A DNA stretch of 64,000 nt from an uncultured Nitrososphaerota archaeon (GTDB lineage Archaea > Thermoproteota > Nitrososphaeria > Nitrososphaerales > CADDZS01): positions 512,001-576,000 of the forward strand of contig CAWCYI010000004.1 of assembly GCA_963799845.1 (NCBI GenBank). The letters run 5' to 3'. Numbering within the stretch: position 1 is the first letter of the stretch; every line of letters begins with the position of its first letter. Of the stretch, positions 1 through 64,000 are shown piece by piece. The translations under genes were made by a program, and so were the position numbers. A model generated the notes under the pieces. That model saw nothing but the letters and a program-made list of their open reading frames with translations. It had not been told where the DNA came from and ran no database searches.

Positions 1-146
1 TTCATAGAATTTCTGGCGGGCTCGTCGTACCGTACGATTCCTCCGACAACTCGAAACTTTGGAAGTTCAATGCTGTGGAGCTCGCGTACGAGACGAATAG
101 CGTCTTGTTCGGAAGAAAGAGATGCAGAGGATTTCGATTCTTCCAA
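1..146 (-). CDS. Possible hypothetical protein, 5' part only (runs off the window)
   Basis: Open frame from TTG at 146 (MEESKSSASLSSEQDAIRLVRELHSIELPKF...); no recognisable motif. Confidence 0.25.
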   Translation of the reverse strand, partial: MEESKSSASLSSEQDAIRLVRELHSIELPKFRVVGGIVRYDEPARNSM

Positions 147-280
147 TCCAATGAACGCGACTTGATCCCGAAAACTAAGCTGGGAACTATTATGATTTTG
201 CTTACACTAGATAGGGCAATCTAGATCGTCTGAAATTTTCAGCGCTTGAGTTGTGAACTCTAGCAGGTCTTCGGACTCGA

Positions 281-742
281 CTATGAATTGACTACTTCGG
301 AAGCATTCTTGGCAAATTGATAACCTGTTGTATCGTCCTTTTCTCGCCACAGAACGTTGATGATCTTCCACTTGCCGTTGAACTTAGCCAGCCCTATGTA
401 ATCAATACCCCAATTCGCTTCAGTCCTCACCATCGCCATGTCCTTGTATCGATCAAGAATGATCATATCTTCCTGGCGTTGAGCCACAGGGGTTCGCTTG
501 ACATGGGCTTTCCTATCACCCCAACCGCCCTGAGTGTCGCGAATCAGCTTCGAAGCGGATAACTCGTACATTTTTGTACGGCCTGTTTTGGGATCCGTCC
601 AAACCATACGCTTCACAAGTCTGGGGTGCAACGCACGCTTCATGCGGGAACCTTCCCAAGTGTAACATGAGTCGACGTAGTCGAGAACCGTCTTTCGGAT
701 TGCCTCGGCTTCTGGATCGGAAGCAGAAGGAGTGAGGGCCAT
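281..742 (-). CDS. NTF2/SnoaL-like (lumazine-binding-like) protein
   Basis: AIRKTVLDYVDS...RMKRALHP...DYIGLAKFNGKWKIINVLW is the typical family pattern. Confidence 0.85.
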   Translation of the reverse strand: MALTPSASDPEAEAIRKTVLDYVDSCYTWEGSRMKRALHPRLVKRMVWTDPKTGRTKMYELSASKLIRDTQGGWGDRKAHVKRTPVAQRQEDMIILDRYKDMAMVRTEANWGIDYIGLAKFNGKWKIINVLWREKDDTTGYQFAKNASEVVNS

Positions 743-907
743 CAAGACCGCGATTCAATGCGGCTATAAAAAAGATTGTAGAGATTGGACTCTTAGGAAG
801 CTACTGATTGATATTATCCGAGAAATTTAACCATGTTCGAGTTTATGTGAACTGCTAGGCGCTCTAAATTTGGCTATTTTTAATCAAGAATCTCAATTGA
901 AAATACG

Positions 908-1783
908 TCATTGCGTTGAATTGGCTACACCGACAACGCGGAAGTAAAGATTGCCGTTAAGCAGTGGGTATGATACCCCAGGGATTGAATGAACTTGAGA
1001 AGTGCTGGTGGTGGTTACTTCAGCTGAAGAACTGGATAAGTATGTCGTGTCGTATGTAATGCAGCCAGAACCGCTAACATAGCTTGGTTGTCCATTTCCA
1101 GCCACAACCTGGCCATAGTCTCCGCACTCCTCGGGTTCATAGGCAATGAGCCAGTGATCTAACCCTGGTGAGGAGGAGAAAAAGCCCAGCTCGTAGGTGC
1201 CGCTCGCTCCATGATTGGCAGTTAGGTCATACTCGACGATCAATCCTTCATTTTCGTTCGTAGCTCCTCCTATGGTAATCTGATTTTGGCTAATCATTAT
1301 GGAAAAGTTTGATGATCCGTCAAACGATCTTGGTGTGCCGACGCTGCCGTTGTAAATATACTGCACCGCCTGAATCGATAATGCAGTCGAAAGATTCAGT
1401 GTTAATGGCGCTCCATAGTAGTAGAGTTGCAAGCAGATGACGGCGGGAGAACTAGTATCTGTAACCACATTGCCGAATCCAAAGCTTGGTATTTGGAGAT
1501 CGGAGCATGCTAGCGCGATATTTGTCGTCGAAGAGCTGGTAGTCACATTCGATACAGACGATTGTTGAGTGGTAATGATCAATGAGGTGGAGTTGGCCGT
1601 TGCGGAGCCGTTCCCAGTTAATGCTAAAGTACTGTTGGCACTACTCACAGAGACCGCAGGATTCGTATTATTTTGATTTGAAATCTGCAACACGTTTGTA
1701 GCCATATATGCCCCAAAAGTTGCAATTATCACTAGGATTGCGACTATGGAAACGGTGGCAAGTTGCGACACTGCATGTTGCAT
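908..1783 (-). CDS. Membrane-anchored S/T-rich extracellular protein
   Basis: N-terminal TM helix, S/T/N-rich linker, Cys-containing beta domain; resembles 6879..7547. Confidence 0.8.
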   Translation of the reverse strand: MQHAVSQLATVSIVAILVIIATFGAYMATNVLQISNQNNTNPAVSVSSANSTLALTGNGSATANSTSLIITTQQSSVSNVTTSSSTTNIALACSDLQIPSFGFGNVVTDTSSPAVICLQLYYYGAPLTLNLSTALSIQAVQYIYNGSVGTPRSFDGSSNFSIMISQNQITIGGATNENEGLIVEYDLTANHGASGTYELGFFSSSPGLDHWLIAYEPEECGDYGQVVAGNGQPSYVSGSGCITYDTTYLSSSSAEVTTTSTSQVHSIPGVSYPLLNGNLYFRVVGVANSTQ

Positions 1784-1915
1784 TTTTTAGAACGCCCACC
1801 AATGATAGAATCGTTGAGTCTTTTCATCTGCTGCGATTTTCTTACACGAAGGCATGCTATAAGATTCTAGCCATCAGAACACCTTGACCCGTCTACCAGG
1901 GCCTAGAGTTTCTTT

Positions 1916-2059
1916 TCACTCGATAACCGTATGATTAGCTCCCCAACAGCAGCACTCGCTTAACGTGCAATTCGGACATTCCTTCGGGCTTGAACTGTTA
2001 AGGCAATCCAATGGGAAACAACCACAATCGGCACACTTCACTTGAAACGGTAAATCCAT
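1916..2059 (-). CDS. Small Cys-rich (metallothionein-like) protein
   Basis: From ATG at 2059: MDLPFQVKCADCGCFPLDCLNSSSPKECPNCTLSECCCW..., 9 Cys in 47 aa. Confidence 0.65.
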   Translation of the reverse strand: MDLPFQVKCADCGCFPLDCLNSSSPKECPNCTLSECCCWGANHTVIE

Positions 2060-2153
2060 ATTTGAGTACCCAGAACTTTGCACAATGTAGCGATGTATGA
2101 TGTTTTCTTTTTTCACTCGTTTATTAGCAACGGGGGGTGGCTAAAAAACACAC

Positions 2154-2618
2154 TTGCATATCATTGGTCCTTGTTCGGATAGAGAAACGAAGAGATTGAT
2201 AGAACATCTCATCACAACTCCTGTAGCAAGAAATTTCTTTCCTAGCTTTGAAAAGCGCTTCTTCATCTCGAATGTACAAATATCCTCCTTGAAAGAACTT
2301 GGACGACTCAGAACGATTTTTGGGGATCTTGGCGGAATAAAGAGTTCATCCAAGGGCGCGGCTCAGAAATTCACTGTTTGACGTGTTTTGCCAGCTTTGA
2401 AAAAACCCGCTTGCACTGATAAGGAAGAACTAGAAACTATTCGGAAATTCATGAATAACTTGGACGAATTTCCATTTCTTGTGACCATTGTCAAGGACCA
2501 GGTAAACTACATGATTGTCGATGGTGACAAGCACGCCGTGGCATTCTATGAACATTCTCGGAAAAAACCAGTCGAGGACGAAATCGATTTCAGGGCATAT
2601 CTCATTTTGCCAAAGTAA
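2154..2618 (+). pseudogene. Disrupted protein with ParB/Srx-like motif
   Basis: ORFs 2154..2381 and 2388..2618 are in the same frame, separated by TGA at 2379; IVDGDKHAVA resembles the ParB-like IxDGxHR motif. Confidence 0.5.
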
Positions 2619-2633
2619 GAGTCACAATGATTT

Positions 2634-2983
2634 CTAATTTCTTACTGGCGAAGGTGATCCGTTTTTGGCTGCCATGATGAAATCGTTGCGATGCAATCCC
2701 TTGATTTTGTGAGTCCACCAAGTAACTGTCACTCCTCCCCATTCAGTTAGTATCGAAGGGTGATGTCCTTCCTCTTCTGCAATCTGACCTACCTTGTTCG
2801 TGAATGCAAGAGCTTCTGCGAAGTCCTTGAATTTGAAACACGTTCGAGTCACTTGATGCCGTCTCTTTCGACTATCGACCAACTCGTTACCTGCGGTTGA
2901 AGCCGAGCGATTTCTTCGGAGTTGACGGTCGGTTCGTCCGCACGACACGCTGTGCACTTTATCTGGGAAAGCTCTTGTTCCAT
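2634..2983 (-). pseudogene. Pterin-4a-carbinolamine dehydratase pseudogene
   Basis: From ATG 2983: [18 protein letters not shown]...DGIK*LERV, then a frameshift into [25 protein letters not shown]...[19 protein letters not shown]. Has a nonsense codon plus frameshifts. Confidence 0.9.
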
Positions 2984-3275
2984 GAAGATGACCCTGCATA
3001 GTAATCATTCGTTCACAATTATTTAGTTATCCTACGAGGAGCCATATATAGAAATTCGGTACGAGGGAACGAGTTGAAGACTCAAAAACTAGTTTTCAGA
3101 GAGGATTATCGCGTGAAGGAAAATATAATGCTAAGATCAAGTGCAATCTTGCCTTCAACTAGCGAGATTTTCATCCAAATATTCTGATAATACCAGACGT
3201 AGCCCAACGTCCGAGTGCGAATCAACTATAGTCGTAAATACTCGATGTCTTCACAAACATGACGAGATAAAAAAA

Positions 3276-3461
3276 TTGGCTTTTGATGATCCTATTGTAT
3301 TCATAATATTGATTGCGTTTCTCTTGATTGTCGTCTATGGAATATTCTATGTTGCAAGACTATTGTACAAAGCAAACAAACTCGCCGATCTCAAATTGAA
3401 AGAAATGCAACAGGATAGAGCAGAGTCTAATCAGCCGAAAAAACAGGAAGAAACTCCTTAG
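3276..3461 (+). CDS. Small single-TM membrane protein
   Basis: TTG start, hydrophobic helix, charged tail. Confidence 0.6.
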   Translation: MAFDDPIVFIILIAFLLIVVYGIFYVARLLYKANKLADLKLKEMQQDRAESNQPKKQEETP

Positions 3462-3517
3462 CGGCTGAAGAGAAAAAAGTGAAATCGAATACCAAAGACA
3501 GAAAATGAGAGCACTTT

Positions 3518-3892
3518 GTGAATCTTGTCATGTATGAAGATCCGTCGGCCTCACGAAGTGTTTCCCATCAGAGACGAGGGATACAAGATTGCGTCGTCTA
3601 CTCAGCTCTGCATGCACTCTTGGTTTGCTTGGCTGTTGCAGTGGTCTTTTTGCAAAGATATTTTGAACTTCGATTTCTCGCCGTTCACGGTTATGGCGTT
3701 ACGACCAGCGTCTACACTCTTGGGCTCTATTCGGCCTTCATCGTGCTCCTCGATGCTTGGATTGTCAAAGGTACTCTGAATTCAAAACGAACTGAAAAGA
3801 TACTTGCGCTAGTAGTTCCCGCTTTGTTTCTCTTCATGGGCGTCTTTATGATTCTAGGCAGTCTAGACGTTGAATTGCTGCCGTTCCATTGA
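3518..3892 (+). CDS. Hypothetical membrane protein (3 TM), possibly degraded at the 5' end
   Basis: Three hydrophobic segments. Confidence 0.5.
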   Translation: MNLVMYEDPSASRSVSHQRRGIQDCVVYSALHALLVCLAVAVVFLQRYFELRFLAVHGYGVTTSVYTLGLYSAFIVLLDAWIVKGTLNSKRTEKILALVVPALFLFMGVFMILGSLDVELLPFH

Positions 3893-4024
3893 TACAGGTA
3901 ACAGGAACACCGAATGTAAAACATCTCAAAGTAGATTATTCCATTCTGCCCGAAGCCAAATACAGGAAAGACCGACACTCAAATCGAGTTTATAGTCTAT
4001 AACTGCCAAATTTCTGAACTCCGA

Positions 4025-4441
4025 TTAATCATTGGTAGCGGGTTGCTTCAAGTCAAACTCGTTGCCGTCAGGGTCCACAAATTGACAAAGCCATTCTCCC
4101 CATTCCATCTTCTGGGGGCGACCGAGAAATCGAACGCCATTTTTTCTAAAACGTTCATAGTCAGATTCTATGCCATCAGTCAGAAAGGTGATCCCCGTCG
4201 GGCCCCGTTCTGTTCTATGATCGGATAATTCACAAAGATGGATTCTGGTCATAGGTCTCCCCTGACCTAACTCGATCCAGTGTCCTGGATTTTCAACTGT
4301 TCCCTGCACGCTCGGGTCTGAGTTAGGCATAGGCGACCCGATGTAACTTATGTTGAGACCGAGTTTCTCGGAGTACCACTTTAGCGCTCGCACTTTATCG
4401 GAGACGACGACCGCGACAGAGTCAATTCCTGTGATTGGGAT
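4025..4441 (-). CDS. VOC/glyoxalase family protein
   Basis: Frame extends upstream of the tracked GTG to (I)PITGIDSVAVVVSDKVRALKWYSEKLGL; C-terminus WGEWLCQFVDPDGNEFDL; apparent start codon is ATC at 4441. Confidence 0.85.
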   Translation of the reverse strand: MPITGIDSVAVVVSDKVRALKWYSEKLGLNISYIGSPMPNSDPSVQGTVENPGHWIELGQGRPMTRIHLCELSDHRTERGPTGITFLTDGIESDYERFRKNGVRFLGRPQKMEWGEWLCQFVDPDGNEFDLKQPATND

Positions 4442-4549
4442 TTCTCAGCACCCTAAATGGGATAACAGAGTGGGCATGTAATTCTTGTTTTCTAATTCCC
4501 CGTAAGATTAATTCTCGCCAAAGACCGAATGACACCAGGGTTTGTACTA

Positions 4550-5013
4550 CCATTTAACGTGGTTGATATGTTAATGGTCGAACACGCGTCGCTGAGGCTG
4601 CACTCTCAGTTTGCCAAGAAGACAGTTATTGGGGTTCTATCTATGACGTAGAAGAGTTTGTGCGAAAGTCCCATGCCAAGGTTGAAGACGAGTGGTCTTT
4701 CCCCGTCTCAGAAACTTGGCGAGCGATGATGAAGTTCTCAAAGCGATCTCAAGACTTGAAGCAGACCACAAGCTCATCGACAAGATAGATGAACAGATAA
4801 GGGAGCGTACGGTTTCGGGCCACGATCCTGACATATTGCGAAAGAGGATCCTGCTTTATGTCCCACAACTCAAGCGAAGAGTCGCTTATTTTTCCGCACT
4901 GGAAACTGGATGAAGTGAATAAAACTGCTATAGATCAGACGAGAGACATAGTTCGAGAATTTGGTCTCAACCGTTATTATCAGATCACAGGAATCTCGGA
5001 GAAACTGTTCTAA
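4550..5013 (+). pseudogene. Hemerythrin (HHE) domain protein pseudogene
   Basis: Pieces across frames: DMLMVEHASLRLH / FVRKSHAKVEDE / VVFPRL...LEADHKLI / HNSSEESLIFPHW. Two HxxxE..(L/V)FP motifs and at least three frameshifts. Confidence 0.8.
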
Positions 5014-5117
5014 GAGTCGAGCTCGGATAGAGTGCGATTTCCATTCAGGAGCAAAAGTGGCTGAAAAAATCGGAAGAAAGCAATGACTATGAAGAGTACT
5101 CTTTATCTGGTCGTCGA

Positions 5118-5531
5118 TTGCGTACAAAATCGAAGCCGAACGGCGGGGTTGAACGATCTAGTTCAATAGTTCGACGTGGTTTTACGAGCTCTGATTTTGC
5201 GAAAATGCTAGAAGAAAAAGAATCCAAAGACCTTGTAGAGCGAACATTGGATAATAGCACAGATCAGATTCTTGGAAAATACACCATCTCAACTATTTTC
5301 GAATCTGTTGGTACAGTCCGTGGTCGCTTTTTCGTCGTAAAACTTGATTGTATCAATTATTCTCAAGATCAACCTTCTATGTATGCCATTTGGACCAACA
5401 TCTTTCAAGATGATACTCTGGCCAATCGTCTTGCTACGGGGCGTGATACTTTTACTACCCTTACAGATGCTCTTTCAGCTTTCGAGAAACTGGTTGACAA
5501 GTATCATCTTCAGCTTCAACGCAAGAAGTGA
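5118..5531 (+). CDS. Hypothetical protein (start probably ATG ~5205)
   Basis: Open frame with protein-like composition. Confidence 0.5.
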   Translation: MRTKSKPNGGVERSSSIVRRGFTSSDFAKMLEEKESKDLVERTLDNSTDQILGKYTISTIFESVGTVRGRFFVVKLDCINYSQDQPSMYAIWTNIFQDDTLANRLATGRDTFTTLTDALSAFEKLVDKYHLQLQRKK

Positions 5532-5742
5532 AAATAAATTTGACCGAAGATACAAAAAGAAAACGGCTCGATTATTTCCGTCTAGATGCTTTTTGGTTTT
5601 CAGTTAGTTGGCTGAACAACTAAGAGGATAATCCAATAAGCCACAAAACCGAAGGCTGTAAAAGGCTGTTCTAAAGACTAGAACCTCATAGGATTCGATC
5701 TGACCGTAGTTATAACTCGTTTTACTTCAGTTGAACGGCCAT

Positions 5743-6598
5743 TCATCCAACCGCACCTAAATTACCATTTACACCTGCCATGAAAGTTCCTTCGGTACAG
5801 TTTACTATCCAGAGGAACGACTGATTTGGCAAAACAGGCGATCCCAAATAGAACTCATAGAGACCTGAATCATAAAATCTCTCTGTATAACTTCGCACGA
5901 TAAAGCTGGACGAATCGAAGTTGACAGCTGAAGCAGTGCGACTGATCACGACATTGATAGATTTGCAACCTTGGATAGCTGGAGGATACTGTTGAGATAT
6001 TTCCAAAGAGACTGTTGGAATCATTTTTTGGAACTGGTCCAAACAACGAAATCGAAAATCCAGTATCCGAACTGTGATAGTTGGCAATGTCGATCCCAAA
6101 GCTCGCGGTTCCTCTAGACGTTTTTGTGCTTGCTGTTCCAGGACTAAGAATAGGGTTTCCAATAATCTCTAGATTGGTAACTCCGCCGTAGGTGGGGTAG
6201 GTTAGGGAAGCTCCCTGATAAACGGCTAGAACTCCTGACGATATTGTGAGAAGTGAAAAAAGTACCAGTGCCCCACGCAGCGGCCATTTGCTCGATCCGA
6301 ATCGAGTAAGAAAAAGAACCAGATAGAATGCAGGGAAGAAGAGAATAGCAAAATCTAGGACAACCATCGGAGAGCTATTGATTATTGGCGAGGAGATAGA
6401 GCAACCATTCTCGCCAACTATTTGTGTACAGGACTGACCCGAACTATACGAGAGGTCTTGATAGGAAAAAGGTACTCCAAGAAGGGGAGGCGGGGGAAGG
6501 CTGTAAAGGCCTAAAGCTGGGGTAAGAGTAACAAAGCCCAACAAGCCAAACACTGCAGCTAATGTCGCGCTCCAAAGTAAGCGCTTCTTAATTTGCAA
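5743..6598 (-). pseudogene. Membrane protein, frameshifted (+1 near 5980)
   Basis: ORF 5870..6598 (3 TM) continues into the frame of 5743..6162; mutation or sequencing error. Confidence 0.6.
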
Positions 6599-6878
6599 AA
6601 TGGTTCACTAATCTTATGATCAGAATTATAGACCTTGAACTCGAAGGACTGACTTAATCCTTGAAAGATCTTAGATCTGGTTTCTAAATCGTGGGCGGTC
6701 TGAAAATGAAAGCAAGCATCTTGGGTGTCGCTGAAGCACCCAGGCGCGCAGCTGGGGATAATCATGAATCTTCCGTTGAGACCGATGGCTACAATGAAAG
6801 CCGCTATGTCCATCGTAAAAATGTGAGCGGTTCGAACCTAACTTTCCTTACAATGATAGATGTTTTCAGGTTCTTCAT

Positions 6879-7547
6879 TCAAATTCTCTCCCGATTTGTT
6901 GGTTCCCTATTTCGTTGAGATCCAAGTGGAACGTAAGAGTACGCCGCTCCAACATTACTGAAGGATACAGTACTACCCGCGTAATCAGTTTGTGTACATT
7001 GATACTGGTGGTGCCATCCATACGCAAAGTCACTGTAGTTGATTTGATCGTAACCAACCGAGAGCAACATCAGTGGACAGATACCCGAGATAGAGAGTAC
7101 GTAAAATCCACTAGCGTTGCTTCCAACATTTAGAGCGAAGACTGCGTATGCTTCGGGAGCAGGACCGCTTTGACTTGGGAGAGGTGGCGCAGCAAGGGTG
7201 GCAGGTTGGACGAGTACTTGGATGACGTTAGCTGGAACATTGGACATATTGTTCTGATCAAACACAGATGCGTTCAATGCTGCGTTTACAGATGTAGAGG
7301 AAGAGGAATTGAATTCAACACAGAACTTCGCAACGGTACCTGGGTTGACAGTAAAGGCTGCCAGAGTTTCTAGCTGACTAGTATTCGGGCCTGGTTGAGG
7401 AAGCGATTTCGTTGGACATTGCTGCAAATACTGTGTTCCAGTATCTATGGGAAAGTTGGGGAGTATGACAACAATTAGAAAGTAAAGAATCAGGATCCCA
7501 CCTATAATAGATACGACAATCCATCTTTTTGAGCGCATCAGAACCAC
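6879..7547 (-). CDS. Membrane-anchored extracellular protein
   Basis: N-terminal TM, four Cys; ASGFYVL resembles ASGTYEL in 908..1783. Confidence 0.8.
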   Translation of the reverse strand: MVLMRSKRWIVVSIIGGILILYFLIVVILPNFPIDTGTQYLQQCPTKSLPQPGPNTSQLETLAAFTVNPGTVAKFCVEFNSSSSTSVNAALNASVFDQNNMSNVPANVIQVLVQPATLAAPPLPSQSGPAPEAYAVFALNVGSNASGFYVLSISGICPLMLLSVGYDQINYSDFAYGWHHQYQCTQTDYAGSTVSFSNVGAAYSYVPLGSQRNREPTNRERI

Positions 7548-7613
7548 GTTGTCAGGCGTGAGTGAAGCTTGTGAATAAAACTAATTTTCAATCTGCGTTT
7601 CGGAACTGGTACC

Positions 7614-8399
7614 CTACCATAAGAATTCCATTGATAATGTTACGGAATCTTCCTGAGTGGAATTGTTCAAGAAAGCCAGATTGAACCCTCCCAAAGTGTC
7701 CATGGGAAAGTACAACTTATATCCGTGCAGTTGTCCGTTGTACCCCCAATTAGCTCCATCTAGGGTAGAGTTCAAACTCGGCGGAGTTTCTAGGATTATT
7801 TTGTCAAGAAAGATCTTGATCGATGTGTCTTGAGTTGCGTTATAGTCTATTACGAGATATGCCGCCCCAAAACCGTACACACCAAAATTGTAGACAGATT
7901 GTCCTGCAGAGGAGTTGTATGTCGCGGGATTTCCAGCATATTGGCACGGCGGGTACCCATAGCAATTACAAGGGCTCTGTCCGAAACAGAATGGATATCC
8001 TGCCCCTGGCGCAATTTTGAAACTACTCACGTTCAGACTTTCGTTGTAGCCCAAGGAGAGAAAACTCGAAGCACACTGTGCATACTCGCTGACATTCCTG
8101 GCATAGTAATCGCCTTGCGAATTGTAACATGGAGAAGCGTCGGCGCCCAAGTAGGCAGGACTCGATGAATTCGTACTGGTTGTCGTATTTTCTGGAGAAA
8201 CTGTCACTAGTGAAACGATAGTTTGTGTTTTCGTAATCGTAGTTTCACTTTGAGAGCTATTTTGAGAAGTGCTCGTTGTCGTCTGAAAATGAGAATTCGC
8301 GAGAACGACCGTCGTTCCCGCAAGCAAAACAATAACGACTACAAGCGCGGAAGTCACCACGCGTCCAGTTCCAGGAGAAACCATCGTCCAAAAGACCAT
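7614..8399 (-). CDS. Membrane-anchored S/T-rich, Cys-containing extracellular protein
   Basis: TM helix, S/T linker, Cys cluster; start uncertain (8384-8498). Confidence 0.75.
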   Translation of the reverse strand: MVFWTMVSPGTGRVVTSALVVVIVLLAGTTVVLANSHFQTTTSTSQNSSQSETTITKTQTIVSLVTVSPENTTTSTNSSSPAYLGADASPCYNSQGDYYARNVSEYAQCASSFLSLGYNESLNVSSFKIAPGAGYPFCFGQSPCNCYGYPPCQYAGNPATYNSSAGQSVYNFGVYGFGAAYLVIDYNATQDTSIKIFLDKIILETPPSLNSTLDGANWGYNGQLHGYKLYFPMDTLGGFNLAFLNNSTQEDSVTLSMEFLW

Positions 8400-8558
8400 T
8401 GCAGTTGGCGAAATGTCATCATATAACCCCTTGTCCCATTCTACCTTGGTATGGTAGTTCGCCTTGCAGCATTCTTGAAAATTTGAACCAGTGTTCACCT
8501 GAAAAAATCACGTCACAATGTCGACTGAGCGAAAAGAACGTGGAAAGGAAGCTAATCG

Positions 8559-8840
8559 TTAGGATTTCTCTGAGTTGTCCTCAAAGTCAGGATCTGGAAT
8601 CATGTCAAATGCCCGTTTAGCCAAAATGAAACCGTACGCTAGAAACGGAGCAGATATTATCGCAATTGGAATGCTATACCACCATGGAAGGAAGGCACCT
8701 GGCGGTTCAAACAAAACAGACGCGAAAGTGAAGATAGCCAAAAGAATCAAACCAAAGCCTAGCACGAAATATGGAACCGATTTCTTTCTGGCGTTCCTCC
8801 ACTTGATCCGCCAATCATCTGCATTGTCTGAATCTGACAT
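8559..8840 (-). CDS. Small 2-TM membrane protein
   Basis: Two TM helices; a decayed paralogue exists at 11799-12460. Confidence 0.8.
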   Translation of the reverse strand: MSDSDNADDWRIKWRNARKKSVPYFVLGFGLILLAIFTFASVLFEPPGAFLPWWYSIPIAIISAPFLAYGFILAKRAFDMIPDPDFEDNSEKS

Positions 8841-8971
8841 ATCGAATCAGTCCTTGATGACTCAATGACAAAACTGGACAAGACTGATATCAAACTTTAG
8901 ATTTTCAGAGTCTCAAGGTCGACACGCTTTCCTCGAAAGTGAACTTTGAAAGCAAACCACATAGTTTGAAA

Positions 8972-9520
8972 TTAGCTGATGAATGTAGCACCCCAGTCAC
9001 CGAGCTGGGCGAGAGTGTCATTAGAGTAATCTCGAAATGATAAAGTGTATAATCTATTTTCCGACTGATAGAACTTTTGAGCTACTGTTTCGTATTCTAA
9101 AATTCCATCGTTCACTAAATGAAATGTGATATAATTCCAGTTTTCTCCAATAATCGTTGTATTTCCGCTTTCAATCAGAGTGGCATTAGGACCTGACATG
9201 AATGGTTGCAAGTCGATCGTATTCGAAGATGTATTGAACCACTGAATTTGGAGTGTGGTTCGATAACCATTCCACCTCCATGTTATCGATCCAAAAGAAG
9301 AGTTAGCGGGCTTGTTCAAAAATCCAATAGTTTGCTTCACGGCTCCAACAGGATATTGTATTGTTATTCCATAACCTTGGAATGTTTCTCTGTCGGAAGG
9401 ATTCACAGTGGGAACGTATTGAGAATCGTAATATTGATAGAAGAGGCAAAGTGGTCCCAAAGAGAGGAGAGCGGCGATCACCACTACAATTATCAAAATT
9501 CTTCGCAGAGTCTTGTCCAA
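8972..9520 (-). CDS. Membrane-anchored protein, PsbP/Mog1-like fold possible
   Basis: N-terminal TM; YGITIQYP motif typical of PsbP-like proteins. Confidence 0.7.
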   Translation of the reverse strand: MDKTLRRILIIVVVIAALLSLGPLCLFYQYYDSQYVPTVNPSDRETFQGYGITIQYPVGAVKQTIGFLNKPANSSFGSITWRWNGYRTTLQIQWFNTSSNTIDLQPFMSGPNATLIESGNTTIIGENWNYITFHLVNDGILEYETVAQKFYQSENRLYTLSFRDYSNDTLAQLGDWGATFIS

Positions 9521-9571
9521 ATACTTGGCACCCAGAATTTGTACCGCATCAGACCAAGCCTATTTTCGTAC

Positions 9572-10060
9572 TCAGGAGGAAGTTTCTGACTTTTTCTCTA
9601 ACATTCGGTACAGGTCCTCGCTGTTTGACTTGATAATTCCATCGTTCACATCCCAAGAAAGTTTCTTTCCTTCATCGACAAAAGAGATCTTGAAGTGATT
9701 CGAAAATCGTTTCATTTCAACGCGAACCTTCTCTTTGCCAAGCTGAATCTCGGAATATGGAAAATCCCGCTTTCTCCCAATCAACGATGTAAATACTGTG
9801 ACATGATCTTCGTAAAACTCTACTCTTTTTGATCGCAAGAAGACGCTGAGACAAAGTATTCCTACGATACAAAAGGGAATGACGATAAATAACAAGGTTT
9901 GCTCAAAATTCTCCAAATCTAAATTCGCATTTACATGCGGGCCATTATTTGTCAGAAACAAAGTAGGAAAAATAAGGCCGAATGCAATCCAAAAAATTCC
10001 GAGTACAAGCCAAGTACGTCTTCTATAGCTCACGAAAATTGGATCGGATTTAGCAGACAA
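9572..10060 (-). CDS. 2-TM protein with PH-like C-terminal domain
   Basis: Two TM, then RVEFYEDHVTV...FPYSEI. Confidence 0.7.
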   Translation of the reverse strand: MSAKSDPIFVSYRRRTWLVLGIFWIAFGLIFPTLFLTNNGPHVNANLDLENFEQTLLFIVIPFCIVGILCLSVFLRSKRVEFYEDHVTVFTSLIGRKRDFPYSEIQLGKEKVRVEMKRFSNHFKISFVDEGKKLSWDVNDGIIKSNSEDLYRMLEKKSETSS

Positions 10061-10282
10061 CGTCGAGGAATTAAAGCCTCGATATCATAATAATTTGTTC
10101 ATTGATTCCATCATTGAAAAGTCCAGAAGCAAAAGCCATTCACCTAAGTCGCAAACGAGAAATTCTGATTCAATATTCTCCAATTCAAGAGAAACAACGC
10201 ATGAGAAACTCCCAATTCGACCAAATCGATAAATCGATGTAACCAGCAAATTTCCATACCGAAAGTTCAAGCCAAGTAGATT

Positions 10283-10765
10283 TTGTCTAAGAAAGAATTA
10301 AGAAACTGCCAGAATTGCGGTCATCCGATTCTACAGCCAGTAATCAGTGATTTTTGCACCAACTGTGGCAAACTTACGGAAGTAGGCACTTATGATTCAT
10401 CATACGTTCCAAAACAAAATGAAATCCTTTTCGAAGTCAACACGCTTTTGGGAAAATCATACAAGTTTTTTCCAGACAGATTTGTAATTTCAAAGGGTTC
10501 TAACCAGTTAGAAGAAATCCCTTATTCAATGCTAAAAGATTGCGATGCTCAATTCTTTTCTAATGATGAGGCTTGGGGTGGCGGTGGCTATGGCGGCCCG
10601 AATTACTTCATGCGAATAACGCTAACACTAAAAGAAAATCCTTTGCGTTACGTCGAATTTAGGGGTAATCCAATAAACGGAAAACTTGGATCAGATCTAG
10701 CAACCTGGCTCAATGTCAAGCTTGCCGAGAACGAAGTCAATCAACCGAAAGTTGTCAAGACCTAG
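10283..10765 (+). CDS. Double zinc-ribbon + PH-like domain protein
   Basis: CQNCG...FCTNCG; YKFFPDRFVI...EIPYS. Confidence 0.75.
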   Translation: MSKKELRNCQNCGHPILQPVISDFCTNCGKLTEVGTYDSSYVPKQNEILFEVNTLLGKSYKFFPDRFVISKGSNQLEEIPYSMLKDCDAQFFSNDEAWGGGGYGGPNYFMRITLTLKENPLRYVEFRGNPINGKLGSDLATWLNVKLAENEVNQPKVVKT

Positions 10766-10864
10766 AGGGCTGACGATTTTCAAAAGTAAAGAAATTCCAT
10801 TTCAAATTTCCGAAGGATTGAATCTTCGAAAAATTATCATCATTCAATAATATACTCAGCTCAG

Positions 10865-11698
10865 CTACACGGCTCTTCCGCAACTGGGACAGAATTTCGA
10901 ATCCATTTCGAGGGGCGAACCACAAGACGCGCAGAAACGACTTGGAGAACTGCTGGATTGCATTCCTGGTTGCAACGTTGGATATGGAGGTGGAGGAATC
11001 CACTGGTTCGAGTCTCCCGAGGGAGGCGTGACAGACGAAGGTCCGCAGGTGATATACGTGTAAGATATGATTACTGCCACCCAGGCGGCTAAGAATATGT
11101 TTAGGAGTTCGTCTATCACCTGCCCTAGCAAGTACGACACAGCAACTGAAATCAGCAGGTCAAAGACAACGAAAGTGACTGCGTATACGACTCCCACTGC
11201 CAAGAACATCAGAAACGTGCTACCTTTCTTGTCGCGGCCAAAAGCTTTGCTTGCACTCATCCCTTCCGTGGCTCCCCTGTTCTCCAACATTATGGCGGGA
11301 ACAGTATACGCATACCAAGTCGCGAGGATGATTCCTGGGACAATTAGAGCGATAGTGCCCAGAGCCACAAGCAGTCCCACGAGGATGCCTGCACCGAGCA
11401 ATGTCCAGAATCTCTTGAGCGCCCTTCCCATCGCATCAGTAATGGAAAACTGGCCACCATCGACTACGGCTTTGACAATGAAGGGGTAGGTTCCGCTGAC
11501 TATTATTCCAAGCACGAAAGAGACTATGTCTAGGAGTATTGTCAGAGGAGAGAAAAGAGACCCTCTCAGAACCAGAGCGATGAGGAAAGTAGGAATCACT
11601 GCTATCACCTGAGGCACAAGTAGTATAGGATTCTGAATGAGTAGGTGTACTGACCTGTCGAGCACTTCTCCTACCTTGATCGGTTTCCCGACTGTCAT
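10865..11698 (-). CDS. Multi-TM membrane protein with C-terminal zinc ribbon
   Basis: ALIVPGIIL membrane-domain motif; FCASCG...FCPSCG. Confidence 0.85.
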   Translation of the reverse strand: MTVGKPIKVGEVLDRSVHLLIQNPILLVPQVIAVIPTFLIALVLRGSLFSPLTILLDIVSFVLGIIVSGTYPFIVKAVVDGGQFSITDAMGRALKRFWTLLGAGILVGLLVALGTIALIVPGIILATWYAYTVPAIMLENRGATEGMSASKAFGRDKKGSTFLMFLAVGVVYAVTFVVFDLLISVAVSYLLGQVIDELLNIFLAAWVAVIISYTYITCGPSSVTPPSGDSNQWIPPPPYPTLQPGMQSSSSPSRFCASCGSPLEMDSKFCPSCGRAV

Positions 11699-11798
11699 AT
11701 TCTGGAATGTGTCGAGGTCATGATTGTATTGTATTTATTCCTGATGCGAATGAAGAATCAAATTCTTCGCGTCCCTGACATTGAGATAATTCTAATCG

Positions 11799-12460
11799 TT
11801 AGGATTCATCTGAGATCTCCTCGAAAGTTGGATCTGGAATTAAGTCAAATGCTCGTTTAGCCAAGATCAACCATACGCAACGAATGGACCTCCTATGATC
11901 GCAATTGGAAGTGAGTACCGCCATGGAAGAAAGGCACATGGCGGCTCAAACAAAATAGATGCAAATGTGAAGATCGATAAGAACATGAGCCCAAAGCGAT
12001 TTTGTTGCATCTTTTGTGATAGAATGAAAAGTGAATTTGGTTATGATTTTTTTCTTAAATCTAGCACGGGCCGATAATGCCACCGAAGACGGGATTAGAG
12101 CCGTAACAAGATTGTAGTCCCGAATTAAGATCGTAAGTTACACCTAAACCAAAAGCATAGCATGTTAGGGAATTGTACCAGCTAATTGCGATGTCAGCTT
12201 GACCGTTAGGACAGGGAATGTGGATTGTTTGAACATCCACAGGAGCAAGGAAAAAGAAACCAAGAATGAGCACAAGTATAAGAACAATGAACAGAGATTT
12301 TCTCCGCAAATTGTTCTGTTTTTTGAGATTTCCCTACTTATGAGCTAAGCTGTGTATATCCCAAATATGTCTCTCCTCTCGAAAACGAACGTTCCAATCA
12401 TCTTGATCGCCATTGGCTAAATCATCTGTCAAATCAAGAATCAGTCCTCGATGACTTGGT
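11799..12460 (-). pseudogene. Paralogue of 8559..8840, split by an insertion
   Basis: 11799-12000 aligns to 8559-8760 (FEPPCAFLPWRYSLPIAI...AKRAFDLIPDP). 12358-12457 aligns to the 5' end and upstream region (gaatcagtcctcgatgact vs gaatcagtccttgatgact). Confidence 0.85.
12061..12309 (-). CDS. Small membrane-anchored Cys-containing protein
   Basis: MRRK + TM + FFFLAPV, four Cys; lies inside the 12001-12357 insertion. Confidence 0.7.
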   Translation of the reverse strand: MRRKSLFIVLILVLILGFFFLAPVDVQTIHIPCPNGQADIAISWYNSLTCYAFGLGVTYDLNSGLQSCYGSNPVFGGIIGPC

Positions 12461-12488
12461 AACTAATTAGGAACTTGCAAGTTTCCAT

Positions 12489-13137
12489 CTATTTCCGAAC
12501 CAAAGTCAAACAGAAATGTTCGTCCTTCTTCGCCAGTTGCTTAACCGTACATTTCTTGAATAATCCGACCAACTCGGCTTTGAAGAAATGGTGATGCGGA
12601 ATGTTTGCCTCTATTCCCTTGGACCATATCAGAGTGCCAGGCTCAACTTCAATAGCGTACGGGTTTTGGATTTTCTCGGATTTCGACCAGCTGAGGTACC
12701 TCAACGTAAATGTATCCACCCTTTCTCGTCACCCTCTCGATTTCGGCAGCGATTTTTCTGATCTTGTCAATGAAAGCGTGGTGGAAGACCCTCATTACTA
12801 AGACACCGTCAAAAAATGAATTGGTGTATGGAAGTGGGACATCATTCATGTCCCAAATTTTTAGTTTTGCACCAAGCCGTTCCTTATACAATTCTACTCT
12901 AGTACGGCTTACAGCCGTTCGTGACCAGTCAAAACCATAAACATGGAATCCCGACTTGGCAAAATAGACTGTATGTCTGCCCGTACCGCAACCAAAGTCG
13001 AGTACTCTCAGAGTTCTTCTTCTCCGCTTCTTCTTCATCAGACTTGTTGATAGGGAGACCACGGCTTCCTCTATCCGTCTGTCTGGATACCAGTCGAGCC
13101 AAGTGTACTTGATGACAGGTCGGGGTTTATGGGGCAT
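12489..13137 (-). pseudogene. Class I SAM-dependent methyltransferase, frameshifted (+1 near 12690)
   Basis: VLDFGCGTGRH motif I; C-terminus continues in ORF 12489..12719 (PHHHFFKAEL). Confidence 0.8.
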
Positions 13138-14365
13138 CTTTAGCGATCTACGACCAAATGGACAATTTGAATCAGGATAGGTAACTCTCTAAGTGGTGAA
13201 CGATATGTCTTTTCCTTCTTATTGAACCGCTGAATGGGATAATGATCAAGGGCGGCGAGTACCTCGAAAGGACTCAGAAGATTGACACGATTGTCTTTGA
13301 CAAAGTTTGGGAGACTATCCCACTTACGTTTAGCTTCTTTCAATCAGCTGTAGTTTCTTCCCTGATACTCGCTCAGACATTCCATCGAGCAAAGCAAACC
13401 TTGTTCACGGATTTCTAGATTCGTACCTGAGATTCAGGTGTTCGAATTATAGAAGAAATTTATCCTTGTTCGTCGGAAAACGATGTCGTGCTTTTTCTTC
13501 TAACCACTGACGGCTCTATTCGTTCGTTTCATTGCATGATAACTTCTTTGGAAGCTCTGGATCCGTTCAATGTTGGAGTCTTGTTTGCCGAAGAGTTATC
13601 GTGATTAGGCAATTTCGCAAGTGCCTTAATACTGAGTAATCTAGTAGCGAAGTTCGCACTCTTAAAAGCCCGAAAATTTGTTGTGTTTTGGGAAGGGGTG
13701 TAGTCGCTGGCGAATGGGTTATACCATCTTCAGCGCTCACTCTTTCCCGCCTCATATTGCTCATGAACTGTCTGAAAGTTTCGAGGGAAGCTTTGCTTTG
13801 GTCTATCGGATTTGGGCAATAACTGGGGAAAAACGATTGTACATTTTGCGTTAGAACTCTCCAATAAACGTCAAAGGTTATGACATGAGCAGCAGTGTAC
13901 AACATGTGCAATGAGTTCCGTTGAACATACCTACAGAGAAGTGGCCAAGTTTGTCTCTCTTGCTCTCTCTGTCACTCCCAATACCAAAACTGAAGGTTAT
14001 CTGGAAGAAGCTTGGAAACTGATTGAGACGCTTCCAGATAAGAATAAGCGTGGTTTTCGGTACACGTACCCTGAGATCTACGAAGCGATAACCGTCGGAA
14101 AAGGCCGACCTTAATAGAAGCGCTCAGGGATGAGCTTTCAGAGTTAAGTCTGACTACGAAGGAAGACGTTGAATCCATACAAAAAGATGTAGAGGAAATT
14201 GAAGATCAGAAGAAATGAGTCAGTTCTTATGAATACTTTGCAGACAACTTTGAATTGTTCGTATCTTTCCTACCGATTATCTACGGAGCATCTTCTCAAA
14301 CAGAAGAATAACAGCCGTCAACAGAAGGAAGAATTTGTAATTTAGCAAGTCATACGAATCTGCCC

Positions 14366-15203
14366 TTGAAAATCCAAGAGTTAACTCCCGAGCTGGTGCT
14401 GAGCGTAAGACGGTATCTCGGTAAAGATCCGATTCCGAATGTTTACGTCCTCCAAAATCTTGGTCCTGTTAACCAGAAGCCGACATTCTTTGTCGCGACA
14501 GACGAAGAGAAAAGTCAAAACATCATCGGCATTCTACTCATCCGTAACGGGTTGCGGGGGTCATCCAGTTGCCTGGCTTGTCTCGGAATCAACTGAAGCC
14601 GCAGCAGAACTGGCTAGATTCATTCAATTTCCTGCTGGGTCGATTTGGACGACTAATGAACTCGGAAAAGTTCTCGATGAGGAATTTAATGATCGAATCA
14701 AATCAAAAATGCAATTTAACGTAATGAGATTGGATAAATTAAGAAAAGGACTTGAAATAAAACATGAGTGGAGGAGACTGTCTGCAATCGATTATTACCA
14801 ATGGCCAAGAATGAATGTAATGATGGATAGAGAGGAGTCGGACGAACGTCTGCCTGACAAAGAAAATACTGCACGAGAGCCGACGATCGAAGAACTGGAA
14901 TCAGCCAAAAGTTTTCTAGACAGATCTGTAGCATTCGGGATATTTGATGGAGACGAGCTGATTTCTATGGCCTCGGTCGAGGTGTTAAGTCAGTTGGATT
15001 CGGTTATTCGAAGGGTCTTTACACATCCAAAGTACCGAGGTCAGGGATTTGCAAAATCTGTGACCTTGGTTTCGGTGAAGGAAGGGCTCTAACACAGCGA
15101 GAGGGCATTGCTGTTTGTGAGGAAGGATGACTACGCAGCAATAAAGGTCTATGACGATATTGGATTTAGTACTGTAGCTGAAAGGGTACAATACGAGCTT
15201 TAG
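14366..15203 (+). pseudogene. GNAT (FR47-like) acetyltransferase pseudogene
   Basis: Frameshift near 14560; VFTHPKYRGQGFA motif; in-frame TAA at 15090 followed by LLFVRKDDYAAIKVYDDIGF to TAG 15203. Confidence 0.85.
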
Positions 15204-15333
15204 AGTTGCGTTTGGCGATCAGGTAGAATAGCTCTCACGTCGTATTGATAACTTACTGCCTAACCCAAAATGGTTCTTTAATAGACTGTGATTCCGAAGG
15301 CTGAAATAGACTCATCGTTCTGCGCTAGACACA

Positions 15334-16164
15334 TTGAATCGGAAAATCGAGCCTCCGTACTCTGTCATGGCTCCCTACTACAACGCGATTTACCGTGGCA
15401 TAGTGGACTACAGAGGAGATTGTGGTTTTCTGGAGAGAGTTCTCCGAATACATCATGAGGGAAGCAAAGTCCAATCAATACTTGACGTGGGTTGCGGCAC
15501 TGGAAGCCACGCCTTCATCCTCGCGGAGAAGGGGTACGAAGTAACGGGGATAGATGTTTCCAGAGCAATGATCAAGATCGCGATGTTACAGAAAAACAAA
15601 ATGAAGAATCCACGATTCTTTGAGATGGACATGAGGCGTGTTGATCTGCCACAGAGCGTGAAAAAGCCATTCGACGTTATTGTTTCATTTTTTGGTGGCT
15701 TTGGATATCTTCTTCGAGACATCGATGTGGAGAGTTTTTTCTCATCTGTGAAGAGGAATATGTCTAAAGATGGGTTACTATTTTTCGAGTTCTGGCAGAG
15801 CTCTGGGGTCGGACCAGAGGCCAAAACGTCTTCGGGGTTCAGGAGCTGGGTTGAAGCAGATGATAGGCGGAGAGGTTGGCACGTAATCAGGTTGGGCACG
15901 AGCAAATTCGACTCCAAGACGAAGATGATGACGTTGAAATTTGAAGGGTACGTCTTTGATAGCAAGAAAAAGGCAGTTTTGGATAGTTTCTACGAGGTTC
16001 ACAAGCTTAGGACTTTTTCTCTCGCCGAGATTAAGAGACAGCTTACCGTGAATGGACTCGAACCGTTAGCGTTCTACGACGCTTCGGACAACAAGAAGAA
16101 GTCTCTGACACCAGCCTCGGCGTCAAATTTCAGGATCGCCGTTGTGTCGAAAGTCGCAAATTAG
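15334..16164 (+). CDS. Class I SAM-dependent methyltransferase
   Basis: ILDVGCGTGSH, GIDVSRAMI, MDMR, FDVI motifs. Confidence 0.92.
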   Translation: MNRKIEPPYSVMAPYYNAIYRGIVDYRGDCGFLERVLRIHHEGSKVQSILDVGCGTGSHAFILAEKGYEVTGIDVSRAMIKIAMLQKNKMKNPRFFEMDMRRVDLPQSVKKPFDVIVSFFGGFGYLLRDIDVESFFSSVKRNMSKDGLLFFEFWQSSGVGPEAKTSSGFRSWVEADDRRRGWHVIRLGTSKFDSKTKMMTLKFEGYVFDSKKKAVLDSFYEVHKLRTFSLAEIKRQLTVNGLEPLAFYDASDNKKKSLTPASASNFRIAVVSKVAN

Positions 16165-16396
16165 ATTAGAGGATTGCGACGTGGTATTATCTTTGCAAGA
16201 GCCGTGACCAAGCCGACGCCTGTCGTCATGAAATCATGGGTCTTCTATTGTTACCTGCCCATCTAACCTTAGGTGGTTTGTACTCCCAATGAAGTAAGAC
16301 CGTGATATAGTAGCAGTAACTTGTTTTGAAATTATCTTACGCACGCTCGAATCGCTCATTAATCACAGGTTGTATCTTAATCAGCACACCGCGCGA

Positions 16397-17113
16397 TCAA
16401 GAGGCGGGCGCGACCAATGATCGCACCTTTGGGTTCTTAACCAGAAGCCACACCATCATTGATACCTCTCCAAGCGCTCCCAGTGCATCTGTAACGAGAG
16501 AAACAACATTCCCGTAAGGTAGCGACAGTAATGGGACAAGACTTTCTCCAAGGTAGGCAAAACATGCGATGACGAGAAAGACACCCAGAATGCGTGGAAA
16601 GAAACCTGATCTGTATACTAGAACCCCGAATGGGAAAAGCCAGAGGCCCCAAAATATATTGACAACATCAAGCCCATCGCCATGCAGATTGAGGAACACC
16701 ATGACCAGGGCGTCCAGCTGACTTTTTTGAAATACGGACAAGAAGTTAGCACTGCTCAATAGTTCCAGAGCAGCAAACTCGTTCAACACGTTCAGGAATG
16801 AGATGGGAACGGCGATCAGCACGAAGGCTACCATCAGTGAAGCATATCCCTTGTTGACCCCATTGAGTAAGCGATACAGAGCCTTGGCACATAAGAAAAG
16901 CACTATCGCGGAGATCAGTTCACCAATGATGCCGATGCGGAAAAGCGTCTCGGAAGCCAAGATGTTGCTGGCCGTCTCGGTTACGTTTCCAGGCACGACC
17001 AAAGTAGGGAGAATAAAGATGATGTTGAAGCCTCCTGCAAGGCTGGCTAACAAATACCAGATTCCTGCGATTCTTCCAGTGTTCTTGGTTGGGTAAATCT
17101 GCTTCTCTAGCAA
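16397..17113 (-). CDS. DUF4386-like membrane protein
   Basis: GRIAGIWYLL...TASNILASETLFRIG...IFWGLWLFPFGVLVYRSGFFPRILG. Confidence 0.85.
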   Translation of the reverse strand: MLEKQIYPTKNTGRIAGIWYLLASLAGGFNIIFILPTLVVPGNVTETASNILASETLFRIGIIGELISAIVLFLCAKALYRLLNGVNKGYASLMVAFVLIAVPISFLNVLNEFAALELLSSANFLSVFQKSQLDALVMVFLNLHGDGLDVVNIFWGLWLFPFGVLVYRSGFFPRILGVFLVIACFAYLGESLVPLLSLPYGNVVSLVTDALGALGEVSMMVWLLVKNPKVRSLVAPAS

Positions 17114-17149
17114 TTTAGGTCATCGAAGAAGCGAAGAACCGAAGCTTGA

Positions 17150-17198
17150 GATAAAAGACTCACGTGTTAACGACAGGTGTTGATGACACGTTTCCCTT
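17150..17198. promoter_or_regulatory. Bidirectional promoter, copy 1, with triple box
   Basis: gataaaaga-ct-CACGTG-N7-CAGGTG-N7-CACGTT-tccctt; aligns without gaps to 27652 and 28262. Confidence 0.75.
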
Positions 17199-17238
17199 AT
17201 GTTGTAAATCACGATGATTTATTTCTAGGTCTTGAGAT

Positions 17239-17949
17239 GTGAATTCAACCTCTGAAGATCCCAGCCGACGGCAAGACATACAATCCAGCCTCAAGTCAAT
17301 TGTTGAAAGTTCCGACAAGTGGTTAGGGCGTCTCAGTAGACGAGAATCGCGGGTAAGACTCGCTAGTTCGTTCTTGACTGTGATCCTTGCCTGGGCGCTA
17401 ATTGGAGGGGTTTTCCTTGGGCTCATTGTAATTCAATTTGGGGCTTTTGGAGGTCTTTCCCACTTTTTTCAACAGCCCATTCTGGACGAATCAGTCGCGG
17501 CCACCGTATTTCTCGCGGGAGTGATCAGCGGCTTTGCAACCTTTTTCTTACTAAAGAGGAAGCACGAGGCACAATTGAAGGAGTTATCCTCCCTAATAGC
17601 AGAAATGAAAAAGGTCGAGGAAGATCAAAAGAGGGCTGCGAACGACGGGAACGGTGAAGTGGTCGCGGAAAACGCACTCTACTTGGCGGATAAGATGCTC
17701 ACGCTTCTTCCCGAAATGGTAAGGAAGAGAGGTCAGGATTCTCTATTATTCGGCGTAGTCGTGTTCATAGTCGCAGAAGTTGTCGGTAGGAATCTCGCAG
17801 TTGCAATCTTGGTTGGAGCGATTGTGTGGCTATACTTCAGATACGAGTTTAGCAGGACATATGAACAAGAGATGTCAAAGTTCGAAGAACAGAAGAGAGT
17901 CTTTGAGCAACGAAAGAAGGATTTCATGGAGACTATGGAGACTCTGTGA
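17239..17949 (+). CDS. Membrane protein with coiled-coil segments, copy 1
   Basis: Four TM plus charged helices; close paralogue of 28370..29056. Confidence 0.85.
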   Translation: MNSTSEDPSRRQDIQSSLKSIVESSDKWLGRLSRRESRVRLASSFLTVILAWALIGGVFLGLIVIQFGAFGGLSHFFQQPILDESVAATVFLAGVISGFATFFLLKRKHEAQLKELSSLIAEMKKVEEDQKRAANDGNGEVVAENALYLADKMLTLLPEMVRKRGQDSLLFGVVVFIVAEVVGRNLAVAILVGAIVWLYFRYEFSRTYEQEMSKFEEQKRVFEQRKKDFMETMETL

Positions 17950-17958
17950 TTCTAGGGA

Positions 17959-18231
17959 TTGGAAAAGCCAGACGTCTATGTGGTAGCTCGCTTTCTTGAG
18001 ATCATGTACAGGAACGGTTCGTCGATGAAAAAGACGAATATTCAGATGCTCGTGGGTATCCGCTACCCGCGCTTCATTGAGTACCTCGAATGGTTATTGA
18101 AACACGAGTTTGTTGCAGAGAGTCTTGATGAAGAAAAAGCGAAGATAATAATCTTGACGCCGAAGGGGATTGATTCATACCACAGGCTTGTAGCTTTGAT
18201 AAAAGAAACTTTCGACGTAGAAAAGATATGA
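17959..18231 (+). CDS. Archaeal winged-helix regulator (HTH_45-like), copy 1
   Basis: KKTNIQMLVGIRYPRFIEYLEWL...LTPKG. Confidence 0.88.
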   Translation: MEKPDVYVVARFLEIMYRNGSSMKKTNIQMLVGIRYPRFIEYLEWLLKHEFVAESLDEEKAKIIILTPKGIDSYHRLVALIKETFDVEKI

Positions 18232-18532
18232 CGCTTATTTGATGATGTTCAATTATCCTAAGGTGTAGGACAAAATAAGTGCTAAAATAAGCGAGATGTG
18301 GATCTCTCGTAAGAGATTCCTTTGGTCTATAGTGGATCTGAGAAGAAACACGAAGGTTTGCAGATGGCACGCAGGTCTCACCTGCCGAGCGAATCATCTG
18401 ACTTGTGTCAGATTAAGAAAGAGATCACGAGATGATCGCCGAATGTCCGAGTGGACAGTCTAACGGAGAAAGCAAATAAGGAACCAGGCCAAAGACAAGC
18501 TTAGAATTACGAGCATATCCATTAAATTCTAG

Positions 18533-18573
18533 AGTACCCGCACCCTATACGGATCCGAATCCCCAGAGGCCCG
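18533..18573 (+). repeat. ~40-bp imperfect direct repeat, copy 1
   Basis: agtacccgcaccctatacggatccgaatccccagaggcccg vs 20949-20987. Confidence 0.5.
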
Positions 18574-18907
18574 TTTTACAACGACAGAAGATTTTGATCT
18601 CTTGTCCATGATGTCTAAGGAAGAATGCGAAGAGAAAGCAGAATCTGCAAACAAACAGAAGCTTTCAGAATCAGAAATAAGACGAATCGTAGAAGCTACT
18701 CTAACAGCTCCTGCTCAGGCCCTTCAACATGCCTCCAATTTTTAGTGGAATATTGGTAAAGATGTGGCACAAACGACCGAATTATTATTATCCACGATCG
18801 CGGACGAGAAAAAAGGACGTGGGCCTATTTGGTGACTGACATTAAATTGGTTATGCAAAACCGGTTCGCAGGGTTCTGCCTACGCGTCCGCGGAAGGTCA
18901 TCATCTA

Positions 18908-20884
18908 ATGTTTGAGCAAGGCGAGCGACAGCTTGTAGCCATTATGTTTACCGACATTGTGGGATATACTGCCCTAACCCAGCGCAATGAGTCGCTTGCA
19001 TTACAGCTCGTCGAACGACACTGGAAACTTGTCCGCCCTGTCTTGACGAGATATGGAGGAAGAGAAATCAAGACCATTGGAGACGCTTTTCTGATCGAAT
19101 TTGGAAGCGCTCTTCAAGCGACCGAGTGTGCATTTGAAATCCAAAAGGCCCTTCGCGACTACAACGAGATCGCCGGCAGCGCCTTAGAGCAAATTAGCGT
19201 GAGAATCGGGATTCACATCGGGGATGTGGTGCGTGCGAAAGGTGACGTATTTGGAGACGCGGTGAACATTGCTTCGAGAATTGAACCGCTCGCGAAGGGC
19301 GGCGGGATCTGTATTTCGGGGCAAGTTTTTGACCAAGTTAGAAACAAAATTCCCTATCGCGCAACCCTGCTGGAGAAAGCCCAGCTGAAGAACGTGGCTC
19401 TCCCCGTCGAGGTGTACAAATTGGATCTTCCGTGGGAAAAGGCGAGTGATCCTTCTCCTTCTGCACCGAGCCTTCTTCCAGCAGACCGCATTGCGGTCTT
19501 GCCATTTGTGAACATTAGTCCGGATCCCAACGACGAGTATTTCGCAGATGGGTTGACCGAAGAATTGATCGCAAACCTATCCCTGGTGCGCGGATTGAAG
19601 ATCATTGCGCGCACGTCGGTAATGAACTACAAGAAAGAAAAGAAGAGCGTCGCCGTGATCGGAAAAGAGCTTGGCGTAGGTACAGTGGTAGAAGGAAGCA
19701 TCAGGAAGGTTGCAAACCGGATCAGAGTAACGGTACAGGTAATCGATGTGAATACTGAGGAACACCTATGGGCTTCAAACTACGATCGCAGTCTCGATGA
19801 CATTTTCGCTGTGCAGAGTGACATTGCCGCGAGAGTGGCTGAATCTTTGCCGCAGGCTATGATACCGAAATCGAGACTCCCAGAAAATCGTGAGGAATTG
19901 CAGGACACCGATAATGTAAGCGCGTACATGTACTTTCTTCACGGTAGACAGTCGATGTACAGTGCAGATGCGATCTCTTTGAGGAAATCGTTGGAGCTTT
20001 TTGATAACGCGACTCGATTAGATCCCTACTTTGCACGCGCGTATGTTGGCAAGGCACGCGGTTTCATATCTTTGGGAACAGAGAACGTCCTTCCATGGAA
20101 GCAATCGATTGAGGCGGCCGAAGAGGCAGTAGATAGAGCGTTGGCGATTAACCCCAATCTTTCCTCGGCTCATGCTATCCTATCAGAACTCGCGTACATG
20201 AGCGATGATCTCGAGAGGTGCGCCGCCGAAGCCAGGAAAGCGATCGAATTGAATCCCAACCTTGCAGACGCTTATTTTCAGTTGGGCGAATACTTGGCAC
20301 TGAAGGGAGACCTTAGCGAATACGTCAGCCAGCTGAAGACAGCTCATGAACTCGACCCACTGTCTCCCATGATAGTGCGCAGATTCGGGTATGCGCTTCT
20401 ATATGCAGGGCGGGGGGACGAAGCGAGGGATCACTGGTACAAAACTCTGCATCTTGATCCTTTCAATGCGTATAGAGGCCTCACAGATTATTTCATGATA
20501 AAGGGTGAATATGATCAGGCTGCGAAGATGGTAGGAGAACTCGAAAAACTCCAACCGCTCAGCTCATTCACATTGCTCAACATGGGTTTTTTGGCGGCGC
20601 TGCGCGGAGATCGAGAAAGGGCAGAGAGCGTGATCCGGACAATGAAGCAAAATTACCCCTCGGGATCAGTTGCTTCAGCCTTTGCTGGTTTGATCTATTT
20701 TGCCTTGGGAGACCTTGACAAGTTCTTTGTTCAGATGCAAGAATCATCCGCCAACAATACTCTACCCGCTCTGATCCTAATGCGATCTCCGCTTTTTGCA
20801 GGGGCAAGAAAGGATCCTCGAATGCTTCCCCTTTTTTCCAAATTAGGCATAACGATACCGTATCGGATCGAAAAGCTCGCTTAA
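18908..20884 (+). CDS. Class III adenylate cyclase with TolB-like and TPR domains
   Basis: [30 protein letters not shown]; IAVLPFVN...[10 protein letters not shown]; TPR repeats. Confidence 0.95.
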
Positions 20885-20948
20885 GAATTGTGATTGTTTG
20901 GGATTATCGCTTGCCCGTTCCCAGTTCTGATCAATTTGACTGGAGGTT

Positions 20949-20987
20949 AGTACTCGCACTTATCAGGTGCGAATATCCAGAGGCCCG
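20949..20987 (+). repeat. ~40-bp imperfect direct repeat, copy 2 (hairpin-forming)
   Basis: agtactcgcacttatcaggtgcgaatatccagaggcccg. Confidence 0.5.
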
Positions 20988-21079
20988 CATCTATTTGGTT
21001 ACGAAACCAAATGCGGTTCCAGACCTAATTATTTGCGAATCGATGTGCTTCCGACAATATTGAAAGAAGGGTGGATTTT

Positions 21080-21274
21080 TCATCTACCGCCGACTTTCTC
21101 AAGTTCATTTTCAGCCGATATGTACTGGGAATTAAGCTCCCCAATTGGATGGACCCGTGAAGTGGAAAGGTCGGATCCTTCTCGTTTCTTGCTTTCTTTT
21201 CCCTTTGCCCTCCGCTTTCGATCAGCCTTCTCTATCTTGCCGGCGAGTTTTGTGTGGGGGCGCTTGTTTTTCAT
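21080..21274 (-). CDS. Small basic protein
   Basis: ATG start, K/R-rich 64 aa. Confidence 0.5.
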   Translation of the reverse strand: MKNKRPHTKLAGKIEKADRKRRAKGKESKKREGSDLSTSRVHPIGELNSQYISAENELEKVGGR

Positions 21275-21955
21275 GGGTGGTTCAGAAATCTACAAATTAA
21301 ATTGTTTTGGATCTGTAAAATCTTTTTGGACAATTAGTGCTCTACGGATTGGGCATGCTCACAGATCAAAAGCTCGTCTGGCGACGTATTACTGCAACAA
21401 CTCAGGCAAATTAGTCGCCTTTGGTCATTCTGAGGCGAAATTCGAGCATCTTGCGCCAATTTTGTGTCATTATTTGATTAGCTTCCCTTCATAGTAGGTC
21501 ACATCTTCTCTCACCAGTGTTTATTGTGGAATCGAGGAAGATTGCGCGTCATTCATTAAAGCTTGAAGAGAGGACTCACGCTTTGACCCCGGATAAGATG
21601 AATAGAACTGCGAGGGGAAGGGATGTGGATAACGTTGAGATACCCTACCCCCTTTCTGAGGAAGAAGCCACCCCGACAACACCTGAATCAGAAAAAAATC
21701 TGCTCGTGTAAGTGAACAAACGTGACCCAAACCATTCAATCAGTAGTCTCAATGACACTCCAATATCGTTCTTGCTTCAAATGCCAGAGGCACCCTATGT
21801 ACTTGGAAATTCCTCCAATGACATTACACAGAGATCAGGAATGCCTAATCTGCGAAGGCAGGGATTCGTATTGAGTTTTGTCATTCCCGGAACGTTCCCG
21901 GTATCATCTGAATAGTCCTATCTTCCAGCTGAAAGAATCCATTGATGTCCGCAGG

Positions 21956-22078
21956 CTAACCTACTTCTTCATTAGAATCGTCTTTTTTCGCTTTTCCTAC
22001 CTCTTGAGGAACGTCAGGCCTATCCTTCGTTTTTTCTTCGAATTTATCCTCAGCTTTTTCTTTCTCGTTCTTAGTCAT
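21956..22078 (-). CDS. Small highly charged protein (40 aa)
   Basis: MTKNEKEKAEDKFEEKTKDRPDVPQEVGKAKKDDSNEEVG; below the ORF track cut-off. Confidence 0.45.
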   Translation of the reverse strand: MTKNEKEKAEDKFEEKTKDRPDVPQEVGKAKKDDSNEEVG

Positions 22079-22236
22079 GCATTATTCCAATACTTATGAA
22101 TCCTACGAGATGTCTATATTGGCTCTGGTCATCCCTGATTGAAACTTGATCTGCTTGTTTCATTATCAGGCTCTAATTTGAACATCTTGTTTTCATATGA
22201 GCCAAGACCTCTTTTGAGATGGACGTTTGAAGCGAC

Positions 22237-22533
22237 ATGAACACCACTCAAAAAGTAAAAGACACAGTAACAGCGACAATCAAGAGTACTGAAGAGTTCA
22301 TTGAAAGCACGAAAGAATCCTTGCAAATGCAGCTCTCAAAAACAGTACCTAATATCCAGCATGATTTGGATAGTTCTCTCGAGGAAGCTGGGCGTGCCTT
22401 ATCTGATGCATTAAGCTCAATCGAGAATAAGACAAATAGTGAGCAGATGCATTTGCTCAACGCTTACAAATTGTTTCTCCAAAAGCAGATTGCTTTTGTT
22501 GATGACAGAGTAATGGCGATTAAGAAAATCTGA
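22237..22533 (+). CDS. Hypothetical helical protein
   Basis: Amphipathic helical composition. Confidence 0.65.
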   Translation: MNTTQKVKDTVTATIKSTEEFIESTKESLQMQLSKTVPNIQHDLDSSLEEAGRALSDALSSIENKTNSEQMHLLNAYKLFLQKQIAFVDDRVMAIKKI

Positions 22534-22904
22534 ATTGGATAGTCTTGCTGAATCCAGATAAGACGAGAAGGTCAGAAATTGGATCTTTTCTGGAGTTTGG
22601 TAGCGGTTCTAGTGATCCTGTGGCTTCTGGGACTACTCGTCGGATTTGGCGGATTCTTGATAAACGCACTCATAGTTATCGCTTTAATAATCGTTGTTTA
22701 CAGATTATTTGTAGGAAAGAATATACTTACAGGCAAGTAAACAAGATTCCGATTTGAGTTATCCTAGTTTGTTTATCTTTTGTTCGAGCAAAGAATCAAA
22801 CTCAAGGGCGGTCCAAGATGAATTCACGAATTTTATGCGAGCAATTTTACTCCAGTGTTAGTATTTTGAATCAGAGCGTACGGCTATAGCGCATCGTATC
22901 TATT

Positions 22905-23324
22905 CTAGTTTGGCGATTCCAGACATTCAGCGAGTTGTTCCACTGAAAATGGTTTCAGGAGGAAGGACAGTCCCGCCATTATTGCCTCATGTTTTACAAA
23001 ATTATTAGCCGTCGCGATGATTATCTTCACCTTGCTTCTGTATCTCTGGATGATTTTGGCTGCTTCGATTCCGCTCATCTCGGGAATTTGATAATCCATA
23101 ATGATAACATCAAAAGACTGGCGATCTCTCGTCAATGCTTTCACCATCGAAGTTCCATTATAGAACATGGAGGGCGCTGGATATCCCAATTTCTCAATAC
23201 CCCTAGAATAGACATCGGACAATTCCTCCTGGTCATCCACGATTGCAATTTTCAAATTACGATTTGCTTCTACTAACATTACATTTTTGGCAGCGTGAGG
23301 GGTGTATGAATTCAAATCGTTCAA
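22905..23324 (-). CDS. Stand-alone response regulator receiver (CheY-like)
   Basis: IAIVDDQ, DVIIMDYQIPEMSG, IIIATA, FLLKPF. Confidence 0.92.
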   Translation of the reverse strand: MNDLNSYTPHAAKNVMLVEANRNLKIAIVDDQEELSDVYSRGIEKLGYPAPSMFYNGTSMVKALTRDRQSFDVIIMDYQIPEMSGIEAAKIIQRYRSKVKIIIATANNFVKHEAIMAGLSFLLKPFSVEQLAECLESPN

Positions 23325-23630
23325 CTATCCTTTCATAAGTGAGAAAAAATTCAATTTTTACTATCCCATGTGACCGTTTTTCTATTATTAGAACAGATGA
23401 CTAAAGTGTGTCGTGAAATACGGAAGCAGGACTGAATTTATTGATACAATATTCCGCTCAATAAGATTAGGAGCGACAAAGACTCGAATGAAGTATGGAG
23501 CTTCTCTGTCTTTCGGGCAATTGAAGGATTAGAGTCCTCGAAGAAAAGGAATTGATAAAATTAAGATCCCACATACATCTTTCGCCAAAGAAGAACGGGA
23601 ATTTTAACTTTTACGAATCGTGAGGCTCAC

Positions 23631-24092
23631 TTAGATTCCAATGTGATTCGGAGGATTCTTCCTTCCGATAGTCTCAATCACTTCGGTCCAGATTACGTCT
23701 CGAACTCCTTTCATGGCCTTGACACGCTCTAGGAGATCTAGCAAGACGCCGTTATCCTTCACGAATACTTCAATGCGCAAATCGATCGTATGTTCCCCGA
23801 TTGTTCTCGCCGCATAGGTTACCTCCTCACGCTTCAAAAGCTCCTTCCCGACGTTCATCGTCTCGCCGCCTTCGGTGTAAATCAGAAGGTCAATCCGTCT
23901 ATACCCGAATTTCATAGGATCTAACGAATAATGTTTGATGAGATATTCTTCCTCCAATCTCTTCCTTCTTCTCTGGACTGTGCTTATCGGTACATTGAGC
24001 TTTTGAGATATTTCGTGTGTCGGTATACTCCCCTCAGAATCAAGAAGCAACCTCAACATCTTCCTATCCATGTCGGACAGTTGAGAATACAA
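23631..24092 (-). CDS. Lrp/AsnC family regulator
   Basis: LSDMDRKMLRLL...ISQKLNVPISTVQRRRKRLEE; TIGEHTIDL. Confidence 0.92.
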   Translation of the reverse strand: MYSQLSDMDRKMLRLLLDSEGSIPTHEISQKLNVPISTVQRRRKRLEEEYLIKHYSLDPMKFGYRRIDLLIYTEGGETMNVGKELLKREEVTYAARTIGEHTIDLRIEVFVKDNGVLLDLLERVKAMKGVRDVIWTEVIETIGRKNPPNHIGI

Positions 24093-24578
24093 TGGCAGCG
24101 TCAGTAGAATAATTGATGAACTCTCAGAAAAATAGCTTTCTACAACAGTTTACTATGATATGTGAATGTCAATCATGTAATAGTAATAGCAAGACTATTT
24201 CATGCTTCGGCTATGGTATATTATTCGCCTTGAAGTAACCCTTCTAGCGGTCATCATAGCACGCCATTTTCCAAGCGAAAGATCAAAATATTTCGCGCAC
24301 TGGCTTGAATTAATCATTCACCGATCTCGACAAGTCAGAGCCTGATTCCTGAAATAAAATAAAGAAATCTTATCCATCCGGTTTAGTAAATTCGTCTGCG
24401 AATTTCCGAGCTGTTCAAAATGTGCTTGGTGCTTTTGGCTCAAATCTCTCGTCAATGTTTTTTGTATCATTTTTGAATGCGTTATGAACGATCCGTTCAT
24501 TGATTAATCGATATTTGAACGACCTGCTTTCATAAGGGGGGATAAAGCCAATGCCGGCCCACATTTCTTTCACTGAGT

Positions 24579-24905
24579 TTGAAAAATATGAACGACAGAT
24601 GGAACAGTCACAAAGCGGCTCGCAAAGAAGCCGGTCTGAAGTTTCACTATTACTGGCGTCGTATGTACTGGATACGAAGTCACATGTCGTACTTTCTCGT
24701 TTGCGTTGCGACTCTGTCATTTGTTTTGATCGGGATTCCGAATAATCCGAGTAGCTTAATCTATGCAGTACCGCTCGTCGTTCCATTCATTGTAATTAGC
24801 ATCCAGTTCTACTACTCGTACATGATGCGTCTGCATTATAGGCGATGGGGCGGCAATGATGAAGCGGGAGGACTAAAGTCGTCAACTCCACCAAGAGGGT
24901 ACTAA
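24579..24905 (+). CDS. Hypothetical 2-TM membrane protein
   Basis: Two hydrophobic segments; start uncertain. Confidence 0.45.
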   Translation: MKNMNDRWNSHKAARKEAGLKFHYYWRRMYWIRSHMSYFLVCVATLSFVLIGIPNNPSSLIYAVPLVVPFIVISIQFYYSYMMRLHYRRWGGNDEAGGLKSSTPPRGY

Positions 24906-25204
24906 TCCGGTGATATGTACTGCAAGTGGTGTACTACTGCTCTCCGTGTGCGACGCCAGTGTCTATTAAGTGCATCACTGTATTTGAAAGTCAACAATGT
25001 TACTGATGTCGGTAAACGGAATCTGATGCTAATCGATCGCATCTATGATGGCTTGCGCATCTGTATTCTGTAACCGGGCCTTTTACCTCTGCCTAAGATA
25101 TTGCCCTAGTCTCAGCAAGATGGGCCAATCATGGAGTGAAGTAATTGTATATAGAATTCTGGGTTAAAACGAGTGCTTATTAACGACCGCTAGCAAATCC
25201 CGAA

Positions 25205-25948
25205 GTGGATCGTGCGGTAGTTCTGTCGTACAACAAAAGATTAGCTCTAATGTCTACGTGCGCTCTTTCAATCATGTTTCTGTCGCTTCTCTTTGTGACA
25301 CCTGTCAGCGCTTCTAGAACCTCGGCTTCAAGCTCTGCGACAGTGACCCTGACGGTGAATAAAACAACAGTGGGGACTTATCTGCGTGATTTAGCCACCA
25401 TCACAGGTGCACCCCAGCTGGTCACGTTGTCATACACATCCACAAATCCTGGGTTGACTATGACATTTGAAACAACAACGATTACTGACAGCTTGTCTGG
25501 TGTATTGGTCAAGACAGTCATCCACGAGAGTTCCACGCTAGCGACGGGGACATACTATCTGACTGTCACGGCAACCGGCGCTGATGGAGCAAAATCCTCT
25601 GTCACCATTACTGTGTCTGTGATAACAATGAGCCTGACGTTGAGTTCGAGTTCTGTAACAATTAGTCCCAGCAATCAAGGGGTCGATACGGCTGCGATCA
25701 CAGGTTCACCCCAAAGTGTCAGTTTAAGTCGGGGTACATGCAAAAAAGCGTGCGTTTGTGACGAAAGATGTATACTATACACATTCGCATCAAGCCCGAT
25801 TACTGACAGCCTAGCCGGCGTGACTGATGTCATGACTATCACGGTCGGTTCGTTGGCGTCAGCCGGGACATATCAAGAGACGGTTACAGCGACCGGTGTT
25901 GATGGACAAACGGCCTCTGTAGTTCTTAATGTGATTGTTACAGGTTAG
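25205..25948 (+). CDS. Secreted protein with two tandem Ig-like repeats
   Basis: Signal peptide; repeated ITG(A/S)PQxVxL...ITDSLxGV...GTY...VTATGxDG. Confidence 0.85.
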   Translation: MDRAVVLSYNKRLALMSTCALSIMFLSLLFVTPVSASRTSASSSATVTLTVNKTTVGTYLRDLATITGAPQLVTLSYTSTNPGLTMTFETTTITDSLSGVLVKTVIHESSTLATGTYYLTVTATGADGAKSSVTITVSVITMSLTLSSSSVTISPSNQGVDTAAITGSPQSVSLSRGTCKKACVCDERCILYTFASSPITDSLAGVTDVMTITVGSLASAGTYQETVTATGVDGQTASVVLNVIVTG

Positions 25949-26016
25949 CGTCTCCGCATCGTATCACTAGATGGGCGATGGCCACTCGCTCACTTAGCCC
26001 AATCTTCCAATGTTTT

Positions 26017-26805
26017 CTAAGGCCCTGAATTGTCCCAAGTAACGGTGAAGCTGGAACCACCGGAAGCTAACGCGGATGGCGTTGCTTTGATGGTAGGTGC
26101 AACTTTCATCGTTATTTCCCGGACCGCGCTTCCAAAGCTTCCAATGTTGCCAGAGATCGTAGTTGTGATTGCGGAAGCGCTAGCAAAGGAAGCAATGCCA
26201 AAGTTTGGCATTGGCTCGTCTGGCGGCGCCTCAACTATCCACTCGGCAGTCAAGCGAGCAGCTATGAATGCTTGAGTATGCGAAAACGACACACCCGTTG
26301 TCACATCTCTTATCGTGGTTGTGAACTCCTTCGTCGTTGCAGAATAAGTTACGCTAGCGGTGAAGACATTTCCGGGCGAAGCGGTGATGCTAGTGATTAG
26401 GACAGTACCTTCTGGATAAAATTCGTACCAGGCATAGTATGCAGGAGTAGTGCCGGACCCTGTACACTCCGCATCTGTTCCCGTTTGTTCCACAGTTTTG
26501 GAACCAAAACCGTCAATCCCAACCCAGAACGCCGCTTCTTCTAATGTTGTAACCGAAGGGCAATCAATCGCCGGTTGCGTCCACGAACCACTTACCGAAG
26601 TCACCGCCTTCCTCAACTCCTTGATCGCGTAGCCAGCCCAGGTTTTGCTAGTTACGCTCTTACCAATGATGGACGAGTTAGTTCCCGGCACCATAGGCGC
26701 AGCGCTTGACTGGCTCGCGAAAACTGAAACAGATAGAAAAGGCGAACCTGCAAATAGGATGAAGAGAACCAAAAGGCCTAGTATCGAAAATATTTTTCTT
26801 AGCAT
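26017..26805 (-). CDS. Glutamic peptidase family G1 (eqolisin/peptidase A4)
   Basis: WAGYA, FWVGIDG, VEQTGT (catalytic Q), AWYEFYP, AEWIVEAP (catalytic E); signal peptide. Confidence 0.93.
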   Translation of the reverse strand: MLRKIFSILGLLVLFILFAGSPFLSVSVFASQSSAAPMVPGTNSSIIGKSVTSKTWAGYAIKELRKAVTSVSGSWTQPAIDCPSVTTLEEAAFWVGIDGFGSKTVEQTGTDAECTGSGTTPAYYAWYEFYPEGTVLITSITASPGNVFTASVTYSATTKEFTTTIRDVTTGVSFSHTQAFIAARLTAEWIVEAPPDEPMPNFGIASFASASAITTTISGNIGSFGSAVREITMKVAPTIKATPSALASGGSSFTVTWDNSGP

Positions 26806-27004
26806 GATACTTGTTTCTGCGGGATGATACGCGTTTATTTATGCCTTGTACCGGTCGATTCTTTCGTTATATCGCGATGCGATATATTCAAGCCGATGTA
26901 CTGCAGAAATTAATGGGAAGAAGAGATCAGATCTGTCTCTCCCAATTGCCCACGGCAGCGTCGCGGAATGGTTTCGCATTGATGACAATTTTTCTCCTCA
27001 CTAT

Positions 27005-27613
27005 TCAGCCCGCGCCAGTAATGGTTTGCACTTGACTTGATTGGAATACTTTCGGTTGTTCGGGAATGGAGAAGAACGAAACCGCAAGTAGTATCTCCGC
27101 GACCAGGATCAAAAGGAATCCGATTCCGATTACTGCGGTCACGGATCCAATGAGATATAGCAAACCTGCTGTCTCAAACATCTTGACGTTCAATTTGGAT
27201 CCTATCGAGTTGTAGCTTCTTCGAACAAATATCGCCGAAGCAACCAAGAGCGCCTCCACAGCCAAAAGTCCCACGATGATCGTCGCAGCTAGTCCTATCC
27301 AATCTCCAGCTGTGATACTAGACGCCAGAACAAATTTCGAGCCGACAAACGATCCCATTCCCAGCACATGATAGACTGCCCCGATGACCGTGACGGTTCC
27401 CACGACTATCGCGCCGATAGCCAGGATAACTGCGGTTCGCATGTTGTTGTAGATCTTTTTTTCGTTGACTACTTGGGAAATGTCGTTGACTGCGATCAGT
27501 ATCATTATGAATCCGGCTATTCCAAGCACCCAACCGACGCTTGGTACAGCTGTTAAGAGAACCAAGATAGAGCCTATTCCGCCTATTACTTTTGCATCTG
27601 ATAAAGAAGCCAT
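27005..27613 (-). CDS. DUF996-like membrane protein
   Basis: AKVIGGIGSIL...MFETAGLLYLIGSVT...LLAVSFFSIP. Confidence 0.88.
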   Translation of the reverse strand: MASLSDAKVIGGIGSILVLLTAVPSVGWVLGIAGFIMILIAVNDISQVVNEKKIYNNMRTAVILAIGAIVVGTVTVIGAVYHVLGMGSFVGSKFVLASSITAGDWIGLAATIIVGLLAVEALLVASAIFVRRSYNSIGSKLNVKMFETAGLLYLIGSVTAVIGIGFLLILVAEILLAVSFFSIPEQPKVFQSSQVQTITGAG

Positions 27614-27651
27614 TTCTCATTCTTCACATTCTCTCTAGTGCCTTACTGTCG

Positions 27652-27700
27652 GATAAAAGACCCGCGTGTGGGCGATACGTATTGGCAGGACGTTTCTCTT
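27652..27700. promoter_or_regulatory. Promoter copy 2 with triple box
   Basis: gataaaaga-cc-CGCGTG-N7-TACGTA-N7-GACGTT-tctctt. Confidence 0.75.
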
Positions 27701-27885
27701 GAGTAGCAGATCACGATAAGAAAGGATTGCTGGTATTAAGTTAGAAATTTTCTTCGAAGATCTGAAATTTGCCTAGCAACATCCGAAGATAATCACAGTT
27801 CGCGGACGAAATATGAATTTCTCGGACTGTGCAGGCGACCGTCGGAAACTGTTAGGAAGAGCTTTGCGAAGAGCGTTGAAAGCCG

Positions 27886-28236
27886 TTAAGTGGTGACCGC
27901 ACTTTGCATCAATCGGCGATCATCTTCGGCGGCCTTCTGCTGCATCCAGCAATGGGGTTTATGCTCAAGCAACCCTCGTCCCTCTTTTCGATGATCTCTC
28001 ACGTCCATCGAAGTCACTATTATTGGCATTATCAAGGCGATCAACCCAGTTAAGGCGATCAAATAGTTAGATAACGAACCCACTATTTGCGCTATTCCGA
28101 AAATTAGTAGGAGAGTACCGATTATCCAAGAGTGAGAATATCTTCAGTGAAAAGAATGTGTCCTCGTTGAAATAATCCAAATAATTAGCGAGGAATAGTA
28201 GCCTACTGCTCCAATCACCCAAATCGAATAATTCAT
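27886..28236 (-). pseudogene. 3-TM membrane protein with in-frame TGA at codon 31
   Basis: MNYSIWVIGAVGYYSSLIIWIISTRTHSFH*RYSHSWIIGTLLLIFGIAQIVGSLSNYL...; ATG lies ~26 bp from promoter copy 3. Confidence 0.7.
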
Positions 28237-28261
28237 TTCGGAAGAATGAACCGGAGATCAA

Positions 28262-28310
28262 GATAAAAGATCCGCGTGCCAGAGAGACGTATTGACAGCA
28301 CGTTTCCCTT
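28262..28310. promoter_or_regulatory. Bidirectional promoter, copy 3, with triple box
   Basis: gataaaaga-tc-CGCGTG-N7-GACGTA-N7-CACGTT-tccctt. Confidence 0.75.
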
Positions 28311-28369
28311 AAGTGCAGATCAGGCAAATTATTTCCTGGATTAGACAACAGATCGGATGGTCTTGAGAT

Positions 28370-29056
28370 TTGGATTCAAATGAAGATCCTAAACGACGGC
28401 AAGAGATACAGTCCAGCCTGAAGTCAATTGTTGAAACTTCCGACAAATGGTTAGGGCGTCTCAAGAGGCGAGAATCACGGGCCAGGTTGGCAATTTCGTT
28501 CTTAACCATGGTCCTTGTATTTTTTGTTGCTGCAGCCTTTGTCCTGGGTTTTATCATAATCCGATATGGCTGGCCTTACCTCATCGCTCTTTTTCACAAT
28601 CCGAGTCAGGCTTACCCACTCGCGGGTTTCATATTTCTCGCGGGACTGATCAGCGGCGTTGGAACGTACTTTATACTAAAGAGGAAGCACGACCCGCAAT
28701 TGAGAGAGTTATCCTCACTAATAACCCAAATGAAAAAGATAGAGGAGGAGGAGACGAATGGTAAGAGTGCCGAAGGAATCACTGAAAGCGCTCTCTCCGT
28801 GGCAGATAAGATCCTGACGCTGCTTCCCGAACTAGTGAGGAAGAGAAATCAAGATTCTCTGCTTTTCGGAGCGGTCGCGATCGTAATCACTGCTACTCTC
28901 GGTGGAAATTTTGCAGTGGCCATCCTTGTCGGAATAATAGTGTGGCTATACTTCAGATACGAGACCCGGAAGACGTACGATCAGGAAATATCAAAGCTCG
29001 AAGAACAGAAGAGAGTCTTCGAGCAAAGAAAGAATGATTTCATAGAGACTCTGTGA
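28370..29056 (+). CDS. Membrane protein with coiled-coil segments, copy 2
   Basis: Paralogue of 17239..17949. Confidence 0.85.
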   Translation: MDSNEDPKRRQEIQSSLKSIVETSDKWLGRLKRRESRARLAISFLTMVLVFFVAAAFVLGFIIIRYGWPYLIALFHNPSQAYPLAGFIFLAGLISGVGTYFILKRKHDPQLRELSSLITQMKKIEEEETNGKSAEGITESALSVADKILTLLPELVRKRNQDSLLFGAVAIVITATLGGNFAVAILVGIIVWLYFRYETRKTYDQEISKLEEQKRVFEQRKNDFIETL

Positions 29057-29337
29057 TTTTGGGATTGGAAAAGCCGGATCTTTACGTGGTAGCTCGTTTT
29101 CTTGACATCATGTACAGGAACGGTTCAGGGATGAAAAAAACAAATATTCAGATGCTTTTGGGCATCAACTACCCGCGCTTTATGGAGTACCTCGAGTGGT
29201 TATTGAAGCACGATCTTGTCGGTGAGAGTCTAGACGAAGAAAAAGTGGAGAGAATAATGTTGACGCCTAAGGGGATTGATTCGTACCATAGGTTGGTAGA
29301 TTGGATAAAGGAAACGTTAGATGGAGTAAAGATATGA
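29053..29337 (+). CDS. Archaeal winged-helix regulator (HTH_45-like), copy 2
   Basis: Paralogue of 17959..18231; GTGA overlap, or TTG start at 29065. Confidence 0.88.
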   Translation: MILGLEKPDLYVVARFLDIMYRNGSGMKKTNIQMLLGINYPRFMEYLEWLLKHDLVGESLDEEKVERIMLTPKGIDSYHRLVDWIKETLDGVKI

Positions 29338-29427
29338 GACCAATCCACACCTCCGCGTACTCGTAAAGAATGGGAAGAAGCGCCTTCACTCAAAGAATTC
29401 GGCTTATGTCACGAAAGAAGGCAGATA

Positions 29428-30345
29428 GTGAATGCTTATAAAATTCAAACTGATCTTGATCTAACTATGATAATCGACGCACAGCATCACTATTACATTG
29501 AAGGTCCTCCTCCGGGCGATATCAATCGTCGCCTGAGCTGGATGGATGAGTACGGGATAGATGTCGCGATCCTCACCAACCCTATTCCATTTACATCCGT
29601 TGAAAAACTCTCCACCCTGCGGGAGTACAACGACAAAATTGCTGCAGTAGAAAGGGAATATCCAGACCGGTTTATCGCGTGCCCCTCAATTCCCATCTTT
29701 GATCACAAAGCGGCAATACACGAGTTGGAACGCGTCGTAGCCTCAAACGATTCGAAAGCTGTACTTGTTCAGCCATATAACTGGAGGATGGATTATGATT
29801 ATCTCTCGCCTGTTTTCGATAAGTTGTCAGATCTCGGGCTGCCCGTATTCATGCATCCCGTTTTCGACGATGTCCCAATCCAAAAGACATACGGGGACTA
29901 CGCCATGGCAGCCGCGATAGGATTCCCTTTCAACTCTACTGTAGCTATATCTCGGCTAATATTTTCGGGACTTCTCGATACGTACCCTCGATTGAAATTT
30001 GTCGTTACACATCTGGGCGGCGCGCTACCCTTCTTGCTAGGCCGAGTAGAAGCCGTTTACGATCCTGCGGAGTATAAGGCAGCTCGACCAGTGGCGGATT
30101 ATTTTGATTCCTTCTACTTCGATATAGTCTGCTACAGAAAGGAAGCGCTTGAATTTGCGCTGACGGTCTTCGGCCCAAAGAGGTTAGTATTTGGTACTGA
30201 TTTTGGATGCCCCGGGAAAAATTTCGTGCGTCCGCAGATGCTAAAGGATTTTGTCGGATCACTCGATATCAGCAGGGAAGAAAAGGAAGGAATCCTAGGA
30301 CGGAATTTGGCGGACCTTTTCAAAATCAAAGTACTCGCAAAATAG
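29428..30345 (+). CDS. Amidohydrolase_2 family (decarboxylase-like) protein
   Basis: IIDAQHH, VFMHP, THLGGALP, FGTDF. Confidence 0.9.
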   Translation: MNAYKIQTDLDLTMIIDAQHHYYIEGPPPGDINRRLSWMDEYGIDVAILTNPIPFTSVEKLSTLREYNDKIAAVEREYPDRFIACPSIPIFDHKAAIHELERVVASNDSKAVLVQPYNWRMDYDYLSPVFDKLSDLGLPVFMHPVFDDVPIQKTYGDYAMAAAIGFPFNSTVAISRLIFSGLLDTYPRLKFVVTHLGGALPFLLGRVEAVYDPAEYKAARPVADYFDSFYFDIVCYRKEALEFALTVFGPKRLVFGTDFGCPGKNFVRPQMLKDFVGSLDISREEKEGILGRNLADLFKIKVLAK

Positions 30346-30413
30346 ATCTCCACACTAAGATCTTGCGTAATGCTAAAACATATTACGAAATTCAATCCGT
30401 TGTTTGACACGAA

Positions 30414-30812
30414 ATGAAGCCGCTTCCAGAATCCGTCAAGAAGCTCATAGAGGCAAAGACATACGCGAATGTTGCCACGCTTATGCCGGACGGTTCCCCT
30501 CACGTCGTTCAGACATGGGTTGACCACGATGGAGACCTCGTGCTAATCAATACCTTCGAAGGGAGCCAGAAGTACAAGAACGCCGTAAGGAATCCGAAAA
30601 TTGCGCTGGATGTCTGTGACACCACCAATCCTTACAATGTGGCAGTGATCCGTGGGCGTGTCAAGGAAGTGACCTTCGATGGAGCAGATGAACAGATAGA
30701 CAGGATGGCGAAGAAGTACCTAGGGCAGGACAAATATCAAAGGCGCCAGCCTGGAGTTAGACGCGTCCTCATCAAGATCGAACCTACGCACGTGATCGCT
30801 CCATTTGCGTAG
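30414..30812 (+). CDS. PPOX-class F420-dependent oxidoreductase
   Basis: ATLMPDGSPHVVQTWVD...KYKNAVRNPKIAL...MAKKYLG. Confidence 0.92.
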   Translation: MKPLPESVKKLIEAKTYANVATLMPDGSPHVVQTWVDHDGDLVLINTFEGSQKYKNAVRNPKIALDVCDTTNPYNVAVIRGRVKEVTFDGADEQIDRMAKKYLGQDKYQRRQPGVRRVLIKIEPTHVIAPFA

Positions 30813-31277
30813 AAATCACGTCTGAAAGTCCGTAATTGCGAGCGCTATCGTATCCGTTTCTCCCGGCTAGACGAGGAGATCTGTTCTTGCTCTAAAGATA
30901 ATCCGATCGGGGTCATTATCATTCCATGAAATGAATCGATGAACCTTGGTTTCGATGCATCGGGTACAAACTGGCAATCCAGAACGATCGCGGTTACGAA
31001 AAATAGTGTGTGAATCCAAGTGATGGCCACACAAGCAAAAGATAGAAGCGCGGCTGAGATCTAGTGTTGAACTTTCTGCATTAACCAAGTAATTACAAAA
31101 CAAGCACTCCGCTAAGAAATATTTGAAATTGCGGTATTTTGAAACTGGATTCGTGGTACTGAGGCGAAAACCTGAGGAACAAAGTTCGAGAGTGCAAGAA
31201 GAATTTTCGAAAATCGAATGAATTCTTTAACATTGACTACTTGGGCGAATTTTCTGAAATCAAATCAGCTTTTGCTC

Positions 31278-32420
31278 TTAAACATCAAAAGCATTCCACA
31301 GGTCATAAGATAGAACAAAGAGTGAGGTCGTCTCACCATTTACGTTTGAAATATTCTCGTTAACTTGAATCTGGCCATTCGAGCACTTGTAACCAGTCCA
31401 GACCCCTCCTGTCGAATTTTGGAGTAAAGACATTGTGGAGGATATTTTATTTGCAACAGGTTCGAATCCTTGGGCGAATTTCTGAGTGTTTGACGTATTC
31501 AACAGTTGATTCCACGCAATCAGATAATCCGCCAGCTTGTACGATGAATATACGCCTCCAGTCATCGCTTTGTCAACGAAACCGCATCCATTCCACATTA
31601 CGGTAAGCTTCGTAAAGTCAGTTTCTGCCAGAGAATAGTTTTGATGATGAATGTCGAGGAGAACGCGATAGGCTAGCGCATCAGAATATTGCGAGTAATT
31701 GAAATTGGGATTAGCGGAGAAATTTGTGTATTTTATTGTGTAACTACCATTCGTTCCATACGTGATGTCACTTCCGTTGGCTGGAGAGTTACCAAAGGGA
31801 CCGTAATTTCCCAGAATTTCAAAAACGGGGTTCCAGTATTGAAATAGCCCACCATATTGGGCCATTGTATTGTTGATCTTTTGGGCTAGATCTGTGGCAT
31901 CCGTGTTACTGGTGTCATGATAAATTTGGAGCAGTGAATAGTAATCCAGAGCCTGGTCATCGCTAAGATAAATTTCATGCGAGTTTGGAAATGTTGTTAC
32001 CAGTCCAAGCGATGTGGAAATGTTAGAATAAAATGTCAAGGCCTCAGATTCATTGAAAGAGAATCTCGGTATTGGAGTATTTCCAACCGTAACGGTGGCA
32101 TTTCCCGAACCGCAAGATGAAGAATTGGTAAAACTCGACGATGTTGCCGATTGAGAAATCGGGGAGCTGGTATTGCACGATGTACTTGAGGTTGTAGTCG
32201 AAGTCGATGAAGACGAAGAATGAGAATTCGAGGGTGTGCTTGCAGCCGTGCTGATTGGAGGCGAGCTGGTGGACGAAGAGGAAACACTAGTTGCGGTACT
32301 CGAAGTCGTAAGGGACGTTGAAGACTCGATCTGATCAGGGACCAAGTAAATCAGCGTCAACGAAGTCAGAAGCAAAGCCACGATAATTACCGCAAGTACT
32401 GCGATGCGTTCTTTTTTCAT
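31278..32420 (-). CDS. Membrane-anchored S/T-rich protein with helical (glycosidase-like) domain
   Basis: TM, long Ser/Thr linker, aromatic-rich domain ending NGETTSL. Confidence 0.8.
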   Translation of the reverse strand: MKKERIAVLAVIIVALLLTSLTLIYLVPDQIESSTSLTTSSTATSVSSSSTSSPPISTAASTPSNSHSSSSSTSTTTSSTSCNTSSPISQSATSSSFTNSSSCGSGNATVTVGNTPIPRFSFNESEALTFYSNISTSLGLVTTFPNSHEIYLSDDQALDYYSLLQIYHDTSNTDATDLAQKINNTMAQYGGLFQYWNPVFEILGNYGPFGNSPANGSDITYGTNGSYTIKYTNFSANPNFNYSQYSDALAYRVLLDIHHQNYSLAETDFTKLTVMWNGCGFVDKAMTGGVYSSYKLADYLIAWNQLLNTSNTQKFAQGFEPVANKISSTMSLLQNSTGGVWTGYKCSNGQIQVNENISNVNGETTSLFVLSYDLWNAFDV

Positions 32421-32877
32421 GAGATCTACTTACTGGATCGAACTCCAGTACACTAGCTGCTGTCTCAGACTAATTAAATCAAGACGCAATCCACAATTTG
32501 CATGATATCTTCTGCTTGGGTGAAATAGAGGGCTTCGCCAAAGCACTGGAAAGAATGGGCAATCGAGTCCCAAGCTAATATGGTACGAAACGGTTACAAT
32601 TGATTGCAAAAAATACAGACCAATCATATAGGGCTAGTCGGTCTAGAATCTTCCGAGGAAAATGACTTCAAAGATTCTGGTGTCGGTGTTCGACGCGCAG
32701 ACCTCGAGGAGAAGATTTGAAACCATCCAAGACTACGAGCCGTGTTTGAATTGCGCTTGTCATCCCTCTTATCCGAAAACACCCGTGGTTACGTTGCACG
32801 TCCGAGGAAAATGTGCAATATGTGGGACTTAGTTTCTTGGGTTTCAAGAACTGTTCGAGTGATCAAGGTCATTTTGA

Positions 32878-33120
32878 TTGGAGGATGACGGAGAAATGAA
32901 TTTTATTATGAGTGTGCTTGTTCTGGCTGGGATTGTTGGAAGTTTCACACTAATAGTTGCGTATTACGTTTACTTCTTAATCCACATCTCTCTTGCCGAG
33001 AGTCTATTCATCGTCATATTTGTACCGAACATGCTCTGGTTCCTTATCGCGCCGATGGCGCTACATAATGCTCGGGCCACAGTTGCATCGTCCAGAGAAT
33101 ACCAATCTCGCCAGAATTGA
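32878..33120 (+). CDS. Small 2-TM membrane protein
   Basis: Two hydrophobic helices. Confidence 0.55.
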   Translation: MEDDGEMNFIMSVLVLAGIVGSFTLIVAYYVYFLIHISLAESLFIVIFVPNMLWFLIAPMALHNARATVASSREYQSRQN

Positions 33121-33203
33121 AGTGGAAATGGAAAATGAACCTCCTAGATTTTTGAGAATCGTTCGCTCGAAAATCAAGCGTTTTTAAGAAAGTTAAATTC
33201 AAT

Positions 33204-33584
33204 CTAGCTAAGAGCGACACTCAAACGTCAATTCCTTATGAAAAGGGCTTCAACGCCACTTTATTTGATTGCATAGGCAGAGCGCTTAGCTCGGTGTTTG
33301 GAAGACCCGCGGCATCAACGTTCTATTTTGCGATTGAGGAGCGAACTGGCCTACCAGAAGTCGATTTTCAAAAAAAGCCGCTGGTCGTACTGCAACACTT
33401 GAAGGAGATCCTGGGTGAAGCCGGGTTCCAGATTATTGAAAGATCAATAATCTGCGAAATCGTCAACACTTTTGGAATTGAGCAGGGTGAATCTCAAGGC
33501 ACTCTAACTGTGGTCGTTGAACTAGCGAGGAAGAACTATATTCAGAGTTCTTTGCAAGAAAAAGTCATAGGACCAAGCAGCTGA
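33204..33584 (+). CDS. DUF3227/NitrOD5-like protein
   Basis: FNATLFDCIGRALSSVFGRPAASTFYF...LKEILGEAGFQIIERSI; the domain extends upstream of GTG 33294 and the start is unclear. Confidence 0.65.
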   Translation, partial: LAKSDTQTSIPYEKGFNATLFDCIGRALSSVFGRPAASTFYFAIEERTGLPEVDFQKKPLVVLQHLKEILGEAGFQIIERSIICEIVNTFGIEQGESQGTLTVVVELARKNYIQSSLQEKVIGPSS

Positions 33585-33671
33585 CCGTGTCAAATGTTGC
33601 GGGCTACGTTTTAGGGCAAAAGATCCGGACATGTTCAGCCGTAATTTATCTCGAAGTTTCAGGAAATGTCT

Positions 33672-34505
33672 TTACAGCGATGCGATAATATCCCTTCTCA
33701 CTTTCTCTATCTTTTCACCTGGGCTTGCGTTTTGTCCGGACATTCCGAGAATGAAATAATTCATTCCGGCATCCACGTAACTGTCCACCTCTTTCTTCAG
33801 GGATGAAATGTCGTCCATGTAATTGATCAAAATCGAGAATACGAAACGACTCTGGTCTCTCCCGTGCTTTTGGAGACTCCCGACGATTGTTTTCTTCATC
33901 TCCGAGTAAGCTTCCGGCGGCGGAAAGAAATCGCCCGCCCATCTAGGTCCCACTGGAATCCAACCGTTACCCATTTTCCCAGTCAGTCTCAGCGTCCTCT
34001 GTCCGTGAGATCCGAACCAGATTTCAGGATGGGGCTTTTGTTTCGGCTTCGGATCAACTATCGCATCAATAGCATGCGTGAATTTTCCTTCGAATGTCAC
34101 CGGTTGATCCTCGGTCCAGAGTCTCGTGATCAAATCGACGCCTTCCTCCGTCGCCTTTATTCGATCTGAAGTCTCCAGCCATTTCGAGAAACCGTCAAAC
34201 TCCGGCTTGTTCCAGCCAATTCCAGCCCCCAGGATGGTTCTCCCGTTCGAAAGGTAATCCAGTGTTGCAACCATCTTGGCAAGTATACCGGGAGGTCGGA
34301 ACGGAATCGGAGTGACGCAAGTCCCCAACCTGATGTTATGAGTCCGTCCCGTCAAATACGGAAGAAAAGTCCACGCGTCAAGCGATCCTTTTGTAAAGTG
34401 GTCTGTAACCAGAAAACAATCAAAACCCAGCTCTTCCCCCTTGTCAGCTATCTCCAGCAAAACCTCCGGGCCGGAATCGCCATCGGCAGCAAGACCAAAT
34501 TTCAT
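33672..34505 (-). CDS. LLM-class (luciferase-like) flavin/F420-dependent oxidoreductase
   Basis: TDHF, RLGTCVT, LAKMVATLDYLSNGRTILGAGIGW, PKPKQKPHP. Confidence 0.93.
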   Translation of the reverse strand: MKFGLAADGDSGPEVLLEIADKGEELGFDCFLVTDHFTKGSLDAWTFLPYLTGRTHNIRLGTCVTPIPFRPPGILAKMVATLDYLSNGRTILGAGIGWNKPEFDGFSKWLETSDRIKATEEGVDLITRLWTEDQPVTFEGKFTHAIDAIVDPKPKQKPHPEIWFGSHGQRTLRLTGKMGNGWIPVGPRWAGDFFPPPEAYSEMKKTIVGSLQKHGRDQSRFVFSILINYMDDISSLKKEVDSYVDAGMNYFILGMSGQNASPGEKIEKVRRDIIASL

Positions 34506-34682
34506 TATGATTTCTTTCGACTCCTGGATAACTATTTATCAAAAATGGTTACGAAGTGGTTTGCTTCACAAGATCCCTTTCCAGGATAGATTGAGAACCG
34601 ACGGCTACGGAAGTTCGCAACGGAGAATGATAGGTCGAACGCAAAGCAATGCTTACAGACAGCGAACTACATCGTAACTTCC

Positions 34683-34931
34683 GTGCGGATCAAAGTTCGG
34701 GTTTCCCCCAATTCTACGGAGGCACGCGTAGTCAAAATCGGAGAAGTTGACTACGAGGTCAAGGTTGACGAAAAACCCGAAGGAGGTCGAGCAAACAAGA
34801 GGCTCGTGGAAATCCTGTCCAAACACTTTCGAGTACCCAAGAGCAAGATATTCATCGTTAGCGGGACAAAATCCAGAGACAAGATTGTCGAGATAATTTC
34901 CGACAGCGGCAGAAATCAGGAAAATCCCTAA
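34683..34931 (+). CDS. DUF167 (YggU-like) protein
   Basis: IKVRVSPNS...PEGGRANKRLVEILSKHF...GTKSRDK. Confidence 0.92.
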   Translation: MRIKVRVSPNSTEARVVKIGEVDYEVKVDEKPEGGRANKRLVEILSKHFRVPKSKIFIVSGTKSRDKIVEIISDSGRNQENP

Positions 34932-34945
34932 ACCGCCGCAGGTTT

Positions 34946-35689
34946 CTAGATCGGATCTGCGTCCTTCAGTGTCTCTTTCCACTCGCGAATTGCTTTGTCT
35001 CCGGCCCGCCCTAGTATCCTCTTCTTTATTTTCAGATCAGCCCATCGATCCATGTCGATGACTCTCTGAGTCTCGGAGTAAGAGTAGTAGACGCCTTTAC
35101 CGGAAGAAATCAGCCTCTCCCACTCGATAACGTTTTCCAGAACATCTTTCAACTGAAGCGTGTCGGTCCACATGCTCTTGAAAACAAGAGTACCCTGCTT
35201 GTTAATCACGAAAACTCCGTTCGCCCTCGACCCGTAAACCTGGTTTATCTGGCCCTCAATTGAGTCAACCAGAATCGGGATGCGAAAATCCTCCGCGTTT
35301 TTCAGATCTTTTGCCCTTCGCAACTTCTCTTCATAGGACTTGTGCTGGGTAATGTTCTCCCCGGGGTGTGCCTCCCTTGTGTACACGATGAAAAATTCGA
35401 ATCCCTTACCGGAATATTCCAGGGCAAGTTTTTCCAAGGAAACAGCGGTGTACTTTACAGCGTTCACGAACGGCGGACAGGTTGAGCAGCCAAACTCCAA
35501 GACGACATTTGACTTGCCTTTCAAATCGGAGAGCCTTACTCTGTAACCATCACTCGTCAGCGCCTCGAAATCAGGGGCAGGATTTCCGACCTTCGGGTTG
35601 TTGATGAAGCCGGAGAGTAGTTCCGGACGAAACGAGGAATCATACCATTGTGTGAATGATTCATAATTGTACGCGTCTTGGGAGATCAT
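34946..35689 (-). CDS. Deiodinase-like thioredoxin-fold protein
   Basis: GNPAPDF, FGCSTCPPF, VYTREAHPG. Confidence 0.85.
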   Translation of the reverse strand: MISQDAYNYESFTQWYDSSFRPELLSGFINNPKVGNPAPDFEALTSDGYRVRLSDLKGKSNVVLEFGCSTCPPFVNAVKYTAVSLEKLALEYSGKGFEFFIVYTREAHPGENITQHKSYEEKLRRAKDLKNAEDFRIPILVDSIEGQINQVYGSRANGVFVINKQGTLVFKSMWTDTLQLKDVLENVIEWERLISSGKGVYYSYSETQRVIDMDRWADLKIKKRILGRAGDKAIREWKETLKDADPI

Positions 35690-35830
35690 AACGATAGCCG
35701 AAGTTCCCCCGCAATTAAACAATTTCCAGAAGAGGGACTGTCGCGAAAGAAAATCATCCCGGTTCACACTCTTTCACTATATAGTCTAGGGACTTTCCGC
35801 ATATATCCATCGAGAGGATACGATTTTGCC

Positions 35831-36373
35831 ATGAGGACCGTGCTCGGAGTCTCACTTCTCGTAATCGGATTGGTCATCGGCGTCGCAGCAGGCTTTGTTT
35901 TGTCAACAGGAAACATCGTTCCTTCAACTTCGGTAATCACTTCGACAACTCTATCGACGGTGTTGAGTCTCATGACTTTCACTCAAACCACAACGGTTCG
36001 GAGTGCAGTCTCATCGCAAAGCCCAATAGCAATCCATAGCTCCACGTCAAGTGTAAGTACTTCTTCAATTGTGCAAACGACTAACGCCTCTTCAGTAGCG
36101 TCTTTTTCGCAGAACGTAACGATTTCAGGTCCGGTTTCGACCGAATACGGTACTGTCCCTTACGAAGTGGTTTTCTATTCGGCCTCGGGTGTCGGATACA
36201 GTTTTCCAGTCAACGGTGGTCAAGCTTTTACAGGGAGTATTCCTAATGACGAAACCTACACAGTTACCATCTATTTGTACACTAACCAAGGAGGGACTTC
36301 TTCATGTAATCTTGCGCAACCACTTACTATTGAATCCACCGTGCCGATTTATTCGGTAAGTCTATCCTGCTGA
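35831..36373 (+). CDS. Membrane-anchored S/T-rich protein
   Basis: ATG 35831, TM, S/T linker, small beta domain. Confidence 0.75.
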   Translation: MRTVLGVSLLVIGLVIGVAAGFVLSTGNIVPSTSVITSTTLSTVLSLMTFTQTTTVRSAVSSQSPIAIHSSTSSVSTSSIVQTTNASSVASFSQNVTISGPVSTEYGTVPYEVVFYSASGVGYSFPVNGGQAFTGSIPNDETYTVTIYLYTNQGGTSSCNLAQPLTIESTVPIYSVSLSC

Positions 36374-36440
36374 TAATTCTCTGTGAAAAATCAAGCTCAA
36401 TGTTCTCTTAAAGAGCTCTTCAAAACTAGCCCTTTGTAGG

Positions 36441-37355
36441 ATGCTCGTAGGACCTCTCCTTGGACTTGCGACAGCGGTCATTTGGGGAATGGGAGACTTT
36501 CTGTCCCGCAAACCTTCGGAACAGATCGGTTCGTTTCTCTCTTCGATCCTAATCCAGCCGATAGGACTCGTGATGATGCTTTGCATACTGCTTCTGTCCC
36601 CCACACAAAATTATGATGCCATAATTCTATCGCACCCATTTTACTTTGATGTCAACCTTGCCCTGGGAGGAGTAGTTTTTCTTGGGATTGTTTTCCTATT
36701 TCGAGGATATTCTTTGGGTGTGATGTCTGTTGTGGCGCCGATCGCGGGAGCATACCCAATAGTAACTGTATCGCTCTCAGTTTTGCTCCTTGGAACCGTT
36801 CTGACTCCGATTCGCACTTTTGCTATCGTCGCCACCATCATTGGCATTCTGTTGACCGGAGCAAAAGTTTCTACGTTTAGATCGGTATTCAGAAAAAGTG
36901 CGAGAAACGAAGGCGTCATTGTAGAAAGGAAAAAAATCATAGAAGGAGCGGATTACGGCCTGGCCGCTATGCTCTTTGCTGGGTTCGGACTGTTTGGTCT
37001 GGGCGTGGTTGCGCCTGTTATTGGTTCAATTTTCAGCGTAGTGATCCTAAAGACGGTTGAAACCATCGTGGCTTTTTTTATGTTTCTTGTCCTCTCAAAG
37101 AAGGTGAAGCCCAGCCGCCGAACTTGGGCCTACCTCATCGTAATCGGGGCGTGTGACGCTGGCGGATTTGCTACGTACAACTTTGGCGTGCTCGCCGCTG
37201 GAAGCAGTTTACCCATAGTGGTGACATTATCGAGCTTGCTTGGCGCTGTGACTGTCATTCTGGCGAGGGTTTTCTACAAGGAGAGACTCGAAAAAATCCA
37301 GACGATCGGTATCGTGATTATCTTCGCGGCCGTCGCAATTATTCTTTATTTCTAG
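36441..37355 (+). CDS. DMT/EamA family transporter
   Basis: Ten TM; WGMGDF, SVVAPIAGAYP, FYKERL. Confidence 0.92.
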   Translation: MLVGPLLGLATAVIWGMGDFLSRKPSEQIGSFLSSILIQPIGLVMMLCILLLSPTQNYDAIILSHPFYFDVNLALGGVVFLGIVFLFRGYSLGVMSVVAPIAGAYPIVTVSLSVLLLGTVLTPIRTFAIVATIIGILLTGAKVSTFRSVFRKSARNEGVIVERKKIIEGADYGLAAMLFAGFGLFGLGVVAPVIGSIFSVVILKTVETIVAFFMFLVLSKKVKPSRRTWAYLIVIGACDAGGFATYNFGVLAAGSSLPIVVTLSSLLGAVTVILARVFYKERLEKIQTIGIVIIFAAVAIILYF

Positions 37356-37468
37356 TCTCAACCCGGCATCCACTCATTAAGTTCGATCAGCATAACATTA
37401 AGCCTTGAAAATCGGTCTGAAGAACGCATGCTTATATCGGTGTTAGATATAATTCGCAAGCGGAGGAT

Positions 37469-37840
37469 CTTACCATTCCGCATGAAAACGACGAATGCGA
37501 AGCGAAAGAAGGTTCACGGTTTTCAGACTTTCAGGATTTTTTCAAAGAATCCTTTTTTGATGGAATTGCCAAAATTACCGGTCAAAGCTCCGCTGAAGCA
37601 ATCCTGTATCACATAAAGTTTGATGAAAATTCGAGAAACTTCCTGGCTGTCCATTCTGGAATCGAATCGATGCTTGGAAAATCAGGAGCGATGATTGTCG
37701 AAAAATCGATAATCAACGAAATGTTCACGCGCCTCAAAGAGAAGCCCCCGCAGATCTTGAATATGTCGAATGAAACCTTTGATTTTGCAAAATCTGCAAA
37801 GTACATCCGCACGATTTACAACGAACGGGCTAATCGATAG
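37469..37840 (+). CDS. DUF3227/NitrOD5-like protein missed by the ORF track
   Basis: Open frame DFQDFFKESFFDGIAKITGQSSAEAILYHI...IESMLGKSGAMIVEKSIINEMF...FDFAKS; follows GGAGG but has no canonical start. Confidence 0.65.
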   Translation, partial: LTIPHENDECEAKEGSRFSDFQDFFKESFFDGIAKITGQSSAEAILYHIKFDENSRNFLAVHSGIESMLGKSGAMIVEKSIINEMFTRLKEKPPQILNMSNETFDFAKSAKYIRTIYNERANR

Positions 37841-37971
37841 TAAGCTTTTGACTTTACGATAAGAATGTACGTTCCTTTTATGATCTCGTATCGTAAAATT
37901 AGCGCTAAGATATTTCACTTTCCAGAGAAAAAAGATCAACACAGCTCGCCTTTTTCCTTACAATAATTGGT

Positions 37972-38899
37972 TTGAATATAGATCCAGTATTGATGCTAGA
38001 ACCACCAACCCCTGCAGGAGAACCGTTTGCGGCGCATGAGGCAGAGGAGAACAAAACAACAGCGGGCTTTGAACAGGTCTGCTTAACCCTAGTCGAACGC
38101 GGGTGGAAAATAATGCCCAAGAAGGGAAATTATCCAATCAACAAACAGGGCCCTCGCTATGTAAACCTGGTAGATCCACGCGGAAACAGAAAATCGGTTC
38201 GAGTTACTGACGAAAATCTCTGGGAGAAACTGAGAGTCGTCGAATCGAAGAGATTGCACAAGAGGGAGAACAAGAAAACATCGAAGACGACTGAAAACGC
38301 GCCTTCTAGAGGTGAATCAGGCAGTACCAAGGTAGAAGAAGCGAATCAGGCTCAAGTGGCGTCGATAGCAGATGTTGAACATTCGCCCACAGTCTCGATC
38401 GTGTCCAATCAGCCATCGCTTGAGCAGACCAATGTCAGCTAACTCACCGACCGAAATTGAATTGACAACAACCGCGGAAGATCCGGCAATCCTTTCTCCA
38501 GCCGAGAATACTCTCGAGAGCACCGATATCGTGCCTCGGCCTCAGGAAAGTCATGAGACAAAGGCCGAAATTGTCGGGAATCCTCCAAAAGAATTCCAGA
38601 ATCTTGCCCTCACCAGTCCCGAGCTCCAGAAATCAATCTTTGATCTGGGATTTGAAACTCTCCTGACTGCGCTGCAATCTGAGTCAATTACCCCGGCCGA
38701 AATTGTCCAGAAAATCCAGGATTGGAGCATGGAATCAAAGAATCTGATAGAGTACGTCCACAAATGGCAAGAATCTAAGCAGAAGCCAATGCTTCCTGAC
38801 ACCTCGGAAAAAGATGATCTGATCGCTGAACTGCAATCGACATTGAAGGAGACCGAAGGAAAGCTATCTGAGATGCTAAAATCTCTCCGCGAGATTTAA
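37972..38899 (+). CDS. Hypothetical protein, probably one gene frameshifted near 38430
   Basis: Overlapping ORFs 37972..38442 and 38372..38899 join in a low-complexity linker. Confidence 0.55.
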
Positions 38900-39193
38900 C
38901 CCCGAAAGCCCCAGAAACTCACTGGGGCAACAGTTTTGTTTCCACCCGTTCGGTTTTCAGGATAACGTCGCTTTCAAGTCTTATCAGCTTGCTATCTACC
39001 AGTCTTTCAGCTTCCTCTTTATTCCTGGCTGAAACTGCAATTTTTACACTTACTTCAAAGGTCGGCAACGGTCACTGTCACAATACAACTCTCCGAGTCG
39101 GTATTCAGTATTAAGGTTTGAACCCCTTTCCAATTGGCGGCAATCGAGAAAATTGCGTTAATCCTTTTTAGATTCTTCATCACACAGAAGGGC

Positions 39194-39505
39194 ATGACAG
39201 ACGAAGAGTATCGTAGATATTCAGCTACCGAAATAACAAACGAGATGAAGAATCTCAAGACCTGGAAGGTCGTAAAGGGTAAACTTCACAGGGAACTTGA
39301 GTTTCGAACTTTCGACGACGCCGTGGCATTCATGATGCGCTCGTCACTAGAAATTACAAAGCTTGACCATCACCCCGATTGGTATAATGTCTACAACCGG
39401 GTGAAGATCGATTTGGTCACGCATGACCTTGACGGCATTAGTGGTTACGATTTCATCCTCGCAAAGAAACTGGATGAGATTGCGAAGATCTTCAAGGCCA
39501 AGTAA
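39194..39505 (+). CDS. Pterin-4a-carbinolamine dehydratase
   Basis: FRTFDDAVAFM...LDHHPDWYNVYNRVKIDLVTHD...DFILA. Confidence 0.93.
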   Translation: MTDEEYRRYSATEITNEMKNLKTWKVVKGKLHRELEFRTFDDAVAFMMRSSLEITKLDHHPDWYNVYNRVKIDLVTHDLDGISGYDFILAKKLDEIAKIFKAK

Positions 39506-39538
39506 GAAAGCTACTAACACTTTCCCATTTTGGCCTAA

Positions 39539-39561
39539 ATTAGTTTTATCATAAAACTAAT
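39539..39561. promoter_or_regulatory. Perfect palindrome, probable MarR operator
   Basis: attagttttat-c-ataaaactaat upstream of the MarR-ABC operon. Confidence 0.75.
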
Positions 39562-39654
39562 GCACCAGCCAATCAGTTTATTAGACAGCTTTCTCCATTA
39601 TTGATATAGAGAAGCATCGGCTTTCGATCTTTTCCCTTTCGAAGACCTGATAAT

Positions 39655-40101
39655 TTGAGTAATAATTTAGAGCAAGAGAAGGAAGAATCCGTTTCCGAAA
39701 AGATAGCGGATTACATCTGGGAAATCTGGCGTGCCTCCAAGACGGCATCGCATCCAGTGCGAGTCGGCGAAGTTACGCCGGAACAATACTGGATACTTCG
39801 TTTCTTGTATACCGCGGGTTCCCAGCGTGTGAAGGATATTGCGTCCTACATTGGAACGACTCCTAGTCCCGTTACGATTTCTGTAAAGAGACTCGAACGC
39901 CAGAATCTTGTCAAGCGGGAAAGGAATACCAAAGATGAGCGGGTGGTCATCGTCAATCTCACAAAGCAGGGGAAAGAGCGGTTTGAGACCTGGAGATTGC
40001 GAAGAAGAAAAGCGATTTCAGGGGTTTTTGATTCGTTGAACTCTACCGAGAAGAAAGTTTTGCTGGGATTATTGCAAAAAATAGCGCTATCTAACAATTA
40101 G
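39655..40101 (+). CDS. MarR family regulator
   Basis: VTPEQYWIL...VKRLERQNLVKRERNTKDERVVIVNLTKQG. Confidence 0.93.
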   Translation: MSNNLEQEKEESVSEKIADYIWEIWRASKTASHPVRVGEVTPEQYWILRFLYTAGSQRVKDIASYIGTTPSPVTISVKRLERQNLVKRERNTKDERVVIVNLTKQGKERFETWRLRRRKAISGVFDSLNSTEKKVLLGLLQKIALSNN

Positions 40102-40112
40102 GAGACAAGAAA

Positions 40113-41111
40113 ATGTACGCCGTTGAAGCAAATAAACTGACGAAGACTTTTGGCAAGGGCTTCGTTGCTGTGAACGCTATTGATCTTAACGTCGAGGAAG
40201 GCGAGATTTTCGGTTTGCTCGGCCCAAACGGAGCCGGTAAGACGACGACCATCAGGATAATAATTACTCTGACCAAACCAACTTCAGGATCAATTTCGGT
40301 GCTGGGAGTCGATGCGGTAAGAAAGCCCTCTCAGATCCGCCAGATGATCGGATACGTCCCTCAGGCAGTTTCTGTAGACGGAGACCTGACGGCTTATGAA
40401 AATCTCCTGATATACTCGAAACTCTTTCACGTCGACCGCAACATCCGAAAGAAAAGAATCGTGGAAGCTCTCGAATACATGGATTTGAGCGATAGGACAA
40501 ACGACATGGTGAAACACTTTTCCGGAGGGATGATGCGAAGGCTTGAGATCGCGCAGTCCCTTGTCAACCGTCCCAAGGTGTTATTTTTAGATGAGCCAAG
40601 CATAGGACTTGATCCGACATCGAAAAGGCAGGGGTGGAAGTACGTGAAAAATTTGAACCGAGAGTTCGGTGTTACGATATTCATCACCACGCATGACATG
40701 CTAGAAGCTGACGAACTCTGCGACAGGATCGCCATCATGAGCCGCGGAGACATTGCGATAATGGGTTCTCCGGCAGAATTGAAAAACTCAGTCGGTGGGG
40801 ACATGATAATCGTCAAGACCCCCATTCCGATCACCAACGTTCTGCTTCCAAGGGAACTGGGTTCAATTGTCAGCACGGATCTCAATGAAATCAAGATTCA
40901 AACAATCGGCGCGGCAGAATTGGCTCTACCGCGAGTAATGGAATTTTTCACCAGGACGGGTACAACTATCGAGTCGATTTCGATTAGCAAGTCAAACTTG
41001 GAGGATGTGTTTACAAAGTACACAAAGGCGGCCCTGAACGAGGATCAGGACGCGGGACTTTACAAGGAAGCGAAGGTTGCCCGCCGAAGTTTTCAGAGAC
41101 ATTCCGGTTAA
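40113..41111 (+). CDS. ABC exporter ATP-binding protein (DrrA-like)
   Basis: GPNGAGKTT, FSGGM, LFLDEP, TTH. Confidence 0.95.
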   Translation: MYAVEANKLTKTFGKGFVAVNAIDLNVEEGEIFGLLGPNGAGKTTTIRIIITLTKPTSGSISVLGVDAVRKPSQIRQMIGYVPQAVSVDGDLTAYENLLIYSKLFHVDRNIRKKRIVEALEYMDLSDRTNDMVKHFSGGMMRRLEIAQSLVNRPKVLFLDEPSIGLDPTSKRQGWKYVKNLNREFGVTIFITTHDMLEADELCDRIAIMSRGDIAIMGSPAELKNSVGGDMIIVKTPIPITNVLLPRELGSIVSTDLNEIKIQTIGAAELALPRVMEFFTRTGTTIESISISKSNLEDVFTKYTKAALNEDQDAGLYKEAKVARRSFQRHSG

Positions 41112-41114
41112 GCA

Positions 41115-41912
41115 GTGGAAATTATGTCATCAATCATTACTTCACTCAACAGGTCAGTCGAAAGCGCGCTTACAATAGCGGAGATGGAAGCAAGAAAAAT
41201 TCGGCATGACTCGACAGAACTCTGGGCAAGAGCAATACAGCCCGCTCTGTGGCTTTTGATCTTCGGAGAAGTGTTCAGCGGGATAAGAGCCGGACTGGCT
41301 CCCGCGGGATTCACGTATCTGCAGTACATCGCCCCGGGCATACTGGCTCAATCAGTCCTATTCATCGCGATATTCTACGGAATTACCGTTGTCTGGGAGC
41401 GAGATGTCGGTCTATTGACGAAGTTGATGTCCACACCTTCGCCGAGGACGTCGATAATTGTCGGTAAGGCTCTTGCATCTGGCGTGAGAGGAATTTTTCA
41501 GGCGATAGTGATATTCGCGCTGGCTCTGATTTTAGGCGTGACTATCAATCTTGCCCCGTTGAACATCCTCGCTGTCCTATCAGTGACAGTATTGTTTGCC
41601 ATGTGCTTTTCGTGCCTGTCAATGTTCATCGCTTCTCTGCTGAGAACGAGGGAAAGGATGATGGGAATCGGTCAGGCGATAACCATACCACTGTTTTTCG
41701 CAAGCAGCGCGATCTACCCGCTATCCCTGATGCCTTCGTGGCTGAGAGCTATTGCCGTCATAAATCCTCTGACCTACGTCGTGGACGCCTTGCGTGCACT
41801 GCTCCTTCCAAATTATCAGGCAAATCTTCCGCTCGATGTATTCGCTCTTGTCACAGCGACTCTTCTATTCACCGCACTCGCGTCGATCTCTATCAAACGA
41901 CTGATAGATTGA
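41115..41912 (+). CDS. ABC-2 type permease (DrrB-like)
   Basis: Six TM; YIAPGIL, INPLTYVVDALR. Confidence 0.93.
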   Translation: MEIMSSIITSLNRSVESALTIAEMEARKIRHDSTELWARAIQPALWLLIFGEVFSGIRAGLAPAGFTYLQYIAPGILAQSVLFIAIFYGITVVWERDVGLLTKLMSTPSPRTSIIVGKALASGVRGIFQAIVIFALALILGVTINLAPLNILAVLSVTVLFAMCFSCLSMFIASLLRTRERMMGIGQAITIPLFFASSAIYPLSLMPSWLRAIAVINPLTYVVDALRALLLPNYQANLPLDVFALVTATLLFTALASISIKRLID

Positions 41913-41921
41913 ATATTCCAT

Positions 41922-44525
41922 TTAGAGCGTTGAGGAATATTTTTTCTTTTCAGTGTCGACAGATTTTCGCTTGATCACTGCCTGAGCCGACGCAAGACGG
42001 GCGATAGGTACTCTGTAGGGCGAGCATGAAGTATAGTTTACTCCGACTTCGTTGATGAAGAATTCGATGCTCTCCGGATCTCCTCCGGTCTCTCCGCAAA
42101 CTCCCACTTCTAGTTTCGGATTTTGCAGACGTCCATCTTCGGTTGCGATCTTCATCAACCTACCTACTCCTTTCTTGTCGATTACTTCGAACGGATTGTT
42201 GGGAAGGATCTTCTCCTCCACGTACTTTACCAGAAACTTTCCCTCAGCGTCATCGCGAGACATACCGAACGTCATCTGGGTAAGGTCGTTTGTCCCGAAA
42301 GAGAAAAAGTCCGAGTATTTTGCGATCTCGCCGGCGGTAACAGCTGCCCGGGGAGTCTCGATCATCGTACCGACGGGAGAATCTGGGAGTATTCTCTTGA
42401 TCAGTTCACGAAGGCGGACGAGCTCGTTTGCTTCGGAAGTGAGGGGTAGCATGATCTCCGCCCTAACATCAATTCCCTTGGCCTCGACGGCGACCTTCGC
42501 TTCTGCGATAGCCTGGGCCTGCATCTCATAGATCTCTGGATATGTCATTCCAAGTCTGATCCCCCTGTGTCCGAGCATCGGGTTATCCTCCTTCAGGCTG
42601 GGAAGTTTCTTTGCAATCAATTCGCCGAGCTCGGGGCTCGCCGGTGCGTGGAGAAATTCGTGCTGCGGTAGGTCGAGCAATCGTATGACGACCGGACGCC
42701 CCTTCGCCGCCAGAAAAATATCGTAAAAGTCCCTCTTCTGGAATTCCTTCAATTTTTCGAGCCACTTTTTCCTCTCCTCAGTGCTCGAAGAAATAATCAT
42801 CCTCTGCACGAAAGGCAGGCGGATCTTTGCGTTGAACATCCTCTCCGTACGAACCAGACCAAAGCCCTCTGCGCTGAACTCGATCGCTTTCGCAACCATC
42901 GTGGGGGTATCCGCGTTGGCCCACACTCCAGTCTTCCTGAACTTGTCCGCAAGTCTGAGAAGTCTATCGAGATCGCCTGAAATTTCGGGATCCACGAGCG
43001 GCGCCGAACCCAGTATAACATCCCCCGTTCCACCGTCAATGGTGATGATATCACCCTCGTTGATCAGAACATCACCGGCCTGGGCAAAATTGTTTGATAT
43101 CAGCAGAGTCTCCGCCCCGACGACAGCAGGCTTACCCATCCCCCTAGCTACCACGGCAGCGTGGCATGTCTTCCCTCCCCTTTGGGTCAGGACACCCTGA
43201 CTCGCGATCATTCCGTGTATATCTTCTGGGGCGGTCTCTCTTCGGACAAGTATCACGCTCTCTCCCAGCTTTCCCAGCTCGGCAGCTTTGTTCGTGTCAA
43301 AGATAGCTTTTCCAACCGCTGCACCCGGGCTCGCTGCGATACCGCGAACCAGTATGTCAATGTGGGCTTCAGGATCAATATGTTTGTGAAGCACTTGATC
43401 GAGCGAAGCGGGATCGACTCTCATCACGGCCTCCTCCTCAGTTATTGTACCTTCACTGACCATGTCGAGTACTATTTTCACGGCAGCCTGTGCAGTCCTC
43501 TTTCCCGTCCTTGTCTGCAGCATCCACAATTTTCCGTTTTCCACGGTAAATTCAAAATCCTGCATATCGCGGTAGTGCTTCTCAAGAAGCCCGCTGATTC
43601 GGGAGAGTTGCCCGTAGAGGTCCGGCATGCTTTCTTCGATCTCCTCAATCGAAAACGGCGTCCTGGCGCCTGAGACCACGTCCTCGCCCTGTGCATTTAT
43701 CAAAAATTCCGCAAAGAGTTTTTTCTCGCCGGTGCTCGGATTTCTGGTGAATCCGACGCCCGAGCCAGAGTTGTCTCCGGTGTTTCCGAACACCATCGCG
43801 ATAATGCCGACTGCGGTTCCCATCTTGTCGTCGATTTTGTAAAAGCGTCTGTACTCAATCGCGCGCTTACCATTCCACGATTGGAGCACGGCTTCGATCG
43901 CCCGCCGCAGCTGGTCTTTCGGATCGCTGGGAAACTCTCGGCCGGTTTCTTCTCTGAACAGTGCCTTAAAGTCGCGGACAAGATCTTTCAGATCACTAGA
44001 ATCGAGCTCGACGTCGCTCTTGACCCCCTTCGATTTCTTTTTCTTCTCGATGAGGTCCTCGAATTTGTTGCCGTCGATCCTCTCCACGATCTTTCCATAC
44101 ATCTGAATAAATCGGCGGTACGCGTCGTAAGCAAACCTCTCATTGCCAGTCGAGGTCTGGAGATATTGCACCACCTCATCATTTAAGCCGAGGTTCAGGA
44201 TGGTGTCCATCATTCCGGGCATCGAAAGGGGCGCTCCACTGCGAACCGATACAAGAAGTGATTTGCCAAACTTCTTGTCTGTCCTTTCCTCGACTACTCT
44301 CAATTTTGTCAGGACTGTCGGCATGAGATCCTCCGGAAATTTCATGCCACTCTCGTAGTATTCAGAACAGACTCGCGTCGAAATTATGATGCCAGGAGGA
44401 ACCGGTAGTCCCGCGTGAGTCATCTCGACGAGGCCGTGTCCTTTGCCGCCGAGGACGTCTTTTCCTAGGCCGTAGGCCTCTTCCAGAAGATATACATTCT
44501 CAGAAAGAGCAGTCTGAGTCGTCAA
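41922..44525 (-). CDS. ppdK: Pyruvate phosphate dikinase
   Basis: LGGKG, LLVSVRSGA..SMPGMMDTILNLG, NAQGEDVV, GGKTCHAAVVARG, FSFGTNDLTQMT. Confidence 0.96.
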   Translation of the reverse strand: MTTQTALSENVYLLEEAYGLGKDVLGGKGHGLVEMTHAGLPVPPGIIISTRVCSEYYESGMKFPEDLMPTVLTKLRVVEERTDKKFGKSLLVSVRSGAPLSMPGMMDTILNLGLNDEVVQYLQTSTGNERFAYDAYRRFIQMYGKIVERIDGNKFEDLIEKKKKSKGVKSDVELDSSDLKDLVRDFKALFREETGREFPSDPKDQLRRAIEAVLQSWNGKRAIEYRRFYKIDDKMGTAVGIIAMVFGNTGDNSGSGVGFTRNPSTGEKKLFAEFLINAQGEDVVSGARTPFSIEEIEESMPDLYGQLSRISGLLEKHYRDMQDFEFTVENGKLWMLQTRTGKRTAQAAVKIVLDMVSEGTITEEEAVMRVDPASLDQVLHKHIDPEAHIDILVRGIAASPGAAVGKAIFDTNKAAELGKLGESVILVRRETAPEDIHGMIASQGVLTQRGGKTCHAAVVARGMGKPAVVGAETLLISNNFAQAGDVLINEGDIITIDGGTGDVILGSAPLVDPEISGDLDRLLRLADKFRKTGVWANADTPTMVAKAIEFSAEGFGLVRTERMFNAKIRLPFVQRMIISSSTEERKKWLEKLKEFQKRDFYDIFLAAKGRPVVIRLLDLPQHEFLHAPASPELGELIAKKLPSLKEDNPMLGHRGIRLGMTYPEIYEMQAQAIAEAKVAVEAKGIDVRAEIMLPLTSEANELVRLRELIKRILPDSPVGTMIETPRAAVTAGEIAKYSDFFSFGTNDLTQMTFGMSRDDAEGKFLVKYVEEKILPNNPFEVIDKKGVGRLMKIATEDGRLQNPKLEVGVCGETGGDPESIEFFINEVGVNYTSCSPYRVPIARLASAQAVIKRKSVDTEKKKYSSTL

Positions 44526-44964
44526 AATGCAATACCGGTAGTATTTTCTCTTACTGCTCTATATTTAGGTACCTTTTGTGTAAGTAGGATTCCTCTAGAA
44601 CTTCCATAAAACGGGCAAAAGACGCGAAAATTTTTCCATTCGATGATTTCGGCGAAGAACACGGCGAGGGAATGTATCTGAAATCTAATAGAACGATTTA
44701 TTCAACGCCGGATTGAATCCGGGAAACCGATCTACCGAAATTTAAAACCCTTCAAACCATTCGACGACAGTTAGCAAGGAATCCTAATGGACGGTTAACA
44801 GAGCCAAGAATTCAGTTGATTCGCAACTTTGCGTTTTCGAAGGGTCTTCCTGTTCTTCTTCTCGTACCTTTGGTTTTTTTTGCTTCCCAATGTAATTGTT
44901 TAACCTTTATTGATTTATTATGCAATTTTTACCCTGTTCTACACGGGAGCGCAATTCTGCGTAC

Positions 44965-45122
44965 CGAAGAGCTCATTTCAAGCCATTGTAAAGTGGGGGG
45001 CCCTCTTGGTGGAGCTCCGCATCCGCGCGTATGAACTCGTAGATTTATTTTCTAGCAGCTCGTTTCAAGCTCCGTTTGATTGAAACAGCTACTTCTTGGC
45101 TATCAGATCGATCGCAGCTCAA
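44965..45122 (+). repeat. AGCT-rich non-coding element, partial copy
   Basis: Homologous to the reverse complement of 63125-63255 (gggccc...cagctcgtttc.agct...attgaaacagct...ctatc) and of 63404-63423 (gaagagctc.tttcaagc). Confidence 0.7.
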
Positions 45123-45273
45123 GGAACTACTGAGCACCAGATTCGTCAGGTATCCTATTCCCTCACACCACCCAAGATCACAACCAGATCTCCCCTCGTG
45201 ACGTGAAAACTCCCAGATCAAGACAAAATTCGTAAATATCCGTTGATATTAAGATATTAGCTGATTTTTAATA

Positions 45274-46008
45274 ATGTCCCAGCAGTGCGAGGTCTGCGAG
45301 TGCGCGGACGACTCCTGCGAGCCGTGCAAGAGCCAAGCTTGCCTCCAGAAAAACTGCTACTCCTGCTGCTGCGTAGAGTCACACAGCGAGTGGAGGAAGC
45401 GGAGAATCCACCGCGGATTGCAGATCGAATATCTCAGCGTCGTCTGGATGCTGGTCGAAGTCGTAGGAGCCTTCGCCGCGGGAATCGCTGCTTCAAGCTT
45501 CGCTTTACTTGCCTTCGGGTCTGATTCCGTGATCGAACTGGCATCAGCTTTCGTGGTGTTAAGGCATCTTAGGATAGACGACTCCGGTTCGAACGCTCAG
45601 GGCGAAAGGACGGCACTGCTGACGAGCATACTTTTGATCTCAATCGTTCCGGTGATCGGTATAGGTTCGACGTACGCCTATTTTGTATTGAAAATTCATC
45701 CTCAACCGTCAGTTATAGGCATCGCTATCGCACTCGGTTCCGTGATAATAATGCCGATCCTCTGGCGCGAAAAGAGTAAGATCGGCCGCGAGACAGGTTG
45801 TCTTCCGTTGTCTATCGACGCGATGGAATCCGCAGCGTGCTTTCTCATGGCGCTCGCGCTGCTCGGTGGACTAGTTGGAGAGTACCTCTTCAAATTAGGT
45901 TGGCTGGACTACGCCGCGACTCTCGTAATCCTGGGCTTTGTAGCCTTCGAGGCAAAGGAATCATTCGAAGAGGCTAGAAATCACTTTGTCAACTTTGTTA
46001 GGAAGTAG
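45274..46008 (+). CDS. Cation transporter (CDF/TMEM163-like) with Cys-rich N-terminus
   Basis: LSVVWMLVE, SFALLAFGSDSVIE, LSIDAMES, WLDYAA; 10 Cys in the first 33 aa. Confidence 0.85.
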   Translation: MSQQCEVCECADDSCEPCKSQACLQKNCYSCCCVESHSEWRKRRIHRGLQIEYLSVVWMLVEVVGAFAAGIAASSFALLAFGSDSVIELASAFVVLRHLRIDDSGSNAQGERTALLTSILLISIVPVIGIGSTYAYFVLKIHPQPSVIGIAIALGSVIIMPILWREKSKIGRETGCLPLSIDAMESAACFLMALALLGGLVGEYLFKLGWLDYAATLVILGFVAFEAKESFEEARNHFVNFVRK

Positions 46009-46165
46009 ATTCTCAGGAAATAACCGGGGGACTCATTAGAGCTTTGCGGACTGGATTTCCACTTTTTTTCATCATTTCGTCGATCAAGCCAAAGGACAAG
46101 CCCGTGGCGGTCACGACATGAATTAAGACGCAATAATTTTTAGGCAAACGCGGTACTATTTCGAT

Positions 46166-47202
46166 TCTCTTTTCCGACAATTATTTCGCAAGCTGGTAAA
46201 CAGGAGTAGACTGGGAGAGTTTTGGAAGAGCGTAACAAAGCGTTACGAGAAACATGTGCCCGCGAAGCTTGATAGCGACAAGATCAGTTACCTCTTCAGA
46301 GCTAGAGAAAGGGGCGAGACCTGCGCAAACATTGCTCTCCAGCTCGGGGTGTCAAAGAGGAGGGTTGAGCAGATACTTGCCCAGCATAGGAAAGGTGGGG
46401 GTGTGCCTCTCCTCCTCAAGAAACCAGGAAGGAAAAGCATTCCAATTACCGACGAGGAAACTTCGCTCGTCATTGATGCTTATCAGAGATATAGGGCAAA
46501 CGCCCTCTACCTTGAACGAAAGATCGAGTGCGATAGCAAGATTCACATCAACCACAACAGGATACACAGGGTGCTCCTGATGAACTCCTTTGCGTCAAAC
46601 TCTAGGAAGAAGTGGATAAGGAGAAAGTGGGTCAGATACGAGAGGGAACACTCGAATTCATTATGGCATACGGACTGGCACGAGGTAAAGGATCCGAGGT
46701 GGAAGGGCAAGTGGCTCACCTGCTATGAAGATGATGCTTCTCGTCTCATTACCGGATTTGGGGTCCATGAAACGCTGACCTCGGAGTACTCTGTTTCCTG
46801 TCTTGAGAGCGCCATGAAGGAACACGGCAAACCTGCATCGATCCTATCCGACCACGGAACCACATTTTACACGATGGAATCTGAGAGGAGGGAGAAGGGG
46901 ATGACAGAATTCGAGAGGTGTCTCTTGAAGCACAAGATAAGATTCATCCTCGGAAGAGTCAACCACCCCCAGACGAACGGCAAGATCGAGAAGTTCTTCG
47001 ACATATTCGAGAGTAAGATCAAGTGGTTCTCCTCGATAGATGAGTTCATGAAGTGGTACAATGAAGTGAGGCCTCATGGAGCCCTTGACCTCAAGACGCC
47101 AACCCAGGCTTACTACGAGAAGATGCCGCAGTTAGATGCTCTTGAATATCCTTTGTCTATGGAGGTCTCCTGACAGATGCGAAATGATTTCTGGAAAAAA
47201 CA
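46166..47202 (+). mobile_element. Complete IS481-family insertion sequence (1037 bp)
   Basis: 25-bp imperfect terminal IRs (19/25 matches) at 46166-46190 and 47178-47202; flanked by the 14-bp direct repeat ggtactatttcgat (46152-46165, 47203-47216). Confidence 0.9.
46256..47173 (+). CDS. IS481-family DDE transposase
   Basis: N-terminal HTH; LWHTDW, ILSDHG, PQTNGKIEKF, YNEVRPHGAL. Confidence 0.95.
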   Translation: MPAKLDSDKISYLFRARERGETCANIALQLGVSKRRVEQILAQHRKGGGVPLLLKKPGRKSIPITDEETSLVIDAYQRYRANALYLERKIECDSKIHINHNRIHRVLLMNSFASNSRKKWIRRKWVRYEREHSNSLWHTDWHEVKDPRWKGKWLTCYEDDASRLITGFGVHETLTSEYSVSCLESAMKEHGKPASILSDHGTTFYTMESERREKGMTEFERCLLKHKIRFILGRVNHPQTNGKIEKFFDIFESKIKWFSSIDEFMKWYNEVRPHGALDLKTPTQAYYEKMPQLDALEYPLSMEVS

Positions 47203-47254
47203 GGTACTATTTCGATAATAAAATCAATATAGGTCCCTCCTTCACGAGTGATCC

Positions 47255-47623
47255 ATGAGTGACGATAAAGAACTACGAGAATTGCTTGCAGATAGTATAG
47301 ATGCGGTAAAGGAATTATTAGAGGAATACGACGCTACTATAGCGGTCTATGCGAAACGAGAAACGGGAACAACTGAAGAAATTCGCGATGCAAGATTAAA
47401 TCGAGAGTTATTCATTGAATCCCGATTCAATCTCTCGAATACATTAACTGTTTTGAGCTTGTTAGAATTGTTTGTCGATAGCTTTTCTAAGAAAATCGGA
47501 AGCTTATCCGAAAATGCCGATAAAGTCCGAGAACTCCTTGAGAAGATGAACCTCGAAATCGACAAGGCAACGGAACGCTCTCAGGAGAGGCGAAGCAATT
47601 TATCGCTAGGTCTTCACCATTAG
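47255..47623 (+). CDS. Hypothetical helical protein
   Basis: ATG after GAGTGA, acidic amphipathic helices. Confidence 0.65.
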   Translation: MSDDKELRELLADSIDAVKELLEEYDATIAVYAKRETGTTEEIRDARLNRELFIESRFNLSNTLTVLSLLELFVDSFSKKIGSLSENADKVRELLEKMNLEIDKATERSQERRSNLSLGLHH

Positions 47624-47629
47624 CGTTTC

Positions 47630-48403
47630 CTACTTTGTCAACTTTGCGAAACGATGATCCTGGGACTTCCAGACCTCGATGCCCGCTCGGTTTGCGGCGG
47701 CGAGGACATTGTCGTTTATCCGAAAGCAGACGATTGCGGTCCTCACCTTTGTCGGCACGTGGTCTCTTTCAAATCCTGCAGCGAGCCGAAGTATCTGTCC
47801 AACCGCAGAATCGTTTGCCTGCCGCTCGACCTCAACCATTAGAAACGAGCCGCGTGAGTCCGTGAAAAGAAGATCAGTCTTGCCGGTAGGTGTCGTCTGC
47901 TCGGAAGAATGGAATACAAGGCCAGGTTCTAGCTTTTCCGGATCGCTCCTGAGAGTTTCCATGAGCGTCTCCTCCATCTCCCCCGGCAGCTCGACCAAAT
48001 TTGGGAGTGAACCCTTCAAAAATGAAATCCCGTCAAGAAGGCTGTAGTAACGTTCTCCGACCTTGCATGGAAAAACGTACACCGGCCTCGCATCTCCACC
48101 GTCACCCAGCTCACTCACCAGAAGGACCGGCGTATTCTGGAGGTTTAGTTTCTTTGATCCAGAGATCGGCAGCGTATTCCCACCGGAAGCGACGACCGAC
48201 CCGCGTGCTTGAGGCTTTATCCTTCGGATCTCCTCGACGGCGCGCTTCATATCCTGTATGGGGATCTTTGATCTCTCTAACAGGGACACGCGAACGTCGC
48301 GTGACTCTAACTTCGAGACTTCGGCCAAGACGGACTCTAGTTGTTTAGTTCCGCCAGAGTTCTTGTCGTAAAATGCCGCGATCTCGAGCAACTGGTAGAA
48401 CAA
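47630..48403 (-). CDS. Protein with NucS/EndoMS-like C-terminal PD-(D/E)xK domain
   Basis: PEKLEPGL...GKTDLLFTDSRGSFLMVEVE...AVGQIL; non-NucS N-terminus. Confidence 0.75.
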   Translation of the reverse strand: MFYQLLEIAAFYDKNSGGTKQLESVLAEVSKLESRDVRVSLLERSKIPIQDMKRAVEEIRRIKPQARGSVVASGGNTLPISGSKKLNLQNTPVLLVSELGDGGDARPVYVFPCKVGERYYSLLDGISFLKGSLPNLVELPGEMEETLMETLRSDPEKLEPGLVFHSSEQTTPTGKTDLLFTDSRGSFLMVEVERQANDSAVGQILRLAAGFERDHVPTKVRTAIVCFRINDNVLAAANRAGIEVWKSQDHRFAKLTK

Positions 48404-48531
48404 CTTTCAATTCTCGTTATATGCGTGATGCATCCAGAGTATTCAGAATCGCTATCGCAGATTCATCCCGCTTATTAGAGAAAAATGCAGCTTGTGAGTG
48501 CAATCATCTTTTTCTGAGTTGAAACCACCTG

Positions 48532-48867
48532 GTGCTGGATTCTTACTTTGCCGCAGCAAGACAGAGGAGGTCTCGCCTAGAGATCAAGATCACCATTTTG
48601 GACGCTATCTCGCATGGAAACCAACGGTTGGCGCACATCATGTATTACGCGAAACTGCCGCCAAGAATGTGTGGGAGCATCGTTCGTACGATGGAACAGC
48701 AGGGCCTTATCGAGATATTACCTCCCGAGGAAGGTCGGAAGATAAAGCGCTACGCCCTAACCGAGCGGGGAAAGAGGGCGCTCGACTCCTACGTCGCGAT
48801 AATCAAACAGCTGCAACTCGAATCTCTGGAAGAAGCTCCGCTGACCATCGAAGCTCGAAAAAACTGA
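48532..48867 (+). CDS. Archaeal winged-helix regulator (HTH_45-like)
   Basis: RRSRLEIKITIL...HIMYYAKL...YALTERG. Confidence 0.9.
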   Translation: MLDSYFAAARQRRSRLEIKITILDAISHGNQRLAHIMYYAKLPPRMCGSIVRTMEQQGLIEILPPEEGRKIKRYALTERGKRALDSYVAIIKQLQLESLEEAPLTIEARKN

Positions 48868-48894
48868 AATCTATCTGTCCCTCAAGATATTTGA

Positions 48895-49464
48895 ATGGCA
48901 ACTGATCGAATATTCTGCCGGTTCAACCGTGGTAGATCCACTACGACCGGCAAGTTCGATGAAAGCCCGATGTCGCTCAGGGAAATTCCACCGGGCGGTC
49001 TATGCCTCTCCGCATTTCTTGTTCTCCGCGACGAAGACGGCAGAGTCCTGATGGGGAAGATCGATACGGAAGCGCCTTGGGATCATCTGGGTGCCCTGGA
49101 TCCTAAAAGAATCGAACTGCACCGAAAAGGATGGATGCTGCCGTCTTCTCACCTGATCGTCCACGAATCTCCTAGGGAAGCGGCAACAAGGATCGCTAAA
49201 GAGCAACTGGATCTGGATGAGCTTGCTTTATCAGAACCGAAGGTCGTTTCCGAAGTTTACCCGCCGAAATATTTTCCGGATATTGACGAGCATTGGGACA
49301 TCGAGTTCATCTTTTCTTCTGTTATCCCGAAAGAGGAAATCCCCACGAAAACGAGCGCATTCAGAGAAATCAAGATGCTTGATCCAAGGATGACGAAGAA
49401 ATCCGAGATAGCGAGATCTCACGAAGACGTACTCGCTTCCGCAGGCATTGTTCTAACTTCTTGA
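48895..49464 (+). CDS. NUDIX-fold protein
   Basis: WMLPSSHLIVHESPREAATRIAKEQL, a degenerate Nudix box. Confidence 0.8.
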   Translation: MATDRIFCRFNRGRSTTTGKFDESPMSLREIPPGGLCLSAFLVLRDEDGRVLMGKIDTEAPWDHLGALDPKRIELHRKGWMLPSSHLIVHESPREAATRIAKEQLDLDELALSEPKVVSEVYPPKYFPDIDEHWDIEFIFSSVIPKEEIPTKTSAFREIKMLDPRMTKKSEIARSHEDVLASAGIVLTS

Positions 49465-51717
49465 AATAAGCGAGTGAACGATTTCAGGAGTAGCGGGCGC
49501 GAAGTTTATCTCAGATCCTCCGATGGCAGAAAGTGCGTCATTCAGAGCGTTGAATACTGCAGGATACGCAGCTATCGTCCCGCTCTCTCCGGCTCCCCGA
49601 GCTCCGTTGAGCGTGATCTTTGATGGAGTTTCTATGTGGTACACTTCAATGTCGGGGCTTTCCATCGACGACGGGATCAGATAGTCCATGAAGCTCGAAG
49701 TGAGTAGATGTCCTTCATGATCAAATACAAGTTCTTCGTAAATTGCGCCTCCGATCCCGTGTATGACACCGCCGTGGATCTGTCCATCGACTATCGCCAT
49801 GTTAATCACGCGGCCAGCATCATCCACCGCCACATACCTTTTGATCGCAATCTTTCCTGTCTCACGATCTAAGACAAGGGCGCAGAGATGTGCACCGCTT
49901 GCGAAGGTTGGAGCGCTCATCCTAAACTCGGTACTCGAAGAGATTTCGGTAACGCCTAACTTCGCAAAAAGATCTCCGATCGTCATCGAATCTCCAGAAG
50001 AACGTATCGCGCCACCGCGAAAATCAAATTGAAACTCATCTCCCATGACCTTCGACGCGTTCTCGACAAGTTGAGCCTTCAACTTTCGTGCAACCTCCAC
50101 AGCCGCGCTCCCCCCTGCTGCAATTGAGCGACTACCGAATGTCCCGGTTCCAAGCGGGATCAGATCGGTGTCCCCGTATACGACCCGGACCTTTTCGAGT
50201 GGAACGTCCATCTCCTGAGAGACTAGTTGCGCCAGCGTGGTCTCAAGCCCTTGACCATGCGGGGACGACCCGGTGAAAAGGACTAGAAATCCCCGTGCAT
50301 CCATGACGAGCTTGGCCGTCTCCGTAAATTGAGATCCAGTGTCCTCAATCTCGGTGCAAATTCCCAAACCCGCAACTCCACTGGAATTTTTCTCTAGTGA
50401 CTCGCGGTTGAATTTCTCTCTCCATTCGACCATCTCGCTATAGTCGCCGGATTTTTCAAGCGTGTCGAGAAGGAGTGGATAGTTCGCGCTGTCGTAGATG
50501 AAACCGGCCCCGTTGTCATACGGAAATTCTTCCGGCAGGATGATGTTTCTCCGTCGGAGCTCGACCGGATTGATCTTGAGCTCTTTGGCCATAATGTCAA
50601 CCGCTCTCTCGATGAAAAAGCAAGCTTCCGGCCTACCCGCTCCGCGCACTGGACCAGATGCCGCCTTGTTGGTCACGTAGACCGCCGCCTTCAGGTCGAG
50701 ATTTGGAATCCTGTAAGCGCCGGGGAGCAATCTGAGCGTCAATCCCGCCATGACACTAAGCGTGCCGGAAATCCCGGCATCTGTTTCGATATTCGCACGA
50801 AGAGCCACAAATTTTCCCTCGGCATCGCACGCAAGCTCAATATCGCAGTATTCGTCGCGGCCCGGTGCGGTCTCAAGGAGATCTTCGGTCCGCGTGGACA
50901 CCCATTTTACAGGTAGGCCGGTCATCCGTGAAAATATGCATGCGAGCGCATTCTCGGGGTTTGACTGCGCGCCCTTTGATCCAAAACCACCACCCACGTC
51001 CTTCACGATAACGTGAAACTTTTCCTTCGGCATCTTCAACTCCTGGGAAAGATAGATCTGCAGCCTGTTGGCAGACTGGACGGTCGCGTGGACCTCAAAG
51101 ATTCCGCTTTCCGTATCGTATCTTGCAAGGACGGCCCTCGATTCGATCGGAGTTGCAGCCTGTCGTTTGATTCCCATCCTTTCTCTGACCACGTGCGCGG
51201 CCGATTTTATCGCGGCATCCGCGTTGCCCTTCTTCGACTCGGTCCTCAGTGCGACGTTCTCCTTCCATTGTTCGAAGAGTAGCGGATTGTTTCTCTTCGC
51301 TTCTTCGATAGTTGTTATCGGCGGCAGCTCTTCGTATTCTACCTCGACGTCGTCTATCAAATCTTCCGCCGCGTACCTGCTTTTTGCCACGAGTGCGGCG
51401 ACGGCTTCCCCAACGTAGAGGGCTTTGTCTGCCGGCAGGTGGTAGCGGTTTGCTGGTTTTTGCATTGGGAACTGGACGAGCGGCGAGACGTCAAGCTTCA
51501 AGAGCTCCTCACCGGTCAGGGAAGCGATGAAATCGGGTGATTGCGCTGCTTTCGAGAAATCAATCTTCTTGATCTTAGCGTGCGCGTAAGGGCTCCTAAT
51601 TATTCCAAGATATGCCTGGTTTTCGAACTTTATGTCATCAACGTAGGTGCCGGCACCCGTTATCAGTCGAGCGTCTTCTACCCTGCCTTTTGGTTGCTGC
51701 TGATTTTCTCGATCCAT
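49453..51717 (-). CDS. Xanthine oxidase family molybdopterin-binding subunit (CoxL/CutA-like)
   Basis: RVEDARLITGAGTYVDD, DVGGGFGSK, VRGAGRPEA, HGQGLET, GTFGSRS, GAGESG; lacks the form I AYXCSFR motif. Confidence 0.93.
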   Translation of the reverse strand: MDRENQQQPKGRVEDARLITGAGTYVDDIKFENQAYLGIIRSPYAHAKIKKIDFSKAAQSPDFIASLTGEELLKLDVSPLVQFPMQKPANRYHLPADKALYVGEAVAALVAKSRYAAEDLIDDVEVEYEELPPITTIEEAKRNNPLLFEQWKENVALRTESKKGNADAAIKSAAHVVRERMGIKRQAATPIESRAVLARYDTESGIFEVHATVQSANRLQIYLSQELKMPKEKFHVIVKDVGGGFGSKGAQSNPENALACIFSRMTGLPVKWVSTRTEDLLETAPGRDEYCDIELACDAEGKFVALRANIETDAGISGTLSVMAGLTLRLLPGAYRIPNLDLKAAVYVTNKAASGPVRGAGRPEACFFIERAVDIMAKELKINPVELRRRNIILPEEFPYDNGAGFIYDSANYPLLLDTLEKSGDYSEMVEWREKFNRESLEKNSSGVAGLGICTEIEDTGSQFTETAKLVMDARGFLVLFTGSSPHGQGLETTLAQLVSQEMDVPLEKVRVVYGDTDLIPLGTGTFGSRSIAAGGSAAVEVARKLKAQLVENASKVMGDEFQFDFRGGAIRSSGDSMTIGDLFAKLGVTEISSSTEFRMSAPTFASGAHLCALVLDRETGKIAIKRYVAVDDAGRVINMAIVDGQIHGGVIHGIGGAIYEELVFDHEGHLLTSSFMDYLIPSSMESPDIEVYHIETPSKITLNGARGAGESGTIAAYPAVFNALNDALSAIGGSEINFAPATPEIVHSLISRS

Positions 51718-51785
51718 TCTGCCCCGTTCCTTTAGAAAAATAAAATTGGAAAAGTAAACTATTCCGAGACCTCATATGCCTTGTG

Positions 51786-54700
51786 TTACGAGAGTCTCTG
51801 CGCAGCCCGGCTGAGGAGCATCTCCTTGGAAACTCCCAGCGGGTCGAGGACGCTTGCGCAGCAATCAGCCAAGAGCTCGATGTATCGCTTGGAATCGTAA
51901 TCGTTGTAATTTTCATTTGCGAATTCTTGCGGGTACGATCTGTCCATCCCCTTGCTTTCGTATCTCGTAATCACGTAGGAGATTGATTGTCCCGCCTGGA
52001 GCTCCAGGCCTTCGTTTTCAAGTTTCAGAGCCGCGTTGACCTGGAGCTGGCGCTTTGAAGAGTATTCACCGGGCTTTTTTGACAGCTGTCTCGTGATCAT
52101 GAGGTCGAATGGGGAGATCCTGTGGTCCTCCAGATTTTTTGCGTAGTTTTCAAAAATTTGAACGCCCGATGTACTCGCACATTCTCTCAGCTCCTGCTCG
52201 TTGTTGCAGAGTTCGAGTTTTGTCAGTATCTCTCCCTGGCATTTTTTGAAGTACGCCGGCGTATCGTGTCGTCTGTGTTCGATTCCCCGCACTTTCAGCT
52301 GATTTCCTTCGAAACACCCGAAGTATCTGTTCGTGATGCTTCTCGTCCTCGGATGAACTTTGCTGGGCAAAAACACGATCCACTTGTAGATGCCCTCCAG
52401 CGAAGCGTCGAATCCGGTACTTGCTTTGATTTCTCTGCAGAGCTGTTCGTAGTCATCTCTTGTTGCATTTTTCTTGTAGAGCCAGAGCGAGTCCACTATG
52501 CCGTGCATGACCCGGAAATTGAATGACTCTGCTGTCTGCATAGCTTTGACGAGAGTCTCCCTTGCAAGAGTGCAGACTGCGATGTGCGAATCGATCTTTC
52601 CGAATTTTGCGTTCCGGTATGAAAGATACCCGAAGCAATTGTGTGTGAAGACTGCTCCTTCTCCTGTAAAGAATCCAGGGATTTCGTTATTGGCAAGCTG
52701 AAAACAATAAACGTAATCGTCGGTTCTATCCAGTTCCTCGATTTTTCTTATTCTGGCAAATCCGAGAATCGCTCTGAAACATTCGTTTCACATTTTCAAA
52801 TGAAACTTCTGATTCTACTCTTAGTTTCTTTGCGGCGATCCTCTCGATCGTTATAGCTGTTCTGTATGGACAAGCCGTATCTCTTTGATCCATTCGGGGT
52901 GTCCTTATGGTACGTGCTTCCCTTGCCAGTAATACTAAGTTAGATTCTTCTGCAGGAAACATTTGGTATACAGGATGGCTGCAATTCAAGTTTCCATTTT
53001 GGTCACACGAATTTTCCAATGCAGGTTCCAAGATAGCGCGATGCGCTACTTTCAAGTACTTCCATTCAGAGATCTCTCTAAGAGTTTCAGGCCCGACAAA
53101 ATTTATGGTGTATAACGCGTTAATTGGCGGTTTAGAATGTGAAGCTATTCTGAAACCCAAACTCAGTGTAGCTGCGAGATAGCCAATTTGGTTCACGAAG
53201 TCTTTTGACGCTGTGGCAATGCTGGCAAAATTTCTGGCTTTATTCATACTCCCGTCGCCTGCCAGCATTCCTTCCAAGAAACCGCGCGCTACGATTTTGT
53301 CAGAATCAAATATTATCTGAGGGACGTTGAGCTTTCCTTTTTCAGAAGTATGGGGAATCTTGAGTACTCTTTCAATAAATTTGACAAGTGCCAAGTTGTT
53401 TATCTGAAGTACGTACATGTTCACATCTGTCTCCTTGTAAATCCGGGGTGATACTTGGAAGATTGACTCTGATATCTTTCGAGCGTTTTCAAGGAGATCA
53501 GGTTCGAAGTAGCCTATGTCCAGCCGAATGTAGGTGTTAGTTGTGCTCCCATCAGAGACGTAAAGACCGAGAAAGAAACCGAGCTCTTCGTTTATCGGTA
53601 TAACGGCAGGTATCCAGCTAGTTCTTCCGCGCTTTCCCTTTACTCTTCCAATTCCTACCCGCAGGGTGTTACGTAATTCAAAAGGAATGTTGAGAAGATG
53701 GAAGAACAGGAGTGGAATTGTTCCTGTCTTAATCCATACGCGAATAGCTTGACTACTGTATCCTGCCTTCATTGATTCTTTCAGTACGGCGTCTCTATTC
53801 TCCAGTATCTTCTCCGATAAGATTGAACCAGTTACTCTCCAGCGACCCGATTCAAAGTCCATCGACTTGACTAGGGCGTAAATCACATCGATGAACTTCT
53901 CGCTATTTTGCGACGATGGTAGTTTTTTTGCTACTGGAATGAAATTCCCTTTTTCGAGTTCTGAAGCTTGTTTGATCTCCAGATTTCCGTTTTTCAGCAA
54001 ATAAAATGGGTGATTGGGAGTTGCCACAACGCTTCTTCCATCGTCCATAGTGATTTGGAGCAACTTTTGTCGGTTCGGTACCTTGAGCAGTTTCTCGATT
54101 CTGCAAAATTTTGATTTGAAATTGTTTCCAATGCTGGCGACAGATATGTCTGAGGGACAATCAATGATGCCTTCCTTCTCCCCAGCTAAACTGTCAATAA
54201 AATTACCAATTTTTGCAAGTTGCACCAGTCCGTTTTTCTTGATTAAAACTGTTGATTCTTTGGCGAGACAGCAGACCAAAATCCACTTCAACGAGGCCGA
54301 TCTTTCACTGTAGATATTCCTCAGTGTATCATCGGTCTCGAGACTTCTGAGTCTCTTGTACTCCTTTCTTTTGTCCAGTGGGAGCACCAGGCTCCTCGCG
54401 ATTATGCCTTCTCTCTCGCAGATGTGCATCCCGAGCTCTTCCACCCAGTGTTTTCTCGAATCAGGACAGCACTCGCAGTTGATGGTCTCGGCGCTAATGT
54501 TGTATTTTCTGATTATGGAAGGGTACAGGGAGGCAAAATCGATCTCGCCGATGTGTTCGTATACGCCGCTCTTCTGCGGCTTGAACACCATCCCGCCCCG
54601 GTCTGCAACGAAGAGATCATACCCATTTTTCCCGTCTTCGACGATTTCTGGCTTCCACGGGACCAAAAGGTCTTGCTTTGTCGCGTAGTAAAACTGCAGG

Positions 54701-55705
54701 CTACTGAGGCACTTTCCGATGCTCGCCCGCATGGAAGTGTGGAGCGGAATCCGGCACAGGCGGGAAACTTCGAACAGACCCTGGAGCCGGCACTGGTCGT
54801 AGATGAACGTGTTTTCTTCATCCAGGTGCAGCCGGCCGAACAGCCGGTGGGTCGCCGGTCTGTACATGATTTTGCCGTAGGAGAAGTAAGTCTTTCCAGA
54901 ACTCTTCGGCACGTAATTGTCGATTGAATCGTCCCTGTTCAGGTTTCGAAGGTCGTCCAATCCATAACTTCTTGCTCTCGAATACAGGAACGGGAGAACG
55001 AACGAGTCTCCTCCGACGGTCAGCACGAGATCGGGATCGTAGCGCGCTAGTTCGCGGGCCGCGTCGACTATCATCTGTGATTCAGCGCTTTCAAATTCGA
55101 TTTTTTTCTCCGGTGAATCGTCGGGAAAAGTTGTGAGCGAGATCGCCTTGAGCCTTGAATCCATCCTCGGGACTCGATCGGAGACTTTTATCTCCAGCCT
55201 GAGAGTCTTGAGTTTTGGCGTCCCGTCAGCTGTAGCTCGTAACGCTGTCCAGGAGGAACCATTCCCTGATCGATCCATCCGGGCCGACATCCGCATCGAT
55301 CCGCGCCAGCGGAAAGAGATCTTTTTCGTAAAAATACAGCTGCTCCGGAAGAAAATCGACGTTGTACAGCTGCAGCATGTCCGGGTGGCGAAATATCTTC
55401 GAAAGAAATGTTGCGAGTTTTTTCCCGCTTCCAGCCTGTTTCAGTTCTAGCTCGAGTACTTCGGCCTTCTTCCTGCTGAACGGATCTATCCGCTTGTATT
55501 TCCTTCGCGTGAGCGAGACTAGATCGGAAGACTCGCCTGCCGAGCTCAGGTAATCGAGGTCGTTTGCGCCGGCGGCTGCGTAGATTCTCGCGCGCCACTC
55601 CCTGTCCTCAAATTTTACTGCCTCTCCATCGTTTTTCTGCACCCAAAAAGTCATGCCTCCCGCCTTGGAAGGATAGCAGTCGAGCAGATAGCCCTGGAGC
55701 AGCAA
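51786..55705 (-). CDS. polB2: Family B DNA polymerase, PolB2 group, intein-containing, with two apparent +1 frameshifts (~55227, ~52767)
   Basis: Motif A EIDFASLYPSII; motif B KWILVC/CFGY after splicing; PolB2-type motif C HGIVDSLW; KVRGIEHRRHDTP. Removing two bases gives a 1305-aa precursor and a 761-aa mature protein. Confidence 0.92.
52638..54270 (-). mobile_element. Intein with LAGLIDADG homing endonuclease (~544 aa)
   Basis: Block A CLAKESTV; block B ATPNHPF; FFLGLYVSDGS and FLEGMLAGDGS; blocks F/G YVYCFQL...FFTGEGAVFTHN followed by +1 Cys; more AT-rich than the exteins. Confidence 0.95.
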
Positions 55706-55714
55706 GTGAGGAAA

Positions 55715-55999
55715 TCACGCGCCGCGCAAAAACTCGCTTTTCTTTTGATCCAGGAGATCTATCGTCTTCTGCTGCGAGATGAGAAGGCTGAGTAGAAAGG
55801 CTTCCGTTTCGTAACCTTCCTTGCAGTTCTCTACGGCGTCTTTGAAAGTCCAGATTTTTTCCAGCATCCGTCTCAGGAGCTGCCGATCTTCAGACCTCAA
55901 AGCTTCTGCAAAAGATCTCCAAGAATCTGCTTCATCCACGAGTTTTGCTTTCTTGTCTTCGTCCGGTGTTTCATCGTTTTTCTTCAAATGTTTCTCCAC
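55715..55999 (-). CDS. PolB2-associated small helical protein (arCOG07300-like), paralogue 2
   Basis: WRSFAEALRSEDRQLLRRML...EAFLLSLLISQQK. Confidence 0.8.
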   Translation of the reverse strand: MEKHLKKNDETPDEDKKAKLVDEADSWRSFAEALRSEDRQLLRRMLEKIWTFKDAVENCKEGYETEAFLLSLLISQQKTIDLLDQKKSEFLRGA

Positions 56000-56695
56000 T
56001 CAAATTTCAGACTCTGCAAACTGCTTCGAGTAGTGCTTTGCCAGCGTTGCTCTCTGCCCAGATGGCGAATGAAGTTCGATGGCTGTATCGCACTTGGAAA
56101 AAAGTGATCCGACCCTTTCCTTTGAAGAGGCTACGACGAACATGCCGTTTTTTTTCTTGCCTGAGGCAATCCTGGCCAGGTCCTGCGCGATCAGAAGCTG
56201 CAGTACCTCGGTTTCGTCCGCGGTGTTGTCCTCCTCGTTGAACATGCTGTCTATGCCGGTGACGAAAACCGATCTGACCGGTTCCCCGGTTTTGGAAATT
56301 TCTTTTCCGAGCTTGTCTGAAACGAGCTTTCGAAGCTGGTAGCAGGTGAAGGCTCGAAATATCGTGATGCGTTCGCAAAACTTTCTTGCGGACGCTTCGC
56401 TCTTGATCGGCGCGCACTTTTCCACGATCAGGTACGGATCAAAAGAGTTTGCCGCATCGATGAAGATCGCCTGCTCACCGAATATTCGGATCGAATTTCC
56501 GCAGAGTATGTTCATCAACAGATCAGCATTCTTGCCGTACAAAAATGTCAGAGTGTTCGGAGCGAGCCCTCCGGAAAGGAGCGCGTCGATTTTGTTCCCA
56601 AAGACGAGCCCCCTCATCTGCGAAGCTTTTTTCACGAAGCGCATTGCACCGAGAAGGTCGTCGTCGTGTTTTTTCTCCTGCTGATACTCTAGCAA
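56000..56695 (-). CDS. Inactivated RadA-like ATPase (iRadA) of the PolB2 operon
   Basis: IDALLSGGL, degenerate Walker A (LYGKNADLL), FIDAANSFDPY, RAFTCYQL. Confidence 0.88.
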   Translation of the reverse strand: MLEYQQEKKHDDDLLGAMRFVKKASQMRGLVFGNKIDALLSGGLAPNTLTFLYGKNADLLMNILCGNSIRIFGEQAIFIDAANSFDPYLIVEKCAPIKSEASARKFCERITIFRAFTCYQLRKLVSDKLGKEISKTGEPVRSVFVTGIDSMFNEEDNTADETEVLQLLIAQDLARIASGKKKNGMFVVASSKERVGSLFSKCDTAIELHSPSGQRATLAKHYSKQFAESEI

Positions 56696-56708
56696 CTCGC
56701 CTTCCTCC

Positions 56709-56954
56709 TCAAAGAACCGTCTGGAGTAAAGACTCGAGCTGCGCTTCTCTCTCTAAAATAACCGCAAGCATCACGGAGCGCATGGGAACAAGTTTTACCG
56801 CGGCAGAACAGGCTTGGGAATTCTTGTCGCAAAACTGCAACATTTCCAGTAACAGCAATTTTTCCCTTTTGGGCAATTTTTTCCCGAAGGTCTGCATCAT
56901 TCGGGTGATCTCCTGCGAAATCACCATCTGAAATGCCGGAATCGTCCTGCCCAA
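56709..56954 (-). CDS. PolB2-associated small helical protein (arCOG07300-like), paralogue 1
   Basis: MGRTIPAF...SQACSAAVKLVPMRSVMLAVILE. Confidence 0.85.
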   Translation of the reverse strand: MGRTIPAFQMVISQEITRMMQTFGKKLPKREKLLLLEMLQFCDKNSQACSAAVKLVPMRSVMLAVILEREAQLESLLQTVL

Positions 56955-56958
56955 GATA

Positions 56959-56997
56959 TTTACAGTATAATTACAGTAATTTTACTATAGTTTTAAG
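56959..56997 (-). promoter_or_regulatory. PolB2 operon promoter with repeated TACTGTAA boxes
   Basis: Minus strand reads CTTAAAA-ctatagtaaaat-TACTGTAA-tta-TACTGTAA-atatc-TTG start. Confidence 0.6.
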
Positions 56998-57009
56998 CAT
57001 TTGTGGGTA

Positions 57010-57175
57010 GTCTCTTCATATACGAGTTCCCATTGATTCATTAAGAAAAAAATTTTCTGCGTTTCACACACGTGAGTACTTTTTGGCCGAAGAGCTACGT
57101 TCGAGCGCTGTTAGCTCAGAAGAGCTTGAAACGAGCTGAACGGAGCTCAGAGAGCTCGAAACGCCGAGTTCAATT
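57010..57175 (+). repeat. AGCT-phased non-coding element, internally deleted copy
   Basis: Matches the reverse complement of 63394-63530, then the exact 20-mer gagctcgaaacgccgagttc matches the reverse complement of 63111-63130. Confidence 0.88.
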
Positions 57176-57215
57176 CTTGGAGGTCAGCCGGTAGCTGTCC
57201 CGAAATCACGGCCGG

Positions 57216-57971
57216 TCAGCTTTCAGCGTCGTCCCGCGGATCGTATCCGATGACCTCTTTCGCGTGCGAGATGTCCCAGAAACGCCACTTGTTCTTTGAG
57301 ACGCCGTAGAAGACGTCGTATCTTACCTCGGTTTCAAGTGATTTTTCAACGAGTTGGACGAGATCGCGATGAGACAGCCACGTCGCAAAGAAGCGAACCT
57401 CCTCCGGTCTGGGCCGCTCGTAGGGGCGAACTGTTCCAATCCGAAGGCATATCACGGAGACTCCGTATTCACCCGAGTAATACTGCCCGAGCCCCTCCCC
57501 GAAAAGTTTGCTCGCGCCGTAGAAGCTGTCGGCTCTGGCGGGGGATAGATGCGACACCATTGAGATTTTGGAAGTATTGATTCCGCGAAACTCTCCCTTG
57601 ACTATGGAGGAGATCGGCCAGTCCTTCTCGTATAGTCCAGTGACATGGTTTGAACTCGCAAAAATTATTTTCCCGATCCCGTGCTTGCGCGAGGCCTCGA
57701 AAACGTTGTAAGTTCCCAAGATATTTTTCGAGTACACAGAGTCCCAATCAGCCTCGAGCGAGGAGTTGGCGGCGAGATGGATGACGGCATCCTTGCCCTC
57801 GAAGAGATGTTCGATATCATCCAGTTTCGTGATATCTCCCTTCACGCACTCTTTCCCGTCTGTTTCAACGTCGAGGCAGGCAAGTTCGTACCTGTCATTC
57901 AGAGCGGGCTTGAGGATTGTGCCGATTACTCCACAGCCACCGGTTATCAGCAATCGTTTCCTTGTGCTCAT
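57216..57971 (-). CDS. NAD-dependent epimerase/dehydratase, uronate dehydrogenase-like
   Basis: TGGCGVIG, FASSNHVTG, DSFYGASK, LRIG, WLSHRD, YGVSKN. Confidence 0.9.
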   Translation of the reverse strand: MSTRKRLLITGGCGVIGTILKPALNDRYELACLDVETDGKECVKGDITKLDDIEHLFEGKDAVIHLAANSSLEADWDSVYSKNILGTYNVFEASRKHGIGKIIFASSNHVTGLYEKDWPISSIVKGEFRGINTSKISMVSHLSPARADSFYGASKLFGEGLGQYYSGEYGVSVICLRIGTVRPYERPRPEEVRFFATWLSHRDLVQLVEKSLETEVRYDVFYGVSKNKWRFWDISHAKEVIGYDPRDDAES

Positions 57972-58183
57972 ATTCGCAAGTTCTCCAACCTACAGTCGAG
58001 GAACCTCCTTTTTCAATCTGTTTTCATAAGCAGGCTTGACTGTCCAATCTGTTACGCTATCAAGAATCCCACAGTGGGTTTTGCTAAAAAAAAGTCAGCT
58101 ATGATCCATGTAACTTCGGGTGGTTTACTTTCGTTTTGATAATGCATAGTCCGAGTTCAGGAAAAATTCAACTCGCCATCGAG

Positions 58184-59399
58184 TTACTTGAGGGAATCGA
58201 GAGAAAGAAGAAAAGCACCCGCGATCCCAATCAGTGCAATAGAGGCGAGGGCCCCGAATCCAAGCGAGAAGCTGCCGGTTCTGTCCAGAATTATCCCAAA
58301 AAGAACAGGCGACACGATTGAGCCGACGTTACTGAGAGTGTTGAACACTCCGAAAGTCATCCCGGCTGCGGAAACTCCCTGTCTGGAGGCATAAGGTATT
58401 AGAGAAAAATCTGTCGCAAAATATAGGTTTGCCCCAAAACCGATCCCAAAAATCAATACAATCGTTGAGCCGAGCGATCTTGAAATCCCGAAGAGTAAAG
58501 TAAACAGAAAAAGAAGTACCATTGAAACACCGATGGTTTTTCTGCTCCCGAGTCGGCGGTCGGAAATGCCGCCGCAATACGACCCTATGATCGTTGCGAC
58601 GCCTATCAGTGCCACGATCCCGCCGGCGGTCGAGTTTGAGACCCTGAAGGTTGAGATGAGATAGTCGGACGCCCATGCGAATGACCCAAACGTCACTGCC
58701 ACGGATGCAAAGTTGGGAAGCATCAGCGCAAACATGTTTCTGGTGAAAAGACCCCTTAACCACACCTTCTGTCTCGCGAGGGTTCCGGAGATAGTGCTTG
58801 TCGTCCAGATTGCCGGAAATATCAGCAGGATTGCTGTAACGATCGAGTATAAAGTCGTGGCCAGTAGTGGAGGCTTCCAGTCGATTCCGGAAATCAGGAG
58901 CGGAAGAAGCGATGATGCGACTAGCCTGTCCCGCCCCGTTTGCAGATCCGAAAAGACCCATCGCCTTTCCGAGCTCATTTCTAGGGAACCACTGGGATAG
59001 GAGCCGCACCATGGAGGGAAAGACTACGCCCCCGGAAGCTCCTGCAATAAATCGTGATGCGAGTATTGCGTCAAATGAGCCGCCCGTGATAAACGGTCCT
59101 GGTGCAAGCGCCATGACGAACGAGGCCACGAGAAGTGTCCTTGCCGACCCAAACCGATCGGCGAGGTATCCTCCAGGTATCTGCATGGAAGCATAGGGGA
59201 TGAAGTAGAATGAGGTCACAAGACCGGTCTGCGCGTTTGAGAGAACAAATTGGTCCGTGACAAGTTTTGAGATCGAAGGAAAGTCGAGGTTGGAAAGCAC
59301 GAAGGAGACTGTAGCTGCAACCACGATGACGAGGACAAAATATCTCCGTTCGAGCGGTGCGTTGTGCCCCATGAGCGAATTCTCGCGATCTTGGGTCAC
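58184..59399 (-). CDS. MFS transporter, +1 frameshift near 58925
   Basis: QIPGGYLADRFGS motif A; the two overlapping ORFs join at GAGQ/LVASSLLP. Confidence 0.85.
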
Positions 59400-59477
59400 C
59401 GATTATCTTAGTCTAGAAAAGCAATTCTGTACAAGTCTGGACTTCTTGGCACGATACTGCTCTAAAAAAACCTATTC

Positions 59478-59572
59478 GGAATGAAAAACGTCCCTCCGGG
59501 GTGCGGGTCAAGCCCACGGCTTTCCTTCCTTAAACGGATAGTCAAGCTCTGCCCCGGAAAGAACGTCATTCC
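59478..59572 (-). ncRNA. Putative structured RNA element upstream of the MFS gene
   Basis: Long closing stem ggaatgacgttctttccgggg / ccccggagggacgt-tttt-cattcc; G-U pairs occur only on the minus strand; followed by a T7 run. Confidence 0.45.
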
Positions 59573-59969
59573 AACTTTCGAGAACCCATTTAGCAGTTGT
59601 GGATTCCCGCCTCGATATCGGAAAGGGGAATAATTTGATGGGCAACCTTCGAGTTTGTGTCGGACTCTTGAAGTATTTGATTCCACAGTCCTACATTACC
59701 TGCTTGTGGCGAACGGAAATAAGAAAAAGAGAAATTCTCTGCAGTCAATCCGTTGGATATTAGAAACTGGCCCAAAGAATGGTAAGAAAACTAGGTTCCT
59801 CTCAAGTTTTCTTATGACTACCAGAATTTGACAATCTGTATACAATTTTTAGATAACAGAACCAAATATTTCATGATAAAGTCGAGCAAAATCTCGATCT
59901 CAACTCTGGCCAAATACGCATAATATCGTAATTGGCCTGCACGACGTTTCTACAGAGTATTCATTCCAG

Positions 59970-60410
59970 ATGTCGGAACAAGAAGCACAGGCCTCCGGAA
60001 GAAAGTCGTTTTTGGGATTCAACGATTGGTTAGAACCTGATGGTCCGGTAGACGAACCGCGTAGCGCGTCATCCGAAGAGCCGGTGATAACATTCGTTGA
60101 GCTCGCGATGCTCTCTATACTAGATTCTACTCCAATGACGGGGTACGTTCTCAGGAAGACGCTGCTCACGCAGTTCGGGCTGAAGACGAGCTTTGGCACG
60201 CTTTATCCCCGACTGAAAGCGCTCGAAAAGTCCGAGATAATCAAATATTCCGAGAATGTGGGTCGGCTCGCCACCCGCAAGTCCGGGATAAATTACGAAC
60301 TTACCCCATATGGTAAAAAGATCTTTAATTCGAACTTGAGATTATTTCAAGAGTACTTTAGAAAAATTCAGTCGAATGTCTCCGCTCGATTTCTTAAAAC
60401 GTCACAGTGA
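59970..60410 (+). CDS. PadR family regulator
   Basis: ILDSTPMTGY...SFGTLYPRLKALEK...YELTPYG. Confidence 0.9.
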   Translation: MSEQEAQASGRKSFLGFNDWLEPDGPVDEPRSASSEEPVITFVELAMLSILDSTPMTGYVLRKTLLTQFGLKTSFGTLYPRLKALEKSEIIKYSENVGRLATRKSGINYELTPYGKKIFNSNLRLFQEYFRKIQSNVSARFLKTSQ

Positions 60411-60658
60411 AATCCAGCTCAGTTTGATTTTTAGCGTATCAAATCACGAGCAGCCCCGATTTTTTGAATCCCAAAATTGCCCGAGTTTCGCCAGTTTTGG
60501 ATACCTAATATCCCGCAACCAAAAATCGATACTATCTGCGTTGGATATATACGTGATATATAGCTCACAAATCCATTTACGCGATCAGCATCTCTTAGAT
60601 TTCTAGTCAAGTATTAACCAGAAAACCCTTGCGATCAAAAATAGAGTGAATAAGAATA

Positions 60659-62029
60659 ATGTTTCTAAAAGACAGTAATGGTGCTAGATCTTCGGCGGCT
60701 ATTTCATTTAGCGTCTTGACGCTTTTCATTGTCTCTTCGATCTTTGTGTTGAGTGCCCTTGTGCCTACTACCGCTGCTCTAAATAATACGACGCCAGTCT
60801 TCAATGCTGCGTTTAACCTCAGTAGCGATAAGGGGAATGCAATGTACCCCATGGATGCGAACTCTGGTAGCCACGTCTACGTAGTGTGGACTGAGGGACA
60901 TGGAGGGATAATGTTTCGGTCCAGTTCGGACAACGGATCTACGTGGACTCCACTTTTGACTTCTCCGCCAATGAAGTTGAGCGTCGGTAGCTCATACATG
61001 CAGTATCCGGTGATACAGGCGAATGCGTCCAATGTTTATGTCGCCTGGACTCAAACGGTCGGTGGATTCCAGCAGATATATTTCGTCTCAAGCACTAATT
61101 ACGGCGCAAATTTCAGTACACCAATCGATGTTGATGGAAATACCACCACACAATGCGTCACGCCCGTTATCGGGTCTTGGGGAACTACCGTCTATGTCGC
61201 GATGGCGTGCGGCGGTGGTGGCGGTGTAAAGGGCTTTTCATATGTTGTCGCAAGTACAAAAGCCGGGGCCGCGGGATCATGGACAAAGCCGCTCTTGATA
61301 TCGCCGTTCCATGAGCCACAGCTTTACGCATCCGCCTTCGCGGGAGTTGCAGTTTCCGATCAAGGGATCGTGGTGACACAGGATAATGGTACTACTTGGA
61401 CGCCAGTGGTTATCTCTGGTTGTTGCGGCGGCGAACCGTGGGTGTGGGGATATGGCTCGAACATCTACATTGCCTGGGAAACTAAGGGTAGTATGAGCGA
61501 GACTTACTATGCGTACAGCCACGACAACGGTACCACGTGGACTCCAGAAATTTTGCTCTCGACGACAATCACGGATGCATGGGGACCAAAGATAGCAGCG
61601 TGGGGAAATAACGTGACGATAACCGTGACAGTGCATCCTGCCAGCCATTCAGCCCAGGATTACATCTACGTGTCGCACGACGCGGGCGTCAGCTTTACGG
61701 GTCCGATCGCCGAGAGTGGAACTTCGACAGACATCGGAACCACTCTGAATGTGAATGAGTATGGCAACTACCTGTTTGCGATCTACGGGAGAGAGACGAC
61801 TCCCAGCGGCACCTGGATTACGTATGCGACGTACAGCACCGATGGTGGAACAACCTGGGTTGCCGCGCCGGGAATTAACATCTCGAACAATGCGAACGGA
61901 GAAGCAGCGAATCCCAGTGACATTTCTTCGGGCTGGGTAATGAATTTCGGACCGGCGGCGTTCGCTTGTTGGTCTTACACGCCTTCCGGATCGTCAATTT
62001 CGCAGATATACTTCGCTTCATCTTCCTGA
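60659..62029 (+). CDS. Secreted BNR/Asp-box (sialidase-like) beta-propeller protein
   Basis: Signal peptide; repeated SxDxGxTW (SSDNGSTW, SHDNGTTW, STDGGTTW). Confidence 0.9.
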   Translation: MFLKDSNGARSSAAISFSVLTLFIVSSIFVLSALVPTTAALNNTTPVFNAAFNLSSDKGNAMYPMDANSGSHVYVVWTEGHGGIMFRSSSDNGSTWTPLLTSPPMKLSVGSSYMQYPVIQANASNVYVAWTQTVGGFQQIYFVSSTNYGANFSTPIDVDGNTTTQCVTPVIGSWGTTVYVAMACGGGGGVKGFSYVVASTKAGAAGSWTKPLLISPFHEPQLYASAFAGVAVSDQGIVVTQDNGTTWTPVVISGCCGGEPWVWGYGSNIYIAWETKGSMSETYYAYSHDNGTTWTPEILLSTTITDAWGPKIAAWGNNVTITVTVHPASHSAQDYIYVSHDAGVSFTGPIAESGTSTDIGTTLNVNEYGNYLFAIYGRETTPSGTWITYATYSTDGGTTWVAAPGINISNNANGEAANPSDISSGWVMNFGPAAFACWSYTPSGSSISQIYFASSS

Positions 62030-62128
62030 GAGAGTAGCGAGGAGTCATCCCTCTCCCTTTCTCTGAGGAGCTTTTTTCTGCATAGTTTTCTTATGGTTGA
62101 AAATATCGCGTGATCGTTTCCAACTTTT

Positions 62129-63028
62129 CTAATCTAACGATTCCAAGATCCTTTCAACATATTCCTTGGATTCCGCAGCAAGATCCACGAAGGACTTGCC
62201 CGTAATTCCGTAGCGGTAGGGAATCATGATCATCGGCCCATCAAAATTAATCTCGACCAGCGTCCTGACCATCGACTCGATGTCCAGAGACCCCTTACCC
62301 GGAACTAAATGCGAGTGTAAAGATATGATGTCCAGGTGGTCCCGGATCCAGGCCTGGACCGGCTTTATCGAGTCGGCCATGTGAACCTCGGAGAGTACGC
62401 CCTGGACAGCCGCATACCTGATCATGGCGCTGGCGTCGGCTTCCATCCGGCCGGCGAGGACGAATGTGTGCGGAGCCACGTAAATGTATTTGACGTTCTT
62501 GCAACCCGACTCGCGGATGAGGTCGACGCACGGATCGGATTCCTCGATGAAATCTCCGGGGTGCGGCATGAAAGCGAGCTGGATTCCCTCATCACGAAGA
62601 ACAGGATCGAGCTCCCTGACTGATTTTGTCCACGCCTCTTCATGGTCCAAGTGATAGAGCGGTCTCCCGCCCATCTGGGAGTAGATCTGCCTGCAGCCGA
62701 ATTTCTTGCAAAGCTTGATCAACTTTGTGAATTGCGCGACGCCCCTCTTCCGGACGATCTCGTATTCGGGATCGGCGGGCGAGCTGGGGAGCTGCTCCAT
62801 CGCGCCGGATAGGCCGAGGGCGTTCCAGGCGTTGAAGGTCACGAGGTCCGTGGGCTTTAATCCCGATTTCTCGAGCTGAGTCTGCACCGATTCGACGACC
62901 TGATCGTTTGGGATCATTCCCATTTCGATACCCGGAAACAGCATCGGGTGGAGCGCGACGTATTCGAAGCCCCGGTTTTTGAGATGATCAAAAGCGTCAA
63001 GGGAGTGCGCGTAGGCGGTTAACTTCAA
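62129..63028 (-). CDS. Sugar phosphate isomerase/epimerase (xylose isomerase-like TIM barrel)
   Basis: PHPGDFIE, PHTF, VHMADS, HLVPGKG. Confidence 0.85.
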   Translation of the reverse strand: MKLTAYAHSLDAFDHLKNRGFEYVALHPMLFPGIEMGMIPNDQVVESVQTQLEKSGLKPTDLVTFNAWNALGLSGAMEQLPSSPADPEYEIVRKRGVAQFTKLIKLCKKFGCRQIYSQMGGRPLYHLDHEEAWTKSVRELDPVLRDEGIQLAFMPHPGDFIEESDPCVDLIRESGCKNVKYIYVAPHTFVLAGRMEADASAMIRYAAVQGVLSEVHMADSIKPVQAWIRDHLDIISLHSHLVPGKGSLDIESMVRTLVEINFDGPMIMIPYRYGITGKSFVDLAAESKEYVERILESLD

Positions 63029-63104
63029 TTTAGGTTATCCTGCCTACCTGAGATTTCAGACCCTTATAGCAATTAACTCAGCCCAGTCCGATATGATAAG
63101 AATT

Positions 63105-63532
63105 CAAAACGAACTCGGCGTTTCGAGCTCCGATTGAGATACAGATAGGCGAAACAAGCTGTTTCAATTGAACAAAGCTGAGAAACGAGCTGAACAGAAA
63201 GTACTCTCTAGAGTGCTTCGAGCACGGTTGCAGAACTCTCCTGGGGGGGCCCTTTCCATACATAATCGGCTAAAATTTCCAGAACATCCTCGAAAACTCG
63301 AAAATCCAGTACGAAATGATCAACTCGACGATTGTCGAGTAACATCTCCATCAATGTTCTTTGTGTCACCGTTCAATTCGTTCTGAGCTTACTAAGCTCC
63401 GTTCAGCTTGAAACGAGCTCTTCTGAGCTTACAGAGCTTGAACGTAGCTCTCTCGTCAAAAGGTACGCGCGGTTGCGAAATCGCACAATTTTTTCTATAT
63501 AAGAATCAATGAGAACTGGTATTTGAATGACG
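63105..63532 (-). repeat. AGCT-phased non-coding element, longest copy (~430 bp)
   Basis: Contains the segments shared with both 57010-57175 and 44965-45122; seven AGCT sites at 63386-63449. Confidence 0.88.
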
Positions 63533-63590
63533 AGGGTTTTCTTGAGTCAGTTAGGTGCTTCTGCCTGGATTTCATATTCCTAGAATATCG

Positions 63591-64000
63591 TCACGTTGCG
63601 TTGACCACCAGTTCTCCATTTTGCATGTATGGATGGATAGCACAGAAAATGCTGCAATAGATTCTGAAGGTTCCAGCCTGATTTGCTGAGAACGTTAGCG
63701 TGTATGTTTCTCCCGGGCGCACGGTTGCGCCGCTGTTAAAATAGTGAGTTATCGCAAAGCCGTGGGATTCTGATGAAGCACAGTTGAAAACATGTATTTC
63801 GACCGTTTGCCCTTGGTAAACCTGAATCACGGGCCACGGTGTCGAAAGATGAAAGGCACTTCCGTTCATACCCTCATAATTGTTTCCCGGATCCGATTCT
63901 ATGATTGTGAAAGAAACGGTTGAACTCGTGGAGGAGCTGTTCGCGATCCCGGGGGCGCTCTGGGTGGTACTGATCACGGAGCATGGAGAATTCGCATTAG
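63591..64000 (-). CDS. Cupredoxin domain protein (CuA-like), 5' end outside the window
   Basis: SHGFAI...GTFRIYCSIFCAIHPYMQNGEL. Confidence 0.88.
   Translation of the reverse strand, partial: NANSPCSVISTTQSAPGIANSSSTSSTVSFTIIESDPGNNYEGMNGSAFHLSTPWPVIQVYQGQTVEIHVFNCASSESHGFAITHYFNSGATVRPGETYTLTFSANQAGTFRIYCSIFCAIHPYMQNGELVVNAT

What the first reader, a model, noticed from the sequence alone, without database searches (positions are those of the whole stretch)
57010..63532. Non-coding element family with helically phased AGCT arrays
Seen: AGCT at 57093, (AGCG 57104), 57113, 57123, 57134, 57144 and 57153, and at 63386, 63395, 63405, 63416, 63426, 63435 and 63446. Spacings are all 9-11 bp, so the sites fall on one helix face. 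The tetramers and their phase are kept while spacers diverge. Both arrays follow a conserved leader (cattgattc, TATA-like tract, A-run). No credible ORF is present. Known: AGCT is a reported m4C methylation motif in Thaumarchaeota, and clustered methylation sites (GATC at E. coli oriC, CTAG clusters in haloarchaea) mark regulatory loci. Inference: an undescribed protein-binding platform (methylation-sensitive switch, or partition, origin or chromatin-positioning site), a promoter-driven ncRNA, or a non-autonomous mobile element. One copy abuts the PolB2 promoter.
Basis: partly seen in the sequence, partly recalled or inferred. Interest (0 to 1): 0.85.

Follow-up and report, generated by a model that had tools for sequence, protein, structure and literature searches.

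The report
Interspersed AGCT-array repeat family in Nitrososphaerales
The two AGCT arrays are real and belong to a roughly 60-100-copy, non-coding, intergenic repeat family confined to a few related soil archaea; it is an unusual, well-conserved relative of bacterial REP/BOX-type repeats whose function is still unproven.

Summary
Both loci carry seven AGCT (one AGCG) at 9-11 bp spacing behind a shared AT-rich leader, in opposite orientation. They belong to a dispersed family in this 4.6-Mb Nitrososphaerales MAG: 37 near-full copies and 99 non-overlapping nhmmer hits. A third, diverged member lies at window 44.9 kb. Of 38 phased AGCT runs in the genome, 36 lie in this family.

Copies are intergenic and not oriented with respect to genes. 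They have no terminal inverted repeats, no target duplications and no IS partner. The array is a quasi-palindrome that grew from one hairpin, AGAGCT-N7-AGCTCT. AGCT-bounded segments flip between copies.

The family is abundant in two congeneric species, sparse in one or two relatives, and was not found in 108 genomes of other families. Syntenic copies are 87% identical against 56% at neutral sites. They often belong to different subfamilies, which points to constraint plus gene conversion.

My best reading is a REP/BIME- or BOX-like modular repeat with a promoter-like leader and a terminator-like end. An sRNA gene family and a methylated protein-binding platform are not excluded. No RNA or methylation data were available.

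The parts
57015..57178 (+). Copy A, short form of the repeat element (about 165 bp): leader, AGCT array, terminal hairpin
   Evidence: Best nhmmer hit of the family (C4:569005-569176 = window 57005-57176). Aligned with 36 other near-full copies and with 34 other copies from two species.
57015..57023 (+). Upstream TATA-like box (TTCATATAC; TTTAAATA-like in the family consensus)
   Evidence: An AT-rich box at a fixed distance from the conserved box in nearly all copies, with a degenerate sequence. Promoter function is inferred, not shown.
57025..57039 (+). Most conserved leader box, AGTTCCCATTGATTC
   Evidence: 90-100% column identity across copies.
57040..57056 (+). AT-rich tract (ATTAAGAAAAAAATTTT). 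In other copies, including copy B, it reads TTATATAG plus an A/T run.
   Evidence: A TTATATAG box at the same distance from the core hairpin is kept in the diverged relatives of genome G003. The A-run is the insertion point of an IS110-like element in two other copies.
57066..57079 (+). Variable short palindromic segment (ACACACGTGAGTAC here; GCAACCGCGCGTAC and ACACGCGGGCGTGC in other subfamilies)
   Evidence: alignment of 72 leaders. The sequence varies by subfamily, and most variants keep a short dyad. No formal covariation was found.
57091..57109 (+). Core dyad AGAGCT-N7-AGC(G)CT, the ancestral nucleus of the family
   Evidence: Most conserved block of the array. It is the only array part present in the G003 relatives. 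The 24-nt pattern occurs in 4 of 121 genomes of the order.
57093..57156 (+). Phased AGCT array: 6 AGCT plus 1 AGCG, mean period 10.0 bp. It is a quasi-palindrome with 27-nt arms (57100-57126 and 57134-57160) around the 7-nt spacer 57127-57133.
   Evidence: arms 74% complementary. The central spacer TGAAACG is CGTTTCA in copy B and other copies.
57152..57178 (+). Terminal hairpin GAGCTCG-AAACGC-CGAGTTC followed by T-rich AATTCTT (terminator-like)
   Evidence: Folded. Present at the end of 13 copies that also have the leader box. Variants keep pairing through G.U wobbles on this strand, with two compensatory changes.
63098..63530 (-). Copy B, composite long form (about 430 bp): leader, 7-AGCT array, a middle region with a GGGGGGGCCC palindrome, a second short array, and the same terminal hairpin (63111-63130)
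   Evidence: nhmmer hits at window 63368-63531(-) and 63107-63213(-). Long-form alignment of 13 copies. Sequence.
63386..63449 (-). Phased AGCT array of copy B (7 AGCT)
63495..63527 (-). Leader of copy B: upstream TATA-like box (63519-63527), box AGTTCTCATTGATTC (63503-63517), TTATATAG (63495-63502)
44895..45125 (+). Third, diverged family member (type II unit): leader-like part, core dyad, GGGGGGCCC palindrome, short AGCT array. It resembles the distal half of the long form.
   Evidence: nhmmer hit C4:556908-556983 = window 44908-44983. Sequence. Intergenic.

Best explanation
The loci are copies of a lineage-restricted, non-coding, modular interspersed repeat. In anatomy and genomic behaviour it resembles bacterial REP/BIME, BOX or Correia elements more than a classical MITE.

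Each unit has three modules:
- a conserved AT-rich leader with TATA-like boxes;
- a quasi-palindromic array of about 10-bp AGCT-anchored sub-repeats;
- a terminal hairpin followed by T-rich sequence.

The array grew in the common ancestor of two species from a single hairpin-forming dyad, AGAGCT-N7-AGCTCT. AGCT is its own reverse complement, so every stretch between two AGCT is flanked by inverted repeats. Such stretches invert, delete and duplicate, most likely by template switching in hairpins during replication (inferred). That preserves both the tetramers and their 10-bp phase without any selection on phase.

The family spread to intergenic sites by a mechanism that leaves no terminal inverted repeats or target duplications. 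The mobilising enzyme was not found. The family has since mostly stayed in place, while copies exchange sequence by gene conversion and the family consensus stays under constraint.

Shown: family membership, copy number, anatomy, intergenic location, restricted distribution, synteny, conservation above neutral, segment flips, and absence of TIR/TSD.

Inferred: the way it spread, the template-switch origin of the flips, hairpin formation in vivo, and any effect on neighbouring transcripts.
For: Copy number and spread:
- nhmmer iterations gave 54, 143 and 161 hits on 5 of 9 contigs.
- 37 copies are near-full. There are 99 non-overlapping hits, 58 of them scoring at least 60 bits.

Genomic context:
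- 48 of 58 copies do not overlap any ORF of 100 aa or more, in a genome about 80% covered by such ORFs.
- Orientation relative to neighbours is unbiased: 18 between convergent genes, 31 between co-directional genes (14 sense, 17 antisense), 8 between divergent genes, and 1 at a contig end.

Modular, mosaic structure:
- Short forms measure 144-150 nt from leader box to hairpin end (8 of 13 two-ended copies). Long forms measure 208-457 nt.
- There are two array classes, unit deletions, and reverse-complemented AGCT-bounded segments. Some of these differ between syntenic copies, for example L016 against C4:1519730.
- The quasi-palindrome's loop is exactly the spacer that flips.

Distribution:
- BLAST found 57 matches in G000 and 41 in G006, 1-2 short matches in two further congeners, and none in 9 of the 13 genomes of the family.
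- The core pattern occurs in 4 of 121 genomes of the order (30, 29, 3 and 1 sites). It occurs in 0 of 108 genomes of the other 19 families.
- The G003 copies have the leader and one dyad but no array.

Stability and conservation:
- At least 15 of 27 relative-species copies sit at syntenic sites.
- 13 syntenic pairs are 87.4% identical (1417 of 1622 locally aligned nt). Four-fold degenerate sites of 31 flanking genes are 56.1% identical (4485 sites).
- The syntenic partner is the closest relative in only 2 of 11 cases, which indicates exchange among copies.
- One relative-species copy joins the 5' flank of copy A to the 3' flank of another G000 copy, in three separate contigs (L004, L067, L080). 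This indicates recombination between copies.
- An IS110-like element and a short derivative are inserted at the same leader position in two copies. REPs are targeted in the same way in bacteria (recalled).
Against: - No act of transposition was caught. The two sites that lack the element in G000 (orthologous to L003 and L011) are not clean empty sites, and one looks like a deletion remnant.
- There are no TIRs. The best local score for copy A's ends is 5, against a shuffled mean of 6.2.
- There are no TSDs. The mean longest flank repeat is 4.5 nt, against 4.9 for mismatched flanks, over 13 copies.
- No transposase shares the element's ends. The genome's two Y1 transposase genes are IS605-type, paired with TnpB, and have no similarity to the element.
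- Conservation far above neutral at stable positions is not expected of dead selfish DNA. It fits a host function, as RNA or as a binding site, at least as well.
- The TATA-like box at a fixed distance is kept even in the diverged G003 relatives. Together with the terminator-like 3' end, this suggests a transcription unit.
- Gene calls used for context are crude (greedy ORFs of 100 aa or more), and local alignment inflates identity somewhat.
Confidence: 0.55

Rival explanations
1. Each copy is a small RNA gene in a multicopy sRNA family. Transcription starts about 25-30 nt downstream of the TTATATAG/A-rich box and runs through the AGCU array. It ends at the GAGCUCG-AAACGC-CGAGUUC hairpin and the U-rich tail. 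This gives RNAs of about 110-140 nt (short form) or about 400 nt (long form). These could, for example, present repeated GAGCU motifs to an RNA-binding protein, as CsrB/RsmZ present GGA motifs (analogy recalled).
For: - TATA-like boxes sit at fixed positions in all subfamilies and in the diverged G003 copies.
- The terminal hairpin is followed by T-rich sequence in 13 two-ended copies.
- Hairpin variants keep pairing as G.U on the element strand in about 7 events, against about 2-3 that would favour the other strand. There are two compensatory changes, in L004 and at C6:339446.
- Sequence is conserved well above neutral.
- Orientation is independent of neighbouring genes, as expected of a self-contained transcription unit.
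Against: - No consensus fold: RNAalifold gives -7.5 kcal/mol, 10 pairs and no covarying pair in 35 sequences.
- Single-sequence folds are not exceptional. The z-score is -2.6 for copy A and -0.2 for copy B, and the folds differ.
- There is no Rfam match at E up to 1.
- Array segments are reverse-complemented between copies. That changes the RNA sequence drastically and is hard to reconcile with a sequence-specific RNA.
- Variants at AGCT positions show no strand asymmetry (my count from the alignments: about 8 against 6).
- The T-run after the hairpin is often short or interrupted.
Confidence: 0.2
2. The array is a DNA-level platform. Seven AGCT sites on one helix face, each a likely m4C methylation site in this phylum, bind a cooperative protein or position chromatin next to a promoter. 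Methylation state would modulate binding.
For: - The period is exactly 10.0 bp over 60 bp.
- Phase is kept even where an AGCT is lost, with spacings of 19-21, 30 and 40-41 bp.
- AGCT columns are four times better conserved than spacer columns overall, 2.5% against 10.5% mismatch.
- Tolerance of segment inversion fits an orientation-independent double-stranded DNA function.
- The core AGAGCT-N7-AGCTCT looks like a dimer operator.
- AGCT m4C is reported at 82-96% of sites in thaumarchaeal genomes and judged conserved in the group (passages; table).
- The genome encodes 12 matches to the N6/N4 methyltransferase family, 9 of them with E below 1e-30.
- Each site would act locally, which fits conservation at stable positions.
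Against: - Tetramer and phase conservation follow automatically from AGCT-bounded inversion and deletion, so they do not by themselves show selection.
- Most spacer columns are as conserved as AGCT.
- Many copies have truncated or restructured arrays while keeping the leader. Only 14 G000 copies carry a full run of seven; counting the relative's copies examined, 19 of about 70 do. The array is therefore the least constrained module.
- The G003 relatives have no array at all.
- None of the methyltransferases could be assigned to AGCT. All NCBIfam hits were far below cut-off.
- No candidate binding protein, no methylation data, and no positional or orientation pattern along the contigs.
Confidence: 0.12
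3. The element is the end of, or a remnant of, a known IS or MITE (for example an IS200/IS605-derived palindrome-associated element), a decayed repetitive coding sequence, a CRISPR-like array or a tRNA-derived element.
For: - Hairpins lie near both ends, and TIR and TSD are absent, as in IS200/IS605 derivatives.
- The genome holds 2 Y1 transposase and about 13 TnpB genes.
Against: - blastn-short found no similarity between the element (short and long form) and 2.5-kb flanks of all 14 TnpA/TnpB loci.
- There is no consistent reading frame.
- TRF finds no tandem repeat in the arrays, and the units are about 10 bp, not CRISPR-sized.
- ARAGORN finds no tRNA in window 44000-64000.
- The 23-nt core pattern has no match in viral contigs.
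Confidence: 0.04

Closest known systems
REP / BIME (REPIN) elements of Enterobacteria and Pseudomonas (recalled; no call)
   Same: Short imperfect palindromes combined into mosaic units in either orientation. Tens to hundreds of intergenic copies. No TIR or TSD. Positions partly conserved between related species. Targets of IS110-family insertion. They form hairpins.
   Different: No RAYT-type single-copy Y1 transposase flanked by the repeats. The unit is larger, with a long AT-rich promoter-like leader. The sub-repeat is 10 bp and anchored on AGCT. The host is an archaeon.
BOX elements of Streptococcus pneumoniae and Correia (NEMIS) elements of Neisseria (recalled; no call)
   Same: Modular A-B(n)-C build with a variable number of internal units. 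Dispersed intergenic copies. They carry promoter-like sequences and stable stem-loops. The mobilising enzyme is unknown or borrowed.
   Different: Correia elements have TIRs and a TA duplication, which this family lacks. BOX modules are 45-59 nt rather than 10 nt. There is no sequence relation.
Archaeal MITEs and palindrome-associated transposable elements (Sulfolobus, Haloquadratum) (recalled; no call)
   Same: Small non-coding dispersed elements in archaeal genomes, some without TIR or TSD.
   Different: Those share their ends with resident IS elements. No such partner was found here.
Iteron or centromere arrays such as parC of plasmid R1 (recalled; no call)
   Same: Several 10-11-bp units phased with the helix, next to a promoter.
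   Different: Those are one or two arrays next to par or rep genes and consist of direct repeats. Here there are about 60 dispersed copies, units in both orientations, and no adjacent partition or replication genes.
Hairpin-associated minute inversions in non-coding chloroplast DNA; quasipalindrome template-switch mutation in E. coli (recalled; no call)
   Same: The loop or spacer between short inverted repeats is found reverse-complemented between otherwise collinear sequences.
   Different: Here the stems are only AGCT plus 1-2 nt, and several adjacent segments flip independently.

Membership tests
MITE | Terminal inverted repeats | tested here: not met
   the best local alignment of the first 50 nt against the reverse complement of the last 50 nt of copy A scores 5. 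The shuffled mean is 6.2 and the maximum 10.
MITE | Target-site duplication flanking each copy | tested here: not met
   over 13 copies with both ends, the mean longest direct repeat between 40-nt flanks is 4.5 nt. For flanks of different copies it is 4.9 nt.
MITE / PATE | Ends shared with an autonomous IS in the same or a related genome | tested here: not met
   no blastn-short hit (E up to 0.05) between the element and +/-2.5 kb around 14 TnpA/TnpB loci. Other IS families were not surveyed systematically.
MITE / mobile element in general | Insertion polymorphism with a clean empty site | tested here: inconclusive
   two relative-species copies have no counterpart in G000, but the intergenic DNA is too diverged to tell. 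One site looks like a deletion remnant. Metagenome contigs are all of the 82-88% relative, not near-identical strains. Short-read contigs break at the repeats.
REP/BIME (REPIN-RAYT) | Short imperfect palindromes, intergenic, many copies, mosaic arrangement | tested here: met
REP/BIME (REPIN-RAYT) | Cognate RAYT (single Y1 transposase gene flanked by the repeats) | tested here: not met
   two Y1_Tnp genes, both in 94.5%-identical IS605-type units with TnpB. No family copy flanks them.
Rfam ncRNA families | Match to a curated covariance model | tested here: not met
   the only hit in window 56000-64000 at E up to 1 is a chance miRNA match (E 0.14) outside the elements.
Structured ncRNA (generic) | Conserved secondary structure with covariation | tested here: not met
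   10 predicted pairs, none with compensatory change. Only the terminal hairpin shows two compensatory variants.
Archaeal transcription unit | Mapped transcription start and end | not testable with these tools
   No RNA run holds the stretch. The promoter scan offered is sigma-70 type and was not used.
Methylation-site cluster (GATC at oriC type) | Sites methylated by a resident methyltransferase, with differential methylation or binding | not testable with these tools
   12 N6_N4_Mtase matches, but specificity is unassignable. No kinetic or raw long-read data were available (contigs only).
CRISPR array | 24-48-nt direct repeats with unique spacers of similar size | tested here: not met
   Units are about 10 bp. 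TRF finds no tandem repeat. Spacers are shared between copies.

The most novel reading that the evidence does not exclude
The roughly 60 copies are host-functional DNA sites. Next to a promoter-like leader they present a block of seven AGCT sites on one face of the helix. AGCT is the conserved orphan m4C motif of Thaumarchaeota. The sites would be read by a cooperative DNA-binding or chromatin protein in a methylation-sensitive way. They are kept by purifying selection at fixed intergenic positions in two species, and AGCT-bounded flipping is tolerated because only tetramers and phase matter. This would be the first dispersed epigenetic or nucleoid-organising element described in ammonia-oxidiser relatives.
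Probability: 0.12. Interest if true: 0.75.

Novelty: new variant of a known kind. Interest (0 to 1): 0.42.

Why it matters
Interspersed repeats of the REP/BOX type are well studied in bacteria. My searches found no description of one in Thaumarchaeota/Nitrososphaerales (listings only, no relevant title).

This family is unusually informative for four reasons:
- It can be traced from a single hairpin (G003) to seven-unit arrays (G000, G006).
- It shows recurrent AGCT-bounded inversions.
- It mediates at least one chromosomal rearrangement between species.
- It is far better conserved than neutral DNA.

It also concentrates the phylum's conserved m4C motif. That makes a concrete, cheap test possible with existing long-read data.

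For genome scanning, it explains why short-read assemblies of these organisms break at these sites. It also shows that a helically phased motif array can arise from repeat mechanics alone.

Tried and rejected
- Protein coding in the long form: rejected. All frames are similarly open, there is no consistent start, and indels are out of frame.
- Rfam: no family.
- tRNA-derived origin: none; ARAGORN found nothing. The T-arm-like look of copy A's end is not shared by other copies.
- Tandem repeat: TRF calls nothing in the arrays at score 30 or more.
- IS605/TnpB partner: none.
- IS110-like element as partner: rejected. It has one full and one partial copy and is merely inserted into the leader.
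- Viral origin: no match to the core pattern in viral contigs.
- Replication-related orientation or regular spacing: no clear pattern against cumulative GC skew. Spacings range from 1 to 331 kb.
- Expression: no RNA holder listed.
- Population variants: Logan contigs of four DNA runs stop at both elements, and the joints reported are between family copies. No empty site or flip could be read.
- AGCT methyltransferase: candidates exist, but none could be assigned.
- Literature on such repeats in Thaumarchaeota: the two searches listed nothing relevant. Supplements were not consulted.
- One search used a pattern into which I had typed one base too many. Its '1 of 201 genomes' is therefore meaningless. 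It was replaced.
- One search returned no answer and was repeated.
- Rows dropped: one search measured 13 syntenic pairs and left out the partial or ambiguous ones (L006, L008, L010, L028, L029). One search used 11 of these 13, because L013 and L024 lack the 5' leader in the alignment. One search used 24 of 35 rows, those at least 80% like the array consensus. Further syntenic pairs seen were not measured.

Full report
**1. Observation**

Successive spacings are 9-11 bp, and the mean period is 10.0 bp over 60 bp.

The two loci align over leader and array when one is reverse-complemented. Copy A is therefore on the plus strand and copy B on the minus strand.

AGCT is not over-represented in the window: 271 seen against 245 +/- 14.5 in shuffles. 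The clustering, however, is unique. Genome-wide there are 38 runs of four or more AGCT at 8-12 bp spacing. Of these, 36 fall in this family, and 14 copies carry all seven. Outside the family AGCT shows only codon periodicity. Inside it the autocorrelation peaks at 9-11, 19-21, 30 and 40-41 bp.

**2. A large repeat family**

The window is C4:512001-576000 of a 4.6-Mb, 9-contig, 47% G+C assembly. It is rated 86.7% complete.

- BLAST and three nhmmer rounds found 54, then 143, then 161 hits on five contigs.
- 37 copies are near-full. After removing overlaps, including self-hits of the palindromic array on the other strand, there are 99 hits, 58 of them above 60 bits.
- The window holds a third, diverged member at 44895-45125.
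- Copy B is a composite long form that extends to about 63100. It has a second short array and the same terminal hairpin.
- Short-read contigs from four soil DNA runs stop at both elements. Depth there is 55-108, against 6-9 in the flanks. This is the signature of a collapsed repeat.

**3. Anatomy**

Reading 5' to 3' on the element strand:
- a degenerate TATA-like box (consensus TTTAAATA);
- the nearly invariant box AGTTCCCATTGATTC;
- an AT-rich tract (ATTAAGAAAAAAATTTT or TTATATAG plus A/T);
- CTGCGTTTC;
- a short segment that differs by subfamily but is usually a small dyad;
- CTTTTTGGCCGAAG;
- the core dyad AGAGCT-N7-AGCTCT;
- the rest of the array;
- the hairpin GAGCTCG-AAACGC-CGAGTTC, followed by T-rich sequence.

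The array of copy A is a quasi-palindrome. It has 27-nt arms that are 74% complementary, around a 7-nt spacer. TRF does not see a tandem repeat, because only the tetramer is shared between units.

**4. How variable the array is**

In total 19 of about 70 copies have seven AGCT, with almost the same spacers: ACGTTCA, CTGTW, CAGAAG, TGAAACG, GAACGG, YAGAG. The spacers are therefore not free to diverge.

In the 24 of 35 aligned copies with this architecture, AGCT columns differ from consensus in 2.5% of cells and spacer columns in 10.5%. The spacer differences sit in three hot spots.

The striking variation is structural:
- The central spacer is TGAAACG in some copies and its reverse complement CGTTTCA in others, including A against B.
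- In locus L016 the block CTGTA-AGCT-CAGAAG is replaced by its reverse complement, compared with its syntenic partner in G000.
- A second array class carries CTGTTCAATTGAAACAGCT and is related to the first by a larger inversion plus a two-unit deletion.
- Single-unit and double-unit deletions occur.

AGCT is self-complementary, so all these events keep tetramers and phase automatically. I infer template switching in hairpins as the cause. This is not shown.

**5. Genomic context**

- 48 of 58 copies lie wholly outside ORFs of 100 aa or more, although such ORFs cover about 80% of the contigs.
- Orientation relative to neighbours is unbiased (18 convergent, 31 co-directional, 8 divergent, 1 at a contig end). 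The element is therefore not a dedicated promoter or terminator for a neighbouring gene.
- Copy A lies between the 5' end of minus-strand ORFs (56709-56954; 56000-56695, weakly RadB/Rad51-like) and the 3' end of an epimerase gene (57216-57971).
- Copy B lies between a cupredoxin-domain ORF (63591-63998) and a xylose-isomerase-like TIM-barrel gene (62129-63028).
- The intein-containing family-B polymerase ORF starts at 55296, about 1.7 kb from copy A.
- No relation to GC skew and no regular spacing was seen.

**6. Tests for known kinds**

- No Rfam family and no tRNA.
- No consistent ORF.
- No TIR and no TSD in 13 two-ended copies.
- No similarity to the flanks of the genome's 2 Y1-transposase and about 13 TnpB loci.
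- No hit in viral contigs.
- An IS110-like element (374-aa ORF, about 2.4 kb) and a derivative of about 570 bp interrupt two copies at the same point in the leader A-run. The IS has only one other, partial copy, so it is a guest and not the partner.

**7. Distribution**

- An exact 23-nt core pattern hit 13 contigs of one other public genome, titled Nitrososphaerales archaeon, and 34 metagenome contigs.
- Within the GTDB family (13 genomes), BLAST with copy A gave 57 matches in G000 and 41 in G006. It gave only 21-27-nt matches in two congeners and nothing in nine genomes.
- The core dyad pattern with one mismatch occurs in 4 of 121 genomes sampled from the order: G000 30, G006 29, G003 3, G008 1. 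It occurs in 0 of 108 genomes of the other 19 families. These are sampled, partly incomplete MAGs, so this means 'not found', not 'absent'.
- The three G003 copies share the leader (CCATTG..TC, TTATATAG, GCAACCGTGC, T-run) and one dyad, but have no array. The array is therefore an expansion specific to the G000/G006 lineage.

**8. Evolution between the two species**

- At least 15 of 27 relative-species copies lie at sites syntenic with a G000 copy. Six have no G000 copy nearby, and three lack flank information. More syntenic cases appear among the metagenome contigs.
- Flanking genes are 91.8% identical in protein. They are only 56.1% identical at 4485 four-fold degenerate sites in 31 genes, and intergenic flanks are unalignable.
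- Thirteen syntenic element pairs are 87.4% identical over 1622 locally aligned nt.
- The syntenic partner is the best match in only 2 of 11 cases. Some partners belong to different leader subfamilies.
- Mean pairwise identity is about the same within genomes (0.68 and 0.72) as between them (0.70).
- One relative-species copy, seen in three separate contigs, joins the PolB-side flank of copy A to the 3' flank of G000 copy C6:1054437. That is recombination between copies.

Together this means the copies are old and mostly sedentary, they exchange sequence, and the family consensus is constrained.

**9. RNA or DNA?**

For an RNA:
- fixed TATA-like boxes, kept in G003;
- a terminator-like end;
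- hairpin variants that stay paired through G.U on the element strand, plus two compensatory changes.

Against an RNA:
- no consensus structure and no covariation;
- unremarkable and inconsistent single folds;
- free reverse-complementing of array segments.

For a DNA platform:
- exact 10.0-bp phase;
- tolerance of inversion;
- the operator-like core;
- literature showing AGCT m4C at 82-96% of sites in thaumarchaeal genomes (passages; table);
- many N6/N4 methyltransferase genes in the genome.

Against a DNA platform:
- the array is the least conserved module and is missing in G003;
- phase conservation is mechanically explained;
- no methyltransferase could be assigned to AGCT.

No RNA run holds the stretch, and only contigs were available, so neither transcription nor methylation could be examined.

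**10. Verdict**

My best-supported reading (0.55) is a REP/BIME- or BOX-like modular interspersed repeat. It is new for Thaumarchaeota as far as my two literature searches show. Its AGCT phasing is a by-product of how its quasi-palindromic array grows and flips.

An sRNA gene family (0.2) and a methylatable protein-binding platform (0.12) remain open, because conservation is far above neutral.

Names of comparison families (REP/BIME, BOX, Correia, PATE, parC, chloroplast minute inversions, CsrB) are recalled, not taken from any call.

Noticed in passing
G000 C6:336646-339015 and C4:886298-886866 (outside the window): An IS110-like element (about 2.4 kb, 374-aa ORF beginning MMRNKSKK..IAGIDLG) and a derivative of about 570 bp with the same GGTTTTG...CAAAACC-type ends are inserted at the same position in the A-run of two different family copies. 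The IS has only one other, partial copy (C4:1287262-1288773).
   Followed up: partly
window 52726-55296 (-): The family-B DNA polymerase ORF carries an intein with a LAGLIDADG homing-endonuclease domain. The polymerase domain is only partly covered, so the gene may continue in neighbouring frames.
   Followed up: no
window 57217, 58925, 63180, 63192: Short-read contigs from independent runs lack one base at each of these places relative to the window. This suggests single-base indel errors in the assembly. It could explain apparently truncated or split genes, for example the MFS transporter ORFs 58184-58978 and 58329-59399 and the 251-aa epimerase.
   Followed up: no
window 56940-56990: An 11-bp tandem/dyad motif (ATAATTACAGT x2, TRF score 39) lies just upstream of copy A. 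It is well conserved in the relative species although it is intergenic. It may be a promoter or operator of the minus-strand gene cluster.
   Followed up: no
L004, L067, L080 vs G000 C4:569005 and C6:1054437: In the relative species a single element joins the flank found at copy A to the flank found at another G000 copy. This is a chromosomal rearrangement with its breakpoint inside the repeat, seen in three separately assembled contigs.
   Followed up: partly
G000 C1:2270-2433 (-) and L068: One family copy sits about 1.4 kb upstream of the 16S rRNA gene start at a contig end. It is syntenic in the relative species.
   Followed up: no
G000 C4:749808-751196 and C6:728208-729595: Two 94.5%-identical IS605-type units (Y1 transposase plus TnpB, some TnpB frames with in-frame stops). 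About 13 TnpB-type genes occur in the genome in all.
   Followed up: partly
G000 genome-wide: There are twelve matches to the N6/N4 DNA methyltransferase family. Three are ORFs of about 620-650 aa, two of which lie 3 kb apart at C4:210552-215529. That is an unusually large complement for a thaumarchaeon.
   Followed up: partly
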